This document shows, piece after piece, positions 1-64,000 of a DNA stretch of 64,000 bases. The DNA comes from Planctomycetota bacterium (GTDB lineage: Bacteria; Planctomycetota; GCA-002687715; CAIWVZ01): positions 128,001 through 192,000 of the forward strand of contig JBGANV010000007.1 of NCBI GenBank assembly GCA_044222185.1, written 5' to 3'. Both the position numbers and the translations under genes were made by a program. Every line of letters starts with the position of its first letter. Position 1 is the stretch's first letter. A model generated the notes under the pieces. The model had not been told where the DNA came from, did not search any database, and worked only from the letters and a program-made list of their open reading frames with translations.

Positions 1-1
1 G

Positions 2-367
2 AATCGCGTGCGGCGGGAGAACGCCGCCCGATACGCCGCGTTGTTCCAATCCGCCGGGCTCCTCGACGGCCGAGTCGCGCTTCCCGTGATCGACGCGGGA
101 CACACCGTGCACCAATACGTGGTCCGCATCGGCGGCGGGCGTCGTGACGCGTTGCAGGCGGCCCTGAAGGCTCGTGGCATCGCGACGATGGTCTACTATC
201 CCGTCCCGTTCCACCTGCAGGAGTGCTTCAAGGATCTGGGCTACCGCCAGGGGGAATTCCCCGAGGCCGAGCGCGCCGCGCGCGAAGTCCTTGCGCTGCC
301 GATCTTCCCTGGCCTGACGGCTGCGGAGCAGGAGGAGGTCGTGCACGGGATCGCAGACGCGATGTGA
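2..367 (+). CDS. DegT/DnrJ/EryC1/StrS family aminotransferase, 3' part (5' end outside window)
   Basis: C-terminal family signatures HQYVVR, RDALQAALKARGIATMVYYPVPFHLQ and EVLALPIFPGLT. Confidence 0.9.
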   Translation, partial: NRVRRENAARYAALFQSAGLLDGRVALPVIDAGHTVHQYVVRIGGGRRDALQAALKARGIATMVYYPVPFHLQECFKDLGYRQGEFPEAERAAREVLALPIFPGLTAAEQEEVVHGIADAM

Positions 368-509
368 TGCCCGCATCCCGTCGGGTGGCTGGCCCCCGAT
401 GCTGGATGCAGCGACGCGAGCCTGTTGGCCGCAGGCATGCGGCGGATGCGCAGGAGACGTCATGCGCCGAGCCCTGAAACGGCGATCCGAACTCTCACTC
501 GTCCGCCTC

Positions 510-599
510 GTCTCGTTCCGCTTTCAGGTGGCGACGTACGATCCGGCGACCGGGACGTATGCACTCGGACAATCGGTCGCGACCGTCCTGCGTCCTTGA
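510..599 (+). pseudogene. Orphan fragment resembling the C-terminal tail of the secreted-protein domain seen elsewhere in the window
   Basis: VSFRFQVATYDPATGTYALGQSVATVLRP* resembles GIQTLTVSTSNPAVGSTTNLYRATLRP* (60367) and FAVQGIVRDTGSASSYALTAATTITI (~19680-19750); no credible start or signal peptide. Confidence 0.35.
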
Positions 600-671
600 C
601 CGCGACGACGCTCCGGCGACCGCGGGCCTGATCGTCGAACGCCGGACACGGCGAATCCGGCCACGCCGACG

Positions 672-2285
672 TCAGCCGCCGCGGATGTCCGTGGGCAGCC
701 CCGTGTGCGCGTCCAGCTCCTTCGTCGTGCGCTCGAACCGGTGCTGCGGACCCAGGAGATCGCGCTGAGGTTGATAGCCCTCGAGTGGCTGGGCGCCGAA
801 TCCCATGAGGTGCGGCGTCACGAAGATCAGGAGCTCGATCCGCTCCTCCGCGTCGTCCTCGCGCGTGAAGAAGATGTCTCCGATGATGGGGATGTCTCCC
901 AGGACCGGGGCCTTCTGTTCCTTGAAGCGCTTTGCCGTGCGATAGAGGCCGCCGATCACCAGCGTCTCGTTGTTCTGCACGAGGACGTTCGACGTGACCT
1001 TGCGGTCGTCGATCACGGGCACTCCGAGCCTGAAGTCGACGAGCTCGCGCGTTTCGGGCTCGACCTTCATCTTCACGACGCGGTCGGCGCCGACCTCGGG
1101 GGTCACCTTGAGCTTGATCCCGATCTCCTCGTACTCGATCTCGCTCGACGAGCTCGTCGCCGCGTTTCCGCCGCCGACGTCGATCGTGTTCTGCGACTTG
1201 ATGTAGGGGATCCGCTGAACGACGTCGATCTTGGCCTCTTCGCCCGAGATCGTCGCGACGATGGGGTTGCTCAAGACGTTCAGCTTCGTCTTGCCCTTGT
1301 ACCCGGAGAGCAGGACCGAGAGCAGGTTGTTCGCGTTCGTGATGCCGAACTTGAAGGGCGCCGGGCCGTCGGGAGAGATCGATGGCAAGGTCGACTGCAC
1401 GATGCCGTCGTACGAGCCCAGATCGATCTGGCCAGAGTCGCTGACGGCGCCGTGGCCGGAGTTCCGCTCGCGACGCACCTCGACGACGATGGCCTCGATG
1501 AGCACCTGCGGCGCGCGCGAGTCCGCCGTCTGCATGAACTCCTCGACGCGGGAGAGCGCGTCCGTCGTGTCGGTCACCGTGAAGCGGTGCCCGGCCTCGT
1601 CGTTGACGATCACGGCGCCAGCCGAGAGCAGCGGCTTGATGAGCTTCTCCGGATCGAAAACCCGGTTGGAGCGTACGACCCACGTCCGGGTCTCCGTCTG
1701 ACGGTCCACGTCCACGACGGTGAGCACGTCGTTCTCGAAGGAGAGACGGTGTCCGTGCTGGCGCAGGACGGTATCGAGACCGAACATGGGATCGACGTCG
1801 GGGAAGTTCACGGTCACGGGCTCCGTGAGCCCGGTCGGAACGATCACGTTCGCCTTCATTTCCGCCGCCACCGATGCCACCACTTCCCGAAGGGGCGTCT
1901 CCTGGAAGACGATCGCGAGACGCGGTCCGGTCCACGCAGGGAGCGGTTTCGATGGACGCGAGGCCGGGCGGCTCGCAGGCCGATCGCCTTCCTGCACGTA
2001 CGGCTTGCCCGCCAGCATCGGCATCACCTTCGCCCGGGCCGTCTGGAGCTCGTCGGCGATCGCTGCGCGACCCGCTTCGGTGGTCGTGTCGACCTCGAGC
2101 CATCCGTCCGTGTGGTTGCGGCGCACGAGCCGCTCGTCCACGTCGTTCGACGCCGTCGATCCGCAGCCGCCGAGGACGGCGCACGCGATCGCGAGCCGGA
2201 CGAGCGCGCTCGTCCAGGAGCGTGACTGCTGGGCGGCATGCCGGAGCCTGCTCGCGGACCGCGGGCAGGGTGTGTTCGTCACCAT
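672..2285 (-). CDS. gspD: Secretin (GspD/PilQ family), probable lipoprotein
   Basis: QVLIEAIVVEV, NVLSNPIVATISGEEAKI, GIKLKVTPEV, ETLVIGGL, PVLGDIPIIGDIF, ELLIFVTPH; lipobox-like AVLGGC; ATG at 2285 with GGAG RBS. Confidence 0.92.
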   Translation of the reverse strand: MVTNTPCPRSASRLRHAAQQSRSWTSALVRLAIACAVLGGCGSTASNDVDERLVRRNHTDGWLEVDTTTEAGRAAIADELQTARAKVMPMLAGKPYVQEGDRPASRPASRPSKPLPAWTGPRLAIVFQETPLREVVASVAAEMKANVIVPTGLTEPVTVNFPDVDPMFGLDTVLRQHGHRLSFENDVLTVVDVDRQTETRTWVVRSNRVFDPEKLIKPLLSAGAVIVNDEAGHRFTVTDTTDALSRVEEFMQTADSRAPQVLIEAIVVEVRRERNSGHGAVSDSGQIDLGSYDGIVQSTLPSISPDGPAPFKFGITNANNLLSVLLSGYKGKTKLNVLSNPIVATISGEEAKIDVVQRIPYIKSQNTIDVGGGNAATSSSSEIEYEEIGIKLKVTPEVGADRVVKMKVEPETRELVDFRLGVPVIDDRKVTSNVLVQNNETLVIGGLYRTAKRFKEQKAPVLGDIPIIGDIFFTREDDAEERIELLIFVTPHLMGFGAQPLEGYQPQRDLLGPQHRFERTTKELDAHTGLPTDIRGG

Positions 2286-2350
2286 CGGAACGTCTCCTTC
2301 TTCTCGTTCCTTCATCGGCTCGCGGGTCGCGGCGCCCTTGAGCCGGGCCC

Positions 2351-3079
2351 TCACCCGCCCGTCCAGCCGTCGGCGTTCGGATTCGCCCCGTTCCCGCTGC
2401 TGAGTCCCGTTTCATTCTTCGGGCGCACGTAGGAGACCGGTGTTCCTCCCGGGATCAGGGCTCGCCCCCAGGCGTCCTTCGTCCAATCCACGTCCGAGGA
2501 GAGGAGGTTCTTGGACTTCAGGGTGTTGACGACCGTCGTGATGTTCGAGGAAAGGCCCGTCTTCGGCTTGTAGTTCGCGTAGTAGCTGCTGATCGCCTGA
2601 GTCACGGTTGCGGCGACGAACGCCGACCGCTCGCGCATCTGGGCCATGATCGAGACCGTGAGGACGAGGTCGTCCGTATCGCCCGACTTGCGATTCTCGC
2701 CCAGACATCGCAGGCGCACCGTGTTCACGTCGACCTTCGTCAACGCAAAGGCCGTGCTCCAGGCATCCGTGAGGCCCGAGCCCTGCGTCGGCACCTGGAC
2801 GTACGGGCCGAGCCAGTGTGCGGCGACGCCGTAGGTCTTGGGCGGATTCGAGTTGGCGGCAGTGAGCAGGAGCAGCTCGTCCAGGTTGCGTGGCACGCGG
2901 CCCATGTCCGCGGCGAACCGTCTGATCCCGCCCGCGATGAGCTCCATGTCGGAACGCGTTCGCTCGTATTTCTGCCCGGCTTCGATCGACGTGAACGCTG
3001 GCGACAGCGCCCCGGCCAGGATGATCAGGATGGCGACGGCGATCACGATTTCGATCAACGTGAATCCGTGGTTCTTCAC
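2351..3079 (-). CDS. GspG-like pseudopilin/pilin with prepilin N-methylation site
   Basis: GFTLIEIVIAVAILIILAG, WLGPYV, DAW motif, LGENRKSGDTDD; GTG start overlaps gspF stop (GTGA). Confidence 0.88.
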   Translation of the reverse strand: MKNHGFTLIEIVIAVAILIILAGALSPAFTSIEAGQKYERTRSDMELIAGGIRRFAADMGRVPRNLDELLLLTAANSNPPKTYGVAAHWLGPYVQVPTQGSGLTDAWSTAFALTKVDVNTVRLRCLGENRKSGDTDDLVLTVSIMAQMRERSAFVAATVTQAISSYYANYKPKTGLSSNITTVVNTLKSKNLLSSDVDWTKDAWGRALIPGGTPVSYVRPKNETGLSSGNGANPNADGWTGG

Positions 3080-4287
3080 CGTCCACCTCCGCGGACCGCC
3101 GTGAGCACGGCGAGGATCGGCGAGATCACCGTGTAAACCGCGAACCCGACGGCCGCGCCCGAGACGATCGTCATGATGGGGCCGAGCATGGAAATCAGGC
3201 GGTTGACGATGCGAGGGATCTCGCGATCGAGGTACGTCTGCACGCGGCCCAGCGCTTCGTCGAGCGATCCGGACCGCTCTCCCACCGAGACCATCTGCAC
3301 CACGATCGCGGGGAAGCGTCCCGCACGCTTGACGGCCGCACTGAGCGCGTCTCCGTGGGTCACGGCTTCGAGGATGGATGCGACCGCTGCGCGCATCCGC
3401 TCCGTGCGGAGCGCCTGTCCCGTCGTCGAGAGCGCCTTCGAGATCATCACGCCGCTGCGTGACAGCAGCGAGAGGAGTGACACGAAACTCGCCGTCTCCG
3501 CCAGTTGGAGGAGCGTCCCGATGACGGGTACCCGGAACAGGATCTCCTGGATCAGATGCCGGGTTCGTCGGAATCGGAGCGAGAGCTTGAGCGCGATGGC
3601 GGCGCCGACCAGGCCGCCGACGAGCAGCGGCCATTTCGCCAGGATGACGTCTTTCGTCGCCAGCAGGAACACCGTGCTCGGCGGAGGAGCGATGCGCGCT
3701 CGCTCGAAAATCCCGGACACGCGCGGGATCAAGTAGAGGATCACGAGCAGCAGAAGTCCGACCAGCATCACGAGCACGATGCACGGGTAGCGGAACGCGG
3801 ACTTGATTTGCTGGTTGACCTGCGTGCGCCAGGTGAGTTTCTGCGCCAGTGATCCCAGCACCGTGTCCAGTGCACCCGACTGCTCTCCGGCCTCCACCAC
3901 GGTCCGGTACGCTTCGTCGAAGACCTGTGGGTGATGGCTCAGGGCCTCGGAGAACGTGACGCCGTGGCTCACTCGTTCCTGGAGGTCGCGCAGGATCGCG
4001 CGGGTCTGCGAGTGGACGGTGTCCGCCGAGATCTGCGCCAGGGCCTCGGCGATGGGGAATCCCGCTTTCGTGAGGATCTCCAGTCGTTCGGTGAGGTCGG
4101 CGAGCACGAGGGGAGGGATGCGCGCGCTCGTCGCCTTGGGGCCGTGCGCCGAGGACACGCTCGCCTTGACGAGGAACTGACCGGACTGCCGGAGGAGCTT
4201 CGTCAGATCGTCGATCGATGCGGCCGCGGAGCGACCGTTGCACCGAACTCCGTCTGCCTGGACGGCCACGTAGTCGAACGTGGGCAT
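3076..4287 (-). CDS. gspF: Type II secretion system F / PilC family platform protein
   Basis: MPTFDYVAV start, VEAGEQSGALD, AFRYPCIV, VSVGERSGSLDEAL. Confidence 0.95.
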   Translation of the reverse strand: MPTFDYVAVQADGVRCNGRSAAASIDDLTKLLRQSGQFLVKASVSSAHGPKATSARIPPLVLADLTERLEILTKAGFPIAEALAQISADTVHSQTRAILRDLQERVSHGVTFSEALSHHPQVFDEAYRTVVEAGEQSGALDTVLGSLAQKLTWRTQVNQQIKSAFRYPCIVLVMLVGLLLLVILYLIPRVSGIFERARIAPPPSTVFLLATKDVILAKWPLLVGGLVGAAIALKLSLRFRRTRHLIQEILFRVPVIGTLLQLAETASFVSLLSLLSRSGVMISKALSTTGQALRTERMRAAVASILEAVTHGDALSAAVKRAGRFPAIVVQMVSVGERSGSLDEALGRVQTYLDREIPRIVNRLISMLGPIMTIVSGAAVGFAVYTVISPILAVLTAVRGGGR

Positions 4288-4325
4288 CGTCGTCCTCCTT
4301 CCCGCCTCTGCTCGGTCTGACCTGA

Positions 4326-5978
4326 CTACGCCATCGTCACGCGATCGACTTCCGCTTGCGTCGTCTTGCCGTCGAGGACCTTTTCGCGGCCGTCGAACGA
4401 CATGGGGCGGAAGTCTCCGCTCAATGCCAGCTCCAGGAGCTCATTTTCGGTGGGACGGTTGAGGATCGCCTTTCGCATCGGATCGTCGATGACGAACAGC
4501 TCGTGGAGCCCGATGCGCCCTTTGAAGCCCGAGCGCGCGCAGTTGGAGCACCCAACCGGATCGCGACGTTGGTCGGCGCGGGCCTGGAGTTCCGCGGAGA
4601 ACTCGATGCGCTTCTTGACTTTCGTCTCCGTCGGCACGGAGCACTCCTTGCAGAGACGGCGCGTGAGCCGCTGACCCACGATTCCCAGGAGCGTCGACGA
4701 GACCAGGAACGGCTCGATGCCCATGTCGATGAGGCGCGGGACGGCGCCTGCGGCGGAATTCGTGTGCAGCGTCGACATCACGAGGTGTCCCGTGAGCGCG
4801 GCCCGCGTGGCGATCTCGGCGGTCTCCTTGTCCCGGATCTCGCCGATGAGGACGACTTCCGGGTCGTGCCGGAGGATCGCTCGCAGCGCGCTCGCGAACG
4901 TGAAGCCGATGGACGACTTCACCTGGCACTGGCGAACCATCGGGATCGTGTACTCCACGGGATCCTCGACGGTGATGACCTTCTTCTCCATCGCGTCGAT
5001 GGTGGACAGCAGGGAATAGAGCGTCGTCGTCTTGCCCGAGCCCGTCGGTCCGGTGACCAGGATCAGTCCGTGGGGGCGCTGTGCCATCGCGAGCAGCGGA
5101 TCGAGCACGCGCGGCGCCATCTCGAGGGACGACGGCGGCTCGACGCCGCGCGCCGTGTCCAGCAGCCGGATGACGCAACCTTCGCCGTGCACGGTCGGCA
5201 GGATCGAGATTCGCATGTCGACCTTGCCCGTCGGCGTCGTGAACTGCGAGCGTCCGTCCTGTGGAAGTCTGTGCTCGCAGATGTCCAGGTCCGCGAGGAC
5301 CTTCACGCGCGCGATGAACAGCGCCGCCGTTTCCTTGGGCCAGGTGCGCCCCTGCCGCAGCACGCCGTCGACGCGGTAGCGGACTCGGAACACCCGCTCG
5401 TCCGGCTCGAAATGGATGTCCGTCGCACGCGAGTGGACGGCGTCCTGGAACACTTCGTCCAGAAGCGGGTTGACGTCCGTCTCGCTCGCCGGGCCCGCGA
5501 GCTTCGCCGGAGCGTCCGCGTCGGGCCGCGGCTCGAGGCGCGCCACGCGTTCGATCTCGCGCGCGATCTCGGCCTTCAGTGCGACGACCGTCTCCACGGG
5601 CACGTGGAGGAGCGCCTGCACGCCGTCGACGGCCTCCACGTCCAGCGGATCGTTCGTCGCGATCCGGATGCGGCGCGCGGACGGCTTCAGCGGGATCATG
5701 TTCCGCGCCCGCAGCCGCTCGACACCGATTCGATGCGCCGTCTCGAGGTCCACATCCTTCGAGTCGATCGAGACGAAGGCGAGGTGGAACTGCGCGGCGA
5801 GCGCTTGACAGATCTGTTGTTCGGTGCAGAAGCCCGCATCCACGAGAACCGCGCCCAGGCGCCCCCCGCGTGTCGCCTGCTCGGAGAGCGCCATCTCGAG
5901 CCGGCCAGGCGTGAGGACGCCCTGGCGCACGAGGGTCTCGCCGAGAATCCCCAGGCGGGGCGTCGTTCCGGTGGTCAT
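4326..5978 (-). CDS. gspE: GspE/PilB family secretion ATPase
   Basis: ATDIHFEP, RLPQDGR, Walker A GPTGSGKTT, TVEDPVEY, LRHDPEVVLIGEIRD, TGHLVMSTLHTN, CxxC pairs; ATG overlaps upstream stop (ATGA). Confidence 0.96.
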   Translation of the reverse strand: MTTGTTPRLGILGETLVRQGVLTPGRLEMALSEQATRGGRLGAVLVDAGFCTEQQICQALAAQFHLAFVSIDSKDVDLETAHRIGVERLRARNMIPLKPSARRIRIATNDPLDVEAVDGVQALLHVPVETVVALKAEIAREIERVARLEPRPDADAPAKLAGPASETDVNPLLDEVFQDAVHSRATDIHFEPDERVFRVRYRVDGVLRQGRTWPKETAALFIARVKVLADLDICEHRLPQDGRSQFTTPTGKVDMRISILPTVHGEGCVIRLLDTARGVEPPSSLEMAPRVLDPLLAMAQRPHGLILVTGPTGSGKTTTLYSLLSTIDAMEKKVITVEDPVEYTIPMVRQCQVKSSIGFTFASALRAILRHDPEVVLIGEIRDKETAEIATRAALTGHLVMSTLHTNSAAGAVPRLIDMGIEPFLVSSTLLGIVGQRLTRRLCKECSVPTETKVKKRIEFSAELQARADQRRDPVGCSNCARSGFKGRIGLHELFVIDDPMRKAILNRPTENELLELALSGDFRPMSFDGREKVLDGKTTQAEVDRVTMA

Positions 5979-6679
5979 GCAGGCGCTCGCGGTGATTCGC
6001 GCCTGGTCGCGAAGTGCCGAGACACGCGCAGATTGGCCTGGGCGGAGAGGTCGAGCCACGGCACGCTCGTGTCCCATCCGTGAAGCTGCGCGAGCGACAG
6101 GAGGCGTCGTGCACTCTCCGTGCGGATCACCTTGAGCGGCTCCGACGGAGGAGGCTTGCGCTGCCCGAGCACGTGGGCGCGGATCCAGTCCATGCAGACG
6201 TCCGCGATGCCGTCACCGGTCGAGTGATGCGCATCGAGGGGCGGAGCGCTCAGCCACACGGCGAGGTCGTATCCCTCCACGATGGAGCCGAGCAACTCGG
6301 CCAGCACGTGGGTGTTGGAGGCGACGGCGTCCGCATTGCCGACGAGGATCACCGGCGCTTCGGCGAGTTGCACACCCGTGAGCGTCGATTCGACCGGGCC
6401 GCGGTCCTCCAGGCTGCGGTGCACGCGCAGAAGCGGCAGCCTGCGGATGAACGACTCGGCGGCTGCGCGCGTTCCGTCGCAGCTGTTGTCGTCCACGACG
6501 AGGACCTCGACCGGCAGGTGCGTCGACCGGACCCACCGGGCGATGACGTCCAGGCTCGATGGCAACGTGGACGCTTCGTCTCGCACAGGAATGACGAGCG
6601 TGAGCGCCGGGCTGCGCGGCCCGTCCTCGACCGCGGCCACCGTGCGATTCGGAATGACTGCGATGTCGGCGGCGAGCAC
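5975..6679 (-). CDS. Glycosyltransferase family 2 protein (divergent; start uncertain)
   Basis: LTLVIPVRDEA...EVLVVDDNSCDGT GT-A N-terminus; DxD position reads NADA. Confidence 0.75.
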   Translation of the reverse strand: MLAADIAVIPNRTVAAVEDGPRSPALTLVIPVRDEASTLPSSLDVIARWVRSTHLPVEVLVVDDNSCDGTRAAAESFIRRLPLLRVHRSLEDRGPVESTLTGVQLAEAPVILVGNADAVASNTHVLAELLGSIVEGYDLAVWLSAPPLDAHHSTGDGIADVCMDWIRAHVLGQRKPPPSEPLKVIRTESARRLLSLAQLHGWDTSVPWLDLSAQANLRVSRHFATRRESPRAPA

Positions 6680-6691
6680 GATGATGATCCC

Positions 6692-7279
6692 TCAGGCGCC
6701 AGGCGTCACGAGGATGACGATGTCGTCGCCACTCGCGTCGCCGTGGGCCAGATTCGCGTCGGACGTTTCGAGGACGCCGTTGGGGCCGACCGAGAACACG
6801 GCGACGGAGCATTCCATGGAATCTGCGGCGGCAGCTGCCGTGTAGCTGACCCGGTATGCGTGCCCCCACGGGTCGAACACGCCCTCCTGAGCCGTCTCGC
6901 CGGCCACTCGGGTCGCACCTTGCGGCGGCGTGTATCCGATCGAGAGGTACGGTCCCTTCCAGTTCGGGTGATTGTGAGTGTTCTGATAGAGACACTCGAA
7001 CTGCCGCAGCTCGATGACGGCGTTGCCGAGTGCTCCCGGGGCGAGGTTGTAGTCGTGGGGCCAGAACCCCGTGTGGGCTCTGTACTGAGCGAAGGCGTGG
7101 GCGAACGTCTCGATGTCGGTCGTGGCTCGCGCGCGCCGCGAGTTGTCCATCTCCGATCCGATGACCGGGATCAGGACTCCGGAGAGTAGAGCGAGGATCG
7201 ACACGACGACGACCAGCTCCACGAGGGTGAAGCCCGGCGTCAACCGGTGCCGAGGGGGGAACGCGCACGGTGAACGCAT
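6692..7279 (-). CDS. gspG: GspG-like major pseudopilin
   Basis: GFTLVELVVVVSILALLSG, NWKGPYL, DPWGHAY, SVGPNG. Confidence 0.88.
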   Translation of the reverse strand: MRSPCAFPPRHRLTPGFTLVELVVVVSILALLSGVLIPVIGSEMDNSRRARATTDIETFAHAFAQYRAHTGFWPHDYNLAPGALGNAVIELRQFECLYQNTHNHPNWKGPYLSIGYTPPQGATRVAGETAQEGVFDPWGHAYRVSYTAAAAADSMECSVAVFSVGPNGVLETSDANLAHGDASGDDIVILVTPGA

Positions 7280-7380
7280 GCAACGACTCCGACAGGCGAA
7301 TGCGAGGTTTGGCCATCCCCGTTTTCGACCGGAATCGCGGTGGACCCTTTAGGGTTCTCGACGCCGTCTGCGGCCGTGAC

Positions 7381-8199
7381 TCAAACGATATGCGCGATGC
7401 GCAGGTCGGCGGGAACGACCGACGGCGGTGCGTCCGCGAGGAGGAGTCGGAAGCCCCGCCCGGTGACCCACCGCTCGAAGCGGCGCGCCCTCTGGAAGGC
7501 TGGATGTTCGCGCTCCATTCGGCGGAACTCGGGAGGGTGGACGAGGAGCCGCCCGCGACCGGGACGCGCCGGGATCACCCCGTGCAGCAGCTCGTGGTAC
7601 AGGAGGAACTCCAGGTACCAGGCGGGCACCAGGGCCGCATCGAGCGCGCGGTTGATGATGATCACGGGCCGGGGGTCCCCGCGCTCGAAGCGCCCGAGGA
7701 GGCGTCGTGTGGGCGTCACCGACCAGCCCACGTCGGCTTCGAACGGCCGCGAGAGCCGGGTCGCCGCGGCGAGGACGAGCGGAGTGAGGTCGTGGTGGCG
7801 GCCGGTCGGAGGAAGGAAGCGCGGCCGGCGGGTCGTCGGCGCCGCGTCCGATCCGAACCAGTCACGGATCTTCGTCGCCAACGCGCGGCGAAGCCGGACG
7901 GGGATCTGGCGGACGACGACGACCTGCACCAACGCCGCCGCGATCGGTTCGGGGGCCGTTCTGAACACCTCGTTGGCGGCCACGTCGACGGATCCGTCGG
8001 GGCGGTGCATAAAGCGGAACAGCTGGCGCCTTTGGCGGCGGTAGGTCACGCGAACGACCACGCCGGGGTAGAGCGCTGCCGCCGCCGACGCGATGGCGTC
8101 GGGGGCGTGGCCCGCGTGCGGCGCTCCTGCCCGCGGCGTTGCCGCCGCGAGCTCGTCAGGGAGCGCGTCCTCGCGAAACAGCGGCAGCTGGCGGGTCAT
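7381..8199 (-). CDS. SprT/YgjP-like zinc metalloprotease domain protein
   Basis: LLYHELLH zincin motif followed by HPPEFRRMER; IIINRALD. Confidence 0.75.
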   Translation of the reverse strand: MTRQLPLFREDALPDELAAATPRAGAPHAGHAPDAIASAAAALYPGVVVRVTYRRQRRQLFRFMHRPDGSVDVAANEVFRTAPEPIAAALVQVVVVRQIPVRLRRALATKIRDWFGSDAAPTTRRPRFLPPTGRHHDLTPLVLAAATRLSRPFEADVGWSVTPTRRLLGRFERGDPRPVIIINRALDAALVPAWYLEFLLYHELLHGVIPARPGRGRLLVHPPEFRRMEREHPAFQRARRFERWVTGRGFRLLLADAPPSVVPADLRIAHIV

Positions 8200-8283
8200 G
8201 CGCGACGATCCTACCGCCTGCGCACCGATACCCCTGGCGCCACGTGCGCGGTAGGATCGGCGCCGAGCATCGGAGGACCCGTC

Positions 8284-8607
8284 ATGTCGCACAAACCCGT
8301 GATCAGCGTGAAGTGCCCGTGCTGCGGCGAAGTCCTCGAAGTCGACGTGGCGAAGGAGCGGGTCCTTTCCCACCGGCGCGGACCCCACCTGGCCGACGAC
8401 CGCCGCGCCGGCGAAGACGTCCTCGACGTGGCGATCCGCAACGCGCGAGCCGCCGAGGAGCGCCTCAAGACCGAGTTCCTCGCGGCCCAGGACAAGGTGA
8501 GGAACCAGTCGGACCATCTCGACAAGCTGTTCCGCGAGGCTCAGAAGAAGGTCCGCGAGACGCCGCCGGACCCGAACGATCCGGGGCACGGACCCAAATG
8601 GGATTGA
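8284..8607 (+). CDS. Small Zn-ribbon-like/coiled-coil hypothetical protein
   Basis: VKCPCCGEVLEVD N-terminus, helical C-terminus; GGAGG RBS and TAGGAT -10-like box upstream. Confidence 0.75.
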   Translation: MSHKPVISVKCPCCGEVLEVDVAKERVLSHRRGPHLADDRRAGEDVLDVAIRNARAAEERLKTEFLAAQDKVRNQSDHLDKLFREAQKKVRETPPDPNDPGHGPKWD

Positions 8608-8696
8608 GTGGGTCTGGGTCCCCTCGGCGCCGCGCCCCGGCGGCTATTCCAACGGCACGCCGCTCCGGTTAACTTCCCGGCCGATTGAGCGCGACC

Positions 8697-8933
8697 ATGA
8701 CGACCGAACCAGCCATCAAGTACACGCAGACGTTCAAGAAGTACCGCGCCGAGTTCCGCGCCGAGGTCGTCCAGTTCGCGCGCGACTGGGCGAAGGGGCA
8801 GACGCTCCTCGCGAAGCACGAGGACGCGAGCATCTTCAAGGTCACGGGCACGAAGGAGCAGATCGACGGCCTGCTCGCCCAGATCAAAGAGAAGTTCAAC
8901 TGGGTTCCGCCGACGCCCGACGACTCGAAGTGA
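8697..8933 (+). CDS. Hypothetical protein (78 aa)
   Basis: Typical GC3-rich codon usage with Lys/Phe-rich composition unlike shadow ORFs. Confidence 0.7.
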   Translation: MTTEPAIKYTQTFKKYRAEFRAEVVQFARDWAKGQTLLAKHEDASIFKVTGTKEQIDGLLAQIKEKFNWVPPTPDDSK

Positions 8934-9038
8934 GCGGTGCGCAAGCCGCGGGGCTTCCGCCGTGCCGTCCTCGCCCCGTGCGCTGACCGTGACGGGGCGG
9001 TGCCGTCGTTCGACGCAGGATCTCGCCGGGAGCAGGCC

Positions 9039-10703
9039 ATGCGAATTCGCACCAGCGTCCTTCTCGTCGCTCTTCTCGCGCTGGTCGGGCGAGGGCTCGC
9101 CCAGTCGGATCCCGCCGTCGCGGCGATCGTCGAGCAGGGGCTGCGCCATTCGGAGGTGATGGAGCACCTCGATCACCTGACCAACCGGATCGGGCCGCGC
9201 CTCACCAGCTCCGATCGACTCACGCAGGCCTGCGAATGGGCCACGGACCGCTTCAAGTCCATGGGGCTCGACGCGCGGATGGAGGAGTGGGGCACCTTCC
9301 CCGTGGGGTTCAACCGGGGGCCGTGGTCGGGTCGGATGATCGCCCCCCGCGAGATGACGCTCGTCTGCGTGACGCCCGCGTGGAGCGCCGGCACCAAGGG
9401 GCGGCAGCGCGGTGACGCGGTCCTCGCGCCGACGACCCTCGACGATCTCGCGAAGCAGAAGGACCAGCTGAAGGGGCGCTGGGTGCTCGAGCCCGCGGAC
9501 GATTCGCGGAGCACGCGCGCGGGCGCGGACACGCGCCCGGCCGCGATCTCGAAGGACGTGCGCGACGCGCTCGATCGCGCCTACGACGAGATGCGCCCGC
9601 TCGGGATCATCCGATCCAGCGGGGCCGAGCTCGTCTGGGTGAGCGGCAACTGGCACGTCGACTGGGAGAAACTCCCCACTCGCACCGTGATCTCGGTCAT
9701 CGACGAGCAGTGGAAGGCCATGGCGAACGAACTCGTCGCCGGCCGACGGGTCGAGCTCGAGTTCGACATCCGGAACAACTTCAAGAAGGGGCCCATCCCG
9801 CTCTACGACGTCATCGCCGACCTGAAGGGCACGGAGAAGCCGGACGAGATGGTGATCGTCGGCGGTCACATCGACTCCTGGGACGGGGCCACCGGAACCA
9901 CGGACAACGGCACCGGCGCGTCGTCGACGATCGAGGCAGCGCGGATCCTCGCCGCCGCTGGCGTCAAGCCGCGGCGCACGATCCGCTTCATGTTGTGGAG
10001 CGGGGAAGAGCAGGGGCTTCTCGGTTCGGCGGCGTGGTGCAAGAAGCATCAGGCCGAGCTGGACAAGATCTCCGCCGTGTTCGTCCACGACGGCGGGACC
10101 AACTACGTCTCCGGTGTGGCGGGGACGAAATCACACCAGGCGGACTTCAAGGCGGTGTTCGCGCCCGCGTTGCAGCTCGAGCCCGAAATGCCGTTCGACG
10201 TTCGCGAGGTCGACGGCCTGTCCGGCGGCGGCAGCGACCACGGGTCGTTCCTCGCCATGGGTGTGCCGGGGTTCTACTGGGACCAGAAGGGCCGCGCGGT
10301 CTACCGCTACGGCTGGCACACGCAGAACGACACGTACGACATCGCGATCCCCGAGTATCAGCGTCACACGGCCACGGTGATTGCACTCGGCGCCTACGGC
10401 GTCGCCAACCTGGACCACCTGCTCAGTCGCGAGGGCCTGCGCAGCCCCCGCGGCGCCATCCCGACCTCACGCGTGCTCGGTGTGGAGTTCGAGAAGGACA
10501 CGCTCGTCGTCAGTCGAATCGAGGCGGACTCGGTCGCTGCCAAGGTCGGATTGAAGGTCGGCGACACGCTCCTCGAACTGGATGGCGTGAAGCTGAAGGA
10601 CCGCTTCGCGCTCCGCGCGACCCTGAATGGGGGCGAGCCGAACAAGACGCTGGTGCTCGAGCGCGGCGGTTCGCGCCTGACGATTCCGATCGCGTTCAAG
10701 TGA
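9039..10703 (+). CDS. Secreted M28 family peptidase (carboxypeptidase Q-like) with C-terminal PDZ domain
   Basis: Signal peptide; IGPRLTSS, GGHIDSWD, TDNGTG, WSGEEQGLLGS, SDHGSF, WHTQNDT; PDZ-like tail AAKVGLKVGD. Confidence 0.92.
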   Translation: MRIRTSVLLVALLALVGRGLAQSDPAVAAIVEQGLRHSEVMEHLDHLTNRIGPRLTSSDRLTQACEWATDRFKSMGLDARMEEWGTFPVGFNRGPWSGRMIAPREMTLVCVTPAWSAGTKGRQRGDAVLAPTTLDDLAKQKDQLKGRWVLEPADDSRSTRAGADTRPAAISKDVRDALDRAYDEMRPLGIIRSSGAELVWVSGNWHVDWEKLPTRTVISVIDEQWKAMANELVAGRRVELEFDIRNNFKKGPIPLYDVIADLKGTEKPDEMVIVGGHIDSWDGATGTTDNGTGASSTIEAARILAAAGVKPRRTIRFMLWSGEEQGLLGSAAWCKKHQAELDKISAVFVHDGGTNYVSGVAGTKSHQADFKAVFAPALQLEPEMPFDVREVDGLSGGGSDHGSFLAMGVPGFYWDQKGRAVYRYGWHTQNDTYDIAIPEYQRHTATVIALGAYGVANLDHLLSREGLRSPRGAIPTSRVLGVEFEKDTLVVSRIEADSVAAKVGLKVGDTLLELDGVKLKDRFALRATLNGGEPNKTLVLERGGSRLTIPIAFK

Positions 10704-11527
10704 TGCGACGATCGAGGCGCCATCGCCGCCACGGTCGTTGGCTCGCGTGGTCGGCGGCGTTGGCGTGTCTGGCCGCCGGTTGCGGGGACGATGGACTTCC
10801 ATCGCCTCGTCGCGTTCCGAGTGCGATGGTCGTCGACGATCCATCGCACCGAGAGGCTGCGGAATGGCTCCGCTCCCAGCCGAACTTGCTCCACATCGTG
10901 CGCGCCGGTGAGCCCATGGCGGTGCCCGGGGCGGCGGGATGGGCGTTCGCGCTCAGTGTGCAGAACGGGCGGAAGATCCCCGTGATCGAGCTGAGCCACG
11001 AGGGTGCGCCCTGCGCCGTCGTGTGGAGCAAGCTGCGTTACGCCCCGACGAGTCCGCCCGGAGGAATCGCGTTGAGCTCGCCCGAGCCCGGACGGGTCCG
11101 GTTGTTCCTGCTCGATCCCACGCGCCTCATGCCGTTGACCGATGCGACGTATGCGCACGAGCGTTTCGACGGCGGCGAACGGCTCGTCACGGAGACGGAC
11201 ACGGACGCCGCCTGCATCGAGCTCGACGACGATCTCCCGCCGGGCCGCCACGAGACCACGTTCCCCGAGACGTTCGAGCGGGTGACGGAAATCACGCTGC
11301 TCTATCACCCGCGAACGGCATCGTTCGGTTTGATGTTCGTTCGGCCCAGCCGCGGTGAGGTGATCGTCGAGATCCCGAAGGAAGGGACCTTCCTCGAGGC
11401 CGACGGAGCCCATTGGCCCTATCGGATCCTCCGGCATCCGGCGTCGGGACTGCTCGTGGGCGACGGACTCGAGTATCGCACGTTCTTCATGGACGCCGCG
11501 GGGCGCGAGATCGTTGCCTGGGAGTGA
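10703..11527 (+). CDS. Hypothetical lipoprotein
   Basis: Arg-rich N-terminus, hydrophobic stretch and lipobox LAAGC; TGATG coupling to upstream gene. Confidence 0.65.
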   Translation: MRRSRRHRRHGRWLAWSAALACLAAGCGDDGLPSPRRVPSAMVVDDPSHREAAEWLRSQPNLLHIVRAGEPMAVPGAAGWAFALSVQNGRKIPVIELSHEGAPCAVVWSKLRYAPTSPPGGIALSSPEPGRVRLFLLDPTRLMPLTDATYAHERFDGGERLVTETDTDAACIELDDDLPPGRHETTFPETFERVTEITLLYHPRTASFGLMFVRPSRGEVIVEIPKEGTFLEADGAHWPYRILRHPASGLLVGDGLEYRTFFMDAAGREIVAWE

Positions 11528-11644
11528 GGCCCGCGGGCGAGCCGCGCGCGGCGTCGCGTCAGCAGGCAAGGTCGCGCGGCAGGCGTTTCGCTCGCGATTC
11601 ACGACAAGCAACGTCGTTTCGCGCTCGGATCAAGAAAGGCCGCC

Positions 11645-12259
11645 TCACGGCAGCCCCAGCGATGCAACCACGATGCGGCCGACGTAGGGCGCCGCGGCGG
11701 GAGTGAGCATCCCCGTCTTCGGCGCGACGAACGTGATCGTGACGTCCGCACGGCACGCGACGCCGAGCACCGCGCCCGTGTCGCCGTCGAGGCCGCTCGG
11801 GATGTCGACGGCGAGCTTGGGGCCACGGGCGGAGTTGAACGATGAGACCCAGAGCGAAGCGGAGCCGTCGAGGGGGCGAGTGAGGCCGGTGCCGAAGAGT
11901 GCATCGATCCACACGAGTCCGGCGAGCGCTTCGACGTCAGGCGGGGTGCCCGCTCGAATCTCGCGCCCGGCGTTTCGGAGGATGCGGAGCTGGAGCGCCG
12001 CATCCGGCGAACGATGTGGATCGGGTTCCGCGAGGAGGTGAACGATCGCCCGCGGCCCGAGGTGGCGCGCGCACGCGAGCCCATCGCCGCCGTTGTTGCC
12101 GGGGCCGCAGAGAACGACCCAACGCGGCCCCAGGGCGCGCGCTTCGTCAGCCACCGCCCGCGCCGCGTTCTCCATCAAGAGGAGCGACGGCATGCCGAGC
12201 CGAGTGACGGCGTCCACGTCGATCGCGCGGGCCTGGGCGACGGTGAGCGTGTGCGTCAC
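11645..12259 (-). CDS. nnrE: NAD(P)H-hydrate epimerase (YjeF N-terminal domain, stand-alone)
   Basis: LLMENAARAVA, CGPGNNGGDG, IDALFGTGL, AVDIPSGLD, ADVTITF. Confidence 0.92.
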   Translation of the reverse strand: MTHTLTVAQARAIDVDAVTRLGMPSLLLMENAARAVADEARALGPRWVVLCGPGNNGGDGLACARHLGPRAIVHLLAEPDPHRSPDAALQLRILRNAGREIRAGTPPDVEALAGLVWIDALFGTGLTRPLDGSASLWVSSFNSARGPKLAVDIPSGLDGDTGAVLGVACRADVTITFVAPKTGMLTPAAAPYVGRIVVASLGLP

Positions 12260-12263
12260 GGAC

Positions 12264-13052
12264 TCACTTGGAAGGCTTGGAGTCGGTCGCAGGGCGGGAG
12301 TCTGCCGCGGGACGGGAGGCGGGCTTCGCCACCGGCGCATCCTCGCCCTCGTCGTCATCCTCGTCGCCGCCGGCCGAAGTCTTGATCTGGATCATCACGC
12401 CAGGGAACTCCTTGGCGATGATCTTCTTCACCTCGGATATCGAGGAGCCTTCGGAGAGGAGTTCCGACACGCGGGCGCTGATCTTCTGAGGATCGACATG
12501 GCCCGGGTTCGGGCGGTCGTCATCATCCCCGGACGGCTCGTGCGCGGGCTTCGCCGCCGGGGCCTTGGACGTCTCGTGGGACTGGAGCTTCTCGACGATC
12601 GCTTTCAGCTTCTCGATCTCGGCCTTGGCCTCGGCGAGCTGCTCCTTCGTGGGCTTTCCCTCGAAGATCCTCGTCAAGCGCGCGAGGCACGCCTTCGGGT
12701 CGCCGTCCTCTCGGGGCGGGAAGGTCACCTTCAGCGGGACTTCCTTGCCGTCACGCAGGACGGTGACGTCCACCGTCGAGCCGAACTTCAACTGGTCGAG
12801 AACCCCGACGAGATCCCCGTCGGTCCCGACCTTCTTCCCGTTGACGGCGACGAGGACGTCCCCGGCCTTGATCCCCGCCTTCTCGGCCGGGCTACCCGCG
12901 CGCACGCCGTCGACGCGGAGGCCTTCGTCCGAATCCAACGCGACGGTGACGCCGAGACGTGGCCGGTCGGCGTCGTCCTGCGCGACGGCGATCAGCGACG
13001 AGGAGCAGAGGACCAGGGCCGTCAGGAGACACGCGGGCAGTTTCATGTTCAT
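12264..13052 (-). CDS. Secreted PDZ domain protein with low-complexity C-terminus
   Basis: Signal peptide; RLGVTV...GSPAEKAGIKAGDVLVAVNGK PDZ signature. Confidence 0.85.
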   Translation of the reverse strand: MNMKLPACLLTALVLCSSSLIAVAQDDADRPRLGVTVALDSDEGLRVDGVRAGSPAEKAGIKAGDVLVAVNGKKVGTDGDLVGVLDQLKFGSTVDVTVLRDGKEVPLKVTFPPREDGDPKACLARLTRIFEGKPTKEQLAEAKAEIEKLKAIVEKLQSHETSKAPAAKPAHEPSGDDDDRPNPGHVDPQKISARVSELLSEGSSISEVKKIIAKEFPGVMIQIKTSAGGDEDDDEGEDAPVAKPASRPAADSRPATDSKPSK

Positions 13053-13175
13053 GAGAGGGTTCTCGCAGCCCTTCGCGGGCAGTTGATCGAGGTCGACGGG
13101 GCCCATGCGGTTCCCCGGGGGGCCCGACAGTTCCGAGTACGCTGGTACGACCGGTGAGGCGTCAGCCTCCGCAAC

Positions 13176-13571
13176 TCAGATGGATTCGGGCAGCGCGTCC
13201 GGAACTTGCGGCTCACGCAATAGAACCAGGATCGCGCCATGGGGGACGACGAGCAGCTTCTCTCCGTCGAATGCGATCTCCACGGCGGCCTTGCGGAAGA
13301 ACACGGCGTAATCGCCGAGTTCGGCCTGGAGCGGGAGGTAGCGGGGCTCGGTCTTCGGGCGCTTCCACGGCTCACTGTCATCATCGGGCGGCGTCGTTGG
13401 AGTGCCGGGCCCGAGGGCCACGATCGTCCCGCCCTGGACCGCTTCCTTGTCGACGGCCCCCGGCGGAAGGAACAGCCCGACGCTCGTGCGACTCTCGCCC
13501 GCATCGGGCCGCACCAGGACCCGATCTCCGACGATCACGATCTCCTTGTTTCCGCGCCGCATGGGTTTCAT
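13176..13571 (-). CDS. groES: Co-chaperonin GroES family protein (orphan)
   Basis: GDRVLVRP, RTSVGLFLP, GTIVALGPG, GDYAVF, EIAFDGEKLLVV. Confidence 0.85.
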   Translation of the reverse strand: MKPMRRGNKEIVIVGDRVLVRPDAGESRTSVGLFLPPGAVDKEAVQGGTIVALGPGTPTTPPDDDSEPWKRPKTEPRYLPLQAELGDYAVFFRKAAVEIAFDGEKLLVVPHGAILVLLREPQVPDALPESI

Positions 13572-13585
13572 TCGAGGCTCGGAGT

Positions 13586-14074
13586 CTACTTCCGCGATTC
13601 GGGCTGCGCACCCGAGAGGCGGCCGCGCTCGGCCGATGCCCACTCCGCGAGGCGGGCCTTGGCGGCCGGGTCCAGCTTCGCGGACGCGTGAAGGAGCGTG
13701 TAGGACGTGAGCGGCATTTCCCCTTCGTTGACCAACTCGACGACTTCCCCGAGCTTGTCGAGCTGACGCTTGGGCGCGTACTCGCCCCACTTGGAGAAGT
13801 TCAGGTGGCGCCGTCCCGAATCCACGTGGCGGATGATGAACCAGCTCACCGGCGCCACGTAGGTGTACCAGGGCCATGCCGTGTTGTTCGTGTGGCAGTC
13901 GTCGCACGAGCGCGCGAGAATCGCCGTGACGTCCGCCGGCACGGCCGTGGCGGCCTGGAGCGTCTTCGATGCGTCGACGCTCGGGTTCGTGCGCTTCGGG
14001 CCGAAGAACTGGATCGCGACGAGCAATACGAGTACGAGGACGCCGAGCCGTTTCAGGGCGCTGCGGATTGTCAT
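13586..14074 (-). CDS. Heme-binding domain protein (c-type, Haem_bd-like)
   Basis: N-terminal TM segment; SCDDCH (CxxCH), WPWYTYVAPVSW, LNFSKW, EMPLTSY. Confidence 0.9.
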   Translation of the reverse strand: MTIRSALKRLGVLVLVLLVAIQFFGPKRTNPSVDASKTLQAATAVPADVTAILARSCDDCHTNNTAWPWYTYVAPVSWFIIRHVDSGRRHLNFSKWGEYAPKRQLDKLGEVVELVNEGEMPLTSYTLLHASAKLDPAAKARLAEWASAERGRLSGAQPESRK

Positions 14075-14134
14075 GGCGCGGCAAGTTTGGTGAGCCGGCG
14101 GCGGGCTCACAAGCCGGCGGCGCGCCGGCCCGCG

Positions 14135-17100
14135 TCAGAAGGTTTGAGAACAGGTATTGCCGGTCACGTCCTTCACCGTCAGCGTGAAGTAGAGGTCCTT
14201 CGAAGCCGGGATGAACCGCATGACGTGCGTGTGAACGGTCGCGGGCGCCGTCACGTTCTCGATCTCGTACATGCGGCAGGCAGGGATCACGCCATCGGGG
14301 CTCAAAGTGACGGTGCCGACCGTCGGTTCGTCCGTCCACCAGGAGACCGTGACGCGATCGAAGCCGGGTGCCGTAGGCTCGGCGTCGCGGTTCACGACGA
14401 GGCGCCGGACCTCGGGCATCCGGGCATCCGGTGGAACGTCGGGGATGGCGAACGTGTTCGTCGCAGCGTACAGCGAGTTGCGTAGCACGAAGTAGACGTA
14501 GCTTCGCATGTCCCGGCCCGTGAGTTCGGGGCGCAGTACGTTTCCGCCGAAGCCGCCACGGATCGCATTCGCGAGGTTGTCGTAGGCGACCTGCATGCCC
14601 TGGCTCGCCGTGTCGGCGAGGTACTGGGCCGCGTAGTCGTCGAAGTTCAGGATCGTTCCCAACCGCGTGTATCCCTGGGGGCCGTGCGTCGCGACGAATG
14701 ACGGCCGTGAGTTCATGGGGAACGCCGGCACCGTCCCGAGCCAGTGGATCGTCTCACCGTTGAGGAAGGTCAGACGGTCGTTCTGCTCGGGGTCGATGCT
14801 GGGTCGATTTCGCCGGATGAGGAGCGGCCCGGTCGAGCCCATGCCCGTCGTCAGGATCTGTGCGTCGTGGTCGTCGATCACGATGGCCCACGGGTAATGG
14901 CGCCCGAGATCGGGTTGGCATTGAACGCCGTTGCCGAGGGGGAACACGCCGCGGAAGTTCAGGAACTCACCGCTGAAGAGACCGTCAGCCGACATGCGCC
15001 AGATGAACGAGTTCCCGAGCCCGCCGACGAGAGGGACGAAGATGTCGTCGACCGGACCCACGAGCCCATGACGATCGACCTCGACCCACGTCCAGTCGTT
15101 GAGCGACGTCGTCTCGAGGAGGTGGCTTCGGACGATCTTCACGATGCCGGTGACGAGGTCGATCTCCTTGACGACCTTCGTGAGGTTCTCGGAGACGATG
15201 AGTCGCCCCTGGGAGTTCACGCGGACGCACTGCGGATAGTGGATCCAGTCGGCGACGGTCTGCGTCGCATTGCCACCCGGCACGTTCGGCGGGTACAGGA
15301 GCGGGTTGACGCTCGCCTCGGCGGGCGGGACGGGCCCGGCGAGCGAACCTCCCGCGAGCGTGACGACCGTGCCCGCGCCCGGGCCGTTCATGATGATCTT
15401 GCGGATGGCGCAGTTGTCGCGGTCCGAGACGATCATGTCGCCGTTGTCGTCGAAGATGAGGCTCGTCGGGCGATTGAACCGTGCTTGGGCGATGGGCCCG
15501 TCCACGTAGTGCTGCGACGACGTGGGTGAGCCCGCGAACGTGGTGATGTTGGGCTGGCCGTTTCCCGGGTTCACGAGCGCCGTGGTGGAACCCGTGAGAT
15601 CGATCTTCGCGATCCGGTCGTTCATCATGTCGGCGACGTAGATCACGTTGGGATCGCCGGGCGAAACGGCGAGGTCGTCGGCCACCGAGAAGGGCACCCC
15701 GTTGAAGTTGCCGATCACGTCCTTGTCCGCCGCGATGACCGTCGACATCGGGATCGACGCGTCCGTGAACAGGTAGGGCGGGCGGATCTGCAGTCCCGGC
15801 TGCGCGCGCCGGTTCACCATGCCGGCGAGCGTCGTCATCTGGCCGTCGCCCGCGATCTTGAAGAAGCGACCGCTGACGTCGATGCCGAGGAAGCCCGTCG
15901 TGACCGGGTTCGGAACGAACGACGAGAATGGGCTGACGGTGGCGCTGCCGCGCGTGCCGCACCACCAGTCGATGCGGTCGTTGTCGGGGGCGGCGGCTTC
16001 GCTCGACGTGGCACCGCGAGCGTAGTGCGGGTGCACGACGAGCTTGTCCCGATTCGGGTTCGTCGAGGAGAGCGAGCTCTTCACCCGGTAGAGACGGGGC
16101 TCGGGTTCGTAGAGCCCCGAGACGGCGTGGAGGATGGGGACCCCGAACCACATGCCCTCGCTTCGAAGCGAGAGCGCCTCCGCCGCCGAGGAGGGCGGAA
16201 CGGATGGGACGACCGGACAAGGGTGGCTCGGGATCGGTGCGAGCTCGCCCGTGTAGGTCAAGCGATCGATCCGCTGCGAGCTGAACACCTGCCGATAGGT
16301 CGGCCCGAAGGTCGGCACAACCTGCGCCTGGTCGACGCGAGGCGGGCTCGCCGTGTTCTCGACGCCGAACGGGATGACGCGCGTCTGAAGCCGGTTGACG
16401 AACGTGTCCGCATCCACGAGCTCGACGTTCAATGCATGCGTGCCGTCGGGCACCGTCGTGCTGTCCCAGCTGAACGTCGTCGACGGCGACAGCGGCGGGC
16501 TCACGACGACGTCGTCGATCCGGTATACGACCTTCAAATTGCCGGGCTGCGGAACGATGGCGACGCCACCCTTGTCGGCGGCGACGGAGCGGAATTGGAC
16601 CGTGCCCGCCACCGACTTCATGGGAAGCAGGAAGAGTGGGTCCACCGGGTTCTGCTGGGCGGCGCCGTTGATGGTCGGCAGGAGGAACCACTGCTCCTGT
16701 GCCTGGACCACGTCGCGTACGAGCAGCGAGAAACGGAACTTGCCGAGGCGCCCGGATGCGTCGCGCGAGATGAGGCTGACTTCGTACGTGCCCGCGCTCG
16801 ATCCGGTGGGGTATCCGGAGATGTATCCCACGCTCTGCGTCGTGCTCGGCATCCATTGGAGGCCCGGCGGGAGGCCGGCCGCGAGGACGCTGACGGGCCC
16901 GAAGCCGCCGGCGGACGGCGTGAGGTCGACGCGCATCACGACCTGAGGCGACCCTTCACGGACCTCGTACGTCGATCCGGGGGCGAAGTAGGTGCTCTGC
17001 GGCGCATTCGACGTGGCGCGCACGCGCAGGATCGGCCCGTGGAACGGTTGCCGCGGCTGGATCACGAACGTGACGTCGCGGTCAGCGGTCGCACCCGCCG

Positions 17101-17800
17101 TGTCCTGCGCGTGGAACCGAACCACGTGGGTACCGGCCTGTCCCAAGGTGGTCCACCAATGGAAGACGCGTGTGTCGGCGTTCAACGACTGGTTGTAGAG
17201 GAGCGGCGATGGCACTCCGTTCACGATCGACTGGGCGGTGATCGTGTTCAGGGCGTTGTTCGGGTTGTCGAGGATGACCGGGAACGCAACGACTTCACCT
17301 TCGATGGAGGAGACGTAGACCGGCGGCGAGACGAACTGTTGCGTCGCGACCGGCGGGTTGGCGGGGACGTTGATCGTCGCCGACGCGTTGTCGATGACCA
17401 CGGCGGATTGAGCGCGGTAGATCTCCCCGTGCGGCCCCTGCGCCTGGACGGAGAGGACGTGGGCGCCATTCGAGTAGGTGCTCGTGTTCAACGTTGCGCC
17501 GAAGGGTGCCAGCGCGTCGGTCGCGAACGGAACCCCGTCGATCCGGAACTCGGCGGAAGCGATGCGGATGCTGTTCCCGACGCAGACGCGGACGATGACG
17601 GCGTTGGCGACCTTCGCACCGTCGGCCGGTGTGGCGATGGCGATCCCGGCGAGCGGTGCCATTGCAGCCGACTGCCCGATTGCGGCATCGGCGAGGGCCA
17701 GTGCGGCGAGGAACGCGACGGGGATGAGAGTTGAGCGGAACGACAGGGGTGACGATGAATCAGCCCCGAGGACGCCTCGGGGGACGGCAACGAACTTCAT
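14135..17800 (-). CDS. Large secreted protein (~1220 aa) with Ig-like domains and NHL-type repeats
   Basis: Signal-like AFLAALALADAAIG; Ig-like EFRIDG...NGAHVLSVQA and WDSTTVPDGTHALNVE; GLPPGL..ISGYPT; NHL-like IYVADMMNDRIAKI and ARFNRPTSLIFDDNGDMIVSDRDNCAIRKI. Confidence 0.85.
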   Translation of the reverse strand: MKFVAVPRGVLGADSSSPLSFRSTLIPVAFLAALALADAAIGQSAAMAPLAGIAIATPADGAKVANAVIVRVCVGNSIRIASAEFRIDGVPFATDALAPFGATLNTSTYSNGAHVLSVQAQGPHGEIYRAQSAVVIDNASATINVPANPPVATQQFVSPPVYVSSIEGEVVAFPVILDNPNNALNTITAQSIVNGVPSPLLYNQSLNADTRVFHWWTTLGQAGTHVVRFHAQDTAGATADRDVTFVIQPRQPFHGPILRVRATSNAPQSTYFAPGSTYEVREGSPQVVMRVDLTPSAGGFGPVSVLAAGLPPGLQWMPSTTQSVGYISGYPTGSSAGTYEVSLISRDASGRLGKFRFSLLVRDVVQAQEQWFLLPTINGAAQQNPVDPLFLLPMKSVAGTVQFRSVAADKGGVAIVPQPGNLKVVYRIDDVVVSPPLSPSTTFSWDSTTVPDGTHALNVELVDADTFVNRLQTRVIPFGVENTASPPRVDQAQVVPTFGPTYRQVFSSQRIDRLTYTGELAPIPSHPCPVVPSVPPSSAAEALSLRSEGMWFGVPILHAVSGLYEPEPRLYRVKSSLSSTNPNRDKLVVHPHYARGATSSEAAAPDNDRIDWWCGTRGSATVSPFSSFVPNPVTTGFLGIDVSGRFFKIAGDGQMTTLAGMVNRRAQPGLQIRPPYLFTDASIPMSTVIAADKDVIGNFNGVPFSVADDLAVSPGDPNVIYVADMMNDRIAKIDLTGSTTALVNPGNGQPNITTFAGSPTSSQHYVDGPIAQARFNRPTSLIFDDNGDMIVSDRDNCAIRKIIMNGPGAGTVVTLAGGSLAGPVPPAEASVNPLLYPPNVPGGNATQTVADWIHYPQCVRVNSQGRLIVSENLTKVVKEIDLVTGIVKIVRSHLLETTSLNDWTWVEVDRHGLVGPVDDIFVPLVGGLGNSFIWRMSADGLFSGEFLNFRGVFPLGNGVQCQPDLGRHYPWAIVIDDHDAQILTTGMGSTGPLLIRRNRPSIDPEQNDRLTFLNGETIHWLGTVPAFPMNSRPSFVATHGPQGYTRLGTILNFDDYAAQYLADTASQGMQVAYDNLANAIRGGFGGNVLRPELTGRDMRSYVYFVLRNSLYAATNTFAIPDVPPDARMPEVRRLVVNRDAEPTAPGFDRVTVSWWTDEPTVGTVTLSPDGVIPACRMYEIENVTAPATVHTHVMRFIPASKDLYFTLTVKDVTGNTCSQTF

Positions 17801-18594
17801 CAAATTGGCTCGGGGGGCGACCGCGAATGAATCGGGTCCGGGCAGCTTCGCGGTTCCAACTCGGGGCCGAACGGAACGCGCATCACCCGGACGGGGTCGC
17901 AACATCCTATAGAGATCTCGCGGTTTGTCTTCCCCGCGGGAGGAATGTGTCCATCGGGCTCGCCACAGGTGGAAACGCGCAGCCCGAGTTCGGGTCCGCA
18001 ACATCCGAAAAACGACCTCTCGCGAGCGCATTCGACGCGGTATTGCGGGACGTGATGGCCCGTTCCGCAACGTGCGACCACGTCTCCGCCCGGAGCTCGG
18101 GAGCGTGGCGGCGATCTCACGCGTCGACGTGACCTGCGGCGGCGGACTCCGACCCTCGGGGCCGGCGACCGAAGTGCGCGATGCTGCGTCGAACGGCAGC
18201 GAGCCCTCGCCGATTCGCCTGTCCCGCGGCTCGGTTTGCGAGCGCGGCGTCGTTCGGTTCGTGTCGGCGAAGCGCGCAGTCGCGATGCAGCGATCAGGAC
18301 GCTCGCGCCGCCGAGCGTGAACTTCCTTCACGGTTCATGCGCACGTCGACCACCGCGGCTCGCGACGTGGATCGACGGAGTCGCGACCCGTTTTCCGGGC
18401 CTCCCCACTTCGTGCCATTCGAACGTCCTGCATCCGGGCGTACGGTTCGGACGGAGGAAGGGAGTGCGGCCCGGAACGCGGCCTCCTGCGCGCAATCGAC
18501 GCGCCCAAATGCACCGGTCGGCTCCACGATCGGACGCCTCGACGCGACGGGAGACTCGCTCGCCGGACGGCTCTCAGCTCCACGGAGGTCTGTC

Positions 18595-20451
18595 ATGAAA
18601 CGCGCAGCCCTGATTTCACTCGTGCTCGTGCTCGCGCTCTGTGCCGCAGCCAGCGCACAGGTCGTCAACGGCAGCTTCGAGGTGGGAGCCCCGGGGTTCA
18701 TGCCTGCTGGGTGGGCGCTGACCGGAGGATCCGCGATGATCTGGAACGCGCCGGACGAACTCTTCCCGACCCAGGGCAACCAGTATCTGCGGATGAGCTC
18801 CGGCAATACCGGTCCGACGACCGCGGGTTGGGGGCCCCACGCGCCGGGGACCGTGGGGCAGGTGACCCAGACCGTGCAACGGCCGAACGGTGCGTACTGC
18901 GGGTTGTTCATCGATTGGGAGTGGCTGCCGGTCGAAGCGCTGACGGGTGGCATCTACAACGACTTCATCTCGATCGACGTCGTGGACGCCAACACGAATA
19001 GCCTGATCCAGAACGTGTTGTTCCTGGATACCGGACGCCTGGCAGGCGTGCCCCCGTACACGAACGTTCCGGGCGCCGCCGCGGGCGTTCCGACGTGGGT
19101 TGCGCCGCTGGCGAGCTTCCTGGCGAGTGGCGTCCATGCACCGGCGGGGTACAAGCGGGCGTTCGCCGACCTGTCGGCGGTGCCCGTCGGGACTTCGATG
19201 CGCATCGAGATCACACTGGGGAATGGGGGCGACCCGGCGGCCCCGTGCAGTGCCTACATCGACAACGTCCGACTGACCGTAGGTGAGCGCAACGGCCACG
19301 GGTCGAACACCGGCAGCCTGCGTGTTCTCGAATCCAGCCACACGGACGGCCTGTTCACCGCATTGGACGGTTCCGGCGACTTCCGCAACGAGACGCCGTA
19401 CACGTTCCGCGCGGCGCCCGGGCAGCGCATCGTCTTCCGCGCGAGCGGCTCGCCGAATACGCCTTGGGCACTCGTGATGGGCGCTCCGGCGGACGTGGGA
19501 ATGATCGTCGGCGGTTACGGGATCGTGAACCTGGACCTGACGTTCCCGCTCCTCATCGCGGTGAACGGATTCGACCCGGTCAACCCGATCAACGTGATCC
19601 TCGGAACGATGAACTCCAGCGGGTACGGCTTCCTCGAGGGGCAGGTTCCCGAGACGGTGCCGCTGGGAGTCACGTTCGCGGTCCAGGGGATCGTTCGTGA
19701 CACCGGATCCGCATCGAGCTACGCGCTCACGGCCGCGACGACCATCACGATTGCGTCGCCTCAAATCCCAGTGGGGGATGTCGTGGCTGGCGGTGCGAGC
19801 GTCGACGATGGTATCGAGGCGATTCTCTTCAACTCCTTCGGCCTCTGGCCCTTCTACGGCTCGCTGAAGTCCGGGATCTTCGTCAGCTCGAACGGCAACT
19901 GCACCTTCGATGCGGCGGACCCGACGGCGGTAGGGAGCGAGGCGTCCATGGTCATGGGACCGCCGCGCATCGCGCTGTTGTGGGATGACTTGAACAACCA
20001 ACCGGCTCTCGGAGGCACGGTCCGGACTTCCGAATCGACCACGACGTTCACGGTTTCCTACGAGCACACGGTGGAGGCGGGGAGTGAGAACAATGGCAAC
20101 ACGTTCGCGCTCCTGCTCTACAAGGGCCTGGGCTCGACCCCGAGCGGAGTCTTCACGCTGTACTTCGGGTCGACGACCATGTCCGCCGGTCTCGTGGGGA
20201 TCACTCCGGGAGGGCTCTCGGCGCCGACGCCGGGCACCAGCCAGAGCGTGGACCTGAGCAGCACGGGGCTCCAGTTCGGACAGCGGGTCTCGATCCCTGC
20301 AGGGACGTCGCTCCTGGAACTCTTCGGGGCGGCGGCGAACGGCCTGTACCGAGACTCGTTCGACCTCCTCGGGATGAGCTCCAACACCGCGCGCATCACG
20401 TTCGTGCCCAATGGCAGCGGCGGCTACACGGCCTTCGCCGGCACCCGTTGA
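18595..20451 (+). CDS. Secreted protein: jelly-roll/CBM-like N-domain, shared ~100-aa domain, NIDO-like C-domain
   Basis: Signal peptide ending ASA-Q, VVNGSFE...YIDNVRL, then DD..PFYG..VSSNG..F..IALLWDDL; GGAGG RBS before ATG 18595. Confidence 0.8.
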   Translation: MKRAALISLVLVLALCAAASAQVVNGSFEVGAPGFMPAGWALTGGSAMIWNAPDELFPTQGNQYLRMSSGNTGPTTAGWGPHAPGTVGQVTQTVQRPNGAYCGLFIDWEWLPVEALTGGIYNDFISIDVVDANTNSLIQNVLFLDTGRLAGVPPYTNVPGAAAGVPTWVAPLASFLASGVHAPAGYKRAFADLSAVPVGTSMRIEITLGNGGDPAAPCSAYIDNVRLTVGERNGHGSNTGSLRVLESSHTDGLFTALDGSGDFRNETPYTFRAAPGQRIVFRASGSPNTPWALVMGAPADVGMIVGGYGIVNLDLTFPLLIAVNGFDPVNPINVILGTMNSSGYGFLEGQVPETVPLGVTFAVQGIVRDTGSASSYALTAATTITIASPQIPVGDVVAGGASVDDGIEAILFNSFGLWPFYGSLKSGIFVSSNGNCTFDAADPTAVGSEASMVMGPPRIALLWDDLNNQPALGGTVRTSESTTTFTVSYEHTVEAGSENNGNTFALLLYKGLGSTPSGVFTLYFGSTTMSAGLVGITPGGLSAPTPGTSQSVDLSSTGLQFGQRVSIPAGTSLLELFGAAANGLYRDSFDLLGMSSNTARITFVPNGSGGYTAFAGTR

Positions 20452-20540
20452 TGCGATGCCCAGCGAAATAGACCAGGGGGCGCGGATCGCCGGACGCCCA
20501 CGCCCGGCGTAGACTGTCGCCCGTCTGGTCGAAGTCATCG

Positions 20541-22619
20541 GTGCGCGTTTTCGTTGGAGCGATCCGCGTGAGGCGAACCTCGAGCGTGGCGGTGTCGTGG
20601 GTGGGAGTCGCCGGTTTGATCCTGGGCCTCGCGTGCATGGGCCTGGGCGCACAGGACCCCAAGCAGGAACGCATGGCGTGGTGGCGCGAGGCGCGTTTCG
20701 GCCTGTTCATCCACTGGGGGCTCTACGCCATCCCGGCCGGTGAATGGAAGAGCGCCACCAATCACGGCGAGTGGATCCGCGAGACCGCGCACATCCCGGT
20801 GGACGAGTACGAGAAGTTCCGCGAGAAGTGGAACCCGACGAAGTTCGACGCCGAGGCCTGGGTCAAGCTCGCGAAGGACGCGGGCATGAAGTACGTCGTG
20901 ATCACCTCCAAGCACCACGACGGCTTCTGTCTCTTCGACTCGGCGCAGACGGACTGGGACGTGATGTCGACGCCCTCGAAGCGCGACGTCATGAAGGAAC
21001 TGGCCGCCGCCTGCGCCAAGTACGACATGAAGATGTGCTGGTACCACTCGATCATGGACTGGCATCACCCCGACTACCTCCCACGGCGCAAGTGGGAGAA
21101 TAGACCGGCGGACAAGGCCAGCTTCGACCGATACACCGAGTACCTCTTCAAGCAGGTGGAGGAACTGCTCACGAACTACGGCCCCATCGGGGTCATGTGG
21201 TTCGACGGTGAATGGGAGTCGACCTGGAACAATGAACTGGGCAAGAAGCTCTATGCCCTCTGCCGCAAGCTCCAGCCCACGGTGATCGTGAACAACCGCG
21301 TGAGCACGGGCCGCGGTGGCATGGCGGGGATGACGGAGTCCGGCGACTTCCCCGGTGATTTCGGCACCCCCGAGCAGGAGATTCCGGCGCAGGGGCTCCC
21401 CGGCGTCGATTGGGAAACCTGCATGACGCTGAACGACCACTGGGGCTACAACCGCAAGGACGAGCACTGGAAGTCGACCACCGAGGTGATTCGCATGCTC
21501 GCGGACATCGCATCGAAGGGCGGCAACTACCTGCTGAACGTCGGACCCACGGCCGAGGGCGAATTCCCGCAGGCGTGTGTCGAGCGATTGAAGCAGGTGG
21601 GCGGATGGATGGCAGTGAACGGCGAGTCGATCCACGGGACCACCGCCAGCCCGATCGACGCGGGAGCCTGGGGACGCGTCACGGCGAAGGCTCGGGAAGG
21701 GGGCACGACGCTCTACCTCCACGTCTTCGACTGGCCCTCGAAGGCCACGATCGTCCTCGATGGGCTCGGCAACACGATCACGGGCGCCAGGCTTCTCGCA
21801 GCTCCGGATGCCAGCATCGGGATCACCGAGGGCGACGGTCGCGTCGAGCTCTCGTTGCCGCCGCGTTCGCCCGATCCCTACGACAGCGTCATCGCGCTGG
21901 AGCTGAAGGGAGCGCCCATCGTCTTCCGCCGGCCGGAGATCGTCGCGCCCGCGCGCCGGTTCGTGACGGAGCGCACGATCGCACTCCGCGCGTCCAATCC
22001 GGGAGTGGACGTCCGCTACACCCTCGACGGCGAGGATCCGACGGCGACGTCGCCTCTGTACACGGGCCCGTTCACGGTTCGCGATACGACGGAGGTCCGC
22101 GCTCGTTCCTTCGTCTCCACCAAGCCGGTGAACGCGGTGGTTCGCGAGACGTTCGAGAAGGTGAAGCCCCGGCCCGCCGTCGCCGTGGCCGACGCCCGTT
22201 CGGGCCTCCTTGCAGGCCGATTCCTCGGCGACTGGAAGAAGCTTCCCGACTGGACGAAGACGAAACCAGGAACCACGACGACCGCTCCCGCGATCTCCAT
22301 CCCCGGCGGTGAGCCGCGGGAGGGGGTCGGCTGGCGCTTCTCCGGGTTCATCACCGTTCCGAGCGAGGAGGTCTGGGAGTTCGCGCTCAGCTCCGATGAC
22401 GGCTCGCGCCTTTGGATCGACGAGGAACTCGTCGTCGACAACGACGGGCTGCACCAGGCGGAGACACGCCGAGGCACCATCGCATTGGCCGCCGGCGCTC
22501 ACGTCATCCGCGTCGACTACTTCAACCGCACGGGCGGTGCCGAGCTCTCGCTGTCGGCCGGCGTCGCCGGTTCGAAGCTCGATCCCGTCGCTCCATCGGC
22601 CCTGAGTCATCTACCCTGA
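20541..22619 (+). CDS. Alpha-L-fucosidase (GH29) with Fn3-associated and PA14 domains (start uncertain)
   Basis: WWREARFGLFIHWGLY, KHHDGFCLF, WFDGEW, WETCMT, NYLLNVGP; RYTLDGEDPT; LSSDDGSRLWID..VDNDGLH. Confidence 0.93.
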   Translation: MRVFVGAIRVRRTSSVAVSWVGVAGLILGLACMGLGAQDPKQERMAWWREARFGLFIHWGLYAIPAGEWKSATNHGEWIRETAHIPVDEYEKFREKWNPTKFDAEAWVKLAKDAGMKYVVITSKHHDGFCLFDSAQTDWDVMSTPSKRDVMKELAAACAKYDMKMCWYHSIMDWHHPDYLPRRKWENRPADKASFDRYTEYLFKQVEELLTNYGPIGVMWFDGEWESTWNNELGKKLYALCRKLQPTVIVNNRVSTGRGGMAGMTESGDFPGDFGTPEQEIPAQGLPGVDWETCMTLNDHWGYNRKDEHWKSTTEVIRMLADIASKGGNYLLNVGPTAEGEFPQACVERLKQVGGWMAVNGESIHGTTASPIDAGAWGRVTAKAREGGTTLYLHVFDWPSKATIVLDGLGNTITGARLLAAPDASIGITEGDGRVELSLPPRSPDPYDSVIALELKGAPIVFRRPEIVAPARRFVTERTIALRASNPGVDVRYTLDGEDPTATSPLYTGPFTVRDTTEVRARSFVSTKPVNAVVRETFEKVKPRPAVAVADARSGLLAGRFLGDWKKLPDWTKTKPGTTTTAPAISIPGGEPREGVGWRFSGFITVPSEEVWEFALSSDDGSRLWIDEELVVDNDGLHQAETRRGTIALAAGAHVIRVDYFNRTGGAELSLSAGVAGSKLDPVAPSALSHLP

Positions 22620-22644
22620 ACCGTCGGACACGAGGAACCTCCGG

Positions 22645-23565
22645 ATGCAATCCAGAACGTCGCCGCTCACGCGCCGTGAGCTGATCACGTCAGCCGCCGT
22701 CGTCGCCATGGGCGCCGCCCTCGATCGTCGCGAGAGTCTCGTGCGGCTCGCCGGGCGGTGCGCTCCCGCGGACATCGCCCGTGCCGTCCGCGAGACGAAG
22801 ACGAAGTTCGCCATCAACGCCGAGATCTGGTGGGGGAACCTGCCGTTCCTCGACCGGATCAAGAAGGCCAAGCAGTTCGGGTTCTCGGGCGTCGAGTTCT
22901 GGCCGTTCGAAGACAAGCCACTCGACGACACGATCAAGCTGTGCGGAGACCTCGGCGTGGAGATCGCCCAATTCACCGCCTGGGGGTTCTCGCCGGGCAT
23001 GAACGACCCTGCCAACCACAAGAAGCTCGTGGAGCAGATCACGAAGGCGTGCGAAGTCGCGAACCGGCTCAAGTGCCGCAAGATGACCGTCGTCGGCGGC
23101 AACGACCAGAAGGGCATGACGCAGGAGCAGATGCACGCGAACATCACGGAGGGGCTCCGCCTCGTCGCGCCGATTGCGGAGGCGCACAAGGTCATGCTGA
23201 TCCTCGAGCCCATGAACGTCCGCGTCGATCACAAGGGCCACTGCCTCTACGGGAGCCCTGCGGCAGTGAAGATCTGCCGCGACGTGAAGTCGCCCATGGT
23301 GAAGATCAACTGGGACCTCTACCACATGCAGCTGAGCGAGGGCGATCTCTGCGGGCGTCTGAAGGACGGCATCGATCAGCTCGGTTACGCGCAGGTCGCG
23401 GACACTCCCGGGCGGCACGAGCCGGGAACGGGCGAGGTGCATTACAACCGTGTCCTCAAGCAGTTGGATGCCCTCGGGTATCGGGACTTCGTCGGACTCG
23501 AGAACTGGCCCATCGCCGGTGAGGAAGTGGCGATCAAGCGCGTCCTCGCCTGCGACGTCTGGTGA
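22645..23565 (+). CDS. Hydroxypyruvate isomerase-like TIM-barrel protein with Tat-like signal
   Basis: LTRRELI; GFSGVEFW, LILEPMN, DLYHMQ, QVADTPGRHEPGTGEV. Confidence 0.88.
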   Translation: MQSRTSPLTRRELITSAAVVAMGAALDRRESLVRLAGRCAPADIARAVRETKTKFAINAEIWWGNLPFLDRIKKAKQFGFSGVEFWPFEDKPLDDTIKLCGDLGVEIAQFTAWGFSPGMNDPANHKKLVEQITKACEVANRLKCRKMTVVGGNDQKGMTQEQMHANITEGLRLVAPIAEAHKVMLILEPMNVRVDHKGHCLYGSPAAVKICRDVKSPMVKINWDLYHMQLSEGDLCGRLKDGIDQLGYAQVADTPGRHEPGTGEVHYNRVLKQLDALGYRDFVGLENWPIAGEEVAIKRVLACDVW

Positions 23566-23669
23566 CGCGGGCGGCTCGTCGACCTCTCCGTCGTCCCCGA
23601 AACACCGTAGGGAGACGGCGTCCCGCGTGCGATGATCGCCGCCGCTCGCCGTGCGCGAGGCTGGCCTCC

Positions 23670-25193
23670 ATGCCCGATCCAGAGATCAAACGGCAGTTCT
23701 CGTTCTGGTTGCTGATCCCGATCACCGTGTTCGGGGTGATCGTCTTTGGGGCGCCGGCTTGGGACTGGGCGGACGGCAAGCGACCCTGGCGCGGCGTCCA
23801 GTTCAGCTTGAGCGGCCTGCTCGACGGCTCGGTGACGCGCTCCATCGAGAAGCGCATGACGTCGGACTCGGCGGTCGCCGACACCGTTCGGCCCCGGTAC
23901 AACGAGTTCCTCGGAGTCGCCGCGGGCGTCATCACCGCCCAGCTCGTGGAGGGGAAGGACCATTGGCTTTTCCTGCGCTCGACGGCCGTCGACTACCCGC
24001 CGCCGGGCGCGGACGCGATGCTGGATGAGCACGTGCGGAACATGGCGGCGCTCATCGGGTGGCTGAAGGCCCAGGGGACCGAGGTCCTCGTTCTCCCGCT
24101 TCCCAACAAGGAGACGATGGCCCCGGAGAAACTCCCGAAGTCGGCCCGCGGCGTGAGATCGATGTACGGCGCGATCGTGACGGAACTGCGTCGCGCCGGG
24201 CTGTGGGTTCTCGACGCACGGCCTGCGCTCGACCTGCGTGAAGGCGTGTTCTTCATCAACAACGACACGCACTGGACACCGGCGGGAGCGCGGCGCGTGG
24301 CGCTGGCGGTCGGTGCGGCCGCGCGAGAACGCTTCGGCGATGCCGTCCCCGGGCGACCCGTGAAGGCGATCTTCCACCAGTTGCCGGACGAGCCGCGTCG
24401 CGGGGACCTCCAGCGCATGCTCGGGTTCGTTCCCGGTTCCGCTGCAGATTCGAAGTACACGTGCATGACGTCGAGCGTCTACGCCGCGCGGGACGATTCG
24501 GGGCCCGTCGTCGACGACTCCGATCTGACGGTCGTCGTCTGCGGAACGAGCTTCACGGCACACTTCGGGTTCGCGTCGATGGTGGCCGGCGGACTTCAGC
24601 GGTACGTGGCGGACCGCTCAGTCCCCGCGCGAGGTCCCCTGGTGATGCTGGCCGACCTCGTCGACACCATGCGTGCCGGGCGCGCGGCCCCGCGCTTCAT
24701 CGTCTGGGAGATTCCCGAGCCGAGCTTCTTCTTCACTCCGGGCGAGTTCATCGAGCCGCTCCGAGCGCTCGTGACCAGGCTCGCGACGGAGGACTCGCTG
24801 CTCGGTTCTCGCCGTGCCTTGACGTGGACCTCGTCGACGTCGTCCGGTCTCCTTCTCGCTCCGACGGAGAGCAAGTCGGTGCTGGGCTCGACCGATCGCG
24901 ACGAGGCCTGGGTCGAGGTGACTCTGGATCGACCGGCACCCGCGGGAACGATCGCGGCGCTCACGTTCCGCGCCCGGGCGGACCGGGTCTGCGCATTTCG
25001 CGCACGGGCGTTCGCCGGCACGTCGGGGGCGGCGACGGTGGACCGCCGCGAGATCCGCGGCGACCAGAGCTTCGACCGCGTCACGTTGGCGCTGGATCAG
25101 GCCGCGGCGATCGAGCGGATTCGCCTCGAGGTCTTGGGTGGTCCAGTCCACTTCGAACTCGCGGACCTCGAGTTGACGCAGCGGCGACGATGA
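23670..25193 (+). CDS. AlgX/AlgJ-like SGNH polysaccharide O-acetyltransferase
   Basis: GKDHWLFL, LPNKE, NDTHWTPAGA, GTSFT, IVWEIPE motifs. Confidence 0.82.
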   Translation: MPDPEIKRQFSFWLLIPITVFGVIVFGAPAWDWADGKRPWRGVQFSLSGLLDGSVTRSIEKRMTSDSAVADTVRPRYNEFLGVAAGVITAQLVEGKDHWLFLRSTAVDYPPPGADAMLDEHVRNMAALIGWLKAQGTEVLVLPLPNKETMAPEKLPKSARGVRSMYGAIVTELRRAGLWVLDARPALDLREGVFFINNDTHWTPAGARRVALAVGAAARERFGDAVPGRPVKAIFHQLPDEPRRGDLQRMLGFVPGSAADSKYTCMTSSVYAARDDSGPVVDDSDLTVVVCGTSFTAHFGFASMVAGGLQRYVADRSVPARGPLVMLADLVDTMRAGRAAPRFIVWEIPEPSFFFTPGEFIEPLRALVTRLATEDSLLGSRRALTWTSSTSSGLLLAPTESKSVLGSTDRDEAWVEVTLDRPAPAGTIAALTFRARADRVCAFRARAFAGTSGAATVDRREIRGDQSFDRVTLALDQAAAIERIRLEVLGGPVHFELADLELTQRRR

Positions 25194-25223
25194 TCCCGCG
25201 GCCGCCCGCGTCATGGACGCGGC

Positions 25224-27212
25224 TCAGTTCGTGACCTGCCACGCCATGGCGCGCGTACTCACGACCATGGGAGTGAATGGCGGCAGCGAGCCCGCGTCGT
25301 AGGTCGAGTCGAACGACCAGTTGCGGGTCGGCGCGTCGTAGTAGGAGCCGCCGTACACCCAGGCGCCGCGGGCGTGGGTGCTGCGCCAGAGGTTCACGAA
25401 CGACCCGTTGATCGTCGCCGTCTTGCTGCTCCAGTTCTCGTGGAAGCGCGGCAGGTTCTCGAACCCGCCGTTGTAGTGGCCGACCGTCGTGTTGTCGTTG
25501 CCGCAGATGATCGCCATGTTGTAGGTCGTGTTGGTCGCGGTCTTCGACTGGTTCGGTCCCTTGGTGTAGTCCCAGGCGTTGCTCAACAGATTGAGTGCGT
25601 CGGTGATCACCGAGCACGGCTTCGTGCCGACGGTGTTGAAGTCCCCGTGGACGTAGATCGGGCATGGCGTCACGACCGAGACGCCCATCACGTCGGCATT
25701 CGTGAACGCGTAGGCACCGGTCGGAGGCGAGCCCGTGAACATCCGCCCACCTCCATAGTTGGCAGTGTTCCACTTCGGCGGCGTGTTCACCGTGGCACCG
25801 TTCGTGATGACGATGCCGTTCGGTGTGCCGACGACGCCATCCGTGCGCGTGGCGTAGATGAGCCCGTTGGCCGGAAACTTGGTGCAGCGGTCGAGCGTGT
25901 TCGCGTTTCCGTCCATGTCGCCGAGCTTGCCGACGTTGATCACGGAGACGTTGTTGTATCGGCCCTCTCGCTGGTCCCAGATCGTGCGAACCGTCACGAA
26001 GCCCGACGGCATTTGCGACGTGATGTCGGTGCCGGCCTTGTTGTAGACCTTGTCGTTGATGACGACGAGATCGGCGTTCCGGTGGTAGTAGCCCTTGCGA
26101 TGAGTACCCGTGCCGGCCGCGACCGACACGAACGTACCAGCGGTGTTTCCCGCGACGTAATCGCCGCCCGTTCCACCCGGCATGGCTTCGTAGGGCTGGA
26201 TCGAGCCCACGTTCGGCGCGGCGAGCGGACGGACTCCATGTTCGCCGGTCTGCAGGGTTCCGTGGAAAAGCTCCGTGGCGCGATCGCGGAACGGAGCCAT
26301 CTCACCCGGCAGCGTGAAGCGGCTGTCGCCGTTGATGTCCCAGCCCGTGAAGCTCGAGTCGAGGCCGTAGAGCGAAGTGATCCCGAGGCCCAAGAGGTCA
26401 GCCCTCGACGGAAGCGTCACGAGCGCGCCGGCCGGAGACGTCAGATCACGGATCTTGATCCAGCCTGCCGGCGTGCTGGAGTCGTCTTTCCGGTGATGGA
26501 TGAGGTTGCCGGCGGCCCGAACGTACGGCGAGTTGCATGTCAGACTCGTCCCGGGACCCAGATGCAGGTTCGAGTTGGTGTGGATGCGGCCTGCGAGCGT
26601 CATGGCCGGTCCCGGTTGGATCTCCAGGTCGTCGCCGTAGTACGCGAGGAACTGGAAGATCGGGACCTTGATCATCTCGATGTGTTTGCGCATCGACGTC
26701 GCGCTCATGCCGACGCGGACCGTCGACGTGATCACGTAAGGCTCGATCGTCTGGCGGAGTCCCGTGGGAGCATCCGTGCGGTTGAACGGCGGAATGGCGA
26801 CGGGAGTGCCGCTGGAGGAGTTCGTCGAGCGCTCGATGGTCCACGTCGCGTCCTTGCCGGCGAGGGTATAGGTGCCGGCGAGCACCTGGAAGGGCGCGTT
26901 GTTCGGCGGAGTCGCGACCGGAACGAAGTTCGCGGTGTTCGTGATCAGCTGATCCTCGGCCACCTGCAGGGCGCCCTCCGCGAGCTTCATCGCCTGTGCG
27001 CGGTCGCCTTGGAGGGACACGCCATCCTTCTCGGCATTCACGGCGCCGAGCATCGTCACCATGAGCCCGGCGACGACGACCAGTGAGACGAGGGCGACGA
27101 CGAGCACCACGCCGCGGTCACGATGAGCGCGGCGCCGGTTCATGCGTTCGGCGGCGAGGTGGAGATTCTGGGGGTTCTGCGGGGAGGTGCGGGTTTCAGG
27201 CGAAGCGCTCAT
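25224..27212 (-). CDS. PilX/GspK-like pilus assembly protein with large C-terminal domain
   Basis: RGVVLVVALV pilin-like N-terminus lacking E5, AMKLAEGAL, GRIHTNSNL, GGFENLPRFHENW, YDAPTRNWSFD; ATGA coupling. Confidence 0.82.
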   Translation of the reverse strand: MSASPETRTSPQNPQNLHLAAERMNRRRAHRDRGVVLVVALVSLVVVAGLMVTMLGAVNAEKDGVSLQGDRAQAMKLAEGALQVAEDQLITNTANFVPVATPPNNAPFQVLAGTYTLAGKDATWTIERSTNSSSGTPVAIPPFNRTDAPTGLRQTIEPYVITSTVRVGMSATSMRKHIEMIKVPIFQFLAYYGDDLEIQPGPAMTLAGRIHTNSNLHLGPGTSLTCNSPYVRAAGNLIHHRKDDSSTPAGWIKIRDLTSPAGALVTLPSRADLLGLGITSLYGLDSSFTGWDINGDSRFTLPGEMAPFRDRATELFHGTLQTGEHGVRPLAAPNVGSIQPYEAMPGGTGGDYVAGNTAGTFVSVAAGTGTHRKGYYHRNADLVVINDKVYNKAGTDITSQMPSGFVTVRTIWDQREGRYNNVSVINVGKLGDMDGNANTLDRCTKFPANGLIYATRTDGVVGTPNGIVITNGATVNTPPKWNTANYGGGRMFTGSPPTGAYAFTNADVMGVSVVTPCPIYVHGDFNTVGTKPCSVITDALNLLSNAWDYTKGPNQSKTATNTTYNMAIICGNDNTTVGHYNGGFENLPRFHENWSSKTATINGSFVNLWRSTHARGAWVYGGSYYDAPTRNWSFDSTYDAGSLPPFTPMVVSTRAMAWQVTN

Positions 27213-27976
27213 TGCGAGTTCCTCATCGCGACGGTCGTTGCGAGGTGGAGACGTTGGACCTGACCACGGCCGTTGCGGCGGACGAGGTGGAGGTGGATCT
27301 CGACGGCGTCGAGGGGCAGCGTCGGCTTGGTGGCCGTGGTGTCGAAGGTCATGGCCTCGACGAAACGGCAGATGACCGAGTCGACCACCTGGCCCGTCGC
27401 CGTCACCCGACGACGGACGAGGTTGCAGCTCATCCCATCGGAGTTCGGCACTTGGATGTAGGCGATGAGCTCTTCGCTCCACTCGATCGTGTCGGTGGCT
27501 GCCGCAAGGATGCGGCCGTCGCCGTCACGATCGGCGGGCTGGCGGATCACGATCTCACGGAAGGCCATGGGCTCGTTCTCGTTGCCCGGTGCGACATAGG
27601 GCGGCGGGTTCGCCGGAGTCGTCCACGATACGGCCGGTGGGAAATGACTCGCGCGCGCCGTGAGGACCGTCGTGTCGTGCCGCAGCGTGGACTGCAGCGC
27701 GGATACCGGAGTCCCGTTCACGAACGTGCTCGGCATGGGAATGGCGTAAACGGGGTCGGTGATTCGCCCGCCCATGGCCACGTCGCGACGGACCTGTTCG
27801 AGGACGATGCGCCCTTGATCCTGCAGGTTGGCGGATCCCAGGTTGGTCGCGCTGAAGTCGGCGGCATCGTTCACGGCCATGGAGAACACGCCGAACATCA
27901 TCGTGGTCAGACCCATGACGATGATGCCTTCGATCAGGGTGAAGCCGCGGTCGGATCGACGATTCGGTCGGTGCAT
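27209..27976 (-). CDS. PilW/GspJ-like minor pilin
   Basis: RGFTLIEGIIVMGL prepilin site; C-terminal TTVAMRN. Confidence 0.85.
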   Translation of the reverse strand: MHRPNRRSDRGFTLIEGIIVMGLTTMMFGVFSMAVNDAADFSATNLGSANLQDQGRIVLEQVRRDVAMGGRITDPVYAIPMPSTFVNGTPVSALQSTLRHDTTVLTARASHFPPAVSWTTPANPPPYVAPGNENEPMAFREIVIRQPADRDGDGRILAAATDTIEWSEELIAYIQVPNSDGMSCNLVRRRVTATGQVVDSVICRFVEAMTFDTTATKPTLPLDAVEIHLHLVRRNGRGQVQRLHLATTVAMRNSQ

Positions 27977-28407
27977 CAGCGAGCCCTCACCCCGTTGAGA
28001 ACGTAACGGCCAGGGCGGCCTCCGGATCCGGTCCACGTGACGACCACCTGGTAGCGAAGCGGGCGGGCCGTCGCGTCGCCGTTGGCGTAGACGACGCGGA
28101 CGCGTTCATTGTTCACGTGGAGGTTGGTGAACTCGGCGATGTCCTGGTTGTTCGGAAACGTCGTCGCGATGTTGCCGATGGGCATGATCGCCATCTGCTC
28201 GGCGAGCGACGTCGCATCCATGAGCGCACGGTGGCGCTCCCGATTCACCCGGCTCAGTTCGCTCGCCGAGAGGAACGTGCTGAAGAGCATCAGCATCACG
28301 AGCGCGAGCGTCGTCATGGCCATCATCAACTCGACCATGGAGATCCCGGCCTCGGCCGAAAATCGGGGCATTCGGCGGTGGATTCGTGGGGCTCTCGTTG
28401 ACGTCAT
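27976..28407 (-). CDS. PilV/GspI-like minor pilin (start uncertain)
   Basis: AGISMVELMMAMTTLALVML prepilin site; VVVTW C-terminal motif. Confidence 0.82.
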   Translation of the reverse strand: MTSTRAPRIHRRMPRFSAEAGISMVELMMAMTTLALVMLMLFSTFLSASELSRVNRERHRALMDATSLAEQMAIMPIGNIATTFPNNQDIAEFTNLHVNNERVRVVYANGDATARPLRYQVVVTWTGSGGRPGRYVLNGVRAR

Positions 28408-28613
28408 GGGATGGCTCGGCGGTCCGAGGCGCGGGGGTGCGCGTCGTCGGACCTTGCTTTTCATATCGGAAGCATCCGCCCGTGAGATGAGTCCGGCTCC
28501 CGTCGGGGGGAGATTCGCAAAGCGACGCGGCGACGGCTGCTTTCAGCCACGCGCGATCGATGACGCCTGTCGATGAGCCGCCTCTGACTACGCGAGGCGC
28601 GTGGAAGGTTCCG

Positions 28614-29666
28614 TCATTTTCGAAGCTTCGCAGGGCGTGCCGTTTTCACCATGAATCCCACGAGCTTGTAGAGGATTCGCGCCCCGACGTTGGCGTCCCA
28701 TTCGCCGTCCTGGCCCGGCGTGACCTCGCAGAGATCGAAGCCGACGATCGTTCGGCCAGACCGCACGACGGCATCGAGCAGGAACACCGCCTCCTGGAAC
28801 GAAAGCCCGCCGGGGACGGGCGTGCCCGTACTGGGGCAGAGCGTGGGATCGAGACCGTCGATGTCGAACGAGACGTAGACGAGCCGCGGCAATTCGCGAA
28901 CGATGCGTCGCACCACGGACGAGAACGCCTCGCCGCCGAAGCGGCTGTGCGCGACGTCGCGGTCGAAGAACGTCTTCACTCGGCTCGCCCGCGCGCGGAT
29001 GAACTCGAACTCCTGCTCGCAGAAGTCCCGAATGCCGACTTGGACGATGCGCTTGACGCCGTCGATCCGCTCGTGAACGTTGTGCATGATCGACGCGTGC
29101 GACCACGTGAAGCCTTCGTAGGCCACGCGCAGGTCCGCGTGAGCGTCGACGTGGAGGATGCCCATGCCTGGGTGACGTTCGGCGAACGCGCGGATGGCAC
29201 CGAACGGCACGGAGTGATCGCCGCCGACGACGCCGACGAGGCGGCCTTCGTCCAAGGCGCGCACGGTCTCTTCGTAGACGATCTCGTTGATCTGGTCGCC
29301 CGCCGCGTTGACGGCAGCGAGCGCTCGTCTCGCTGCAGCATCGTCGTCGACGACACCGCCCGTGGCGATGATCGTCTGTGCCGCCTTCTTCGCCGACTTG
29401 TTCAGGCGCGCGACCGCAGGCACGGCGTCGAGCATCACGATGCCCGCCTCGTACGGTTTGCCCGTGTCGACGTCCAACAGGTCGACCTGCGCACTCGCCG
29501 CCAGGATCGCCGCCGGGCCTCCGGCTGTGCCGCCGCCATAGGACGTCGTCGCCTCGAAGGGGACGGGGATCAGATGCACTCGGGCTTCGTCCTGCGTGAA
29601 GGGGAGGCCGAAGATGCCCGCACCTTCGGGTGCCGCCGCATTGGGATCGAACGGGCGCGTGGTCAT
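28614..29666 (-). CDS. speB: Agmatinase/arginase family ureohydrolase
   Basis: GGDHS, HVDAHADLR, SHAS, VGIRD, SFDIDGLDP, TGTPVPGGL. Confidence 0.9.
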   Translation of the reverse strand: MTTRPFDPNAAAPEGAGIFGLPFTQDEARVHLIPVPFEATTSYGGGTAGGPAAILAASAQVDLLDVDTGKPYEAGIVMLDAVPAVARLNKSAKKAAQTIIATGGVVDDDAAARRALAAVNAAGDQINEIVYEETVRALDEGRLVGVVGGDHSVPFGAIRAFAERHPGMGILHVDAHADLRVAYEGFTWSHASIMHNVHERIDGVKRIVQVGIRDFCEQEFEFIRARASRVKTFFDRDVAHSRFGGEAFSSVVRRIVRELPRLVYVSFDIDGLDPTLCPSTGTPVPGGLSFQEAVFLLDAVVRSGRTIVGFDLCEVTPGQDGEWDANVGARILYKLVGFMVKTARPAKLRK

Positions 29667-29747
29667 GGCGCGAGTGTTAGCGCCACCACTCCGCGGACCA
29701 AGTCGAGCCGATCCACCCGTCGCGCGCTCCTGTAGAATCCCGCCGCC

Positions 29748-30887
29748 GTGGTGAATCCAGCCGAAGCTTCCGTCCGCTCCGTGGCATTCCGCTCGCGCGC
29801 TCTCGACGTGTTTCGCGGGGGCACGATCGCCGCCATGACGCTCGTCAACAACCCGGGAAGCTGGAGCGCGGGCCATCAGTACGCACCGTTGACCCACGCC
29901 GAATGGCACGGGTGGACTCCGACGGATCTCGTGTTCCCGTTCTTCGTGTTCATCGTGGGCGTCGCCATGGCGTTCTCGCTGGCCCCGCGCGATGGAGCGA
30001 GCGGGTCGGCTGGTGTCGGCGCGAAGATCGCTCGGCGCGCGATCGTGATCTTCGCGCTCGGGTTGTGGCTCTCGTTCTTCCTCAAGTGGGACTTCACGAC
30101 GATCCGCATACCCGGCGTCCTTCAGCGGATCGCGCTCTGCTACCTCTGTGCGGCTCCGTTCGCGCTGCGCGCGTCGTCCCGTGTCGTCGCCCTGTCGGCG
30201 GCTGGATTGTTGGTCGCGCACACGCTCCTCCTCACGCTCGTCCCCGTGCCCGGCTTCGGCGAGGCGAGCCTCGAACCCGAGAGGAACCTGGGAGCGTGGA
30301 TCGACCGGCTGGTGTTTCATCGCCACCTGTACAAGGGGACGTGGGATCCCGAAGGTCTGCTCGGCACGCTCACGGGGACGGCCACGGCGCTCACGGGGTT
30401 GCTCGCGGGGCGATGGATCCGGTCGGGCGCGACGCTCGAGCGCAAGATGGGCGCGCTGTTCGTCACGGGAGTGATCGGGTTCGCCGCCGGCCTCGCTGCC
30501 GATCGTGTGATCCCCATCAACAAGCCGCTGTGGACCGGCAGCTACGTGCTGGTCACGAGCGGGCTCGCCGCGACTGCACTCGCGTTCACGATCGCACTTT
30601 GCGATTGGCGTCCCCTCCCGTCGTGGATGACCGAGCCATTCGTGGCATTCGGGCGCAATGCGATCCTCCTCTTCGTGCTCGAAGGGATGATCGGCCGGCT
30701 CCTTGGAACCCTGAAGGTGAGCGGCGCAAGCGGCCCCGTCACGATCAAGTCGTGGATCTACGGGCATTGGTTCACGCCGTTCGCGATTCCGATCAACGCA
30801 TCGCTTCTCTATGCGCTCGCGAACGTCGTGCTGTTTGGAGTCGTGGCGGTGACATTGCACCGGCGCCGGCTCTATCTGAAGGTCTGA
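29748..30887 (+). CDS. Heparan-alpha-glucosaminide N-acetyltransferase-like membrane protein (DUF5009-like)
   Basis: LDVFRG, LVNNPG, HAEWHGWTPTDLVFPFF, PGVLQRIA, DPEGLLG, PINKPLWTGSY. Confidence 0.92.
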   Translation: MVNPAEASVRSVAFRSRALDVFRGGTIAAMTLVNNPGSWSAGHQYAPLTHAEWHGWTPTDLVFPFFVFIVGVAMAFSLAPRDGASGSAGVGAKIARRAIVIFALGLWLSFFLKWDFTTIRIPGVLQRIALCYLCAAPFALRASSRVVALSAAGLLVAHTLLLTLVPVPGFGEASLEPERNLGAWIDRLVFHRHLYKGTWDPEGLLGTLTGTATALTGLLAGRWIRSGATLERKMGALFVTGVIGFAAGLAADRVIPINKPLWTGSYVLVTSGLAATALAFTIALCDWRPLPSWMTEPFVAFGRNAILLFVLEGMIGRLLGTLKVSGASGPVTIKSWIYGHWFTPFAIPINASLLYALANVVLFGVVAVTLHRRRLYLKV

Positions 30888-30948
30888 GGGCCCGACGCAC
30901 GGGCCCACCGATCACGCGACGGCGCGGCGGATGCGGCGGGGTGAAAGA

Positions 30949-30994
30949 CGACCGACCGCAGAGCAGTGCTTGCGCATCGGCCTGCGGTCGGTCG
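30949..30994. terminator. 13-bp perfect stem-loop between convergent genes
   Basis: CGACCGACCGCAG (30949-30961) / CTGCGGTCGGTCG (30982-30994); followed by TCTTTC on minus strand. Confidence 0.55.
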
Positions 30995-31069
30995 GTGCTG
31001 CCGGCAAGGGCGCGGCGGCAGTCATCTTCGATTGGGGGTCGGTCGGGAGCTTTCTTCCAAACCGGCCGC

Positions 31070-31099
31070 ATTCCACGGATTGCCCCCCAGGCAAGTCAA
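31070..31099 (-). promoter_or_regulatory. Sigma70-like promoter with no adjacent downstream gene
   Basis: TTGACT (31099-31094), 18-nt spacer, TGGAAT (31075-31070) on minus strand. Confidence 0.4.
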
Positions 31100-31242
31100 C
31101 GTCATTTCTGCGTTCGTGTCCGACTGCATCGGGATGCGACCGAGAGAGCGACGAGGCCGGCGAAATCGATCGTCCGCGGCAGGTTCGACGGCTGTTTGGG
31201 TTTTCGCGTTTTGGTCCGCGTTCGCGGCCGCCGTTCGGGGGA

Positions 31243-32082
31243 TCAGGCCCGATCGGGGTCGTACGGCGTCCCGCGGAGATCGCCGGGGTCGAACTCGCTG
31301 CCGGTGACGAGCGCCGCCGCGGTGAGCACGTCGGCGCCGGTATCCGTCACCAGGATCGTGTGTTCGAACTGGGCGGACAGACTTCCGTCAGCCGTCACGG
31401 CCGTCCACCGGTCCTTCATGAGTTTCGTCTTCCAACCTCCGGCGTTGATCATGGGTTCGACCGTGAACGTCATGCCGGGGCGCATCTTCGCTCCCGCACC
31501 ACGGGTGCCGTAATGCGGAACGTTGGGCGCGCAATGGAAGATCCGGTGGATTCCGTGACCGCAGTACTCCCGAACGACTGAGAATCCGAGCGGCTCGACG
31601 AACTCCTGGATCGCGGCCCCGATGTCTCCGATGTGCTTGCCGGGCCCGACTTCGGCCAATCCGCGATCGAGCGCCAGCCGAGTGGTCTCGACGAGCTTCC
31701 GCACCTCCGGCCGGACCTTCGTTCCGACGATGAACGTTGCCGAGGTGTCGCCATGGAAGCCATCCAGCTTGGGCGTGACGTCGAGGTTGACGATGTCCCC
31801 CTCACGCAGGACTTCCTTGGCGCTCGGGATGCCATGGCAGACCACCTCGTTGATGCTCGTGCACATGCTCTTCGGGAATCCGCGGTAGCCGAGCGGCGCG
31901 GAGATGCCACCGTGGTCGCGCGTCCATTTTTCCGCCACCTGGTTGATCTGGAGGGTGGAGATTCCGGGGCGCACCCACTTGCCGACGACCTGGAGAAGCG
32001 CCGCCGCCATGATGCCAGCGCGGCGCATTCCCGCTATTGCGGCGGGGCTGTTGATCTCGATCGGTTCGTCGTCCCGGCTCAT
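31243..32082 (-). CDS. map: Type I methionine aminopeptidase
   Basis: GFPKSMCTSINEVVCHGIP, GDIVNLDV, GDTSATF, YCGHGI, FTVEPMIN, SAQFEHTILVT. Confidence 0.96.
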   Translation of the reverse strand: MSRDDEPIEINSPAAIAGMRRAGIMAAALLQVVGKWVRPGISTLQINQVAEKWTRDHGGISAPLGYRGFPKSMCTSINEVVCHGIPSAKEVLREGDIVNLDVTPKLDGFHGDTSATFIVGTKVRPEVRKLVETTRLALDRGLAEVGPGKHIGDIGAAIQEFVEPLGFSVVREYCGHGIHRIFHCAPNVPHYGTRGAGAKMRPGMTFTVEPMINAGGWKTKLMKDRWTAVTADGSLSAQFEHTILVTDTGADVLTAAALVTGSEFDPGDLRGTPYDPDRA

Positions 32083-32196
32083 CGTCGTCGTCTGCGAGGG
32101 ACGGGACTTTATGCGAGTCGCGGTTCGAGGCGCAAGGTGCGACCGGATCCTCATCGGCATGGCGCGCCCTCGATGTGAGGTGCCCGGCCGGGAAGA

Positions 32197-33147
32197 ATGA
32201 CCGCCATGAAGACCCGAGCGAGAGCCGTCCGCGCCTCGAAACGCCCTCCGACGATCCTCTGTGCGGTGGATTTCGGGCCCGTTTCACGGGATGTGATCCG
32301 CGAAGGCGCGCGGGTGGCCGCTCAGCAAGGGCTCGCCATCCGCGTGGTGCACGTTCAGGAGCCCGTTTCGGCGTTGGTCCGGAATGGCCTGGGTGCGAAG
32401 GGCGCGCGGGAATTCGACCGGGTCCGCATGGAGTCCAGCATGTCGCACCTGGCCGACCTGATCGAGCCGCTCCGCTCAGCGGGTGTCGCGGTCAGCGTCA
32501 CGGTGCGCGATGGCAACGCGGCGGAGCAGATCGTGGAGGAGGCCGCAGAGCGCCGCGCACGGATGATCGTCTGCGGAAGCTCGCGGCCGGCCCGCCGCGC
32601 GCTGTTCGTGGTCGGCACGACACCGGCGCGGCTGGTCCGGCACAGTGCGGTGCCCGTGTTCGTCGTCGTCCCTTCGCTCGTGAATCGCTTTCGCCGCGTC
32701 CTGGTCCCGACCGACCTCGACGTGAGCGACCGGACGGCGCTTCGTCTGGGGTGCGAGCTGGCACGTTCCGACGGCGCGCGCGTGACCGTCATGCACGCCT
32801 ACGAACGGCCGTCGCTCCTGCACTCGTATCTGGGCGACACCCACGAGCTGCGGAGCAGGCTCCAGGACACGGCCCGTGACGGTCTCGAGGCGTTCGTCCG
32901 AAAGGCCGGGCTCCCGAAGGGTGGTGTCGCGCCCCACCGCCTCGTTCTCTCCAACGACGACGAACTGCACGTGGCGGATTCCATCGTCCGCACGGCGCGT
33001 GCACTCAAAGTCGACCTGATCGTGATGGCGCTCGGCCGCCTCGGATTCCTCAAGCGCGAGATCATCGGCGACGTCGCCGAGCGCGTGCTCTGCGACCTTC
33101 CCTGCAGCCTTCTCGCCTTGCCCACCGCCTGGGCCGAGGCGCACTGA
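32197..33147 (+). CDS. Universal stress protein (tandem USP domains)
   Basis: ILCAVDF...VVHV; RVLVPTDL...VMHAY; DLIVMA...IGDVAERVLCDLPCSLLAL. Confidence 0.88.
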   Translation: MTAMKTRARAVRASKRPPTILCAVDFGPVSRDVIREGARVAAQQGLAIRVVHVQEPVSALVRNGLGAKGAREFDRVRMESSMSHLADLIEPLRSAGVAVSVTVRDGNAAEQIVEEAAERRARMIVCGSSRPARRALFVVGTTPARLVRHSAVPVFVVVPSLVNRFRRVLVPTDLDVSDRTALRLGCELARSDGARVTVMHAYERPSLLHSYLGDTHELRSRLQDTARDGLEAFVRKAGLPKGGVAPHRLVLSNDDELHVADSIVRTARALKVDLIVMALGRLGFLKREIIGDVAERVLCDLPCSLLALPTAWAEAH

Positions 33148-33155
33148 GCCAATCG

Positions 33156-35891
33156 ATGACTTCACGAGTCCTGATCCCGTTCGAGAAGTACCGGTTGGAC
33201 AACGGCCTCACCGTGATCCTCCACGAGGACCATCGGTTGCCGCTCTGCGCCGTGAACCTGTGGTACCACGTCGGTGCCAAGGACGAGCCGCGGGGGCGAT
33301 CGGGCTTCGCGCACCTGTTCGAGCACCTGATGTTCATGGGGACGCATCGTGCGCCGCGGGGTGAGTTCGACCGGATCATGGAGTCGGGAGGCGGCGCGAA
33401 CAACGCGACGACGAGCGCCGATCGAACGAACTACTTCTCGTGGGGGCCGCAGTCGCTTCTGCCCACGTTGCTCTGGCTCGAGGCCGATCGCCTCGAACAT
33501 CTGGGGCACGCCATGACCCAGGAGAAGCTCGATCTCCAACGGGCCGTCGTTCGCAACGAGCGTCGCCAGTCCTACGAGAACGAGCCCTACGGAATGGCCG
33601 ATCTCGCCGTCGACGGCCTGATGTATCCCGACGGGCACCCCTACCAGATCCCCGTCATCGGCACGCACGAAGATCTCGTCGCCGCCACGGTGCAGGACGT
33701 GAAGGACTTCTTCGCGACCTATTACTGCCCGAACAACGGCACTCTCGTGGTCGCGGGTGACTTCGATCCCGCGTCGACGAAGAAGATGATCGCCGACTGG
33801 TTCGGAACTCTTCCGAGACGCGCCGATCCGACTCATCGCACGGCATCACCGGTGAGGTTGCCGGCGCCGAAGTTCCAGGTGATGCACGACCCGCACGTGG
33901 AGTTCTCCCGCGTGTCGTTCATCTGGCACAGTCCGCCGGGCTTCGCACCCGGCGACGCCGAGTGCGACCTCCTCGCGAAGATCCTGACCGACGGGCTGAC
34001 GAGCCGCTTGCACAAGCGCTTGATCTACGACGAAACGCTGGCGCAGTCCGTGTCGGCGTACCAACAGTCCCAGCAACTCGGGTCCATGTTCCGCATCGAC
34101 GTCGTCGCGCAGGATGACGTGGCCCTCGAGCGGATCGAGGCTGCCGTCGACGCCGAGCTCGACCGGATCCGGACCGACGGGCCGACGGAGCCCGAGCTCA
34201 CCCGAGTCCAGAACCAACTGGAGACCGAGGCCGTCGTCGCCTTGCAGCGCCTGCTCGAGCGCGCGGATCGCCTGAACTTCTACGACGCTCAGCTCGGCGA
34301 TCCGAACGGGTTCGACCGCGATTTCCAGCGATATCGCGACGCGACGCCCGCGACCGTGCGCGATTGGGCTCGGCAGGTCCTCGACCCGAGCTTGCGGCTG
34401 CGGCTGCACGTCCACCCCCGCGACGAAATCTCCTCGAACGGCGACGCCGACGTCACGGAGACCGAGGCGATGGAGGCGGCGATCGCCGAGCCCGAGTGGA
34501 CTCCGGCGATCGCGACGCCGCGCGACCGCCGCCCATCGGATCTCCCAGCGGCGCCGTTCGCACCGGCGACGCCGACGGGCTTCCGGATCGCCACGGGCGT
34601 CTGGTGTCTCCTCCACGAGCGTCATGATCTGCCCCTCGTGCGCATCCTCTTCCGGTTCGATGGGGGGGCGCTGCACGATCCCCCGGAGAAGGCGGGACTG
34701 GCCGACCTCACGGCACAACTCCTCCGCGAGGGAGCAAAGGACCTGCGGGCCCTGGATTTCAGCTTTGCCGTCGACCGTCTCGGTGCGTCGTTCGACACGG
34801 GCGCCGATCACGACTCCGTCCTCGCGCAGCTCATCGTTCTCAGCAGCAATCTGAAGCCCGCCCTCGCGCTCGCGCTCGACGCGCTCGAGAGTCCGCGGTT
34901 CGACGAGGACGCGTTCCGCCGCATCAAGACCCAGGCGCTCGGCGCGCTGAAGCAGCGGTCCGAGCAGCCCGGGCTCGTCGCGCGGGTCGTCTCGAATGCC
35001 GCCGTTTGTGGTGAGGGCCATCCGATCGGCCGACCCACGGACGGACATCCGTCGACTCTCGCCGCGTTGACCCTCGACGACGTCAAGGCGTTCTGGAAGG
35101 CGCAGGTCTGTCGGCGCATCCAGGTGCTCGTGGCGGGGGAGATCACGAAGGGCGACGTGCTGGACTTGATGAAAGTCCGCATGAGCGCGTTTCCGGCCGT
35201 CGACGACGACGAGAACTCGGCCGGCACGGCGCCGGTCGCGCGCGCGGAGTCCATGCGGGTGCTGCTCGTGGATCGGCCCGGTGCGCCGCAAACCGTGATC
35301 CGCTTCGTCTGGCCGGGGATCGCACATCGGGACGAGGATCGGCTCGCGCTCGCTCTCGCGACGACCGTGTTCGGCGGGAGCTTCACGTCGCGGCTCAATC
35401 AGAACCTGCGAGAGGCCCACGGTTACACCTACGGGGCCCGGGCGGGCATCGAGTATCACCCGGGTGCGGAGGATCCGCGGAACGGGCCGTCGCTTCTTTC
35501 GTCGTCGTCATCCGTGCACGCGCAGGTCACGGGAGCGAGCGTGCGCGAGTTCCTGGCCGAGTTCGCGCGGATGCGCCTGGGAGACATCAGCGGCGACGAA
35601 GTGGAGAAGGCGCGGTCGACGCTTCGCAACATCCGCGTTCACGCGAGCGAGTCGCTCGACGGCCTCGTGTCGGAGCTGGATGGCCTCGTGACGTTCGACC
35701 TTCCGCTCGATCACCAGGTGCACGATCTGGCGCGACTCGAGGGCGTCACCGTCGAGCAGGTGAACGCCGTCGCGCGCCGGGTCCTGCATCCGTCTGGCGG
35801 CGTCCTGGTCCTCGTGGGGGACGCCGCGCAGATCGAGCCACAGCTCGCAGGAATGGACCTGCCGAAACCGCAGCGTGCCGAGCTGCCCTGA
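33156..35891 (+). CDS. M16 family (pitrilysin-like) zinc peptidase
   Basis: LDNGLTVIL, SGFAHLFEHLMF (HxxEH), NATTSADRTNY, VVRNERRQ; second half SRLNQNLREAHGYTYG. Confidence 0.95.
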   Translation: MTSRVLIPFEKYRLDNGLTVILHEDHRLPLCAVNLWYHVGAKDEPRGRSGFAHLFEHLMFMGTHRAPRGEFDRIMESGGGANNATTSADRTNYFSWGPQSLLPTLLWLEADRLEHLGHAMTQEKLDLQRAVVRNERRQSYENEPYGMADLAVDGLMYPDGHPYQIPVIGTHEDLVAATVQDVKDFFATYYCPNNGTLVVAGDFDPASTKKMIADWFGTLPRRADPTHRTASPVRLPAPKFQVMHDPHVEFSRVSFIWHSPPGFAPGDAECDLLAKILTDGLTSRLHKRLIYDETLAQSVSAYQQSQQLGSMFRIDVVAQDDVALERIEAAVDAELDRIRTDGPTEPELTRVQNQLETEAVVALQRLLERADRLNFYDAQLGDPNGFDRDFQRYRDATPATVRDWARQVLDPSLRLRLHVHPRDEISSNGDADVTETEAMEAAIAEPEWTPAIATPRDRRPSDLPAAPFAPATPTGFRIATGVWCLLHERHDLPLVRILFRFDGGALHDPPEKAGLADLTAQLLREGAKDLRALDFSFAVDRLGASFDTGADHDSVLAQLIVLSSNLKPALALALDALESPRFDEDAFRRIKTQALGALKQRSEQPGLVARVVSNAAVCGEGHPIGRPTDGHPSTLAALTLDDVKAFWKAQVCRRIQVLVAGEITKGDVLDLMKVRMSAFPAVDDDENSAGTAPVARAESMRVLLVDRPGAPQTVIRFVWPGIAHRDEDRLALALATTVFGGSFTSRLNQNLREAHGYTYGARAGIEYHPGAEDPRNGPSLLSSSSSVHAQVTGASVREFLAEFARMRLGDISGDEVEKARSTLRNIRVHASESLDGLVSELDGLVTFDLPLDHQVHDLARLEGVTVEQVNAVARRVLHPSGGVLVLVGDAAQIEPQLAGMDLPKPQRAELP

Positions 35892-35905
35892 ATCCGCGCT
35901 TCGGT

Positions 35906-35942
35906 GGCGCCGGCACTCACCGCCGTGGCGGGGGCCGGCGCC
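35906..35942. terminator. GC-rich stem-loop between convergent genes
   Basis: GGCGCCGGC (35906-35914) / GCCGGCGCC (35934-35942); no U-tract. Confidence 0.4.
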
Positions 35943-35954
35943 CGCCGGCGGATC

Positions 35955-37718
35955 TCACAACCCGTACCAGACGTAGTTGTTGCCGACGGGCACGAAGTCC
36001 AGTCGGACCAGACCCGTCGCCAGCGTGCCCTGCGTCCCCACGCGGTAGATCATGTCCGTGGCATTCGGCGGCGCGAACGGCCCACCGAGGGCGAAGGCCG
36101 CCTGGCCGGGATCCGTGGCCGGCCCGAGGACGCCCGGGCTCATGCCGAGGAACTGCTGTCCCGTGCCAGTCGGAATCGTGTTGAGCCCGTCGATGGACAC
36201 GGTGCCCAGGATGCCGTCGAACTGCACCGCGAACGTCACCGGGTTCGTCGTGCCGAAGTACGGCACGGCGTTGTAGGACACGCGCACGATTCCGGGCGTC
36301 GGCGTCGAGATCGTGATGTTGCCGCTCGTCGCCGGGTTGAGGTCGCACCACGCACCGGCGAACGCGTAGCTCGTGAGCGCAGCTGCGGCCGACGGCGTGA
36401 ACGACGTGTTCGGCGTAGGTGCTCCGAACATCACGCGGCCGTTCGAGATCACGTCGAACTGCGTGTAGTTCACGCCGTAGAACGGGATCGTCGTCGGCGC
36501 GCCGCACAGCGCAGGATTCGACAACTGGACCGTGACGGCCGTGTCGTCACCCGTCGGGCCGGCGATCGTGGTGGCGCCAGCGGCGACGTGCAACTCGTTG
36601 ACGCCACTGAGCACGATCCCGTCGAGTGACGATGGGGCGACGACGAACATCTGCGCCGTGACGTCGAAGTTCGCGGGGATCGAGAGCGGGATCGTCAGCG
36701 GTACGAACGGCGTCGTCAGCGTCAGTCCGTTGAGGAAGCTCACGGTCGGATCGCTCAAGTTGATGTTCACCGCCTGGCCGGCGGCCGTGTAGAAGCCGCC
36801 GTTGATCGCGGAGACGGACGGGCCGGCCGTGACGGCCATGTCCCAAGGGAAGCCGACGTTCGTGCTGCTCGTGCTCACCGTGGCCGCTGCGGCCGTGCAC
36901 GCGGTGTAGGTCTTGTTCACGATCGCAGCCGAGAAGCCGTCGCCTTGGACGCCATCGACGTCCATGCTTGCGACTGGCGAGTTCGTCTGGAAGGGCGGCG
37001 CGCCCGTGCTGAGCGGTACGGCCGAAGGTCCGAAGGAGACGGAGCCGACCTGGGCGCCGTGGTTGCCTCCGGTCGTATCGGCGAAGTTGCCGTTCAGGTG
37101 CCAGCACGACACGAGGTTCGGCTGGCCGTCCATCTCCCAGGTCATGCCGCCCAGGATCTGGGTCGCGGTGCGCTCCGTCGACCAGATACGGAGCTCGTCG
37201 ATGCTGCCGTTCCACTCCTCGCCGCCTCCGGTGATCGCGTCGCCTTCGCCGACGCGGACGTCACCGCCGTTGTCGGTGAGGGCGCCGTTGCCCGTCGCCG
37301 TCGCGACCTGGACGCCGTTGATGTACAGGCGCGAGGTCGTTCCGTTCCACGTTCCTGCGACGTGCGTCCACACGCCCGTCGGGAACGCCGCGGGTGCGGT
37401 CGCAGTCACCGACGCGCCGCCCGGCAACCGCACCTTCCATGCGAGACGGCCGTTCCCCTGTGACACGCGCAGGAAGTACACCTCCTGACCGGCGAGCACG
37501 TTCTTGCGGATGATCGTCGGGTAGACGCCGGCGGGCGCGAGGTTCATCGCGTTGAAGAAGACCCACGCCTCGATCGTTATGTTCGCAGGGGCGAGCGACG
37601 CGTTCGTCGTCACGTTCATATACCCGGTCGTCGGGTTCACGGTGTTGATGCACTGGTTCTGCCCGAAGGCGGTCGGAAGAAGCGCCAGGGCGACTGCGGC
37701 AACTGTGGTCTTTCTCAT
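35955..37718 (-). CDS. Secreted LamG-like domain protein with shared ~100-aa domain and NIDO-like C-domain
   Basis: Signal peptide; ITIEAWV, WTHVAGTWNG..LYING, GSIDELRIW; DD..PFYG..ISNG..F..AWCDL. Confidence 0.85.
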   Translation of the reverse strand: MRKTTVAAVALALLPTAFGQNQCINTVNPTTGYMNVTTNASLAPANITIEAWVFFNAMNLAPAGVYPTIIRKNVLAGQEVYFLRVSQGNGRLAWKVRLPGGASVTATAPAAFPTGVWTHVAGTWNGTTSRLYINGVQVATATGNGALTDNGGDVRVGEGDAITGGGEEWNGSIDELRIWSTERTATQILGGMTWEMDGQPNLVSCWHLNGNFADTTGGNHGAQVGSVSFGPSAVPLSTGAPPFQTNSPVASMDVDGVQGDGFSAAIVNKTYTACTAAAATVSTSSTNVGFPWDMAVTAGPSVSAINGGFYTAAGQAVNINLSDPTVSFLNGLTLTTPFVPLTIPLSIPANFDVTAQMFVVAPSSLDGIVLSGVNELHVAAGATTIAGPTGDDTAVTVQLSNPALCGAPTTIPFYGVNYTQFDVISNGRVMFGAPTPNTSFTPSAAAALTSYAFAGAWCDLNPATSGNITISTPTPGIVRVSYNAVPYFGTTNPVTFAVQFDGILGTVSIDGLNTIPTGTGQQFLGMSPGVLGPATDPGQAAFALGGPFAPPNATDMIYRVGTQGTLATGLVRLDFVPVGNNYVWYGL

Positions 37719-37773
37719 GGAGACTCCCGTCGGGCCGACGCGATGTCGGCGGTGGTGAGATACGGCGGAGAGT

Positions 37774-40122
37774 CTACACAGGAGCCGCAGGATTTCGCGC
37801 GGACCCCGGGGGAGGCGCTGGCGGCGGGAAAATCCGCGGTGCGAAGCGGTGATAGGCCCAGGCGCCGGTCATCAGCACGAGTCCGAGCGCGATGAACGAG
37901 ATGATTCGCGCCAAGCGGTCCAGATGAGAGAGGTCGCTGAGGACGACCTTGGTCGAGGTCACGGCGAGTAGCAACAGTGCCGAGAGGCGTAGCTTGCTGT
38001 GCCGAAGGAAGATGCCGAGCGCGAGCAGTCCCGCGGCGTATGCCGTCCACGTCACCGAGATGGCGGCGGAACCGGCCGAAACTGTCGAGGGTCCGGGGGC
38101 GGCGCGCATCTCGAAGTATCGCCACGCTTCGACGGATAGGGCCACGAGGGGCAGGAACAGGCCGAGCCCCCCGACGAGGCGGGAGCTCGTCGCAGCCATG
38201 GGAATGGCCGCCCGGCGGAGCAGTACCGACATGCCGATCAGGCCGAAGGGGACCGCGAGCGCGCCGAGGCATGCCGGATTGAGTAGGAACAGTTGGGAAG
38301 GCGCTTGCAGGCGATCCAGAAGCAGCAGGAAGCCGAGCGTCGCGAGCGTGGCGTGCAAGAACGAGAGCACCAGGAGCGTCGTTCTGCGAGATTCACGCGC
38401 GGCGTTGGCGAACCCGACTGCGATGCCTGCGATCGACGTGGAACGTGCCACGAGTCCGAGCGTCGTGCGGCGGAGCGGATCCACGACACCGGACGTGACG
38501 AGGAGGGTCAACTCGCCGCTCACGACGATGCCGCCGAGGACGCCGGCCGCGGTGAGGCCCATCCATCGCAGCCGGCGGTCGCCGATCATCGCGGCGGCCA
38601 CGAGGTAGACGACCACCGCTGCGGCGGCCGCGAAGTCCGAGTTGAGGAACGCGCGGATGTCGACTGCCGGGCCATCGCCATGAAGGTGGAACGCGATCAC
38701 GCGTCCGCTGGCGAGCGCAAACCCGACGGCGGATGCGCTGCGCCACGCGATCGAGTCTCGCGTCCTGGCGGCGGCGATCAGGGCGAGCGCCGTGAGCGCG
38801 ATCGCCTGGGTCGTGCCGATCATGCCGAAGGGGCAGGCTGCGGCCGCGAGGAGGAGCCCCGCAGCGCACGCACGCACGACCTCCCGGCCTGCGGAGTCCG
38901 CGGCACATCGACGCTCCGCCCATTCGGCGAACGCGGCGTGGATGCCGGCGACGATCACAAGCATGCCACCAAGCATCACGGCGTGGTCGGCGCCGAGGTG
39001 CGCCCATCCCACGAGCGCGACGGCCGCGGCAGCCGTGGAGACGGCGGCTCGGAAGAGACGAGACGTCCGCTCGCCGCGCAGCAGATGCGGCAGCCCGAGT
39101 CCGCAGAGGAACAGCACGTCGAAACCGATCATCCACGCCGGAAGGGGAATCGATCCCATCGTGCGCGAGCTGCCGTCGATCACCACGATGAAGATGCCCG
39201 TCACGATTGCGGCGACGGCCTTCGGGGTCGTCCATCGCTTCAGACCCGCAGCGATGAGCACGCCCGCATTCACGACGAAGAGGTCCAGAAGGGCGAGGTT
39301 CGGGTCGGCTTGCAGGTCCGAGACGACGATGGGCGTCAAGTAGGCGCCGATCTGCGCCAGGAGGAGGAGGGGCATCGCCGACCATCGGTAGGCGACGATG
39401 ACGGTCGCCGTCGTGACCGCCGTCATCGCGAAGAATGCGAGAGGTGCGTTCACGATGTCGTAGACGCGGTGTGCGACGAACGCGTCGAGGAGGAGGAGGC
39501 TCGATCCGCAACCGACGAATCCTTGTGCCAGGGCGGCGTAGCCCCGGCGGTTGAACCGGATGCCGAGCCCGAAGACGAGGATTCCTCCGATCGCGCCCGA
39601 GATCGTTCGCTGAGTCTCGGAGACCCAGCCCTGCTGGACGGCGTGGACGTACAGCAACGCCACGCCGACGATGAGCACCAGCGCGCCCACACGCACGAGC
39701 CAGCGCTGGCCGATGGCGCTCTCGAGTCCCGCTTCGTCGTGACGTCGCACGCGGGGGGCGGGTCGTGCGATCGCGCCGCCGGCGGGGATCGGACCCGCTG
39801 CCGGTGGAGATACCTCGCGGACCGCGATCCGGGGAGCGGGTACGACGGACTCGGGTGCCGCTGCCACCGCCGCGTGCGCCACGGGTTGGGCCGGGAGTTC
39901 CGCAAAGAGCGGCGTCACCGGCGGCGCCTCTTCTCGCGGCTTGCGGAGGGCGTCGGCGGCGACGGCGGACTCCGGCCTCACGGCGGCGGCGAGGTGGCTT
40001 CGCAGCCAGCTCACGTCTTCACGGAGTCTCTGCATCTCGCGGTGGATCCATCCGACGCGGAACGACGTCACGAGGACGACGCCGAAGAAGGACACGGTGA
40101 CGAGGACGATGAACTCGAGCAT
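37774..40122 (-). CDS. DUF2339-like polytopic membrane protein
   Basis: LESAIGQRWLVRVGALVLIVG, many TM helices, KVVLSDLSHLDRLARIISFIALG. Confidence 0.88.
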   Translation of the reverse strand: MLEFIVLVTVSFFGVVLVTSFRVGWIHREMQRLREDVSWLRSHLAAAVRPESAVAADALRKPREEAPPVTPLFAELPAQPVAHAAVAAAPESVVPAPRIAVREVSPPAAGPIPAGGAIARPAPRVRRHDEAGLESAIGQRWLVRVGALVLIVGVALLYVHAVQQGWVSETQRTISGAIGGILVFGLGIRFNRRGYAALAQGFVGCGSSLLLLDAFVAHRVYDIVNAPLAFFAMTAVTTATVIVAYRWSAMPLLLLAQIGAYLTPIVVSDLQADPNLALLDLFVVNAGVLIAAGLKRWTTPKAVAAIVTGIFIVVIDGSSRTMGSIPLPAWMIGFDVLFLCGLGLPHLLRGERTSRLFRAAVSTAAAAVALVGWAHLGADHAVMLGGMLVIVAGIHAAFAEWAERRCAADSAGREVVRACAAGLLLAAAACPFGMIGTTQAIALTALALIAAARTRDSIAWRSASAVGFALASGRVIAFHLHGDGPAVDIRAFLNSDFAAAAAVVVYLVAAAMIGDRRLRWMGLTAAGVLGGIVVSGELTLLVTSGVVDPLRRTTLGLVARSTSIAGIAVGFANAARESRRTTLLVLSFLHATLATLGFLLLLDRLQAPSQLFLLNPACLGALAVPFGLIGMSVLLRRAAIPMAATSSRLVGGLGLFLPLVALSVEAWRYFEMRAAPGPSTVSAGSAAISVTWTAYAAGLLALGIFLRHSKLRLSALLLLAVTSTKVVLSDLSHLDRLARIISFIALGLVLMTGAWAYHRFAPRIFPPPAPPPGSARNPAAPV

Positions 40123-40232
40123 GGCCGAACCTCCGGGCGACGGGGGTCACCCGCCGGATGTGCCGCCATTTTCGGCGCCGCGGTCACTTCCACCATGTGA
40201 GTCCTCAAGATCGCTGCGATAAGCTGCGCTTC

Positions 40233-41117
40233 ATGATGCAAGCCATTCAGATCGCCCGGCTCGAGGGCTTCTTCCACGTGGCGCGAACGGGCGGTTACGC
40301 GAAGGCCGCGCGGGCCTTTCCCTACCCGATCACCCAACCGGCGGTGCACCAGCAGGTTCGAAAGCTCGAGGGTGAATTGGGAGTGAAACTCTTCCAGCGC
40401 ACGGCGCGGGATCGCATGGAGCTCACGCCCGCGGGGCGGGCGCTGCACGCGTGCGTGGCGCCCTTCATGGAGTCCCTGCCGGACGTCGTGCGATCCGTTC
40501 GCGACGGCACGTTCGGCGGAAGGCTCACGATCCACGCCGCGAGCCTCGTGATCCGCCGCCTCCTTCCCGGGTGGTTCCAGCGACTGAAGCTCGCGCGCCC
40601 CGACATCGCCGTCGACCTGCACGAGGCGGAGGAGCCTGCGCTTTCGCTGCTTCGCTCGGGAGGCACGGACATCGTGGTGGACTTCGTCCCGCAGGTGCCG
40701 TCCGACGTGACCGTCACGCGTGTGGCCACCACGTTCGGATTCGCCGTCGCGCCCGCGGGGCATCCGGTGGCGGCTCGTCGCCGCTGGAGACTCGAGGACC
40801 TTCGCGGCGAGACCTTCATTTCCTACTCGCGCGCCCTCGCCCCGCACGAGCTCCAGATGAGCGTGCTGCGTGAGCATGGGATCGTACCCCCGCGCGTGAT
40901 CTCGCTGGGCTCGGCCGAGTCGATCCTGGGATTCGTCGAGGCGGGGCTCGGTTGGTCGCTCGTTCCCTGGCTCGATCCCAAGGGACCGTCGAGCCCGCAC
41001 ATCACGACGTGTCCGCTGCGCGGCGCGCGGAGTCGGTTCCCCGTCCACGCGGCGTTCCGCCGACACGACGCGAACAATCCGTTGATCGTCGCCGCGCTCG
41101 CCGCCGCGCGGCCGTGA
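40233..41117 (+). CDS. LysR family transcriptional regulator
   Basis: GGYAKAA...ITQPAVHQQVRKLEGELGVKLFQR, LTPAG, VEAGLGWSLVP. Confidence 0.93.
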   Translation: MMQAIQIARLEGFFHVARTGGYAKAARAFPYPITQPAVHQQVRKLEGELGVKLFQRTARDRMELTPAGRALHACVAPFMESLPDVVRSVRDGTFGGRLTIHAASLVIRRLLPGWFQRLKLARPDIAVDLHEAEEPALSLLRSGGTDIVVDFVPQVPSDVTVTRVATTFGFAVAPAGHPVAARRRWRLEDLRGETFISYSRALAPHELQMSVLREHGIVPPRVISLGSAESILGFVEAGLGWSLVPWLDPKGPSSPHITTCPLRGARSRFPVHAAFRRHDANNPLIVAALAAARP

Positions 41118-41119
41118 CG

Positions 41120-43738
41120 TCAGGCCCGCACGAGGTGGGTGCCGACGAGTGCGTCGTGCGGCCCCCGGGCCGGCCGGCGGATGCACCACGCGTAGCCGGC
41201 GACGTAGACGGCGAGGTAGAGCCCGAAGGCCGCGAAGCCGGGCCACTCCGCGTCCACGAGCGGCATCGCCGCGACGCCGGCCAGGGGAATCAGCCCTGGC
41301 GACAAGGCCGTCAGTGAACGCAGCGTGCAGAGCCAGCGGCCAGCCGGGCGGCCGTCGGCGCGCGCGACGCGCAGTCCGGAGAGGGTGAGGCTCAGGCCTC
41401 CGCGGAGGATGAGGGCGAGGAGGATGCGAGGGACCTGGATGATCCCCAGGACCGCCGCGATGACCGTCCACATCTCGTCTTTGGTCGGCGCATCGGCCGC
41501 CCCGGTCGTGACTTCCGTGATCATGACGGGGAACAGGGTCGAGACGATTGCGGCGGTCATGCCCAGCCCTGGAAGCGTCTGCACGATCCGGCGACGCCGA
41601 GAGATCGCCGTGGGGACGTCGATGCACGGAGCGAGTGCCGCGCGGGCCTCCGCCGGGGTTGGAAACGGCGGCGCCCAGCCGAGGAGACGCTCGACGACGG
41701 GCCAGGCCCGCGCCGGCATGTCGTCAGGGAGCACGGGGCGACCGCGCCCGGGCCGCGTCAGGATGGCGGCGGCGGCGAGGGCGACGCTCCTCATGGAGTC
41801 GCTGCCCGGATCCGGGACGACGCCGGCCGCCCGGACCGAGAACTCGAGGATGCGAAGTCGACCAGAACGATCGACCCACAAGCGGTCCTTGGACACGGGA
41901 CCCACTCGCTCGACCTCCTCGAGCAGGGTTTCTATGAGCGGCGCGACGAGCGGCCAGGACGGAGCGCGCGCCGCCTCCCATTCCGCGAGGCTCGCCCCGC
42001 CCACCGACTCGTACACGTCGAACGTCGTTCCGTCGACCACCGTCTCGATGAGGCGGATGGCGTTCTTCGATGGCGGTTGAGATTCACGGCGGGGCATCGC
42101 GGGGGCGGTTCCCCGGGCGAGGATCCACACGCTGCGATCGAGCCTGGGATCGCGGCCGAGCCAGAGCGGGCCGTCTTCCGTCGACGTGATCCAACCCGTG
42201 ACGTCGTAATTCCCCACGCGGATCGGCTGTGAATCCTGCCGGGAGCGCTCCGGATCCAGCGTGTCGCGCACGATCCTCCGCGGGGCCGTGGAAGGCACCT
42301 CGACCACGCGCGAGCGTGAGGCCAGCTCATGCAGGCCGCGCCAACCGTTGCGACGCCGCATGGACAGGCACAGGACGATCGAGAGCGGGGCGGTGAGTTG
42401 GATGTTCCGGTTGGTCGCCCGTCGCACGGCGATGGGGACCCAGTAGATCGCCGCGACGATCACGAGCGTCCGCAGGAGGACTTGCTTGCGGGACGGTGGC
42501 CGGCCTTCCAGGTCGACCACTCGCAGGCCGAGCACGCGCTTGCCGAGGGTGGTTCCGAAACGGCCTTCGAGCAGCGTGAAGTACAGGAAGCCGACGATCG
42601 AGATGCCGACCTGTGTGCGCGTCGGGCCGTCGAGTGCGACGGGAATCGCCTTGACGTTGTTGCCGAGGATGTAAGCCACGGCGACGACCGCGCCCGTCAC
42701 CGCTCCGGCGATCAGCGTGATGGCAATCCAATCGGCGCAATAGGCTGCGAACCGGCGGATCCGCCCGCCAGGCTCGAGCAGTGCCGGGGCGAACGTCGCC
42801 AGCGCGTGACGGAGCGCGTTCGCGTCCGCAAATCGCCTCGTCGGGTCTTTCTCGAGCGTGCGGAGGATCACCCGTTCGAGGCCCCTCGGAACATCCCGCC
42901 GCAGCGAGCGGGGTGCCGGCGGCGCCTCCGTGGTGATCTGGGCGACGACATCGCCCAGCGTCGACCCCTGAAACGGCGCGCGGCCCGTCAACACGGCGAA
43001 GAGGGTCGCGCCAAGCGAGTAGATGTCGCTGCGCTGGTCGACGGTGCGCCCACGGATCTGCTCGGGCGACGCGTAGAACGGAGTGCCGATGAACGCTCCG
43101 CTCTGGGTGAGTCCCAGGTCGGCGGTGAGCGTGCGCGAGAGCCCGAAGTCTCCCACCTTCACGTGATCGTCGGACGTCAGGAAGCAGTTCGACGGCTTGA
43201 TGTCGCGATGGACGATTCCGACGGAGTGCGCCGCGGCGAGGCCGTCGCAGGCCTCGATCACCCAGCGGACGGCGGTGTCGATGGAGACCGGTTTGCCCGC
43301 CTTGATCACGTCGTCCAGGCTGCGGCCGCTCATCAGCTCCATTGCGATCGCGCTCTGTCCGCCGAGCTGATGGGCGCCGAACACGAACACGCAGTTGGGG
43401 TGAGAGATGGACGCCGCGAGCCTGGCCTCGCGCTCGAATCGCTCACGGGCTTCCTCGCTGACGCCGAGACGCTGCGCGACGACCTTCAGTGCGACCCGGC
43501 GCCCGTGCGCGACCTCCTCAGCTTCGTAAACCACGCCCATGCCACCGCGACCGAGTTCGCGGACGAGGCGAAATGCGCCAGTGTCGGAAGGCAGCGGTCC
43601 GCCCATGGACGAAGCGGGGCCCATCCCGTCCGTGATGGACAGCCCGTGAAGTGAGAACCCGGACTGCGCCGCGCCGAGCGTGGCGCCGCTTTGCGTCGGT
43701 GAATCGGGCTTCGTCTGGTCTGGGCGCGCGTCGCTCAT
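41120..43738 (-). CDS. Hanks-type Ser/Thr kinase with RDD domains
   Basis: LGRGGMGVVY, VALK, HRDIKPSN, DFGL, SPEQ, DIYSLG; RRFAAYCADW...GTTLGKRVLGLRVV...RGLHE. Confidence 0.92.
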   Translation of the reverse strand: MSDARPDQTKPDSPTQSGATLGAAQSGFSLHGLSITDGMGPASSMGGPLPSDTGAFRLVRELGRGGMGVVYEAEEVAHGRRVALKVVAQRLGVSEEARERFEREARLAASISHPNCVFVFGAHQLGGQSAIAMELMSGRSLDDVIKAGKPVSIDTAVRWVIEACDGLAAAHSVGIVHRDIKPSNCFLTSDDHVKVGDFGLSRTLTADLGLTQSGAFIGTPFYASPEQIRGRTVDQRSDIYSLGATLFAVLTGRAPFQGSTLGDVVAQITTEAPPAPRSLRRDVPRGLERVILRTLEKDPTRRFADANALRHALATFAPALLEPGGRIRRFAAYCADWIAITLIAGAVTGAVVAVAYILGNNVKAIPVALDGPTRTQVGISIVGFLYFTLLEGRFGTTLGKRVLGLRVVDLEGRPPSRKQVLLRTLVIVAAIYWVPIAVRRATNRNIQLTAPLSIVLCLSMRRRNGWRGLHELASRSRVVEVPSTAPRRIVRDTLDPERSRQDSQPIRVGNYDVTGWITSTEDGPLWLGRDPRLDRSVWILARGTAPAMPRRESQPPSKNAIRLIETVVDGTTFDVYESVGGASLAEWEAARAPSWPLVAPLIETLLEEVERVGPVSKDRLWVDRSGRLRILEFSVRAAGVVPDPGSDSMRSVALAAAAILTRPGRGRPVLPDDMPARAWPVVERLLGWAPPFPTPAEARAALAPCIDVPTAISRRRRIVQTLPGLGMTAAIVSTLFPVMITEVTTGAADAPTKDEMWTVIAAVLGIIQVPRILLALILRGGLSLTLSGLRVARADGRPAGRWLCTLRSLTALSPGLIPLAGVAAMPLVDAEWPGFAAFGLYLAVYVAGYAWCIRRPARGPHDALVGTHLVRA

Positions 43739-43851
43739 GGGGCCCGTCGGCGTGCGACGGAGGGGCCCATCATAGTCGGTCGCGCGGCCCATGGGACGGC
43801 GGCCCGTCACCCGTTCCCGGACTTCGGGGAGCCACGTAGCATCTCGACCAC

Positions 43852-46800
43852 ATGCGAGGTCAGTCCATGCAACGCGATGCCGTCGCCCGTATCGTTTCCG
43901 TCCTACTCATCGCCGTGGCCGTGTGCAGCGGGCAGCAGGGCAGTCGCCCGGCTCGCGCCGAAGAGCGCGCCGCTCCACCGCCGCCGAAGGATTGGGCGAC
44001 GCCCGAGGAGGCGCTCCTCAAGAACGTCCGCCAGGTGACCTTCGTCGGCGAGCGCAGCGGGGAGTCCTACTTCTCGCCGGACATGAGCATGGTCTCCTAC
44101 CAGTCCGTCCGCGGGACGTGCCCTCACTACCAGATCTTCGTCGAGCGCCTGGACGGAACGGCGCTCTGGCGCGTGTCTCCGGGAGTGGGCCTCACGACCT
44201 GTTCGTTCTGGCGACCGGACGGCAAACGACTCATCTGGGCGTCGACGCACCTCGATCCGGCGACCTATGGACCTCCGCCCGCGGAGGGCGGTGCCTACGC
44301 GTGGAATCGCCATCCATCGTTCGACATCTTCGAGTCCGATCCCGACGGCACGAACGTCAAGCGCCTGACGGATACGGCGGGGTACGACGCCGAGGGGTCC
44401 TACTCGTTCGACGGCAAGCGCATCGTCTTCGCCTCGGAACGTGACGGGGACGTCGACATCTACACCATGGCGTCGGACGGCAGCGACGTGCGCCGCGTGA
44501 CGACGACCAAGGGATATGACGGCGGGCCGTTCTACTCGCCCGATGCGAAGCAGATCTGCTATCGCGGCTTCCGCAATCCCAAGAACCCGCGCTTTGCGAA
44601 CCTCTACGTCATCGACGCGGACGGCAAGAACGAGAAACAACTCACGTTCGACGACACGGTGAACTGGGCACCCTACTGGCACCCGAAGGGCGACCTGCTC
44701 GTCTACTCGAAGGGCGTAGGCGGCCACCGCAACTTCGAGCTCTACCTCGTGAAACCGACCGGCGGCCCGAGCTTCCGCCTCACGCGCAGCCCGGCCGCGG
44801 ACGTCCTGCCGGTCTTCTCTCCCGACGGGAAGAAGCTGATCTGGACGTCGACCCGCGCGGACGGTCGATCGCAGCTCTTCATCGCTGACTTCGTCCTGCC
44901 GACGGAGGAGGAATGGAAGAAGGGCTGCGCCGAGGAGGAGGATCGCCAGGCGAAGGAGCGCGAGGCCGCGTCGCAGGGCGGTGGCGTCGAGCACGGCGCG
45001 CCGGCCAAGCCCACGGGTGCTCCCGGCAGCGGAGGGGGTGGCGACGCGCAGTCGGATGCTGGTGGCGACGGCAAGGCGCTTGCGACGGCCGTGCTCGCCC
45101 ACGCCAAGTACCTTGCGGACGACGCCCTCGAGGGTCGTCGTGCGGGGACGGAGGGCGCCGCGAAGGCCGCCGACTACGTGGAGAAGGCGTTCCGCGGACT
45201 GAACCTGGCACCGGCCGGTGAGAAGGGCACGTTCCGCCAGCCGTTCAACCTGCTCGTCGACACTCAGCCCGGGAAGGTGAACGAGCTGACGGTCGGCACC
45301 CGCGATCGCGCCTTCGTCGCGCCATCCTTCGGGCCGCTGGCGTTCTCCGGCGCCAAGGACGCGGAGTCGGCGACGGCGAACGGAGCGTTGGCATTCCGGG
45401 GCTACGGCGTGTCGATGGCGGGGGCCTACGACGATTACGCAGGCCTCGCCGACGTCGCCGGAAAGATCGTCGTTCTGTTCCTGCGCGGCCTGCCGGACGA
45501 AGCGATCCAGCAGAAGTCCAACCCCCACGCCAATCCGCAGGCGTTCCAATCCACGTACGCCAAGGCCATGTTCGCCAAGGGGCGCGGCGCGGCGGGCGTT
45601 CTGTTCGTGGCGGACTCCAAGCAGCGATCAGGCGCGCTCGAGCCGCTCGTGGGAGACATCAGCGGATCGCACATCGGAATCCCCGTCGCACAGATCACGC
45701 GGGACGCGCTGAAGGTGCTCCTGGAGCCCTACAAGAAGACGCTCGAGGATCTCGAGAAGCCGTCGTCGGAGGCCAAGGGCAGCGGCTTCGATCTGGACGT
45801 CACCGCACAGATGACGACGTCGGTGCGCGAGATCCGCGGAACGACGGACAACGTCCTCGGCTTGCTGAAGGGTGCGACGAAGCCGGACGAGATCGTGGTC
45901 GTGAGCGCGCACTACGATCACCTGGGCTACGGCGGGCAGGGGAGTCTGAGCGACGCCGCGGGCCCGCAGATCCACAACGGCGCCGACGACAACGCCTCGG
46001 GAACTGCGGGACTGATCGAGATCGCCCGCCGCCTGGCGGCGAATCCGCCCGCTCGATCCATCCTCTTCGTGGGGTGGAGCGGTGAGGAGGAAGGCCTCCT
46101 GGGCTCGGAGCATTGGATGGCGGCCCCCACCGTCGACCTCGCCCGGGTCGTCGCGAACGTGAACCTCGACATGATCGGGCGCCTGGGTGCGGATGGTGTG
46201 GCGCTGGACGGCGTCGGCAGTGGCGAAGGATTTTCCCAGCTCGTGGACGAGGCGAACGCGGCCACGGGCCTCAAGCTGTCGAAGACCGCCGGCAGCATGA
46301 GCGGCCGCTCGGATCACGCGGCGTTCATCCAGAAGGGCATTCCCGCACTGCACCTCTTCACCGGCGCGCACGCCGATTACCACAAACCGTCCGATGACTG
46401 GGATCGCCTGAACGCCGACGGGATGGCGACGGTCAGCCGGTACGCCACGACGCTCACGCGGATGATCGCCGACCGCGAGGGGAAGATCGCCTACGTCAAA
46501 CCGAAGACCCCGGAAAAGACGATGTCTGGCGGCGGATACGGCGCGTCTCTCGGAACCATCCCTTCGTACGGCGAAGACTCGGGCGGCGTGAGGCTGTCCG
46601 GCGTGCGGGCCGGCGGCCCGGCCGAGAAGGCGGGCATGAAGGGCGGCGACGTCCTGATCCGCCTCGGCGCGTTCCCCATCGACAACATCCAGGATTTCAC
46701 GGCCGCACTCGCCCAGTGCCGACCAGGCCAGGAGGTCGAGGTCGTCGTGAAGCGCGACGGCCAGGACGTGAAGCTGAAGGTCACCCTGGGTCGGATGTAG
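43852..46800 (+). CDS. Secreted TolB/PD40 beta-propeller + PA + M28 peptidase + PDZ fusion
   Basis: GESYFSPD, YDAEGSYS, YDGGPFYSPD; LEGRRAGT; SAHYDHLG, GADDNASG, SGEEEGLLGS, NLDMIGR, SDH, YHKPSD; C-terminal PDZ. Confidence 0.92.
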   Translation: MRGQSMQRDAVARIVSVLLIAVAVCSGQQGSRPARAEERAAPPPPKDWATPEEALLKNVRQVTFVGERSGESYFSPDMSMVSYQSVRGTCPHYQIFVERLDGTALWRVSPGVGLTTCSFWRPDGKRLIWASTHLDPATYGPPPAEGGAYAWNRHPSFDIFESDPDGTNVKRLTDTAGYDAEGSYSFDGKRIVFASERDGDVDIYTMASDGSDVRRVTTTKGYDGGPFYSPDAKQICYRGFRNPKNPRFANLYVIDADGKNEKQLTFDDTVNWAPYWHPKGDLLVYSKGVGGHRNFELYLVKPTGGPSFRLTRSPAADVLPVFSPDGKKLIWTSTRADGRSQLFIADFVLPTEEEWKKGCAEEEDRQAKEREAASQGGGVEHGAPAKPTGAPGSGGGGDAQSDAGGDGKALATAVLAHAKYLADDALEGRRAGTEGAAKAADYVEKAFRGLNLAPAGEKGTFRQPFNLLVDTQPGKVNELTVGTRDRAFVAPSFGPLAFSGAKDAESATANGALAFRGYGVSMAGAYDDYAGLADVAGKIVVLFLRGLPDEAIQQKSNPHANPQAFQSTYAKAMFAKGRGAAGVLFVADSKQRSGALEPLVGDISGSHIGIPVAQITRDALKVLLEPYKKTLEDLEKPSSEAKGSGFDLDVTAQMTTSVREIRGTTDNVLGLLKGATKPDEIVVVSAHYDHLGYGGQGSLSDAAGPQIHNGADDNASGTAGLIEIARRLAANPPARSILFVGWSGEEEGLLGSEHWMAAPTVDLARVVANVNLDMIGRLGADGVALDGVGSGEGFSQLVDEANAATGLKLSKTAGSMSGRSDHAAFIQKGIPALHLFTGAHADYHKPSDDWDRLNADGMATVSRYATTLTRMIADREGKIAYVKPKTPEKTMSGGGYGASLGTIPSYGEDSGGVRLSGVRAGGPAEKAGMKGGDVLIRLGAFPIDNIQDFTAALAQCRPGQEVEVVVKRDGQDVKLKVTLGRM

Positions 46801-46874
46801 ATGGCGACGTCCGCCGCGCAGCGGTTCACATGGATGCGCCCGCCGGTTACTCTGGCGGACGAAAGGTTCGTGAC

Positions 46875-47642
46875 GTGAGCGCGCGCTTTGCCCTCATCTC
46901 CGACATCCACAGCAACGTCGAGGCGTTGACGGCCGTCTTCGCCGACATCGACACGCGGGGGATTCCCGTCGTCTACTGTCTGGGCGACGTGATCGGCTAT
47001 GGCCCCGAGCCCGAGCCGACGTGCGACATGGTGCGCGAGCGCTGCGCCGAGACGATCCGCGGCAACCACGACGACGCGCTCTTCAACGATGCTCGCCGTT
47101 TCAATCCGCTGGCGCGCGACGCCTTGCGGTTCACGCGAGAGCGGCTGAAGCCGGGGTTTCTGAGCGGTCGCGCCGTCACGGCGCGATGGGAGTGGCTCCG
47201 AAATCTCAAACGCCATTTCCGCGACGGTGACGCGCTCTTCGTGCACGGGTCGCCGAACGATCCGGTGAACGAGTACGTCTACCAGGAGGACGTGTTCTTC
47301 AACGCGGACAACAAGCTCCGGCCCATCTTCGAGGCGACGGACCACGTCACATTCTGCGGACACACGCACCTGCCGGTGATCATCTCCTCCGAGCTGAAGA
47401 CGTTCGTTCCGAAGGCGGACGACCTGGAGTTCCGGCTGAAGTCCGACGTGAAGTACATCGTCAACATCGGCTCCGTGGGGCAGCCGCGCGACCGGGACAA
47501 CCGGGCCTGCTACGTCGAGGTGGACGGCGACGTCATCCGGTACCACCGGATCCCCTACAACATCGCGGCGACACAGGCCAAGATCCGCGCCATCCCCATG
47601 CTGAACGAACTGCTCGCCCGACGTCTGGAAGAAGGGGTCTGA
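46875..47642 (+). CDS. Calcineurin-like metallophosphoesterase
   Basis: ISDIHSN, LGDVIGYG, RGNHD, VHGSP, GHTH, NIGSVGQPRD. Confidence 0.93.
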   Translation: MSARFALISDIHSNVEALTAVFADIDTRGIPVVYCLGDVIGYGPEPEPTCDMVRERCAETIRGNHDDALFNDARRFNPLARDALRFTRERLKPGFLSGRAVTARWEWLRNLKRHFRDGDALFVHGSPNDPVNEYVYQEDVFFNADNKLRPIFEATDHVTFCGHTHLPVIISSELKTFVPKADDLEFRLKSDVKYIVNIGSVGQPRDRDNRACYVEVDGDVIRYHRIPYNIAATQAKIRAIPMLNELLARRLEEGV

Positions 47643-47712
47643 CGAGCGGATCCGCACGCGCGGGGGCGGTGCCGTGGCCGGCACGCTCCGCATCGCAGGC
47701 GGATGTGATGCA

Positions 47713-47744
47713 CTTGCCGTGGCAAGGGGTTTGCTTCGTATGAT
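47713..47744 (+). promoter_or_regulatory. Candidate sigma54 (-24/-12) promoter overlapped by a palindrome and a TATGAT box
   Basis: TGGCAA-GGGGT-TTGCT at 47720-47735 (GG-N10-GC); CTTGCC-GT-GGCAAG at 47713-47726; TATGAT at 47739-47744. Confidence 0.45.
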
Positions 47745-47777
47745 GTCGACCCCTGGCGTGCGAATCGGGCTTCATCC

Positions 47778-49055
47778 GTGAAACAGACCATCGTCTTCAT
47801 CGGCATCCTCGTGGCGGCGTTCGTCGTCACGCTGCTCCTCCTCGGAACGGACATGAAGGATCTCTGGGCTGCCGTGTCCACGGATTCGCCGCCAGCCCCG
47901 CCGCCGATCTCCAGCGAGGATCAGGCGGCCCAGCGACGCCAGCGCGACATCATGCGGTCCATGGCGAGCGAGCAGGATTCCGCGATCGCGGTCAAGTCGA
48001 AGGACGGGCCCGACGCATCCGCCACGGTCGGGTTGATCACCGGAGTCATCAGCCCCGACGACGGATCCAATCCGAGCGGTGCGCAGGTGACGATCCAGCC
48101 GTCGGCAGGTCGCCTTCGTTGGATCGACGGCGGCCACTTCGAGATCACCGACGTGCCACCCGGCTACTACATCGTGGGGGCGACGCTCGCGGGGTTCGCT
48201 CCCCAGCGGCCGGTCGACCTGCACGTGGAGGCGGGCAAGCAGTACTCCGTCGACATCCCGTTCGAGAAGGGCGTCTACTTCCGAGGCCGCGTCGTCGACG
48301 ACGTCTATCAGCGCGGGATCGAAGGCGCCTCGGTCGATTTCAACGGGCTCGCGCGTGTGCGCTCGGGACCCAATGGTTCCTTCGAGGTGACCGCTGCGGT
48401 GTCTCAGAAGGGGCTCGAGCTCATCACGCTGAGCCATGACGACTTCGATCGGCACACCTACGTCCGCCATCCGTTTCCCGAGCCCAACAACCTCGTGCTC
48501 GCCATGTCGCGCGGACCGGCGAACATCTCGGGCCGACTCGTCTTCGCGGACGGCGCCGAGATGCCTCAGGAATTCCGGGTGCGCGTCTGGCGCGTTCCAT
48601 CGACGGACTTCGAGGAATTGCGGCGCGAGCGCGTCTTCCGCGACACACGATCGTTCGAGATCAAGGGCGTGTTCGGCGGTCCCATGCTGTTGGAGGTCGA
48701 TTTTCCCGGAACGGCGCGCGCGTCCCGCCGCGTCGCCTTCGATCTCGGCCGCGACACGACGAAGGACTTCGAGCTGTTCTTCGACCGCGCAGCCTCCATC
48801 GACGGGGTCTTCGTCGGGCGCGGGGGGAACATCGCGCGAATTCCCCTGGTGTTACTCGATGGGACCAACCACGTCTGTGGCCAGGTGCAGACGGACGACA
48901 AAGGCAACTTCCACTTCCACAGCGTCGCTGCCGGCGAGTATCACGTGCGCATCGACTCGGGGAACCCCGTCCTTCACACGGACGCGTTCGTCGTTCCCGA
49001 ACTCGGAACCGTGAACATCGTCGTCGATGGTGACCTCGGCCGCATCAAGAAGTGA
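47778..49055 (+). CDS. Membrane-anchored carboxypeptidase regulatory-like (prealbumin-fold repeat) protein
   Basis: N-terminal TM; repeats GHFEITDVPPGYYIV, GRVVDD..GIEGASV, TDDKGNFHFHSVAAGEYHVRI. Confidence 0.82.
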   Translation: MKQTIVFIGILVAAFVVTLLLLGTDMKDLWAAVSTDSPPAPPPISSEDQAAQRRQRDIMRSMASEQDSAIAVKSKDGPDASATVGLITGVISPDDGSNPSGAQVTIQPSAGRLRWIDGGHFEITDVPPGYYIVGATLAGFAPQRPVDLHVEAGKQYSVDIPFEKGVYFRGRVVDDVYQRGIEGASVDFNGLARVRSGPNGSFEVTAAVSQKGLELITLSHDDFDRHTYVRHPFPEPNNLVLAMSRGPANISGRLVFADGAEMPQEFRVRVWRVPSTDFEELRRERVFRDTRSFEIKGVFGGPMLLEVDFPGTARASRRVAFDLGRDTTKDFELFFDRAASIDGVFVGRGGNIARIPLVLLDGTNHVCGQVQTDDKGNFHFHSVAAGEYHVRIDSGNPVLHTDAFVVPELGTVNIVVDGDLGRIKK

Positions 49056-50506
49056 CGCGGGTGGCCGCATGCCGCGCCTTCATCGCGCTCGTCTTGACCT
49101 CGCTCCTGGCCGCGGCTCAGGATTCCAAGCCAGCGAAGGGGGAGCGCGTCCGCCTGGACGATGGCCGCGAGCTTGCCGGGCCGATCGCCGCGAATGACGG
49201 TCTCACGATCCGGGTTGGTGACGCCGTCGTCGACAAGTGGCAGGTGCGCGAGATCGAAGGCGGACCGACGCCCGTTCAGGCCGAGATCCTCCTCCAGCGT
49301 TTCCTCGACGAGCCGGACGAGGGACGCGCCATGCGGTTGTCGAGTCGGATCCTCGCGCTGCGAGACCTCGACTTCAGTACGCTCGTCGACCTGATGCGGC
49401 GAACGGGGATCCGGCCCCCGGTCGACCCGGGCCTCAGCACTCACAAACTCCTCGTGAAGGAAACCAAGGAGACGTTCGAGGTCACGCGGTACGTGCCCAG
49501 AGGCTTCGATGCCACGTCGGCCCGCCCCGTCTGGGTCACGATCCATGGGACCGGCGGACACGCGACGGACCCCGTTTCCATGATGCAGTCGCTCGCCGAC
49601 CGGTGGGGGTTTGCCGTCGCCGGGCTCACCGAGATTCCGCCGCGACAGGGGAAGGGCTGGGGCTCGCTTCCCGCGGAACGCATCTGCGAAGCGGCGCTCG
49701 TCCACGAACTCGTCCGGCAGCTGCGAGTCGACACGAACCGTGTCTACATCAACGGGTGGTCTCGCGGTGGACACGCCACCTGGGACATGGCGATGCACCA
49801 TCCCGATCTGTTCGCGGGCGCCGGGCCAGTGATCGGGTCCGTGCTGTCGCGCGATCGACACCTCCTGCCGAACGTGCGTCCCGTGCGCATCGACGCCACG
49901 AACGGTGCGAAAGACCAGCCTGGACTCGAGCGGGCCGCGAAGGCGGTCGCCGACGCGTTGTCCGCACCCGGATACGACTTCCGCTGGTACGAGGACCCGA
50001 ACGGCGGGCACGATCCGTTCCCGGAGCGGCTGCCGATCGTCGTCGAGCACCTCCTCGAGAAGGTTCGTGAACCCGATCCGAGGAAGGTCGAGTTCACCAG
50101 CTACGACGAGGAGGCGCGGCGCTGCTTCTGGCTGAAGATCGAGGCCGTCTCGGCGGATTCCTACGTGCGCGGCCGCAGCATTCCCGTTCTCGGAGCATCC
50201 AAGATGACGCCCGAGGAGGCGCACGCCGCGCTCGAGTCGGCGATCGCCCGCAACACCCCGCGCATCAGCGGCGAGGTCGACGGCGAGAATCGCGTGTCGA
50301 TCACGACGCACCTCGTCACGCGGTTGAAGGTCGGGCTGTCGCCCAAGCTCATCGACTTCCGCAAGCCCGTGACGTTGATCGTGAATGGCGACAAGCGCTG
50401 GACGAAGACGATCTCACCGTCGAAGGCCGTGCTGCTCGAGACCGCGCGCCGTAATCAGGATCGATTCTTCGGTTGGGGCGAAGTCCTCGACGTGGCCGTG
50501 CGTTGA
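49052..50506 (+). CDS. Secreted alpha/beta hydrolase (esterase/peptidase-like)
   Basis: Signal peptide; IHGTGG, VDTNRVYINGWSRGG (GxSxG), GAKD, GGH. Confidence 0.82.
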   Translation: MTRVAACRAFIALVLTSLLAAAQDSKPAKGERVRLDDGRELAGPIAANDGLTIRVGDAVVDKWQVREIEGGPTPVQAEILLQRFLDEPDEGRAMRLSSRILALRDLDFSTLVDLMRRTGIRPPVDPGLSTHKLLVKETKETFEVTRYVPRGFDATSARPVWVTIHGTGGHATDPVSMMQSLADRWGFAVAGLTEIPPRQGKGWGSLPAERICEAALVHELVRQLRVDTNRVYINGWSRGGHATWDMAMHHPDLFAGAGPVIGSVLSRDRHLLPNVRPVRIDATNGAKDQPGLERAAKAVADALSAPGYDFRWYEDPNGGHDPFPERLPIVVEHLLEKVREPDPRKVEFTSYDEEARRCFWLKIEAVSADSYVRGRSIPVLGASKMTPEEAHAALESAIARNTPRISGEVDGENRVSITTHLVTRLKVGLSPKLIDFRKPVTLIVNGDKRWTKTISPSKAVLLETARRNQDRFFGWGEVLDVAVR

Positions 50507-50564
50507 GGGGGCGGCGGCGAGATGCCGCAGGACCAGCCATGGCTGCTACATTGCCGCCTCAACC

Positions 50565-51632
50565 ATGGACACGGCATCGCACGCTGAACCGACGCTCACG
50601 TTGCGGGAAACACGCGACCGACTGAAGGACCTCTTCACCCCGCGGGCGCTCGTGTACTGGACCGACCTTCTCGCGTCGGCGACGGTCGGGTGGGGCGGCT
50701 TCGCCGTCGCGATGCAGCAGGCTCCGTGGAGCGCCGCGCACGTCGTCGCCACCGTCGTCAGCGCGCTTGCGCTCTATCGCTCCGCCATGTTCATCCACGA
50801 GCTGACGCACCTTCCGAAGGGTTCGCTGCCGGGGTTCCACACGGTGTGGGACCTGCTCGTCGGCGTGCCGCTTCTCCTTCCGTCGTTCATGTATCTCGGC
50901 GTGCACCTCGATCATCACCGTCGCAACGTCTACGGCACGGCCGGCGATCCCGAGTATCTGCCGCTGGCCCGCAGCTCGCGTGTGAAGACGGTGTTGTTCC
51001 TCGTGCAGCCTGTGGTGATCCCGCTTCTGCTGCTCGCGCGGTTCGCCGTGCTCGCGCCGCTGTCGGTGTTGCTCGGGTCCAAGGTGCGCGAGCTCATCGT
51101 CACGCGGGCTTCGGCACTCGTGATCAACCCGGCCTACCGGCGGGATCTCCCGACGGGTGCTCTGCGGGGACGCTGGGTCGTGACGGAGCTGTTGGCGTCG
51201 GCGCTCGTGCTCGGACTTCTCGGCGCGATCGTCGCGGGGCTCGTGAGCTGGCGCGTGGCAGGCCAGTGGTATCTCGTGTCCGTCCTGGCGGCTTTCGTCA
51301 ACCAGCTTCGCACCGTGGGCGCTCATCGCTGGCGGAATGCGGGCGGAGAACTGGACGTCATCGCCCAACTCGTCGATTCGGTCAACACGCCAGGCGGCGC
51401 ATTGACGGAGATCTGGGCGCCTGTCGGGTTGCGCTGGCACGGGCTCCACCACTTCGTTCCCGACATGCCCTATCACTCGCTCGGCGCGGCGCACCGCCGT
51501 CTCGTCTCGAGCCTTCCTTCCGATTCGCCGTACTTTCAGACGGTATCACCCGGCATCTTCGCGAGCCTCGCCACGTTGTGGCGAGAGGCGGGCGAGGCCG
51601 GTGGTCGCGCCGTCGCGGAGCCGGGGCGCTGA
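50565..51632 (+). CDS. Membrane fatty acid desaturase family protein
   Basis: His boxes HELTH, HLDHH, HGLHH; PYHSL; TM helices. Confidence 0.9.
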   Translation: MDTASHAEPTLTLRETRDRLKDLFTPRALVYWTDLLASATVGWGGFAVAMQQAPWSAAHVVATVVSALALYRSAMFIHELTHLPKGSLPGFHTVWDLLVGVPLLLPSFMYLGVHLDHHRRNVYGTAGDPEYLPLARSSRVKTVLFLVQPVVIPLLLLARFAVLAPLSVLLGSKVRELIVTRASALVINPAYRRDLPTGALRGRWVVTELLASALVLGLLGAIVAGLVSWRVAGQWYLVSVLAAFVNQLRTVGAHRWRNAGGELDVIAQLVDSVNTPGGALTEIWAPVGLRWHGLHHFVPDMPYHSLGAAHRRLVSSLPSDSPYFQTVSPGIFASLATLWREAGEAGGRAVAEPGR

Positions 51633-52459
51633 TGGCGGACGCGCTCAGTCGGTTGCTGCTCCGAAGCGTTCCGCCGTTCGACCTGCGCGATCTCGGCTCC
51701 GCGTCGCGACTGCTCGTGCCGAACGGCGCGGCGTTCGGAACCCCGCAACTCTGGCGCGGCGATGTGGCCTGGGATTGGGTGCGTCAGAAGCCTGATCACT
51801 ACTGGCTGAAGGGTGATCGCGGCAGCGCGCACTCGGGCGTCGACTTCGGGTTCTTCATCCGGCGCGGGCACGTCTACCCGCTCCCCGTCGGCTTGCCGGT
51901 GCGCGCGCCCGTTCGCGCGATCGTCGAGAACACGGGTCGCGATGCGGATCCAGAACGCGGCCCCGGCGGCGTCGTCCTCGGACTCGGGGACGAAGACGCG
52001 CCGCGCTTCTACGTTCACCTGACCGATTTCTGCGCCACGGTGCCTCACGGTGCTCACGTGCGTCCTGGCCAGATCCTCGGCCACACCGTTCCCTACTCGC
52101 GGCGCTTCCCCGTCGTCGTGATGCACATGGGGGTCGGCATCCTCCAGCCCGACGAACCACCCAATCCCATCGACCCTTCACCGCTCCTCCGCCGCTGGCG
52201 CGTCCGTCATCCGGTGACGCCCGGATCCACGTGCGATGCCTCGACGTTGAACCGGACGAGGTCCGGCACCTGGATGGCGCCCGGGAAGATCGCCGACCTC
52301 ACCGCCTGCGCCACGTGGGATGTTGGTCAATCGGGAGCGCGTCACGTTCAGGGCCTGGGCGTGTACCGACGCGCCCGCCAGGCCGGGCACGTAGGGGATT
52401 GGAAAGGCGATCGTGCTCGATCCCGGGTTTGCCGATCCGCTCGCACCGAGCACGCCTAA
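51632..52459 (+). CDS. M23 peptidase-like protein with a chimeric C-terminus
   Basis: HSGVDF, GLPVRAP, YVHL, VRPGQILG, MHMGV, PIDP; TGATG-coupled to desaturase; after ..ATWD it reads into an antisense FG-GAP-gene fragment. Confidence 0.75.
   Translation: MADALSRLLLRSVPPFDLRDLGSASRLLVPNGAAFGTPQLWRGDVAWDWVRQKPDHYWLKGDRGSAHSGVDFGFFIRRGHVYPLPVGLPVRAPVRAIVENTGRDADPERGPGGVVLGLGDEDAPRFYVHLTDFCATVPHGAHVRPGQILGHTVPYSRRFPVVVMHMGVGILQPDEPPNPIDPSPLLRRWRVRHPVTPGSTCDASTLNRTRSGTWMAPGKIADLTACATWDVGQSGARHVQGLGVYRRARQAGHVGDWKGDRARSRVCRSARTEHA
52134..52322 (+). repeat. Repeat copy R1 (3' part of the M23-like gene)
   Basis: Aligns ungapped with 56646-56834 (13 mismatches by manual count); 52182-52321 identical to 61089-61228. 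Confidence 0.95.
52322..52456 (-). pseudogene. 3' fragment of a paralog of the FG-GAP gene at 61206-63755
   Basis: GVLGASGSANPGSSTIAFPIPYVPGLAGASVHAQALNVTRSRLTN vs GVLGASGSANPGASTITFPVPYVPGIAGIFVHAQ; 52355-52456 vs 61230-61331, 18 mismatches in 102 nt by manual count. Confidence 0.85.
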
Positions 52460-52505
52460 GGCACACCCGCCCTTGTGTATTCCGTATGCGGCTTGAGGTC
52501 TAGAA

Positions 52506-54617
52506 TCACGGCGGGGCCGCGGTCTCGTCAGCCGGTCCGCCCTGCCAGTCGGCGGCGATCTCCGACCAGTCGATATCCCGCTCGACTGGCTGTCCCTTGT
52601 CATCCCTGCCAACCCAGACTTCCCAGAAGTCCGGATCGTCGGAGCGCGGCTGTTGCGACTTGGGCAGGTCGTTCATCTTTACCAGAACCGGCAGTTCCGA
52701 TGCCCACCCGAGCAGAATGGCGCTCTGGGAGGGCAGCGAGGGTAGCTCGCGAAGAAGCCCGCGAAGATTGTCCGGGACAAGCCGGTGGACGAGTTCCTGA
52801 TCGCGGTCGTTGCTGATCCGGTGAAGCAAGAAGGTGTTGCATTGCGAAAGCACCGTAGGTGAAAGCTCGGACGGGCGCTGAGACGAAAGCACCAGTCCAA
52901 GCCCGAACTTTCGCCCTTCACGAGCGATGCGCTCAAAGACCTGGCAGCAGATGCCTGCGGCGTCCTGATTCTCGACATCCTCCTTGTAGCGCTTGATGAA
53001 CGTGTGTGCCTCCTCCATCACGAGCACCGTGGGCAGCGCAGCGCCATTCGATTTCAAGTAGCGCTGCAGGGCCTCGAATACGATGCGAGCGATGACAGCG
53101 GCGACGACATGGACAATTTCGGTCGGAACAAGTGAGAGGTCTATTATCGATATGCAATCGTGCTCGGCGCCATCCACTCCGATGTAGTTGTTGAGCCACT
53201 TATGGAGCGTGACGTCCCCCGTATCCGCGATTATCGCGCTCATCTTCGGGTCAGATAGAAAGGCTCGAATGCGAGCAACCAGGAAATCGAGGAACGGGCT
53301 GACGTTCTCTTGCTCTGCGAGAACCTCAAGGTGATCAGCGAGGTCGGTGCCGATGAACGCCAGTGGAACGTCGTCGTCGGGGCCTTGTTGGTACACAATC
53401 CCACCCAGCGTAGTCAGGACGGCGTCAATCGCCACGTCGATCCTCTGGATCTCGTCGTTCGTGAATGCCACGAAATAGACGAAGCTCAGTTGTTTCTGCT
53501 TGTCGAAACCATCCTTGCGCTTGGCGTTGAGCGCGCTTCGGATTGCGCCTGCGACGTGGTCGAGCGAGCAATTGGGGCACTCCGACTTCCACCGATCCAG
53601 GTCCGAGACCACAGCCTCTAACTGGAAGCCGAACTTTGTCGGCTCCGCCTTTACAGCGTTCGAACGCAAGTCTCGCCGGATCGAAATCAGTGTGGACGAT
53701 AGATATCGGCGAAGGGCGAGCTTCTTCTCCTGGTCTGTGGGATCGGCAGCTGCAGTCCTCCCGGCTTTGACCTCGCGCAACGCCCGCCGAAGTAGCGGTC
53801 GTTGCGTTCTCGCACTCGCCTGCGTGAAGGAGCACCACTCCGCGCTGTTCCAGAACCACAGCGGCACCTTCAGTGCCTGTTCACCCTCGGCGGGGCTCAC
53901 CTTGAATATCCGTGCTTTGATCGGGTCGTCGCTGCTAAAGGCGCGTGAGTATTCGCCGTTAGGGTCCAGCACGACGAACCGAGCGTTGGGTCGCCCTCCT
54001 GGCCGTGCCCTTGCTGCCTGTTCGAGGCTCCAGCGGATCAGCCCGGCCACGGAGCATGACTTTCCGCTGCCAGTGTTCCCCAAAACGGCGAGGTGGCGCC
54101 CGAACAATCGGTTGGGGTCGACGGTGACCTCCGCATCGCCGGCGAGCGGGCTCGTGCCGATTTTGACCCTGCGTCGGTCGCCCGACTCAACGATCGATCG
54201 GAGCTGATTCGCTGTAGGTAGGACCACCGCAGCGCCGACCGATGGCAATGCAACGGCGCCTCTCTTGAAGGCATAATTCCCCCCTGGAGCGAGCCGGAGA
54301 AGCGTACCGAGCGGGTTGATCCGCAGTCGGCGGAGCGGATACGGCAGATCGACTAATCCGAAATCCTGCACCCCTCGTCGCTTCGGGAATGGCGATCGTT
54401 CGACAGTGAGCCACTCGACCTGCCCCACCAGGAAGGCTTCGTCCACCGCGACTAGGAGGTAACCGTTGACCCTGGGGAACGGTCGCGGTCCACCGGCAAT
54501 TAGGGCAACGGAGTCAGGCGCCTCAATGTCGAGGGTGACCTTGATCTCGTCCGGGGAGACGAAATCCACGGCGCCGATGCGCAGGCTGCCCGCTTGCTCG
54601 AATGGGGACTCGCTCAC
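52506..54617 (-). CDS. herA: HerA/DUF87 family ATPase of a SIR2-HerA defence pair
   Basis: HAS-barrel-like N-terminus, GRHLAVLGNTGSGKS (Walker A), LVMEEAH (Walker B), REGRKFG, SQRPSEL; GTG start overlaps SIR2 stop. Confidence 0.92.
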   Translation of the reverse strand: MSESPFEQAGSLRIGAVDFVSPDEIKVTLDIEAPDSVALIAGGPRPFPRVNGYLLVAVDEAFLVGQVEWLTVERSPFPKRRGVQDFGLVDLPYPLRRLRINPLGTLLRLAPGGNYAFKRGAVALPSVGAAVVLPTANQLRSIVESGDRRRVKIGTSPLAGDAEVTVDPNRLFGRHLAVLGNTGSGKSCSVAGLIRWSLEQAARARPGGRPNARFVVLDPNGEYSRAFSSDDPIKARIFKVSPAEGEQALKVPLWFWNSAEWCSFTQASARTQRPLLRRALREVKAGRTAAADPTDQEKKLALRRYLSSTLISIRRDLRSNAVKAEPTKFGFQLEAVVSDLDRWKSECPNCSLDHVAGAIRSALNAKRKDGFDKQKQLSFVYFVAFTNDEIQRIDVAIDAVLTTLGGIVYQQGPDDDVPLAFIGTDLADHLEVLAEQENVSPFLDFLVARIRAFLSDPKMSAIIADTGDVTLHKWLNNYIGVDGAEHDCISIIDLSLVPTEIVHVVAAVIARIVFEALQRYLKSNGAALPTVLVMEEAHTFIKRYKEDVENQDAAGICCQVFERIAREGRKFGLGLVLSSQRPSELSPTVLSQCNTFLLHRISNDRDQELVHRLVPDNLRGLLRELPSLPSQSAILLGWASELPVLVKMNDLPKSQQPRSDDPDFWEVWVGRDDKGQPVERDIDWSEIAADWQGGPADETAAPP

Positions 54618-56047
54618 GATGTCGTGCCCGCCTGATCCGCCGGGAGAGAATCGGCGTTGCCGGCATCATTCGGCGCGGTGCCCCAGCGCGCCTTGAGCAG
54701 CTCCGCCATGCGCACGGTCGTCCGGTCGATCGCAGGCTTCGGCAAGTACTGGTCGACGAGGGTGCATAGATCGCCGAGGTGGTCTCCAATCAAGAGCGTG
54801 ATTTGTGCTTGTCGGCCCAGGCGCTCGTACGTGCGCACGATGCGTCCAAGAGGATCGCCATGCGAAATGACGACCAGGTGCGTGGACGGGATCGTCAGCA
54901 TGTCCTCGATCACTCGGTTGATGTGCTCGTCGCCGAAGCTGTAGCCGTAGCAGACGGCTGTGCTGTTCGGTCGGCAGATCGAGGCCGCGAAGTCCCGGAA
55001 CAATTCAACGTAGGGGTAAGCGGTCGTTTCGCGGTCCTTGGCGGCGTTGGGATAGATCATCAGGTGCGTCGCATCGACGCCACTCAGACCCGGAGCAGCC
55101 AGATAGGGTGCTGCGTCCCTGGCGCCAAATGGCAGGCCAATCCGCCGGATCGCCCCATCACAGTCCAGCCAATCGACAGATCCGTGGAGCTTGGTGAATC
55201 GCGCGACGCCTTCGAGGTAGCGCGGCTCTCCACGGATGCCGGGGGGATTGTAGTGGAGGTCAACATCCAAGCGCGACGCACGGAATACCGGTGCCAACGT
55301 GCCGACGAAGCGGTCAATGAGGCGCAGCCCCGCCGCATCAGCGCCCGCCTCGATGAGGCGGTCGTAGTTGGTTGTGAAGAGCTGTAAGCGCTCGCGTGTA
55401 CCAGTACGGCTGGCGAAGCTCATCAGGAAGCTGACGACGTAGTTGAACGCTTTCTCGCGTCTGTCAACGTTTGCTGTCGCGATGTCGTGTTCACCTCGCA
55501 AGATGGAGCTGGCGAACGTTTGAAGGACCTTATTCAGGCTCTCTCGCAATGCATCAACCCGCTTGCGCTCCGATGGTCGATCCGGCGTCGACGCTGCAAG
55601 GATCTCGAGGCCGCGAAGCAGTTCGTTGGCCACTCGGATCTGATCCTCGAGGTTTCCGGCCCTGCGCCCACTCCTCTCAGCCGTGCGCTTTGCCTCTTGT
55701 TTGATCTCGTCGGTCAGAACCGCGAACGGGACGGTCTCCAATCCGGGCAACGCCGCATTCCTCGCTATTTGGTGAACGGCGTGCGTCAGTCCCGAACCGA
55801 CGAGTAAGGAGAGGTTCTCGGACTGGACCAGGGCCGTCAGCCATGGCTCGATCCGAGGGCGCAACTTCTCGGGGCCGAAGGCCTCTGCAGGCTTGGCCCA
55901 AGAACACGTCGCGTCGACGGTCAATCGAAACGTGGCGGTTCCTGGCGCCGCTGATTCACGATTCAGAAGGACAGGAGCGTGGTCGTCGCGCGCCTTAAGT
56001 ATTTGCCCACCGGCATCCAGGTGCTTCCTCTGAAGTTCGACGGTCAT
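54614..56047 (-). CDS. SIR2-like (SIR2_2) NADase effector
   Basis: LLVGSGL, FTTNYDRLIE, KLHGSVDW, YGYSFGDEHIN motifs. Confidence 0.9.
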   Translation of the reverse strand: MTVELQRKHLDAGGQILKARDDHAPVLLNRESAAPGTATFRLTVDATCSWAKPAEAFGPEKLRPRIEPWLTALVQSENLSLLVGSGLTHAVHQIARNAALPGLETVPFAVLTDEIKQEAKRTAERSGRRAGNLEDQIRVANELLRGLEILAASTPDRPSERKRVDALRESLNKVLQTFASSILRGEHDIATANVDRREKAFNYVVSFLMSFASRTGTRERLQLFTTNYDRLIEAGADAAGLRLIDRFVGTLAPVFRASRLDVDLHYNPPGIRGEPRYLEGVARFTKLHGSVDWLDCDGAIRRIGLPFGARDAAPYLAAPGLSGVDATHLMIYPNAAKDRETTAYPYVELFRDFAASICRPNSTAVCYGYSFGDEHINRVIEDMLTIPSTHLVVISHGDPLGRIVRTYERLGRQAQITLLIGDHLGDLCTLVDQYLPKPAIDRTTVRMAELLKARWGTAPNDAGNADSLPADQAGTTS

Positions 56048-56155
56048 TGCTTCTCTCCGCCGATGACGCCCGTGGGCGAACCCGCAGTCTTCTTCGCGGT
56101 CGCGAGGAGGTTGGCGACCCGCTCGGCTTCGTTGGCATTCATTTCTTCGACCGCT
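56044..56155 (-). pseudogene. C-terminal remnant of a gene translationally coupled to SIR2
   Basis: Open frame AVEEMNANEAERVANLLATAKKTAGSPTGVIGGEKQ* whose TGA overlaps the SIR2 ATG (ATGA); upstream it abuts the IS end. Confidence 0.5.
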
Positions 56156-56645
56156 GGGACAGACCGATCGCTCGTGGAATTCGGCGGCTCGGGTGGCTGC
56201 TGATCAGACTATGCGACCGCCTCCATTTTGTCGAGGTTCCGAACAGGTTCGACCAGTGCCGGCATGTACTCGTGGCAGATGACGCGACGGAGCCTCGCCC
56301 TGGCGTGGGGGCGGATCGCGGTGGCTCCCCTCATCGCCATCTTGGCACTCGACCACCGCATCACACTCCGGCACAGGTCGCGCGTCCCGGCGAAGATGCT
56401 CTCGATCGCGTGCGTGCTCAGGAGGACGTGGCGGAGTTCATCGGCAACCTGGAGCCGGTGATTCGCGACCGATAATTCGAGGCACTCCTTGAGGCTTCCA
56501 GGCGCGCCGGGGCTCATGTCGTTGAGCTTCGACGCGCGCTGCGCGAGCGCCTTCCCGGCGGCGCCGCACGGCTTCATGCCCGAGGCGGCACGGAGGGCCC
56601 GGCGGATCGTTCCCTGGTCGTTCTCGAGACGGCGCGAGCGTGCGT
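56156..56645 (-). mobile_element. IS256-family transposase remnant (C-terminal part plus probable element end)
   Basis: SPGAPGSLKECLE...LRHVLLSTHAIESIF...CRSVMRW...LRRVICHEYMPAL resembles the IS256 transposase C-terminus; stop at 56209 followed by terminus-like GCCGCCGAATTCCACGAGCGATCGGTCTGTCCC; 5' part missing at R2. Confidence 0.78.
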
Positions 56646-56860
56646 TCGGCATTCTCCAACCCGACGAACCGCCCAATCCCATCGACCCGTCACCGCTCTT
56701 GCGTCGCTGGCGCGTGCGCCATCCGGTGACGCCCGGATCCACGTGCGATGCCTCGACGTTGAATCGGACGAGGTCCGGCACCTGGATGGCGCCCGGGAAG
56801 ATCGCTGACCTCACCGCATGTGCCACGTGGGATGCGCGGTGGGTCGACGTCTTCGACTGA
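56646..56860 (+). repeat. Repeat copy R2: synonymously diverged M23 3' end with probable native C-terminus (..ATWDARWVDVFD*)
   Basis: 62 codons identical in amino acid to R1 with 12 synonymous codon changes; in-frame TGA at 56858-56860. Confidence 0.93.
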
Positions 56861-57074
56861 CGGTGGGCCCGCTCTCGCGCGGATCTCCTCGATTGACGCA
56901 GCGGCGGGGGGCGATGCGACGGGGACGGCTGGTGAGCAGGCGGCGAGCGGCGCGTGCACGGATGGGGCACCGACCCACCAGCGGGCGCGCCCTTCGACGC
57001 AACGCTCGCCGGAGCGTGCGGTCGCAACCCCCTTGACCGATCCGACGAGGCCCGCGCAGCACCGCACAGCAGAT

Positions 57075-57118
57075 CCTCGCTCGGCTACCTGCCCGGGAGG
57101 CTCGTGGCTGGAGCGAGG
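57075..57118. terminator. Long imperfect hairpin downstream of the 1001-aa gene
   Basis: CCTCGCTC-GGCTAC ... GTGGCT-G-GAGCGAGG. Confidence 0.4.
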
Positions 57119-57165
57119 GCCGGCTCGGTCGCGGCGAGGCGTCGCGAGCGCGCCGGGGGTGCCGC

Positions 57166-60100
57166 TCAAAGCACGAGGAAGAGGACCTCTTGTGGCTGAA
57201 GTGTCGTGTTTTGAAGCGCCCCGTACGTGGTCGCGACGCCGTTCGAGATGGCGTTGCGGTACACCGTGACGGCCGTCCCTGGCGCGATCGTGACGCCACC
57301 AATCTGTGTCGGCAGCGTCACCGCGACCGATTGGTTGCTGTTCCAGGCATTTGCGACGAGGAGTCCCGTGGATGTCGAGAGCTTCCACGCCGAATGCCAC
57401 GCGACGGGGACCGTGACCAAGAATGGCGGCCCACCTACCTCCTTGTAGGTGGCACTTGTCACGCACGAGAACCCGTTAGTCGTCTGCATGACGCCGTCAT
57501 TCAGGAAGTTCCGCGCGGGTCCCTGTCCGGTCCGCACACAGTTGATGAGAAACGCCAGGGGTACGGGATCCGAGCGCTGCGGCGTCGGGAGCATCGCCAG
57601 GGTTGTGACGCCGAGCGCGCACGCTCCACCCTGGCCGCCCTGCGATGTCGGAGCGAGGTACTCCGCAGCGAGCATCCATTCGATGAGACCGTATGCCTCC
57701 CACGCCCCCGACGTGAGCGTCTTCGCCAACGCGACGAGCCAGCTCTGCACCTGGCGATCGCGCTCTGATTGGCCCATGCCGGGATATGTCGTCGGCACTC
57801 TGATGTCCCAGACCATGGAGCGCACGATTTCGGAGTACACGAACTGAAAGGCCGGCACGACCTCGCTCCCCGGAACTCCCGGCGCCGGCCACCCGCTGAC
57901 GGCGCTGGACCTGATCCCCTGGACGGCGACGGTTCCGATCGACAGCTCGCACGGGTCCTCGATGGCCATCTCGAAGTTCGGGTTGCCGGCCTTTCCTGCC
58001 GCCAGCGTCGAGTTGAACAGGTTCTTGAGCGCGTCGGCTTTCCAACGACCGTTGCCGATCGGATGCCCCGAGGTCGGATCGAAGTTGTCGTAGACCGTCC
58101 CGCCATTCATCTGATCGAACAGGTAGAGATCGACCGCCGATGCCTGGTTGTTGTCCGCTGCCATGCGGGCCGCCGCCTCCTGGTGACGCGCGACGGTGAA
58201 CGGCTTGGACGGGTCCATCAGGTAGTGGTTGGAGGTCCACGGGATGAGATCGAGGTCCTGATCCCGATGGAAGTAGTTCCCGAACCGGTCTACGCAGGCG
58301 ATGCCCTGCCACGGAGGCGGATCGCTGGTCACGCCTGCATACCCTGGAACCCAGAAGTCGTAGTTTCCTGGTGGGCAGCCCGGAGTGATTTCGGTTCGGG
58401 TCACGGCCCAGTTCAGACCGGCGATCATGGCTGCCGCGCGGTTGCCCGTTCCGTGGAGTCCGCTCCAGCACGACAGGATCGCCTGCTCGGAGTGGATCGC
58501 GGGGTAAGGACCGCCGGGCGAGCTCGGCGTGCCAATCACGTTCAGCGGCACGTAGTACGGGCCGATGTACGTCCCGTTCTTCTCGAACCCCCGGAACATC
58601 CCCATCATTTCGCCGTTCACCCCGCCCGGGGAGGCGAGTGCCTGTTGCCAGGCGGACAGTACCGTCGCCCACGATTCAATGGGCGCAATCTCGCCTCCGA
58701 AGCCCCGCGGCTGGAGGTCCGCCTCGAATATGGTCGGACGGGTCCGCGTCCAGGCGGCCGGCGTCCGGGCCGCCGCAGCGCTCCACCACGGCTGTTGCCG
58801 TGCCCACGATCGGTACGTCTCTGCGGCGGCCATCCAGCTCCCGACGCAGGGGTGAATGACCGTCTTGTACGCCGGAACGGCGACGTTCGCCTCGCTGGGA
58901 ACGTTCTGCGAGATGCTCAACCGCACGACCTGGTTCGCGGCGTCCCAGTTCGTCGCGACTGTTTTCGCCTCACCAAACGGGTCGTGGGCCGCGATTCCCA
59001 GCCCGCGAACGCCATCGTAGACCGCAGCGAACTGCATGGCTGCCAGGCCTGGGTATTCGACCGTGCCTTCCCAGTCCCCGTAGGGATGGCCCGCGTCGAT
59101 GTTCCTGGGGTTCACGACGTACCCCCCGCCCCGCGGGTTGAAGATGCGGAGTTCGCGCGCCGCGTCGGAGAGCGGCGCGTTGACCTGGAGATCCGGGCAA
59201 GTGATCCGTTCGAGGATCACGGCCGGCGATGGCGTCACCGACGGTTTGAAAGCGATCTCCGTGTTCGATGGCCCCGGAACCGTCGGTTCGGAGGAGATTT
59301 CCACCATCATCCCGAGCGTGGGCGGCAGTCCAGACTTGGCGGTTGCTCGGATTCCCTCCACGGTGCCCTCGACGAAAGGCGTCACGTCGAAGGCTGCGCC
59401 GTCGCTGGTCGAGGACGAAGGGTTTTGGTCGCTCACCGCGTTGCGGCGCGAGAGTGTGTAGAGGGGCGACCCACCGGCCTTGAGCAGGTTCTCGCCGACG
59501 GGGGTCCTGTTTCCATCGACGTTGCGAACTTCCATGAGCCGGCCGCGGGACGCATCGAACATCACGGAGAGCGCCGTGCTCTTGACCTCGTAGCAGATGG
59601 GCGTCTCGAGGGTGCCGAATTCGGCGTCCGTTCCCGTGAAGTCCACGTTGTCGACATAGAGCCGGACGCCGGGCGCGTTGGCGCATTCGACGAGCAGTCG
59701 CACCCTCTCGGCCTCCGGGCCGACGGTGTAGGACACGGTGAATTCCTGCCAGTTTTCCGCGCGTGGGACCTGAGTCGACGTCGAACCGCTGGCGATGCTC
59801 CAGGTGGGTTTGAACCCCGCCGCATGGAGAGTCACGACGGCGTTCGGCGATGCCGCCTGCGGCAGGTAGAGGATGCGGACCTTCGCCCGAAGGGTTTTGT
59901 TCATCATCGCCGCCGTCACCTTCCACTCCTTGGCCAAGTGGTAAAGCGTGTTTCCCGCGGCGACGTCGATGCGACACGACGTGCTTCCACAGTTGACGAG
60001 GCCTGCCGCCGGCTCCGGCTCGACCATGTCGGATGGCCAGTTCACCGTCCAGTTCTCGGGGACCATGCTCGACCCTTGCTGGTACCAGCGCTCGAAGTTC

Positions 60101-60171
60101 GAGTTGAGGAGATTCTGCGCATTGAGGCTGCCGAGGACGGCGAGGAGAACGACTGCGCATCGGCGTTTCAT
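57166..60171 (-). CDS. Secreted 1001-aa protein: CBM-like N-domain plus probable glycoside-hydrolase-like (DUF6259-like) barrel
   Basis: Signal peptide; NLLNSNFE...LYVDNVDF; YPGLAAMQFAAVY, AHDPFGEAK, SWMAAAETYRSWA, YLFDQMNGG, IEDPCE, VPAFQFVYSE. Confidence 0.8.
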   Translation of the reverse strand: MKRRCAVVLLAVLGSLNAQNLLNSNFERWYQQGSSMVPENWTVNWPSDMVEPEPAAGLVNCGSTSCRIDVAAGNTLYHLAKEWKVTAAMMNKTLRAKVRILYLPQAASPNAVVTLHAAGFKPTWSIASGSTSTQVPRAENWQEFTVSYTVGPEAERVRLLVECANAPGVRLYVDNVDFTGTDAEFGTLETPICYEVKSTALSVMFDASRGRLMEVRNVDGNRTPVGENLLKAGGSPLYTLSRRNAVSDQNPSSSTSDGAAFDVTPFVEGTVEGIRATAKSGLPPTLGMMVEISSEPTVPGPSNTEIAFKPSVTPSPAVILERITCPDLQVNAPLSDAARELRIFNPRGGGYVVNPRNIDAGHPYGDWEGTVEYPGLAAMQFAAVYDGVRGLGIAAHDPFGEAKTVATNWDAANQVVRLSISQNVPSEANVAVPAYKTVIHPCVGSWMAAAETYRSWARQQPWWSAAAARTPAAWTRTRPTIFEADLQPRGFGGEIAPIESWATVLSAWQQALASPGGVNGEMMGMFRGFEKNGTYIGPYYVPLNVIGTPSSPGGPYPAIHSEQAILSCWSGLHGTGNRAAAMIAGLNWAVTRTEITPGCPPGNYDFWVPGYAGVTSDPPPWQGIACVDRFGNYFHRDQDLDLIPWTSNHYLMDPSKPFTVARHQEAAARMAADNNQASAVDLYLFDQMNGGTVYDNFDPTSGHPIGNGRWKADALKNLFNSTLAAGKAGNPNFEMAIEDPCELSIGTVAVQGIRSSAVSGWPAPGVPGSEVVPAFQFVYSEIVRSMVWDIRVPTTYPGMGQSERDRQVQSWLVALAKTLTSGAWEAYGLIEWMLAAEYLAPTSQGGQGGACALGVTTLAMLPTPQRSDPVPLAFLINCVRTGQGPARNFLNDGVMQTTNGFSCVTSATYKEVGGPPFLVTVPVAWHSAWKLSTSTGLLVANAWNSNQSVAVTLPTQIGGVTIAPGTAVTVYRNAISNGVATTYGALQNTTLQPQEVLFLVL

Positions 60172-60366
60172 GGTGGTCCTTCCCGTGGCTCTTGTGGCGG
60201 GTCGACCATGAAGAGTCCATTTCGACGCGCGATGTCACGCGCGCACTCGAAAATTCGAGCGCACGGGCACTCACGGTCGCTTCTCGCGGCGGCAAGAGGA
60301 GAGGCGGCCGACCGCGGGGCGTCGCCGGCGGCGGGGCTCGCACACCGCCCGCTCGCCAGCGAGCCG

Positions 60367-61088
60367 TCAGGGTCTCAGGGTCGCCCGATAGAGATTCGTG
60401 GTACTTCCCACAGCCGGGTTCGACGTGGACACCGTGAGTGTCTGGATCCCTGCGGCGAATCCGAGGAGCCCCGGGTTCTGCGGGATCGTGATGGGGAGCG
60501 CCGTGCCGGTTGGCAGCGTCGCCACGCGATGGGCGAGAGCCCGACGAGCGCCACGCCGAAGTTCCCGATCGGGATCGAGCCGTCGAGGGCGCCGATCACG
60601 TAGACGGACATCCCCGGCACACCGTTGATGACGTCGAACGTCAGCGTCGCGCCGAGACGCGGTGCGCCCGTCACGCTCATGAACCAGATCGGCCGCTCGA
60701 ACGCACCCATCTCGGCGGAAGCGGTTCCGCTCAACGTGGAATCGATGATGCGAGGCTACTCGTCCCAATCCTTCGCGACGAGCGTCGCGAGCGACGCATC
60801 CGCTGTCCCGATGCACGGCGACGTCGCCGCGAGGTGAAGGTGACCCAGCGACGCCGCAATGACCTGTGGATCGACGTCGATGTTTCCGCGGAAGCCCGGA
60901 TACGCGCCATCGGAGTTGAAGACGCGGATGCCAGGAACGGCACCCAGGTTGGTCACGTTGCCCCACAGGATCGAGTTGCGGATCGAGCCCGACCAGCCCG
61001 TGCCCGACAGCCCGACGTGGCACCCCGTGACGGTCGCGTGAACGATGTCGAAGCTGCCACTGGTGAGCCGGATGCCGTCCCTGGCGCA
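60367..61088 (-). pseudogene. Truncated beta-helix/choice-of-anchor-Q-like secreted protein gene
   Basis: IRNSILWGN, GNIDVDP, HLAATSPCIGTA, DWDE*PRIID...EMGAFE; in-frame TAG at 60756-60758, frameshift near 60530, 5' end cut at R3. Confidence 0.82.
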
Positions 61089-61228
61089 CGCTCCTCCGCC
61101 GCTGGCGCGTCCGTCATCCGGTGACGCCCGGATCCACGTGCGATGCCTCGACGTTGAACCGGACGAGGTCCGGCACCTGGATGGCGCCCGGGAAGATCGC
61201 CGACCTCACCGCCTGCGCCACGTGGGAT
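61089..61228 (+). repeat. Repeat copy R3 (140 bp, identical to 52182-52321)
   Basis: Direct comparison CGCTCCTCCGCC...GCCACGTGGGAT. Confidence 0.95.
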
Positions 61229-63755
61229 CCTGCGCGTGAACGAAGATGCCCGCGATTCCCGGCACGTAGGGAACCGGGAACGTGATCGTGCTCGCTCCCG
61301 GGTTTGCCGATCCGCTCGCACCGAGCACGCCCGAGCCGGCGAGCGCCGCGGTCGTCGGATCGATGAACACGGTGCCGAACGGTGGGGCCTGGATCTGGGC
61401 CGCCCCGAGGGAGAAGTAGAGGTTCCACTGGTCGCCCGGCGCGCCGAGCACGTCGAGTTTGAGTGACCCTCCCGGCCTGGGGAACGTGTTGACCGCCAGC
61501 TGCCGCGTGCAGTTCGTGATGAACATCGGGCCTGGCGAGATGATGTCGATGTCCTGGTCTCGATCGAAGTCGGCGAAGGCCGAGTATTCGGTCCAGCCGA
61601 TGCTGTAAGGCGACGCCGACATGGGAGCACCGGCCGTGAAGGTGCCGGCCCCGTTGTTGATGAAGATCGTCGCGCCGTCGAGGATCAGATCCAGGTCGCC
61701 GTCGTTGTCGAGGTCGCAGAGCTGCGGGGTCTGGCCCTGGTAGAGCTGGCCGATCGGCAAGGGCGGGCCGGGCGTGAATTGGCCCGCTCCGTTCCCGAAA
61801 TACACGACGGCATCGACGATCACGTCTGCGAGCCCGTCGCCGTTCAAGTCACCTGCGACGGCCGTGTAGCCCGTGATCGGCGTCGCCACCGCATTGAACG
61901 TCGCCGGACCCGTCCGGAGGTACACGTAGCTCTGCGCCGGGAAGTTGACCGGAGCGACGGCGAGAAACGAGTTGAGCTGCCAGATGTCCATGAGGCCGTC
62001 GCCGTTCACGTCGGTGATACACAGCGCTGTGGTGTTCCCTGGGGGGCCGAGCCGTTGTGGGACGCCGAAACCAGCCGAGCCGTTGTTCAGCATGATCTCC
62101 GTCGAGAACGAGCGCAGATTCGGAAACGCGATTGGCGACGCGATGATGTCCACGTCTCCATCCCCATCGACGTCGGTGGTCGCGACCAACGCACGACCCA
62201 GCGCCGCGGGGTTGATGACGGTGGAGGTGAAGGACGTTCCATTGTTGATCATGAGCACGTCTGGCCCCGTGAGCCATGGGAACGTCGGCTGGTAGGGAAC
62301 GAGTACGTCCGAGTCTCCGTCGCCGTCTGCGTCGAAGACGCCGACGCTGATGAAGCTCATCTGAATTGGCTGGGGAAGGGCGATACTCGGACCGGGAGTG
62401 AAGTAGCCGTCACCGTCGTTGCGACCGGTGACGAGTAGCTGGGGCGCGATGAAACGGAGTCCGAACAAATCCGGAATTCCGTCTTGATCGACGTTTCCGA
62501 CGAACACGTTCGTCAAGTCTCCCAGCCCACCGAGCGGCTGCGGGAACGGTGCTATCTGGCCCGTTCCGGAATTGAACAGCACCGCGGGGGTGTAGTCGGG
62601 CGCAAGGGCACATACGACGTCCTTGTCGCCGTCACCGTCGACGTCGGACTTGAACGCCCGCGGTGCCCCGCTCAGGAGGCTCGCGCTGAGGAAGCCCGTG
62701 AGCACTTGGGCTACGGCTGCGAAATTCCCGTTGGGCAGCATCGGATGCACTTCGATGCTCGGAGTGACGTAGCGGTCGCCGAAGACGAGGATGTCATCTC
62801 GCTGGTCCGAGTTGACATCGAGAGCGACGATGTGTTCCGCAGGGCCCAGCTCGATCGATGGGCCATACACAGGGCTGGTCAACGGCCCGTAGATCAACGT
62901 GGCCGGGCCTCCCGCCTGGGACCAGGAATTCACGCGCTCCGCGATGATGAGGTCGGGAAACACGTCGTTATTGAAATTGCCCAGGGTCGCGGACCAGATG
63001 GGCGCAGCCCCTGTCCCAGGGATGGGAGTCAGCGAGAACGAACCCGCCGTGTTGATCGCGATCACTGCCGCAGTGCCGCCTTGGACGTCGCGGGGCGAGA
63101 ATAGGATGTCGAGGTCGCCGTCGTTGTCGAGATCGCTGAGCGCGATCCGGCCCGTGGGGAGTCCCGTTTGCGGCAGCCCGGTCGGGCTCGCGACGAACGT
63201 CGTTGGCCCGACGTTCAGCCAGACGGCGCCTCGCCCCGGCACCGGGCCGACGGCTGGGAGGTATTGCTCCGTCGTCATCACCAGGTCTGGGCGGCCGTCA
63301 CCGTTGACGTCGCCGGCGGCCAACGTCACTGCCCCGGCTCCGAAGCTGGGGTAGAGCGCCGGCAACGGCGGGGTGGTCGCCGATGTCGTGTCGTAGGCGA
63401 ACCCGGGCGACGCATACGCGACGACGACTCCGTTGCCGAGTTGCGGAATCGCGGCGAGATCCATGAGCCCGTCGCCGTTGAAGTCGGCAGCAACCACCGA
63501 TTTGGGTCGTAGGAACGGTGGCGCGATGCAGGGACGCCTGAAATGCCCCGTGCCGTCTCCGAGGAGGATCTCCGTTTCCGTCACGAGGTCGATCGTTCCG
63601 TTGCCGTCGAGGTCCGCCGCGCAATAGACCCCCTCCGCGATGGCCGGCATCGGCCGCTCCACGATGCGGTAGATCGGCGCCTGTCCCATGCCCATCGCCG
63701 TCGCCAGCGATCCCACCCCCCACACGATCCCTGCGAACCAGTTTCGAGTCGCCAT
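61206..63755 (-). CDS. Secreted FG-GAP/VCBS repeat protein, 3'-truncated by R3
   Basis: More than ten DxxGDGxxD-type repeats (ADLDGNGTIDL, ADFNGDGLMDL, GDVNGDGRPDL, SDLDNDGDLDI...); GGAGG RBS; terminal DPTWRRR* is encoded by the antisense strand of R3. Confidence 0.92.
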   Translation of the reverse strand: MATRNWFAGIVWGVGSLATAMGMGQAPIYRIVERPMPAIAEGVYCAADLDGNGTIDLVTETEILLGDGTGHFRRPCIAPPFLRPKSVVAADFNGDGLMDLAAIPQLGNGVVVAYASPGFAYDTTSATTPPLPALYPSFGAGAVTLAAGDVNGDGRPDLVMTTEQYLPAVGPVPGRGAVWLNVGPTTFVASPTGLPQTGLPTGRIALSDLDNDGDLDILFSPRDVQGGTAAVIAINTAGSFSLTPIPGTGAAPIWSATLGNFNNDVFPDLIIAERVNSWSQAGGPATLIYGPLTSPVYGPSIELGPAEHIVALDVNSDQRDDILVFGDRYVTPSIEVHPMLPNGNFAAVAQVLTGFLSASLLSGAPRAFKSDVDGDGDKDVVCALAPDYTPAVLFNSGTGQIAPFPQPLGGLGDLTNVFVGNVDQDGIPDLFGLRFIAPQLLVTGRNDGDGYFTPGPSIALPQPIQMSFISVGVFDADGDGDSDVLVPYQPTFPWLTGPDVLMINNGTSFTSTVINPAALGRALVATTDVDGDGDVDIIASPIAFPNLRSFSTEIMLNNGSAGFGVPQRLGPPGNTTALCITDVNGDGLMDIWQLNSFLAVAPVNFPAQSYVYLRTGPATFNAVATPITGYTAVAGDLNGDGLADVIVDAVVYFGNGAGQFTPGPPLPIGQLYQGQTPQLCDLDNDGDLDLILDGATIFINNGAGTFTAGAPMSASPYSIGWTEYSAFADFDRDQDIDIISPGPMFITNCTRQLAVNTFPRPGGSLKLDVLGAPGDQWNLYFSLGAAQIQAPPFGTVFIDPTTAALAGSGVLGASGSANPGASTITFPVPYVPGIAGIFVHAQDPTWRRR

Positions 63756-64000
63756 GTGCCCTCCGTCGTTCTCGTCGCGAAACCCTCCGAGCGATCGAGC
63801 CTTCATCGAATCGAGGAATGCCAGCGCGGTGCCCGCGCGTGCGCTCGCATCCCATCGGGCCGCAGCTCCGAGTTGAAGGCGCCCGCGAGGCAGGCGTCGT
63901 TCGTCGTGAGTACGCGTGAGGACTGCGCGACGTTCAGGCCGAATTGCCGAGCAAATTCGCACTCTCGATCGTGCGACTCTGCGCGCGCTGCTCGCGATGT

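Follow-up and report, generated by a model that had tools for sequence, protein, structure and literature searches.

About 140-215 nt from the end of an M23-like gene are present three times in direct orientation (blastn E values from 5e-55 to 5e-80) in the stretch of planctomycete DNA analysed here, which is 64,000 nt long and is referred to as the window. The array that these copies punctuate is best explained as a stack of recombination scars, not as a machine. The reading that we favour, tentatively and at slightly less than an even chance, is that it retains the scars of at least two homology-anchored insertions with illegitimate far joints, in which an older M23 tail was pushed downstream. 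A preliminary description of the locus had listed three direct copies, which the repeat search and blastn bear out, and the gene order and minus-strand orientation of the cargo are as it claimed. The features are collected in Table 1.

Table 1. Features of the array and its flanks, with positions in the window.
Feature	Position	Strand	Description	Evidence
Fatty-acid desaturase	50385..51632	+	Upstream partner of the M23-like gene	Pfam FA_desaturase, E 1.2e-22
Resident M23-like gene	51632..52459	+	Native part 51632-52321; 45-codon read-through tail 52322-52456	
R1	52134-52322	+	Repeat copy, continuous with the resident M23-like gene	Repeat search, blastn, register comparison
140-nt core	52182-52321	+	Equal to R3 at 140/140 positions, 0 codon differences	
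FG-GAP 3' fragment	52323-52457	-	Truncated at both ends	Alignment to homologue C-terminus
HerA ATPase	52506-54617	-	Full length	PADLOC PDLC04098, E 8e-257
SIR2 effector	54614-56047	-		PADLOC PDLC04079, E 5.6e-155
IS256-family transposase remnant	56212-~56645	-	C-terminal third only, 5'-truncated at the left edge of R2	
R2	56646-56860	+	Orphan M23 3' end with native C-terminus and stop codon	
Spacer	56861..57165	.	305 nt from the R2 stop to the DUF6259 gene stop; no recognisable gene	Six-frame reading
DUF6259-domain gene	57166-60171	-	1001 aa	Pfam DUF6259, E 7.9e-14
Pseudogene	60370-61088	-	Spread over three frames, at least two frameshifts	Six-frame reading
R3	61089-61228	+	Orphan M23 3' fragment, broken at the '...ATWD' point as in R1	
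FG-GAP repeat protein	61206-63755	-	849 aa in the protein collection	Pfam FG-GAP_3, E 4.5e-67

Three copies of the M23-like gene end

The repeat search of the window returned one family, at 52134-52322, 56646-56834 (93%) and 61041-61229 (79% in register), the last value being due to non-homologous sequence to the left of 61089. When the window was compared with itself using blastn, R1 (52134-52322) matched 56646-56834 at 93.1% over 189 nt (E 3e-76), 56694-56833 matched 61089-61228 at 93.6% over 140 nt (E 5e-55), and 52182-52456 matched 61089-61331 at 81.8% over 275 gapped columns (E 5e-80). The register comparison revealed that R1 52182-52321 and R3 61089-61228 are identical at 140/140 positions, which confirms the start given earlier for R3 (61089); unrelated sequence lies directly at either side of this perfect stretch. 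R2 differs from R1 and R3 at 9-13 positions, and carries on for 26 further nt to a stop codon at 56858-56860. No further copies of the M23 tail were found in the 64-kb window by blastn. One unrelated 57-nt inverted repeat was the sole other repeat in this self-comparison.

The repeat is coding sequence. It encodes the ~70 C-terminal aa specific to one small M23-like family of planctomycetes; proteins of this family are ~238 aa long and end in '...ATWDxRWVDVFD*', and the frame of the repeat is conserved in the homologues. The resident gene scores 18.7 bits against Pfam Peptidase_M23 (cut-off 28.7), and its homologue P0006 scores 30.5 bits. The characterization of the repeat as the 3' end of this gene thus holds as to coding and frame, but not as to completeness, because R1 and R3 both stop at '...ATWD', 8 codons short of the native stop; the native end and stop are kept in R2 only. 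The M23 breakpoint is common to R1 and R3 (within 1 nt), each of which is fused to a 3'-truncated FG-GAP gene, and the FG-GAP breakpoints of the two junctions are 32 nt apart. This common deletion junction, the extension of the duplication into the FG-GAP gene and the limit of the identity at exactly 140 nt had been missed in the preliminary description. Given the native stop in R2 and the deletion junction in R1 and R3, the copies come from at least two different states of the locus.

R1 and R2 differ by 13 nucleotides in 12 codons, and 13/13 of these differences are synonymous, against a chance expectation of 26% (P ~2e-8). This argues that R2 evolved as a working gene elsewhere, and it is the pattern predicted by the proposal that the M23 end was brought in, or left over, from another lineage. 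Decay of R2 in place does not predict purely synonymous differences from R1. The longest perfect blocks are 44 and 41 nt, which should suffice for homologous exchange, given estimates of the minimal length for RecA-dependent recombination. In searches of protein collections, which hold called ORFs only, the R2 ORF had no matches, and the 71-aa tail matched three full-length proteins and no other orphan M23 tails.

Cargo of the array

The FG-GAP fragment next to R1, to which the read-through tail of the resident M23-like gene (52322-52456) is antisense, is missing roughly 9 codons at the end of the family C-terminus, together with everything upstream. It is 83% identical in nucleotides to 61229-61331, and has 32 extra nt (52323-52354) corresponding to ALNVTRSRLTN. 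The neighbouring HerA aligns from residue 4 to 692 with positions 3-684 of the 686 in its PADLOC profile, and matches NCBIfam HerA_antiphage_2 (E 1e-62); SIR2 matches NCBIfam SIR2_antiphage (E 5e-36). The NCBIfam scores of the pair are under the curated equivalog cut-offs (212.7 versus 850 and 124.4 versus 500). Compared to 24 neighbouring genes, GC3 is low in both HerA (0.729, z -5.2) and SIR2 (0.732, z -5.0), while the DUF6259 gene (0.825, z -1.2) and the FG-GAP gene (z -1.2) are host-like in composition. Judged by profile matches and composition, the SIR2-HerA pair is a complete, compositionally foreign, predicted phage-defence system. The transposase to the left of R2 is cut, as claimed: what remains covers positions 229-334 of the 338 in NCBIfam profile NF033543 (E 5.8e-4). 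This remnant had no Pfam match, and its best match among annotated plasmid IS256 transposases had an E value of 5e-11 (tblastn).

To the right of R2, the spacer ORFs of at least 60 aa had no Pfam match, and the spacer has no similarity to the HEAT gene found downstream of M23 in relatives. The DUF6259 protein had been called GH-like; its Pfam domain is the sole basis for that label, and no NCBIfam, PADLOC or PDB-sequence match was found. The pseudogene lacks its N-terminal part and has a frame open into R3. No library match backs its earlier designation as a beta-helix gene: Pfam, NCBIfam and plasmid tblastn gave 0 matches each, and the PDB matches are weak and unrelated (best E 0.015). In the C-terminal alignment, the pseudogene and the FG-GAP protein share the same type of C-terminal domain. 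The latter matches P0025 at 100% over 849 aa; relative to the family, its C-terminus is short by about 20 residues, and its final 7 residues are read from antisense R3. The contents of the array come to a single defence system, a single DUF6259 gene and two wrecked genes.

Recombinases and related loci

Domains were scanned in 42 GC3-selected ORFs from the whole window and in all 52 remaining ORFs of at least 60 aa in 52231-61466. No integrase, recombinase, relaxase or excisionase domain was found in these ORFs (64 kb of a 307-kb contig), in keeping with the earlier statement that the window has no integrase; the IS256 remnant is the only mobile-element signal in them. No tRNA or tmRNA was found in the array, and a search of 50000-64000 against Rfam was empty at E<=0.1. 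The core has no excess of palindromes over shuffled sequences (4 observed, mean 6.6 in shuffles), and no recombinase-type inverted repeat stands out.

The desaturase TGA and the M23 ATG overlap by 1 nt. Four related loci were recovered from 185,579 species genomes, with M23 amino acid identities of 55-61%, and the desaturase and M23-like pair is kept in all four. A HEAT-repeat gene follows M23 in three of these loci, and a kinase region in the fourth. The cargo of the array is absent from all four, which at this identity are too distant to reveal strain-level turnover, and none of them has one of the predicted intermediate states described below.

Origin of the array

Under the reading that we favour, the desaturase/M23 operon would have been the homologous anchor in two or more consecutive gains of DNA from related planctomycete lineages. 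In each event, homologous recombination would have occurred inside or upstream of M23, and the far end would have been joined illegitimately in the resident M23 3' region; the M23 end and downstream genes of the newcomer would then adjoin the operon, and the prior M23 tail with its followers would be displaced downstream as an orphan. Initially, the resident M23 may have been fused via a small deletion to a convergent FG-GAP gene, a junction now represented by R3 and the FG-GAP gene. The first donor would have contributed a native M23 end with the spacer behind it, then the DUF6259 gene and a member of the family with the FG-GAP-type C-terminus; its far joint would have cut this last gene and landed at the equivalent of M23 position 52182. 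The second donor would have carried an M23 gene fused to an FG-GAP gene already disrupted by SIR2-HerA and IS256, and its far joint would have cut the transposase and landed at the equivalent of 52134, leaving R2 behind.

We infer the order of these events, a mechanism of the type of homology-facilitated illegitimate recombination (HFIR) and the route of DNA entry. An HFIR-type mechanism, which the preliminary description had put forward, is the best fit to the synonymous-only differences between R2 and R1, the varied starts of the copies, the cut transposase and the lack of a recombinase. The orphans do begin at different M23 positions, as had been reported, R2 adjoining the 5'-truncated transposase and R3 the frameshifted pseudogene. 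A weak point is that R1 and R3 are identical at 140/140 positions, yet the adjoining FG-GAP sequences are only 83% identical and their breakpoints lie 32 nt apart, so that gene conversion or a secondary deletion has to be assumed in addition. Two search results also count against this reading: the four related loci showed no predicted intermediate state, and the protein collections, limited to called ORFs, gave no other orphan M23 tail. The portions of two studies considered here (PMC5361080; PMC3240628) report HFIR to be rare.

The flanking repeats also fit a Campbell-type integration through ordinary homologous recombination, which we regard as unlikely. Here a resident M23-FG-GAP junction would have taken up, by one crossover within its identical 140-nt core, an 8,907-nt circle carrying the core, the FG-GAP fragment, HerA, SIR2, the IS256 remnant, R2, the DUF6259 gene and the pseudogene. 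Such a circle might derive from a sibling genome by looping out, or from a linear fragment whose ends were joined, in either case needing no integrase; an earlier integration of this type would account for the inner R2 module. The perfect R1/R3 core with homology running on into FG-GAP (275 gapped columns, 82%) is a single-crossover pattern, and the common M23 breakpoint in both flanking copies and the array's lack of a recombinase gene agree with it. However, the circle already contains two illegitimate joints (transposase to R2 and pseudogene to R3), so illegitimate events are still required for its origin, and if the circle and the chromosome had been siblings, an FG-GAP flank at 83% would not be expected beside a core at 100%. 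The sequence holds nothing to tell this integration from sequential displacement. That the arrangement is an assembly artefact, with the exact repeat mis-threaded or strain variants of the locus concatenated, seems rather improbable to us; in that case the actual molecules could be a chromosome with a simple M23-FG-GAP junction and, apart from it, an 8.9-kb element that is circular or in tandem, or else different strains with one module each. A widely used metagenome assembler has 141 as its largest k by default, and 140 nt is therefore about the longest exact repeat that such an assembly can thread; the R1/R3 identity of exactly 140 nt, with unrelated sequence immediately on either side, sharpens this caveat, which the preliminary description had raised. 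The relatives are all MAGs, one related MAG contig (not the window's own) has a 'k141_' name, and the source genome looks metagenome-assembled. Against this, the transposase-R2 and pseudogene-R3 junctions are unique sequences, which assemblers do not invent, and R2 cannot be collapsed with R1 or R3 given its differences from them. Another threading would alter only the integrated or free state of the 8.9 kb, and the orphan fragments would remain.

We give little credence to tandem site-specific accretion of decayed islands at an att site in the M23 3' end, served by an integrase now lost or located elsewhere. Islands aimed at gene 3' ends do bring a replacement 3' end and leave direct repeats, and a 140-nt segment is common to all three copies. 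But integrase, relaxase and excisionase domains were lacking in the scanned ORFs, with 64 kb of the 307-kb contig inspected, and the palindrome counts given above argue the same way. The left edge of R2 cuts a transposase instead of falling at a defined island end, and a frameshifted pseudogene lies at the left edge of R3. The element on the R1 side would need the ~275-nt chromosomal M23/FG-GAP deletion junction as an attP arm, which is contrived.

Comparison with known systems

Accretion in tandem of integrase-less decayed elements that keep their att sites is documented in streptococci, and CIMEs are decayed ICEs or IMEs with retained att sites, according to part of one account (PMC7563491). 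The M23 array is similar to the CIMEs described there in that tandem modules lie between direct repeats of one host gene's 3' end and lack recombination genes of their own. In contrast to those CIMEs, nothing ICE- or IME-derived is detectable, the repeats differ in length and have no detectable recombinase-type core, and the left boundaries of R2 and R3 lie in a transposase gene and at a frameshifted pseudogene, respectively.

The M23-tail array resembles the orphan arrays at bacterial toxin loci. In the sections of PMC5361080 used here, an HFIR-type model is offered as the origin of arrays of T6SS effector-immunity genes and of orphaned Rhs 3' regions that occur in strings. As in the Rhs, CDI and T6SS arrays, to the extent that these are covered there, an intact gene is followed by 5'-truncated direct copies of its own 3' region, with different downstream genes after each copy and no integrase; the newest module would lie beside the intact gene and older ones distally, with a proposed upstream homologous anchor and downstream illegitimate joint. 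Unlike in the arrays so described, the anchor is a small M23-like protein in a desaturase operon and no polymorphic toxin, the repeated part is a conserved tail and not the edge of a variable toxin domain, and the cargo (SIR2-HerA, the DUF6259 gene and gene wrecks) is unrelated, instead of toxin-tip/immunity pairs. Hence, no selective benefit of retaining the orphans is obvious.

Adjacent, overlapping SIR2 and HerA genes with full-length defence-profile matches agree with the SIR2-HerA anti-phage system as portrayed in excerpts of three papers (PMC11514289, PMC11472057, PMC13434337), while the planctomycete pair is cargo of an array, with a predicted defence role. As at the core defence hotspots (cDHS) between conserved genes in Pseudomonas aeruginosa, in the part of PMC10250203 that concerns them, a defence system lies beside conserved genes, at a fixed place on the chromosome, with no linked mobile-element machinery; transfer via homologous recombination of the conserved flanks is discussed there as a possibility, and the planctomycete locus, compared with what is described, has scars in the form of orphan M23 tails. 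A hotspot is defined by recurrence across strains. Of the preliminary interpretation, which is supported in part, the HFIR-type mechanism stands as the best fit, and calling the locus a 'hotspot' or a 'cassette array for defence and surface genes' claims more than the data show.

As the locus now stands, 45 unrelated residues replace the last 8 of the resident M23-like protein. SIR2-HerA would be removed, and the native M23 end regained, if R1 and R2 underwent RecA-type recombination, and recombination between R1 and R3 would delete all 8,907 nt.

Three direct copies of the M23-like 3' end

A repeat search of the window revealed one repeat family with three direct members (R1, R2, and R3), and a blastn comparison of the window with itself placed them where the preliminary description had drawn them. 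Positions 52134-52322 match 56646-56834 (93.1% identity, 189 nt, E 3e-76), 56694-56833 match 61089-61228 (93.6%, 140 nt, E 5e-55), and 52182-52456 match 61089-61331 (81.8%, 275 gapped columns, E 5e-80). The same self-comparison revealed no fourth copy elsewhere in the 64 kb. Each repeat is a stretch of coding sequence 140-215 nt long. As had been described, they begin at different points of the gene: R2 at the equivalent of 52134 and R3 at the equivalent of 52182, with R1 being continuous with the gene itself. In register, R1 (52182-52321) and R3 are identical at 140 of 140 positions, and their left flanks are unrelated right away. The array is a real and well-defined feature.

Between R1 and R2, 13 nucleotides differ; they fall in 12 codons, and all 13 differences are synonymous, whereas only 26% of the possible single changes in this stretch are synonymous (P ~2e-8). 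The perfect blocks shared by the two copies reach 44 nt. Because the differences are all synonymous, R2 must have diverged from R1 inside a working gene. R2 is the M23 tail of another lineage, not a local duplicate in decay. Of the 12 codons that differ in the FG-GAP flank, 6 alter the residue. Tandem duplication in situ followed by decay was considered and ruled out: the modules hold different genes, and R1 and R2 differ only synonymously.

Other orphan tails were sought at the protein level. The R2 ORF had no matches among proteins of 67-216 aa, and the 71-aa tail had three matches among 1.84 billion representatives, all of them full-length proteins of 238-240 aa and none an orphan tail.

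Features of the M23-like gene and of the repeat array (window positions)
Feature	Position	Remark
M23-like gene, start codon	ATG 51632	1-base overlap with the desaturase stop (TGATG)
R1	52134-52322	module downstream: FG-GAP fragment, HerA-SIR2
R2	56646-56860	module downstream: spacer, DUF6259 gene
R2 native C-terminus, ATWDARWVDVFD + stop	stop codon at 56858-56860	native end in R2 only
R3	61089-61228	module downstream: FG-GAP

Junctions and truncated neighbors

R1 and R3 both end past the Asp codon of the motif ATWD, at the same nucleotide within 1 nt, and each then passes into a convergent FG-GAP gene at its 3' end. Both FG-GAP partners proved truncated when they were aligned with their nearest homologues (37-43% identity, 857-867 aa, C-termini of the form ...AQAxDVTxSRLTNRLxxxVxx[FY]). 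The fragment on the R1 side ends in ...ALNVTRSRLTN, about 9 residues short, and the gene on the R3 side (849 aa) ends in ...VHAQ and lacks about 20 residues; 32 nt separate the two breakpoints in FG-GAP. As a result of the fusion at R1, the resident M23 gene runs on through 45 antisense codons to 52459, and the fusion at R3 gives the FG-GAP protein an end of 7 antisense-derived residues. In the protein collection, the M23-like protein of the window (51632-52459) has no 100% match, yet the FG-GAP protein of the window does. Over the altered end of the M23 gene, the ORF called in the source annotation may be a different one.

Genes cut at the left edges of both R2 and R3 had been reported. This held for R2, to the left of which an IS256-family transposase survives only in its last third; of the 338 profile positions, 229-334 remain, and a complete IS256 DDE transposase is absent. 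In a tblastn search against annotated IS256 transposases, the remnant had a best E of 5e-11. MAFFT suggested weak M23 similarity left of 56646; this stretch is the IS256 transposase on the other strand, and the similarity was treated as chance. The left edge of R3 abuts a frameshifted pseudogene that is readable only in three frames, is without its N-terminal part, and has its frame open into R3. Neither the pseudogene nor the spacer had a match in Pfam, NCBIfam, or the plasmid tblastn search, and their PDB matches were weak and unrelated (best E 0.015); the earlier label "beta-helix" for the pseudogene is not borne out by these searches.

An unannotated C-terminal domain of about 110 aa, without a match in Pfam, is shared by the FG-GAP protein (61206-61600), its homologues (P0026-P0029), and the pseudogene (60370-60600). 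In the FG-GAP homologues it ends in ...Q-A-x-D-V-T-x-S-R-L-T-N-R-L... Planctomycetes may use this domain as a signal for sorting or anchoring secreted proteins.

The anchor gene and related loci

The minus strand of the core also encodes a plausible peptide, and GC3 cannot settle the coding strand because both frames have their third-codon positions in common. The possibility that the core is the 3' end of a minus-strand gene was ruled out by the conservation of the plus-frame peptide in 12 M23-family homologues. The plus-frame product belongs to a small family of proteins of about 238 aa from planctomycete metagenome bins (20 matches, the best with 94% identity and the others with 37-66%). 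The family conserves ...PNPxDPxPLLRRWxVRHPV...ATW, and its proteins end in ...xRWVDVFD or similar. Its assignment to M23 is only marginal: for the Pfam Peptidase M23 model (PF01551) the window protein scores 18.7 bits against a cut-off of 28.7, and the homologue P0006, which is 66% identical, scores 30.5 bits. The repeated residues (about 70) lie past the Pfam domain and constitute a conserved, unannotated C-terminal extension of the family.

In an alignment of the family (window positions 51632-52321 with the homologues P0005-P0023), the HxxxD motif is kept, and V-L/M-H-F/M-G stands where M23 peptidases have HxH. The family may be a non-catalytic or atypical branch.

A contig scan for related loci gave 80 pattern matches and four confirmed planctomycete loci (L001-L004), with 55-61% identity. 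The pair of desaturase and M23-like gene (50385-52321 in the window) is present in all four. The pair is a conserved operon of a membrane fatty-acid desaturase and a peptidase-like protein. The array, FG-GAP, HerA, SIR2, and DUF6259 occur in none of the four loci, which are too distant to show turnover. Downstream of M23, three of the four carry a HEAT-repeat gene, which is absent from the window. One locus (L004, CAMARR010000011.1) is titled Candidatus Kuenenia stuttgartiensis; this organism has about 41% G+C, and the label of the bin looks doubtful because the 20.7-kb stretch has 60.9%.

Cargo of the modules

HerA matched its PADLOC profile with an E of 8e-257 (profile positions 3-684 of 686) and SIR2 with an E of 5.6e-155 (positions 33-417 of 430). 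The NCBIfam anti-phage models gave 1e-62 for HerA and 5e-36 for SIR2, both under the equivalog cut-offs. The two genes overlap by 4 nt. By their full-length matches to defense-specific profiles, the adjacent genes make up a SIR2-HerA defense system. These genes are compositionally foreign: their GC3 is 0.73, versus 0.856 +/- 0.025 in 24 Pfam-supported neighboring genes (z about -5). In contrast, GC3 is host-like (z -1.2) for the M23, DUF6259, and FG-GAP genes. The 1001-aa protein, previously called GH-like, matched DUF6259 only and had no match to PDB sequences, so that GH-like is a tentative name. No toxin or immunity families were found in the array ORFs scanned.

Search for recombination machinery

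Integrase, recombinase, excisionase, and relaxase domains had no Pfam match in 42 GC3-selected ORFs from the whole window, nor in all 52 remaining ORFs of at least 60 aa between 52231 and 61466. The earlier statement that the window holds no integrase or recombinase was thus upheld for these 42 + 52 ORFs, within 64 kb of a 307-kb contig. No tyrosine or serine recombinase or other ICE/IME remnant was present in the scanned window ORFs. The 50 kb upstream are ordinary chromosome and encode, among others, type II secretion and pilus components, peptidases, and a fucosidase. No tRNA or tmRNA genes were found, and Rfam gave no matches at E<=0.1.

Palindromes are not enriched in the core (4, versus a mean of 6.6 in shuffles), and none has arms of 10-12 nt. 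For an integron (IntI with attI/attC sites) or a Xer-dif cassette array (dif-like 11-6-11 sites), neither an integrase domain nor an Rfam match was found, and what repeats here is coding sequence, 140-215 nt in length. Six terminator-like sites were counted (5.6 in shuffles) and no promoter-like sites.

The window also contains two M28 peptidase paralogs (8937-10703 and 43852-46800), both ending in PDZ domains, the second of which additionally carries PD40 beta-propeller repeats and a PA domain. The second arm of a 57-nt inverted repeat with 86% identity (12853-12909 and 46599-46655) falls within the M28/PD40 peptidase gene, where the C-terminal PDZ region is encoded.

Proposed history of the locus

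Sequential displacement is the simplest history that gives every junction. It would start from a resident M23 gene, broken at ATWD, and FG-GAP. The first DNA to arrive would have come from a lineage in which the native M23 end preceded the spacer, the DUF6259 gene, and a further gene that is now broken, and its far end would have been joined illegitimately at the equivalent of M23 position 52182. DNA with an M23-FG-GAP fragment-HerA-SIR2-IS256 order would then have displaced the newer M23 tail in like manner, with the far joint at the equivalent of 52134. The mechanism suggested in the preliminary description, homology-facilitated illegitimate recombination (HFIR), is the best available, if tentative, reading. 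HFIR calls for one end homologous to the recipient and a related donor; R2 is such an end, being 93% identical to R1 with 13 of 13 differences synonymous and perfect blocks of up to 44 nt.

Sequential displacement leaves unexplained that R1 and R3 share the M23 breakpoint and have unlike FG-GAP breakpoints, and that their M23 parts are 100% identical and the adjoining FG-GAP parts 83%. Gene conversion could explain this mismatch if heterology to the left and right confined it to the 140-nt block, as could a secondary 32-nt deletion that shortened a junk tail on FG-GAP. An 8.9-kb circle entering the 140-nt core by a Campbell-type single crossover would give the same end product as displacement, and sequence alone cannot tell the two apart. 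Site-specific accretion of the kind that gives a CIME, a decayed integrase-less ICE/IME derivative keeping its att sites (as defined in PMC7563491), would be in keeping with the 140-nt segment common to all three copies. We consider it less likely, because the left edge of R2 cuts the transposase gene and that of R3 lies against a wrecked gene, because no recombinase is present in the scanned ORFs, and because the putative attP would need to contain 275 nt of chromosomal deletion junction.

The perfect R1/R3 repeat is exactly 140 nt long, and a de Bruijn assembly with k=141 can thread exact repeats up to about this length. No assembler could have invented the unique joints at R2 and R3; the integration of the 8.9 kb as drawn in the assembly is putative.

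Comparison with known arrays and significance

Many defense systems are found at fixed chromosomal positions without mobile-element machinery nearby. An HFIR-like model was put forward in PMC5361080 to explain the orphan immunity arrays of V. cholerae T6SS loci, and that paper cites the same model for orphaned Rhs 3' regions that occur in strings. As in the Rhs/CDI/T6SS orphan arrays, a full-length gene precedes direct, 5'-truncated repeats of its own 3' region, and each orphan has its own distinct downstream genes. In those arrays, however, the gene encodes a polymorphic toxin with a variable tip and an immunity gene, whereas here it is M23-like and the repeated tail is conserved. The locus is a displaced 3'-end array at a non-toxin anchor gene, with a defense system among its cargo. 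Arrays of this kind are known from toxin loci; this one lies elsewhere, in a phylum that has been little studied.

A Pseudomonas hotspot study (PMC10250203) describes the filling of fixed defense positions as an open question and notes that homologous recombination would exchange such systems without scars. Unlike such scar-free exchange, the present locus keeps orphaned tails of its anchor gene, each abutting a gene wreck (the cut transposase at R2, the frameshifted pseudogene at R3), and these scars provide a concrete, testable history of stepwise, integrase-free accretion. Scars of this kind are normally invisible according to that study (PMC10250203), and for this reason we regard the locus as of moderate interest. 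Its value is limited by its being a single locus with two orphan copies in a metagenome-type assembly, and the earlier terms "hotspot" and "cassette array" are extrapolations past one locus.

It is conceivable, though we think it improbable, that the M23 tail acts as a recombinase-free attachment site and the locus as an integrase-less exchange point for defense and surface genes among planctomycete strains. If so, RecA-type recombination would release modules bounded by 140-189-nt repeats as 4.4-, 4.5-, or 8.9-kb circles, or the modules would move as linear fragments. Relatives with the desaturase/M23 operon could then regain modules by homologous recombination, and the locus would keep a readable record of how a "core defense hotspot" is built.
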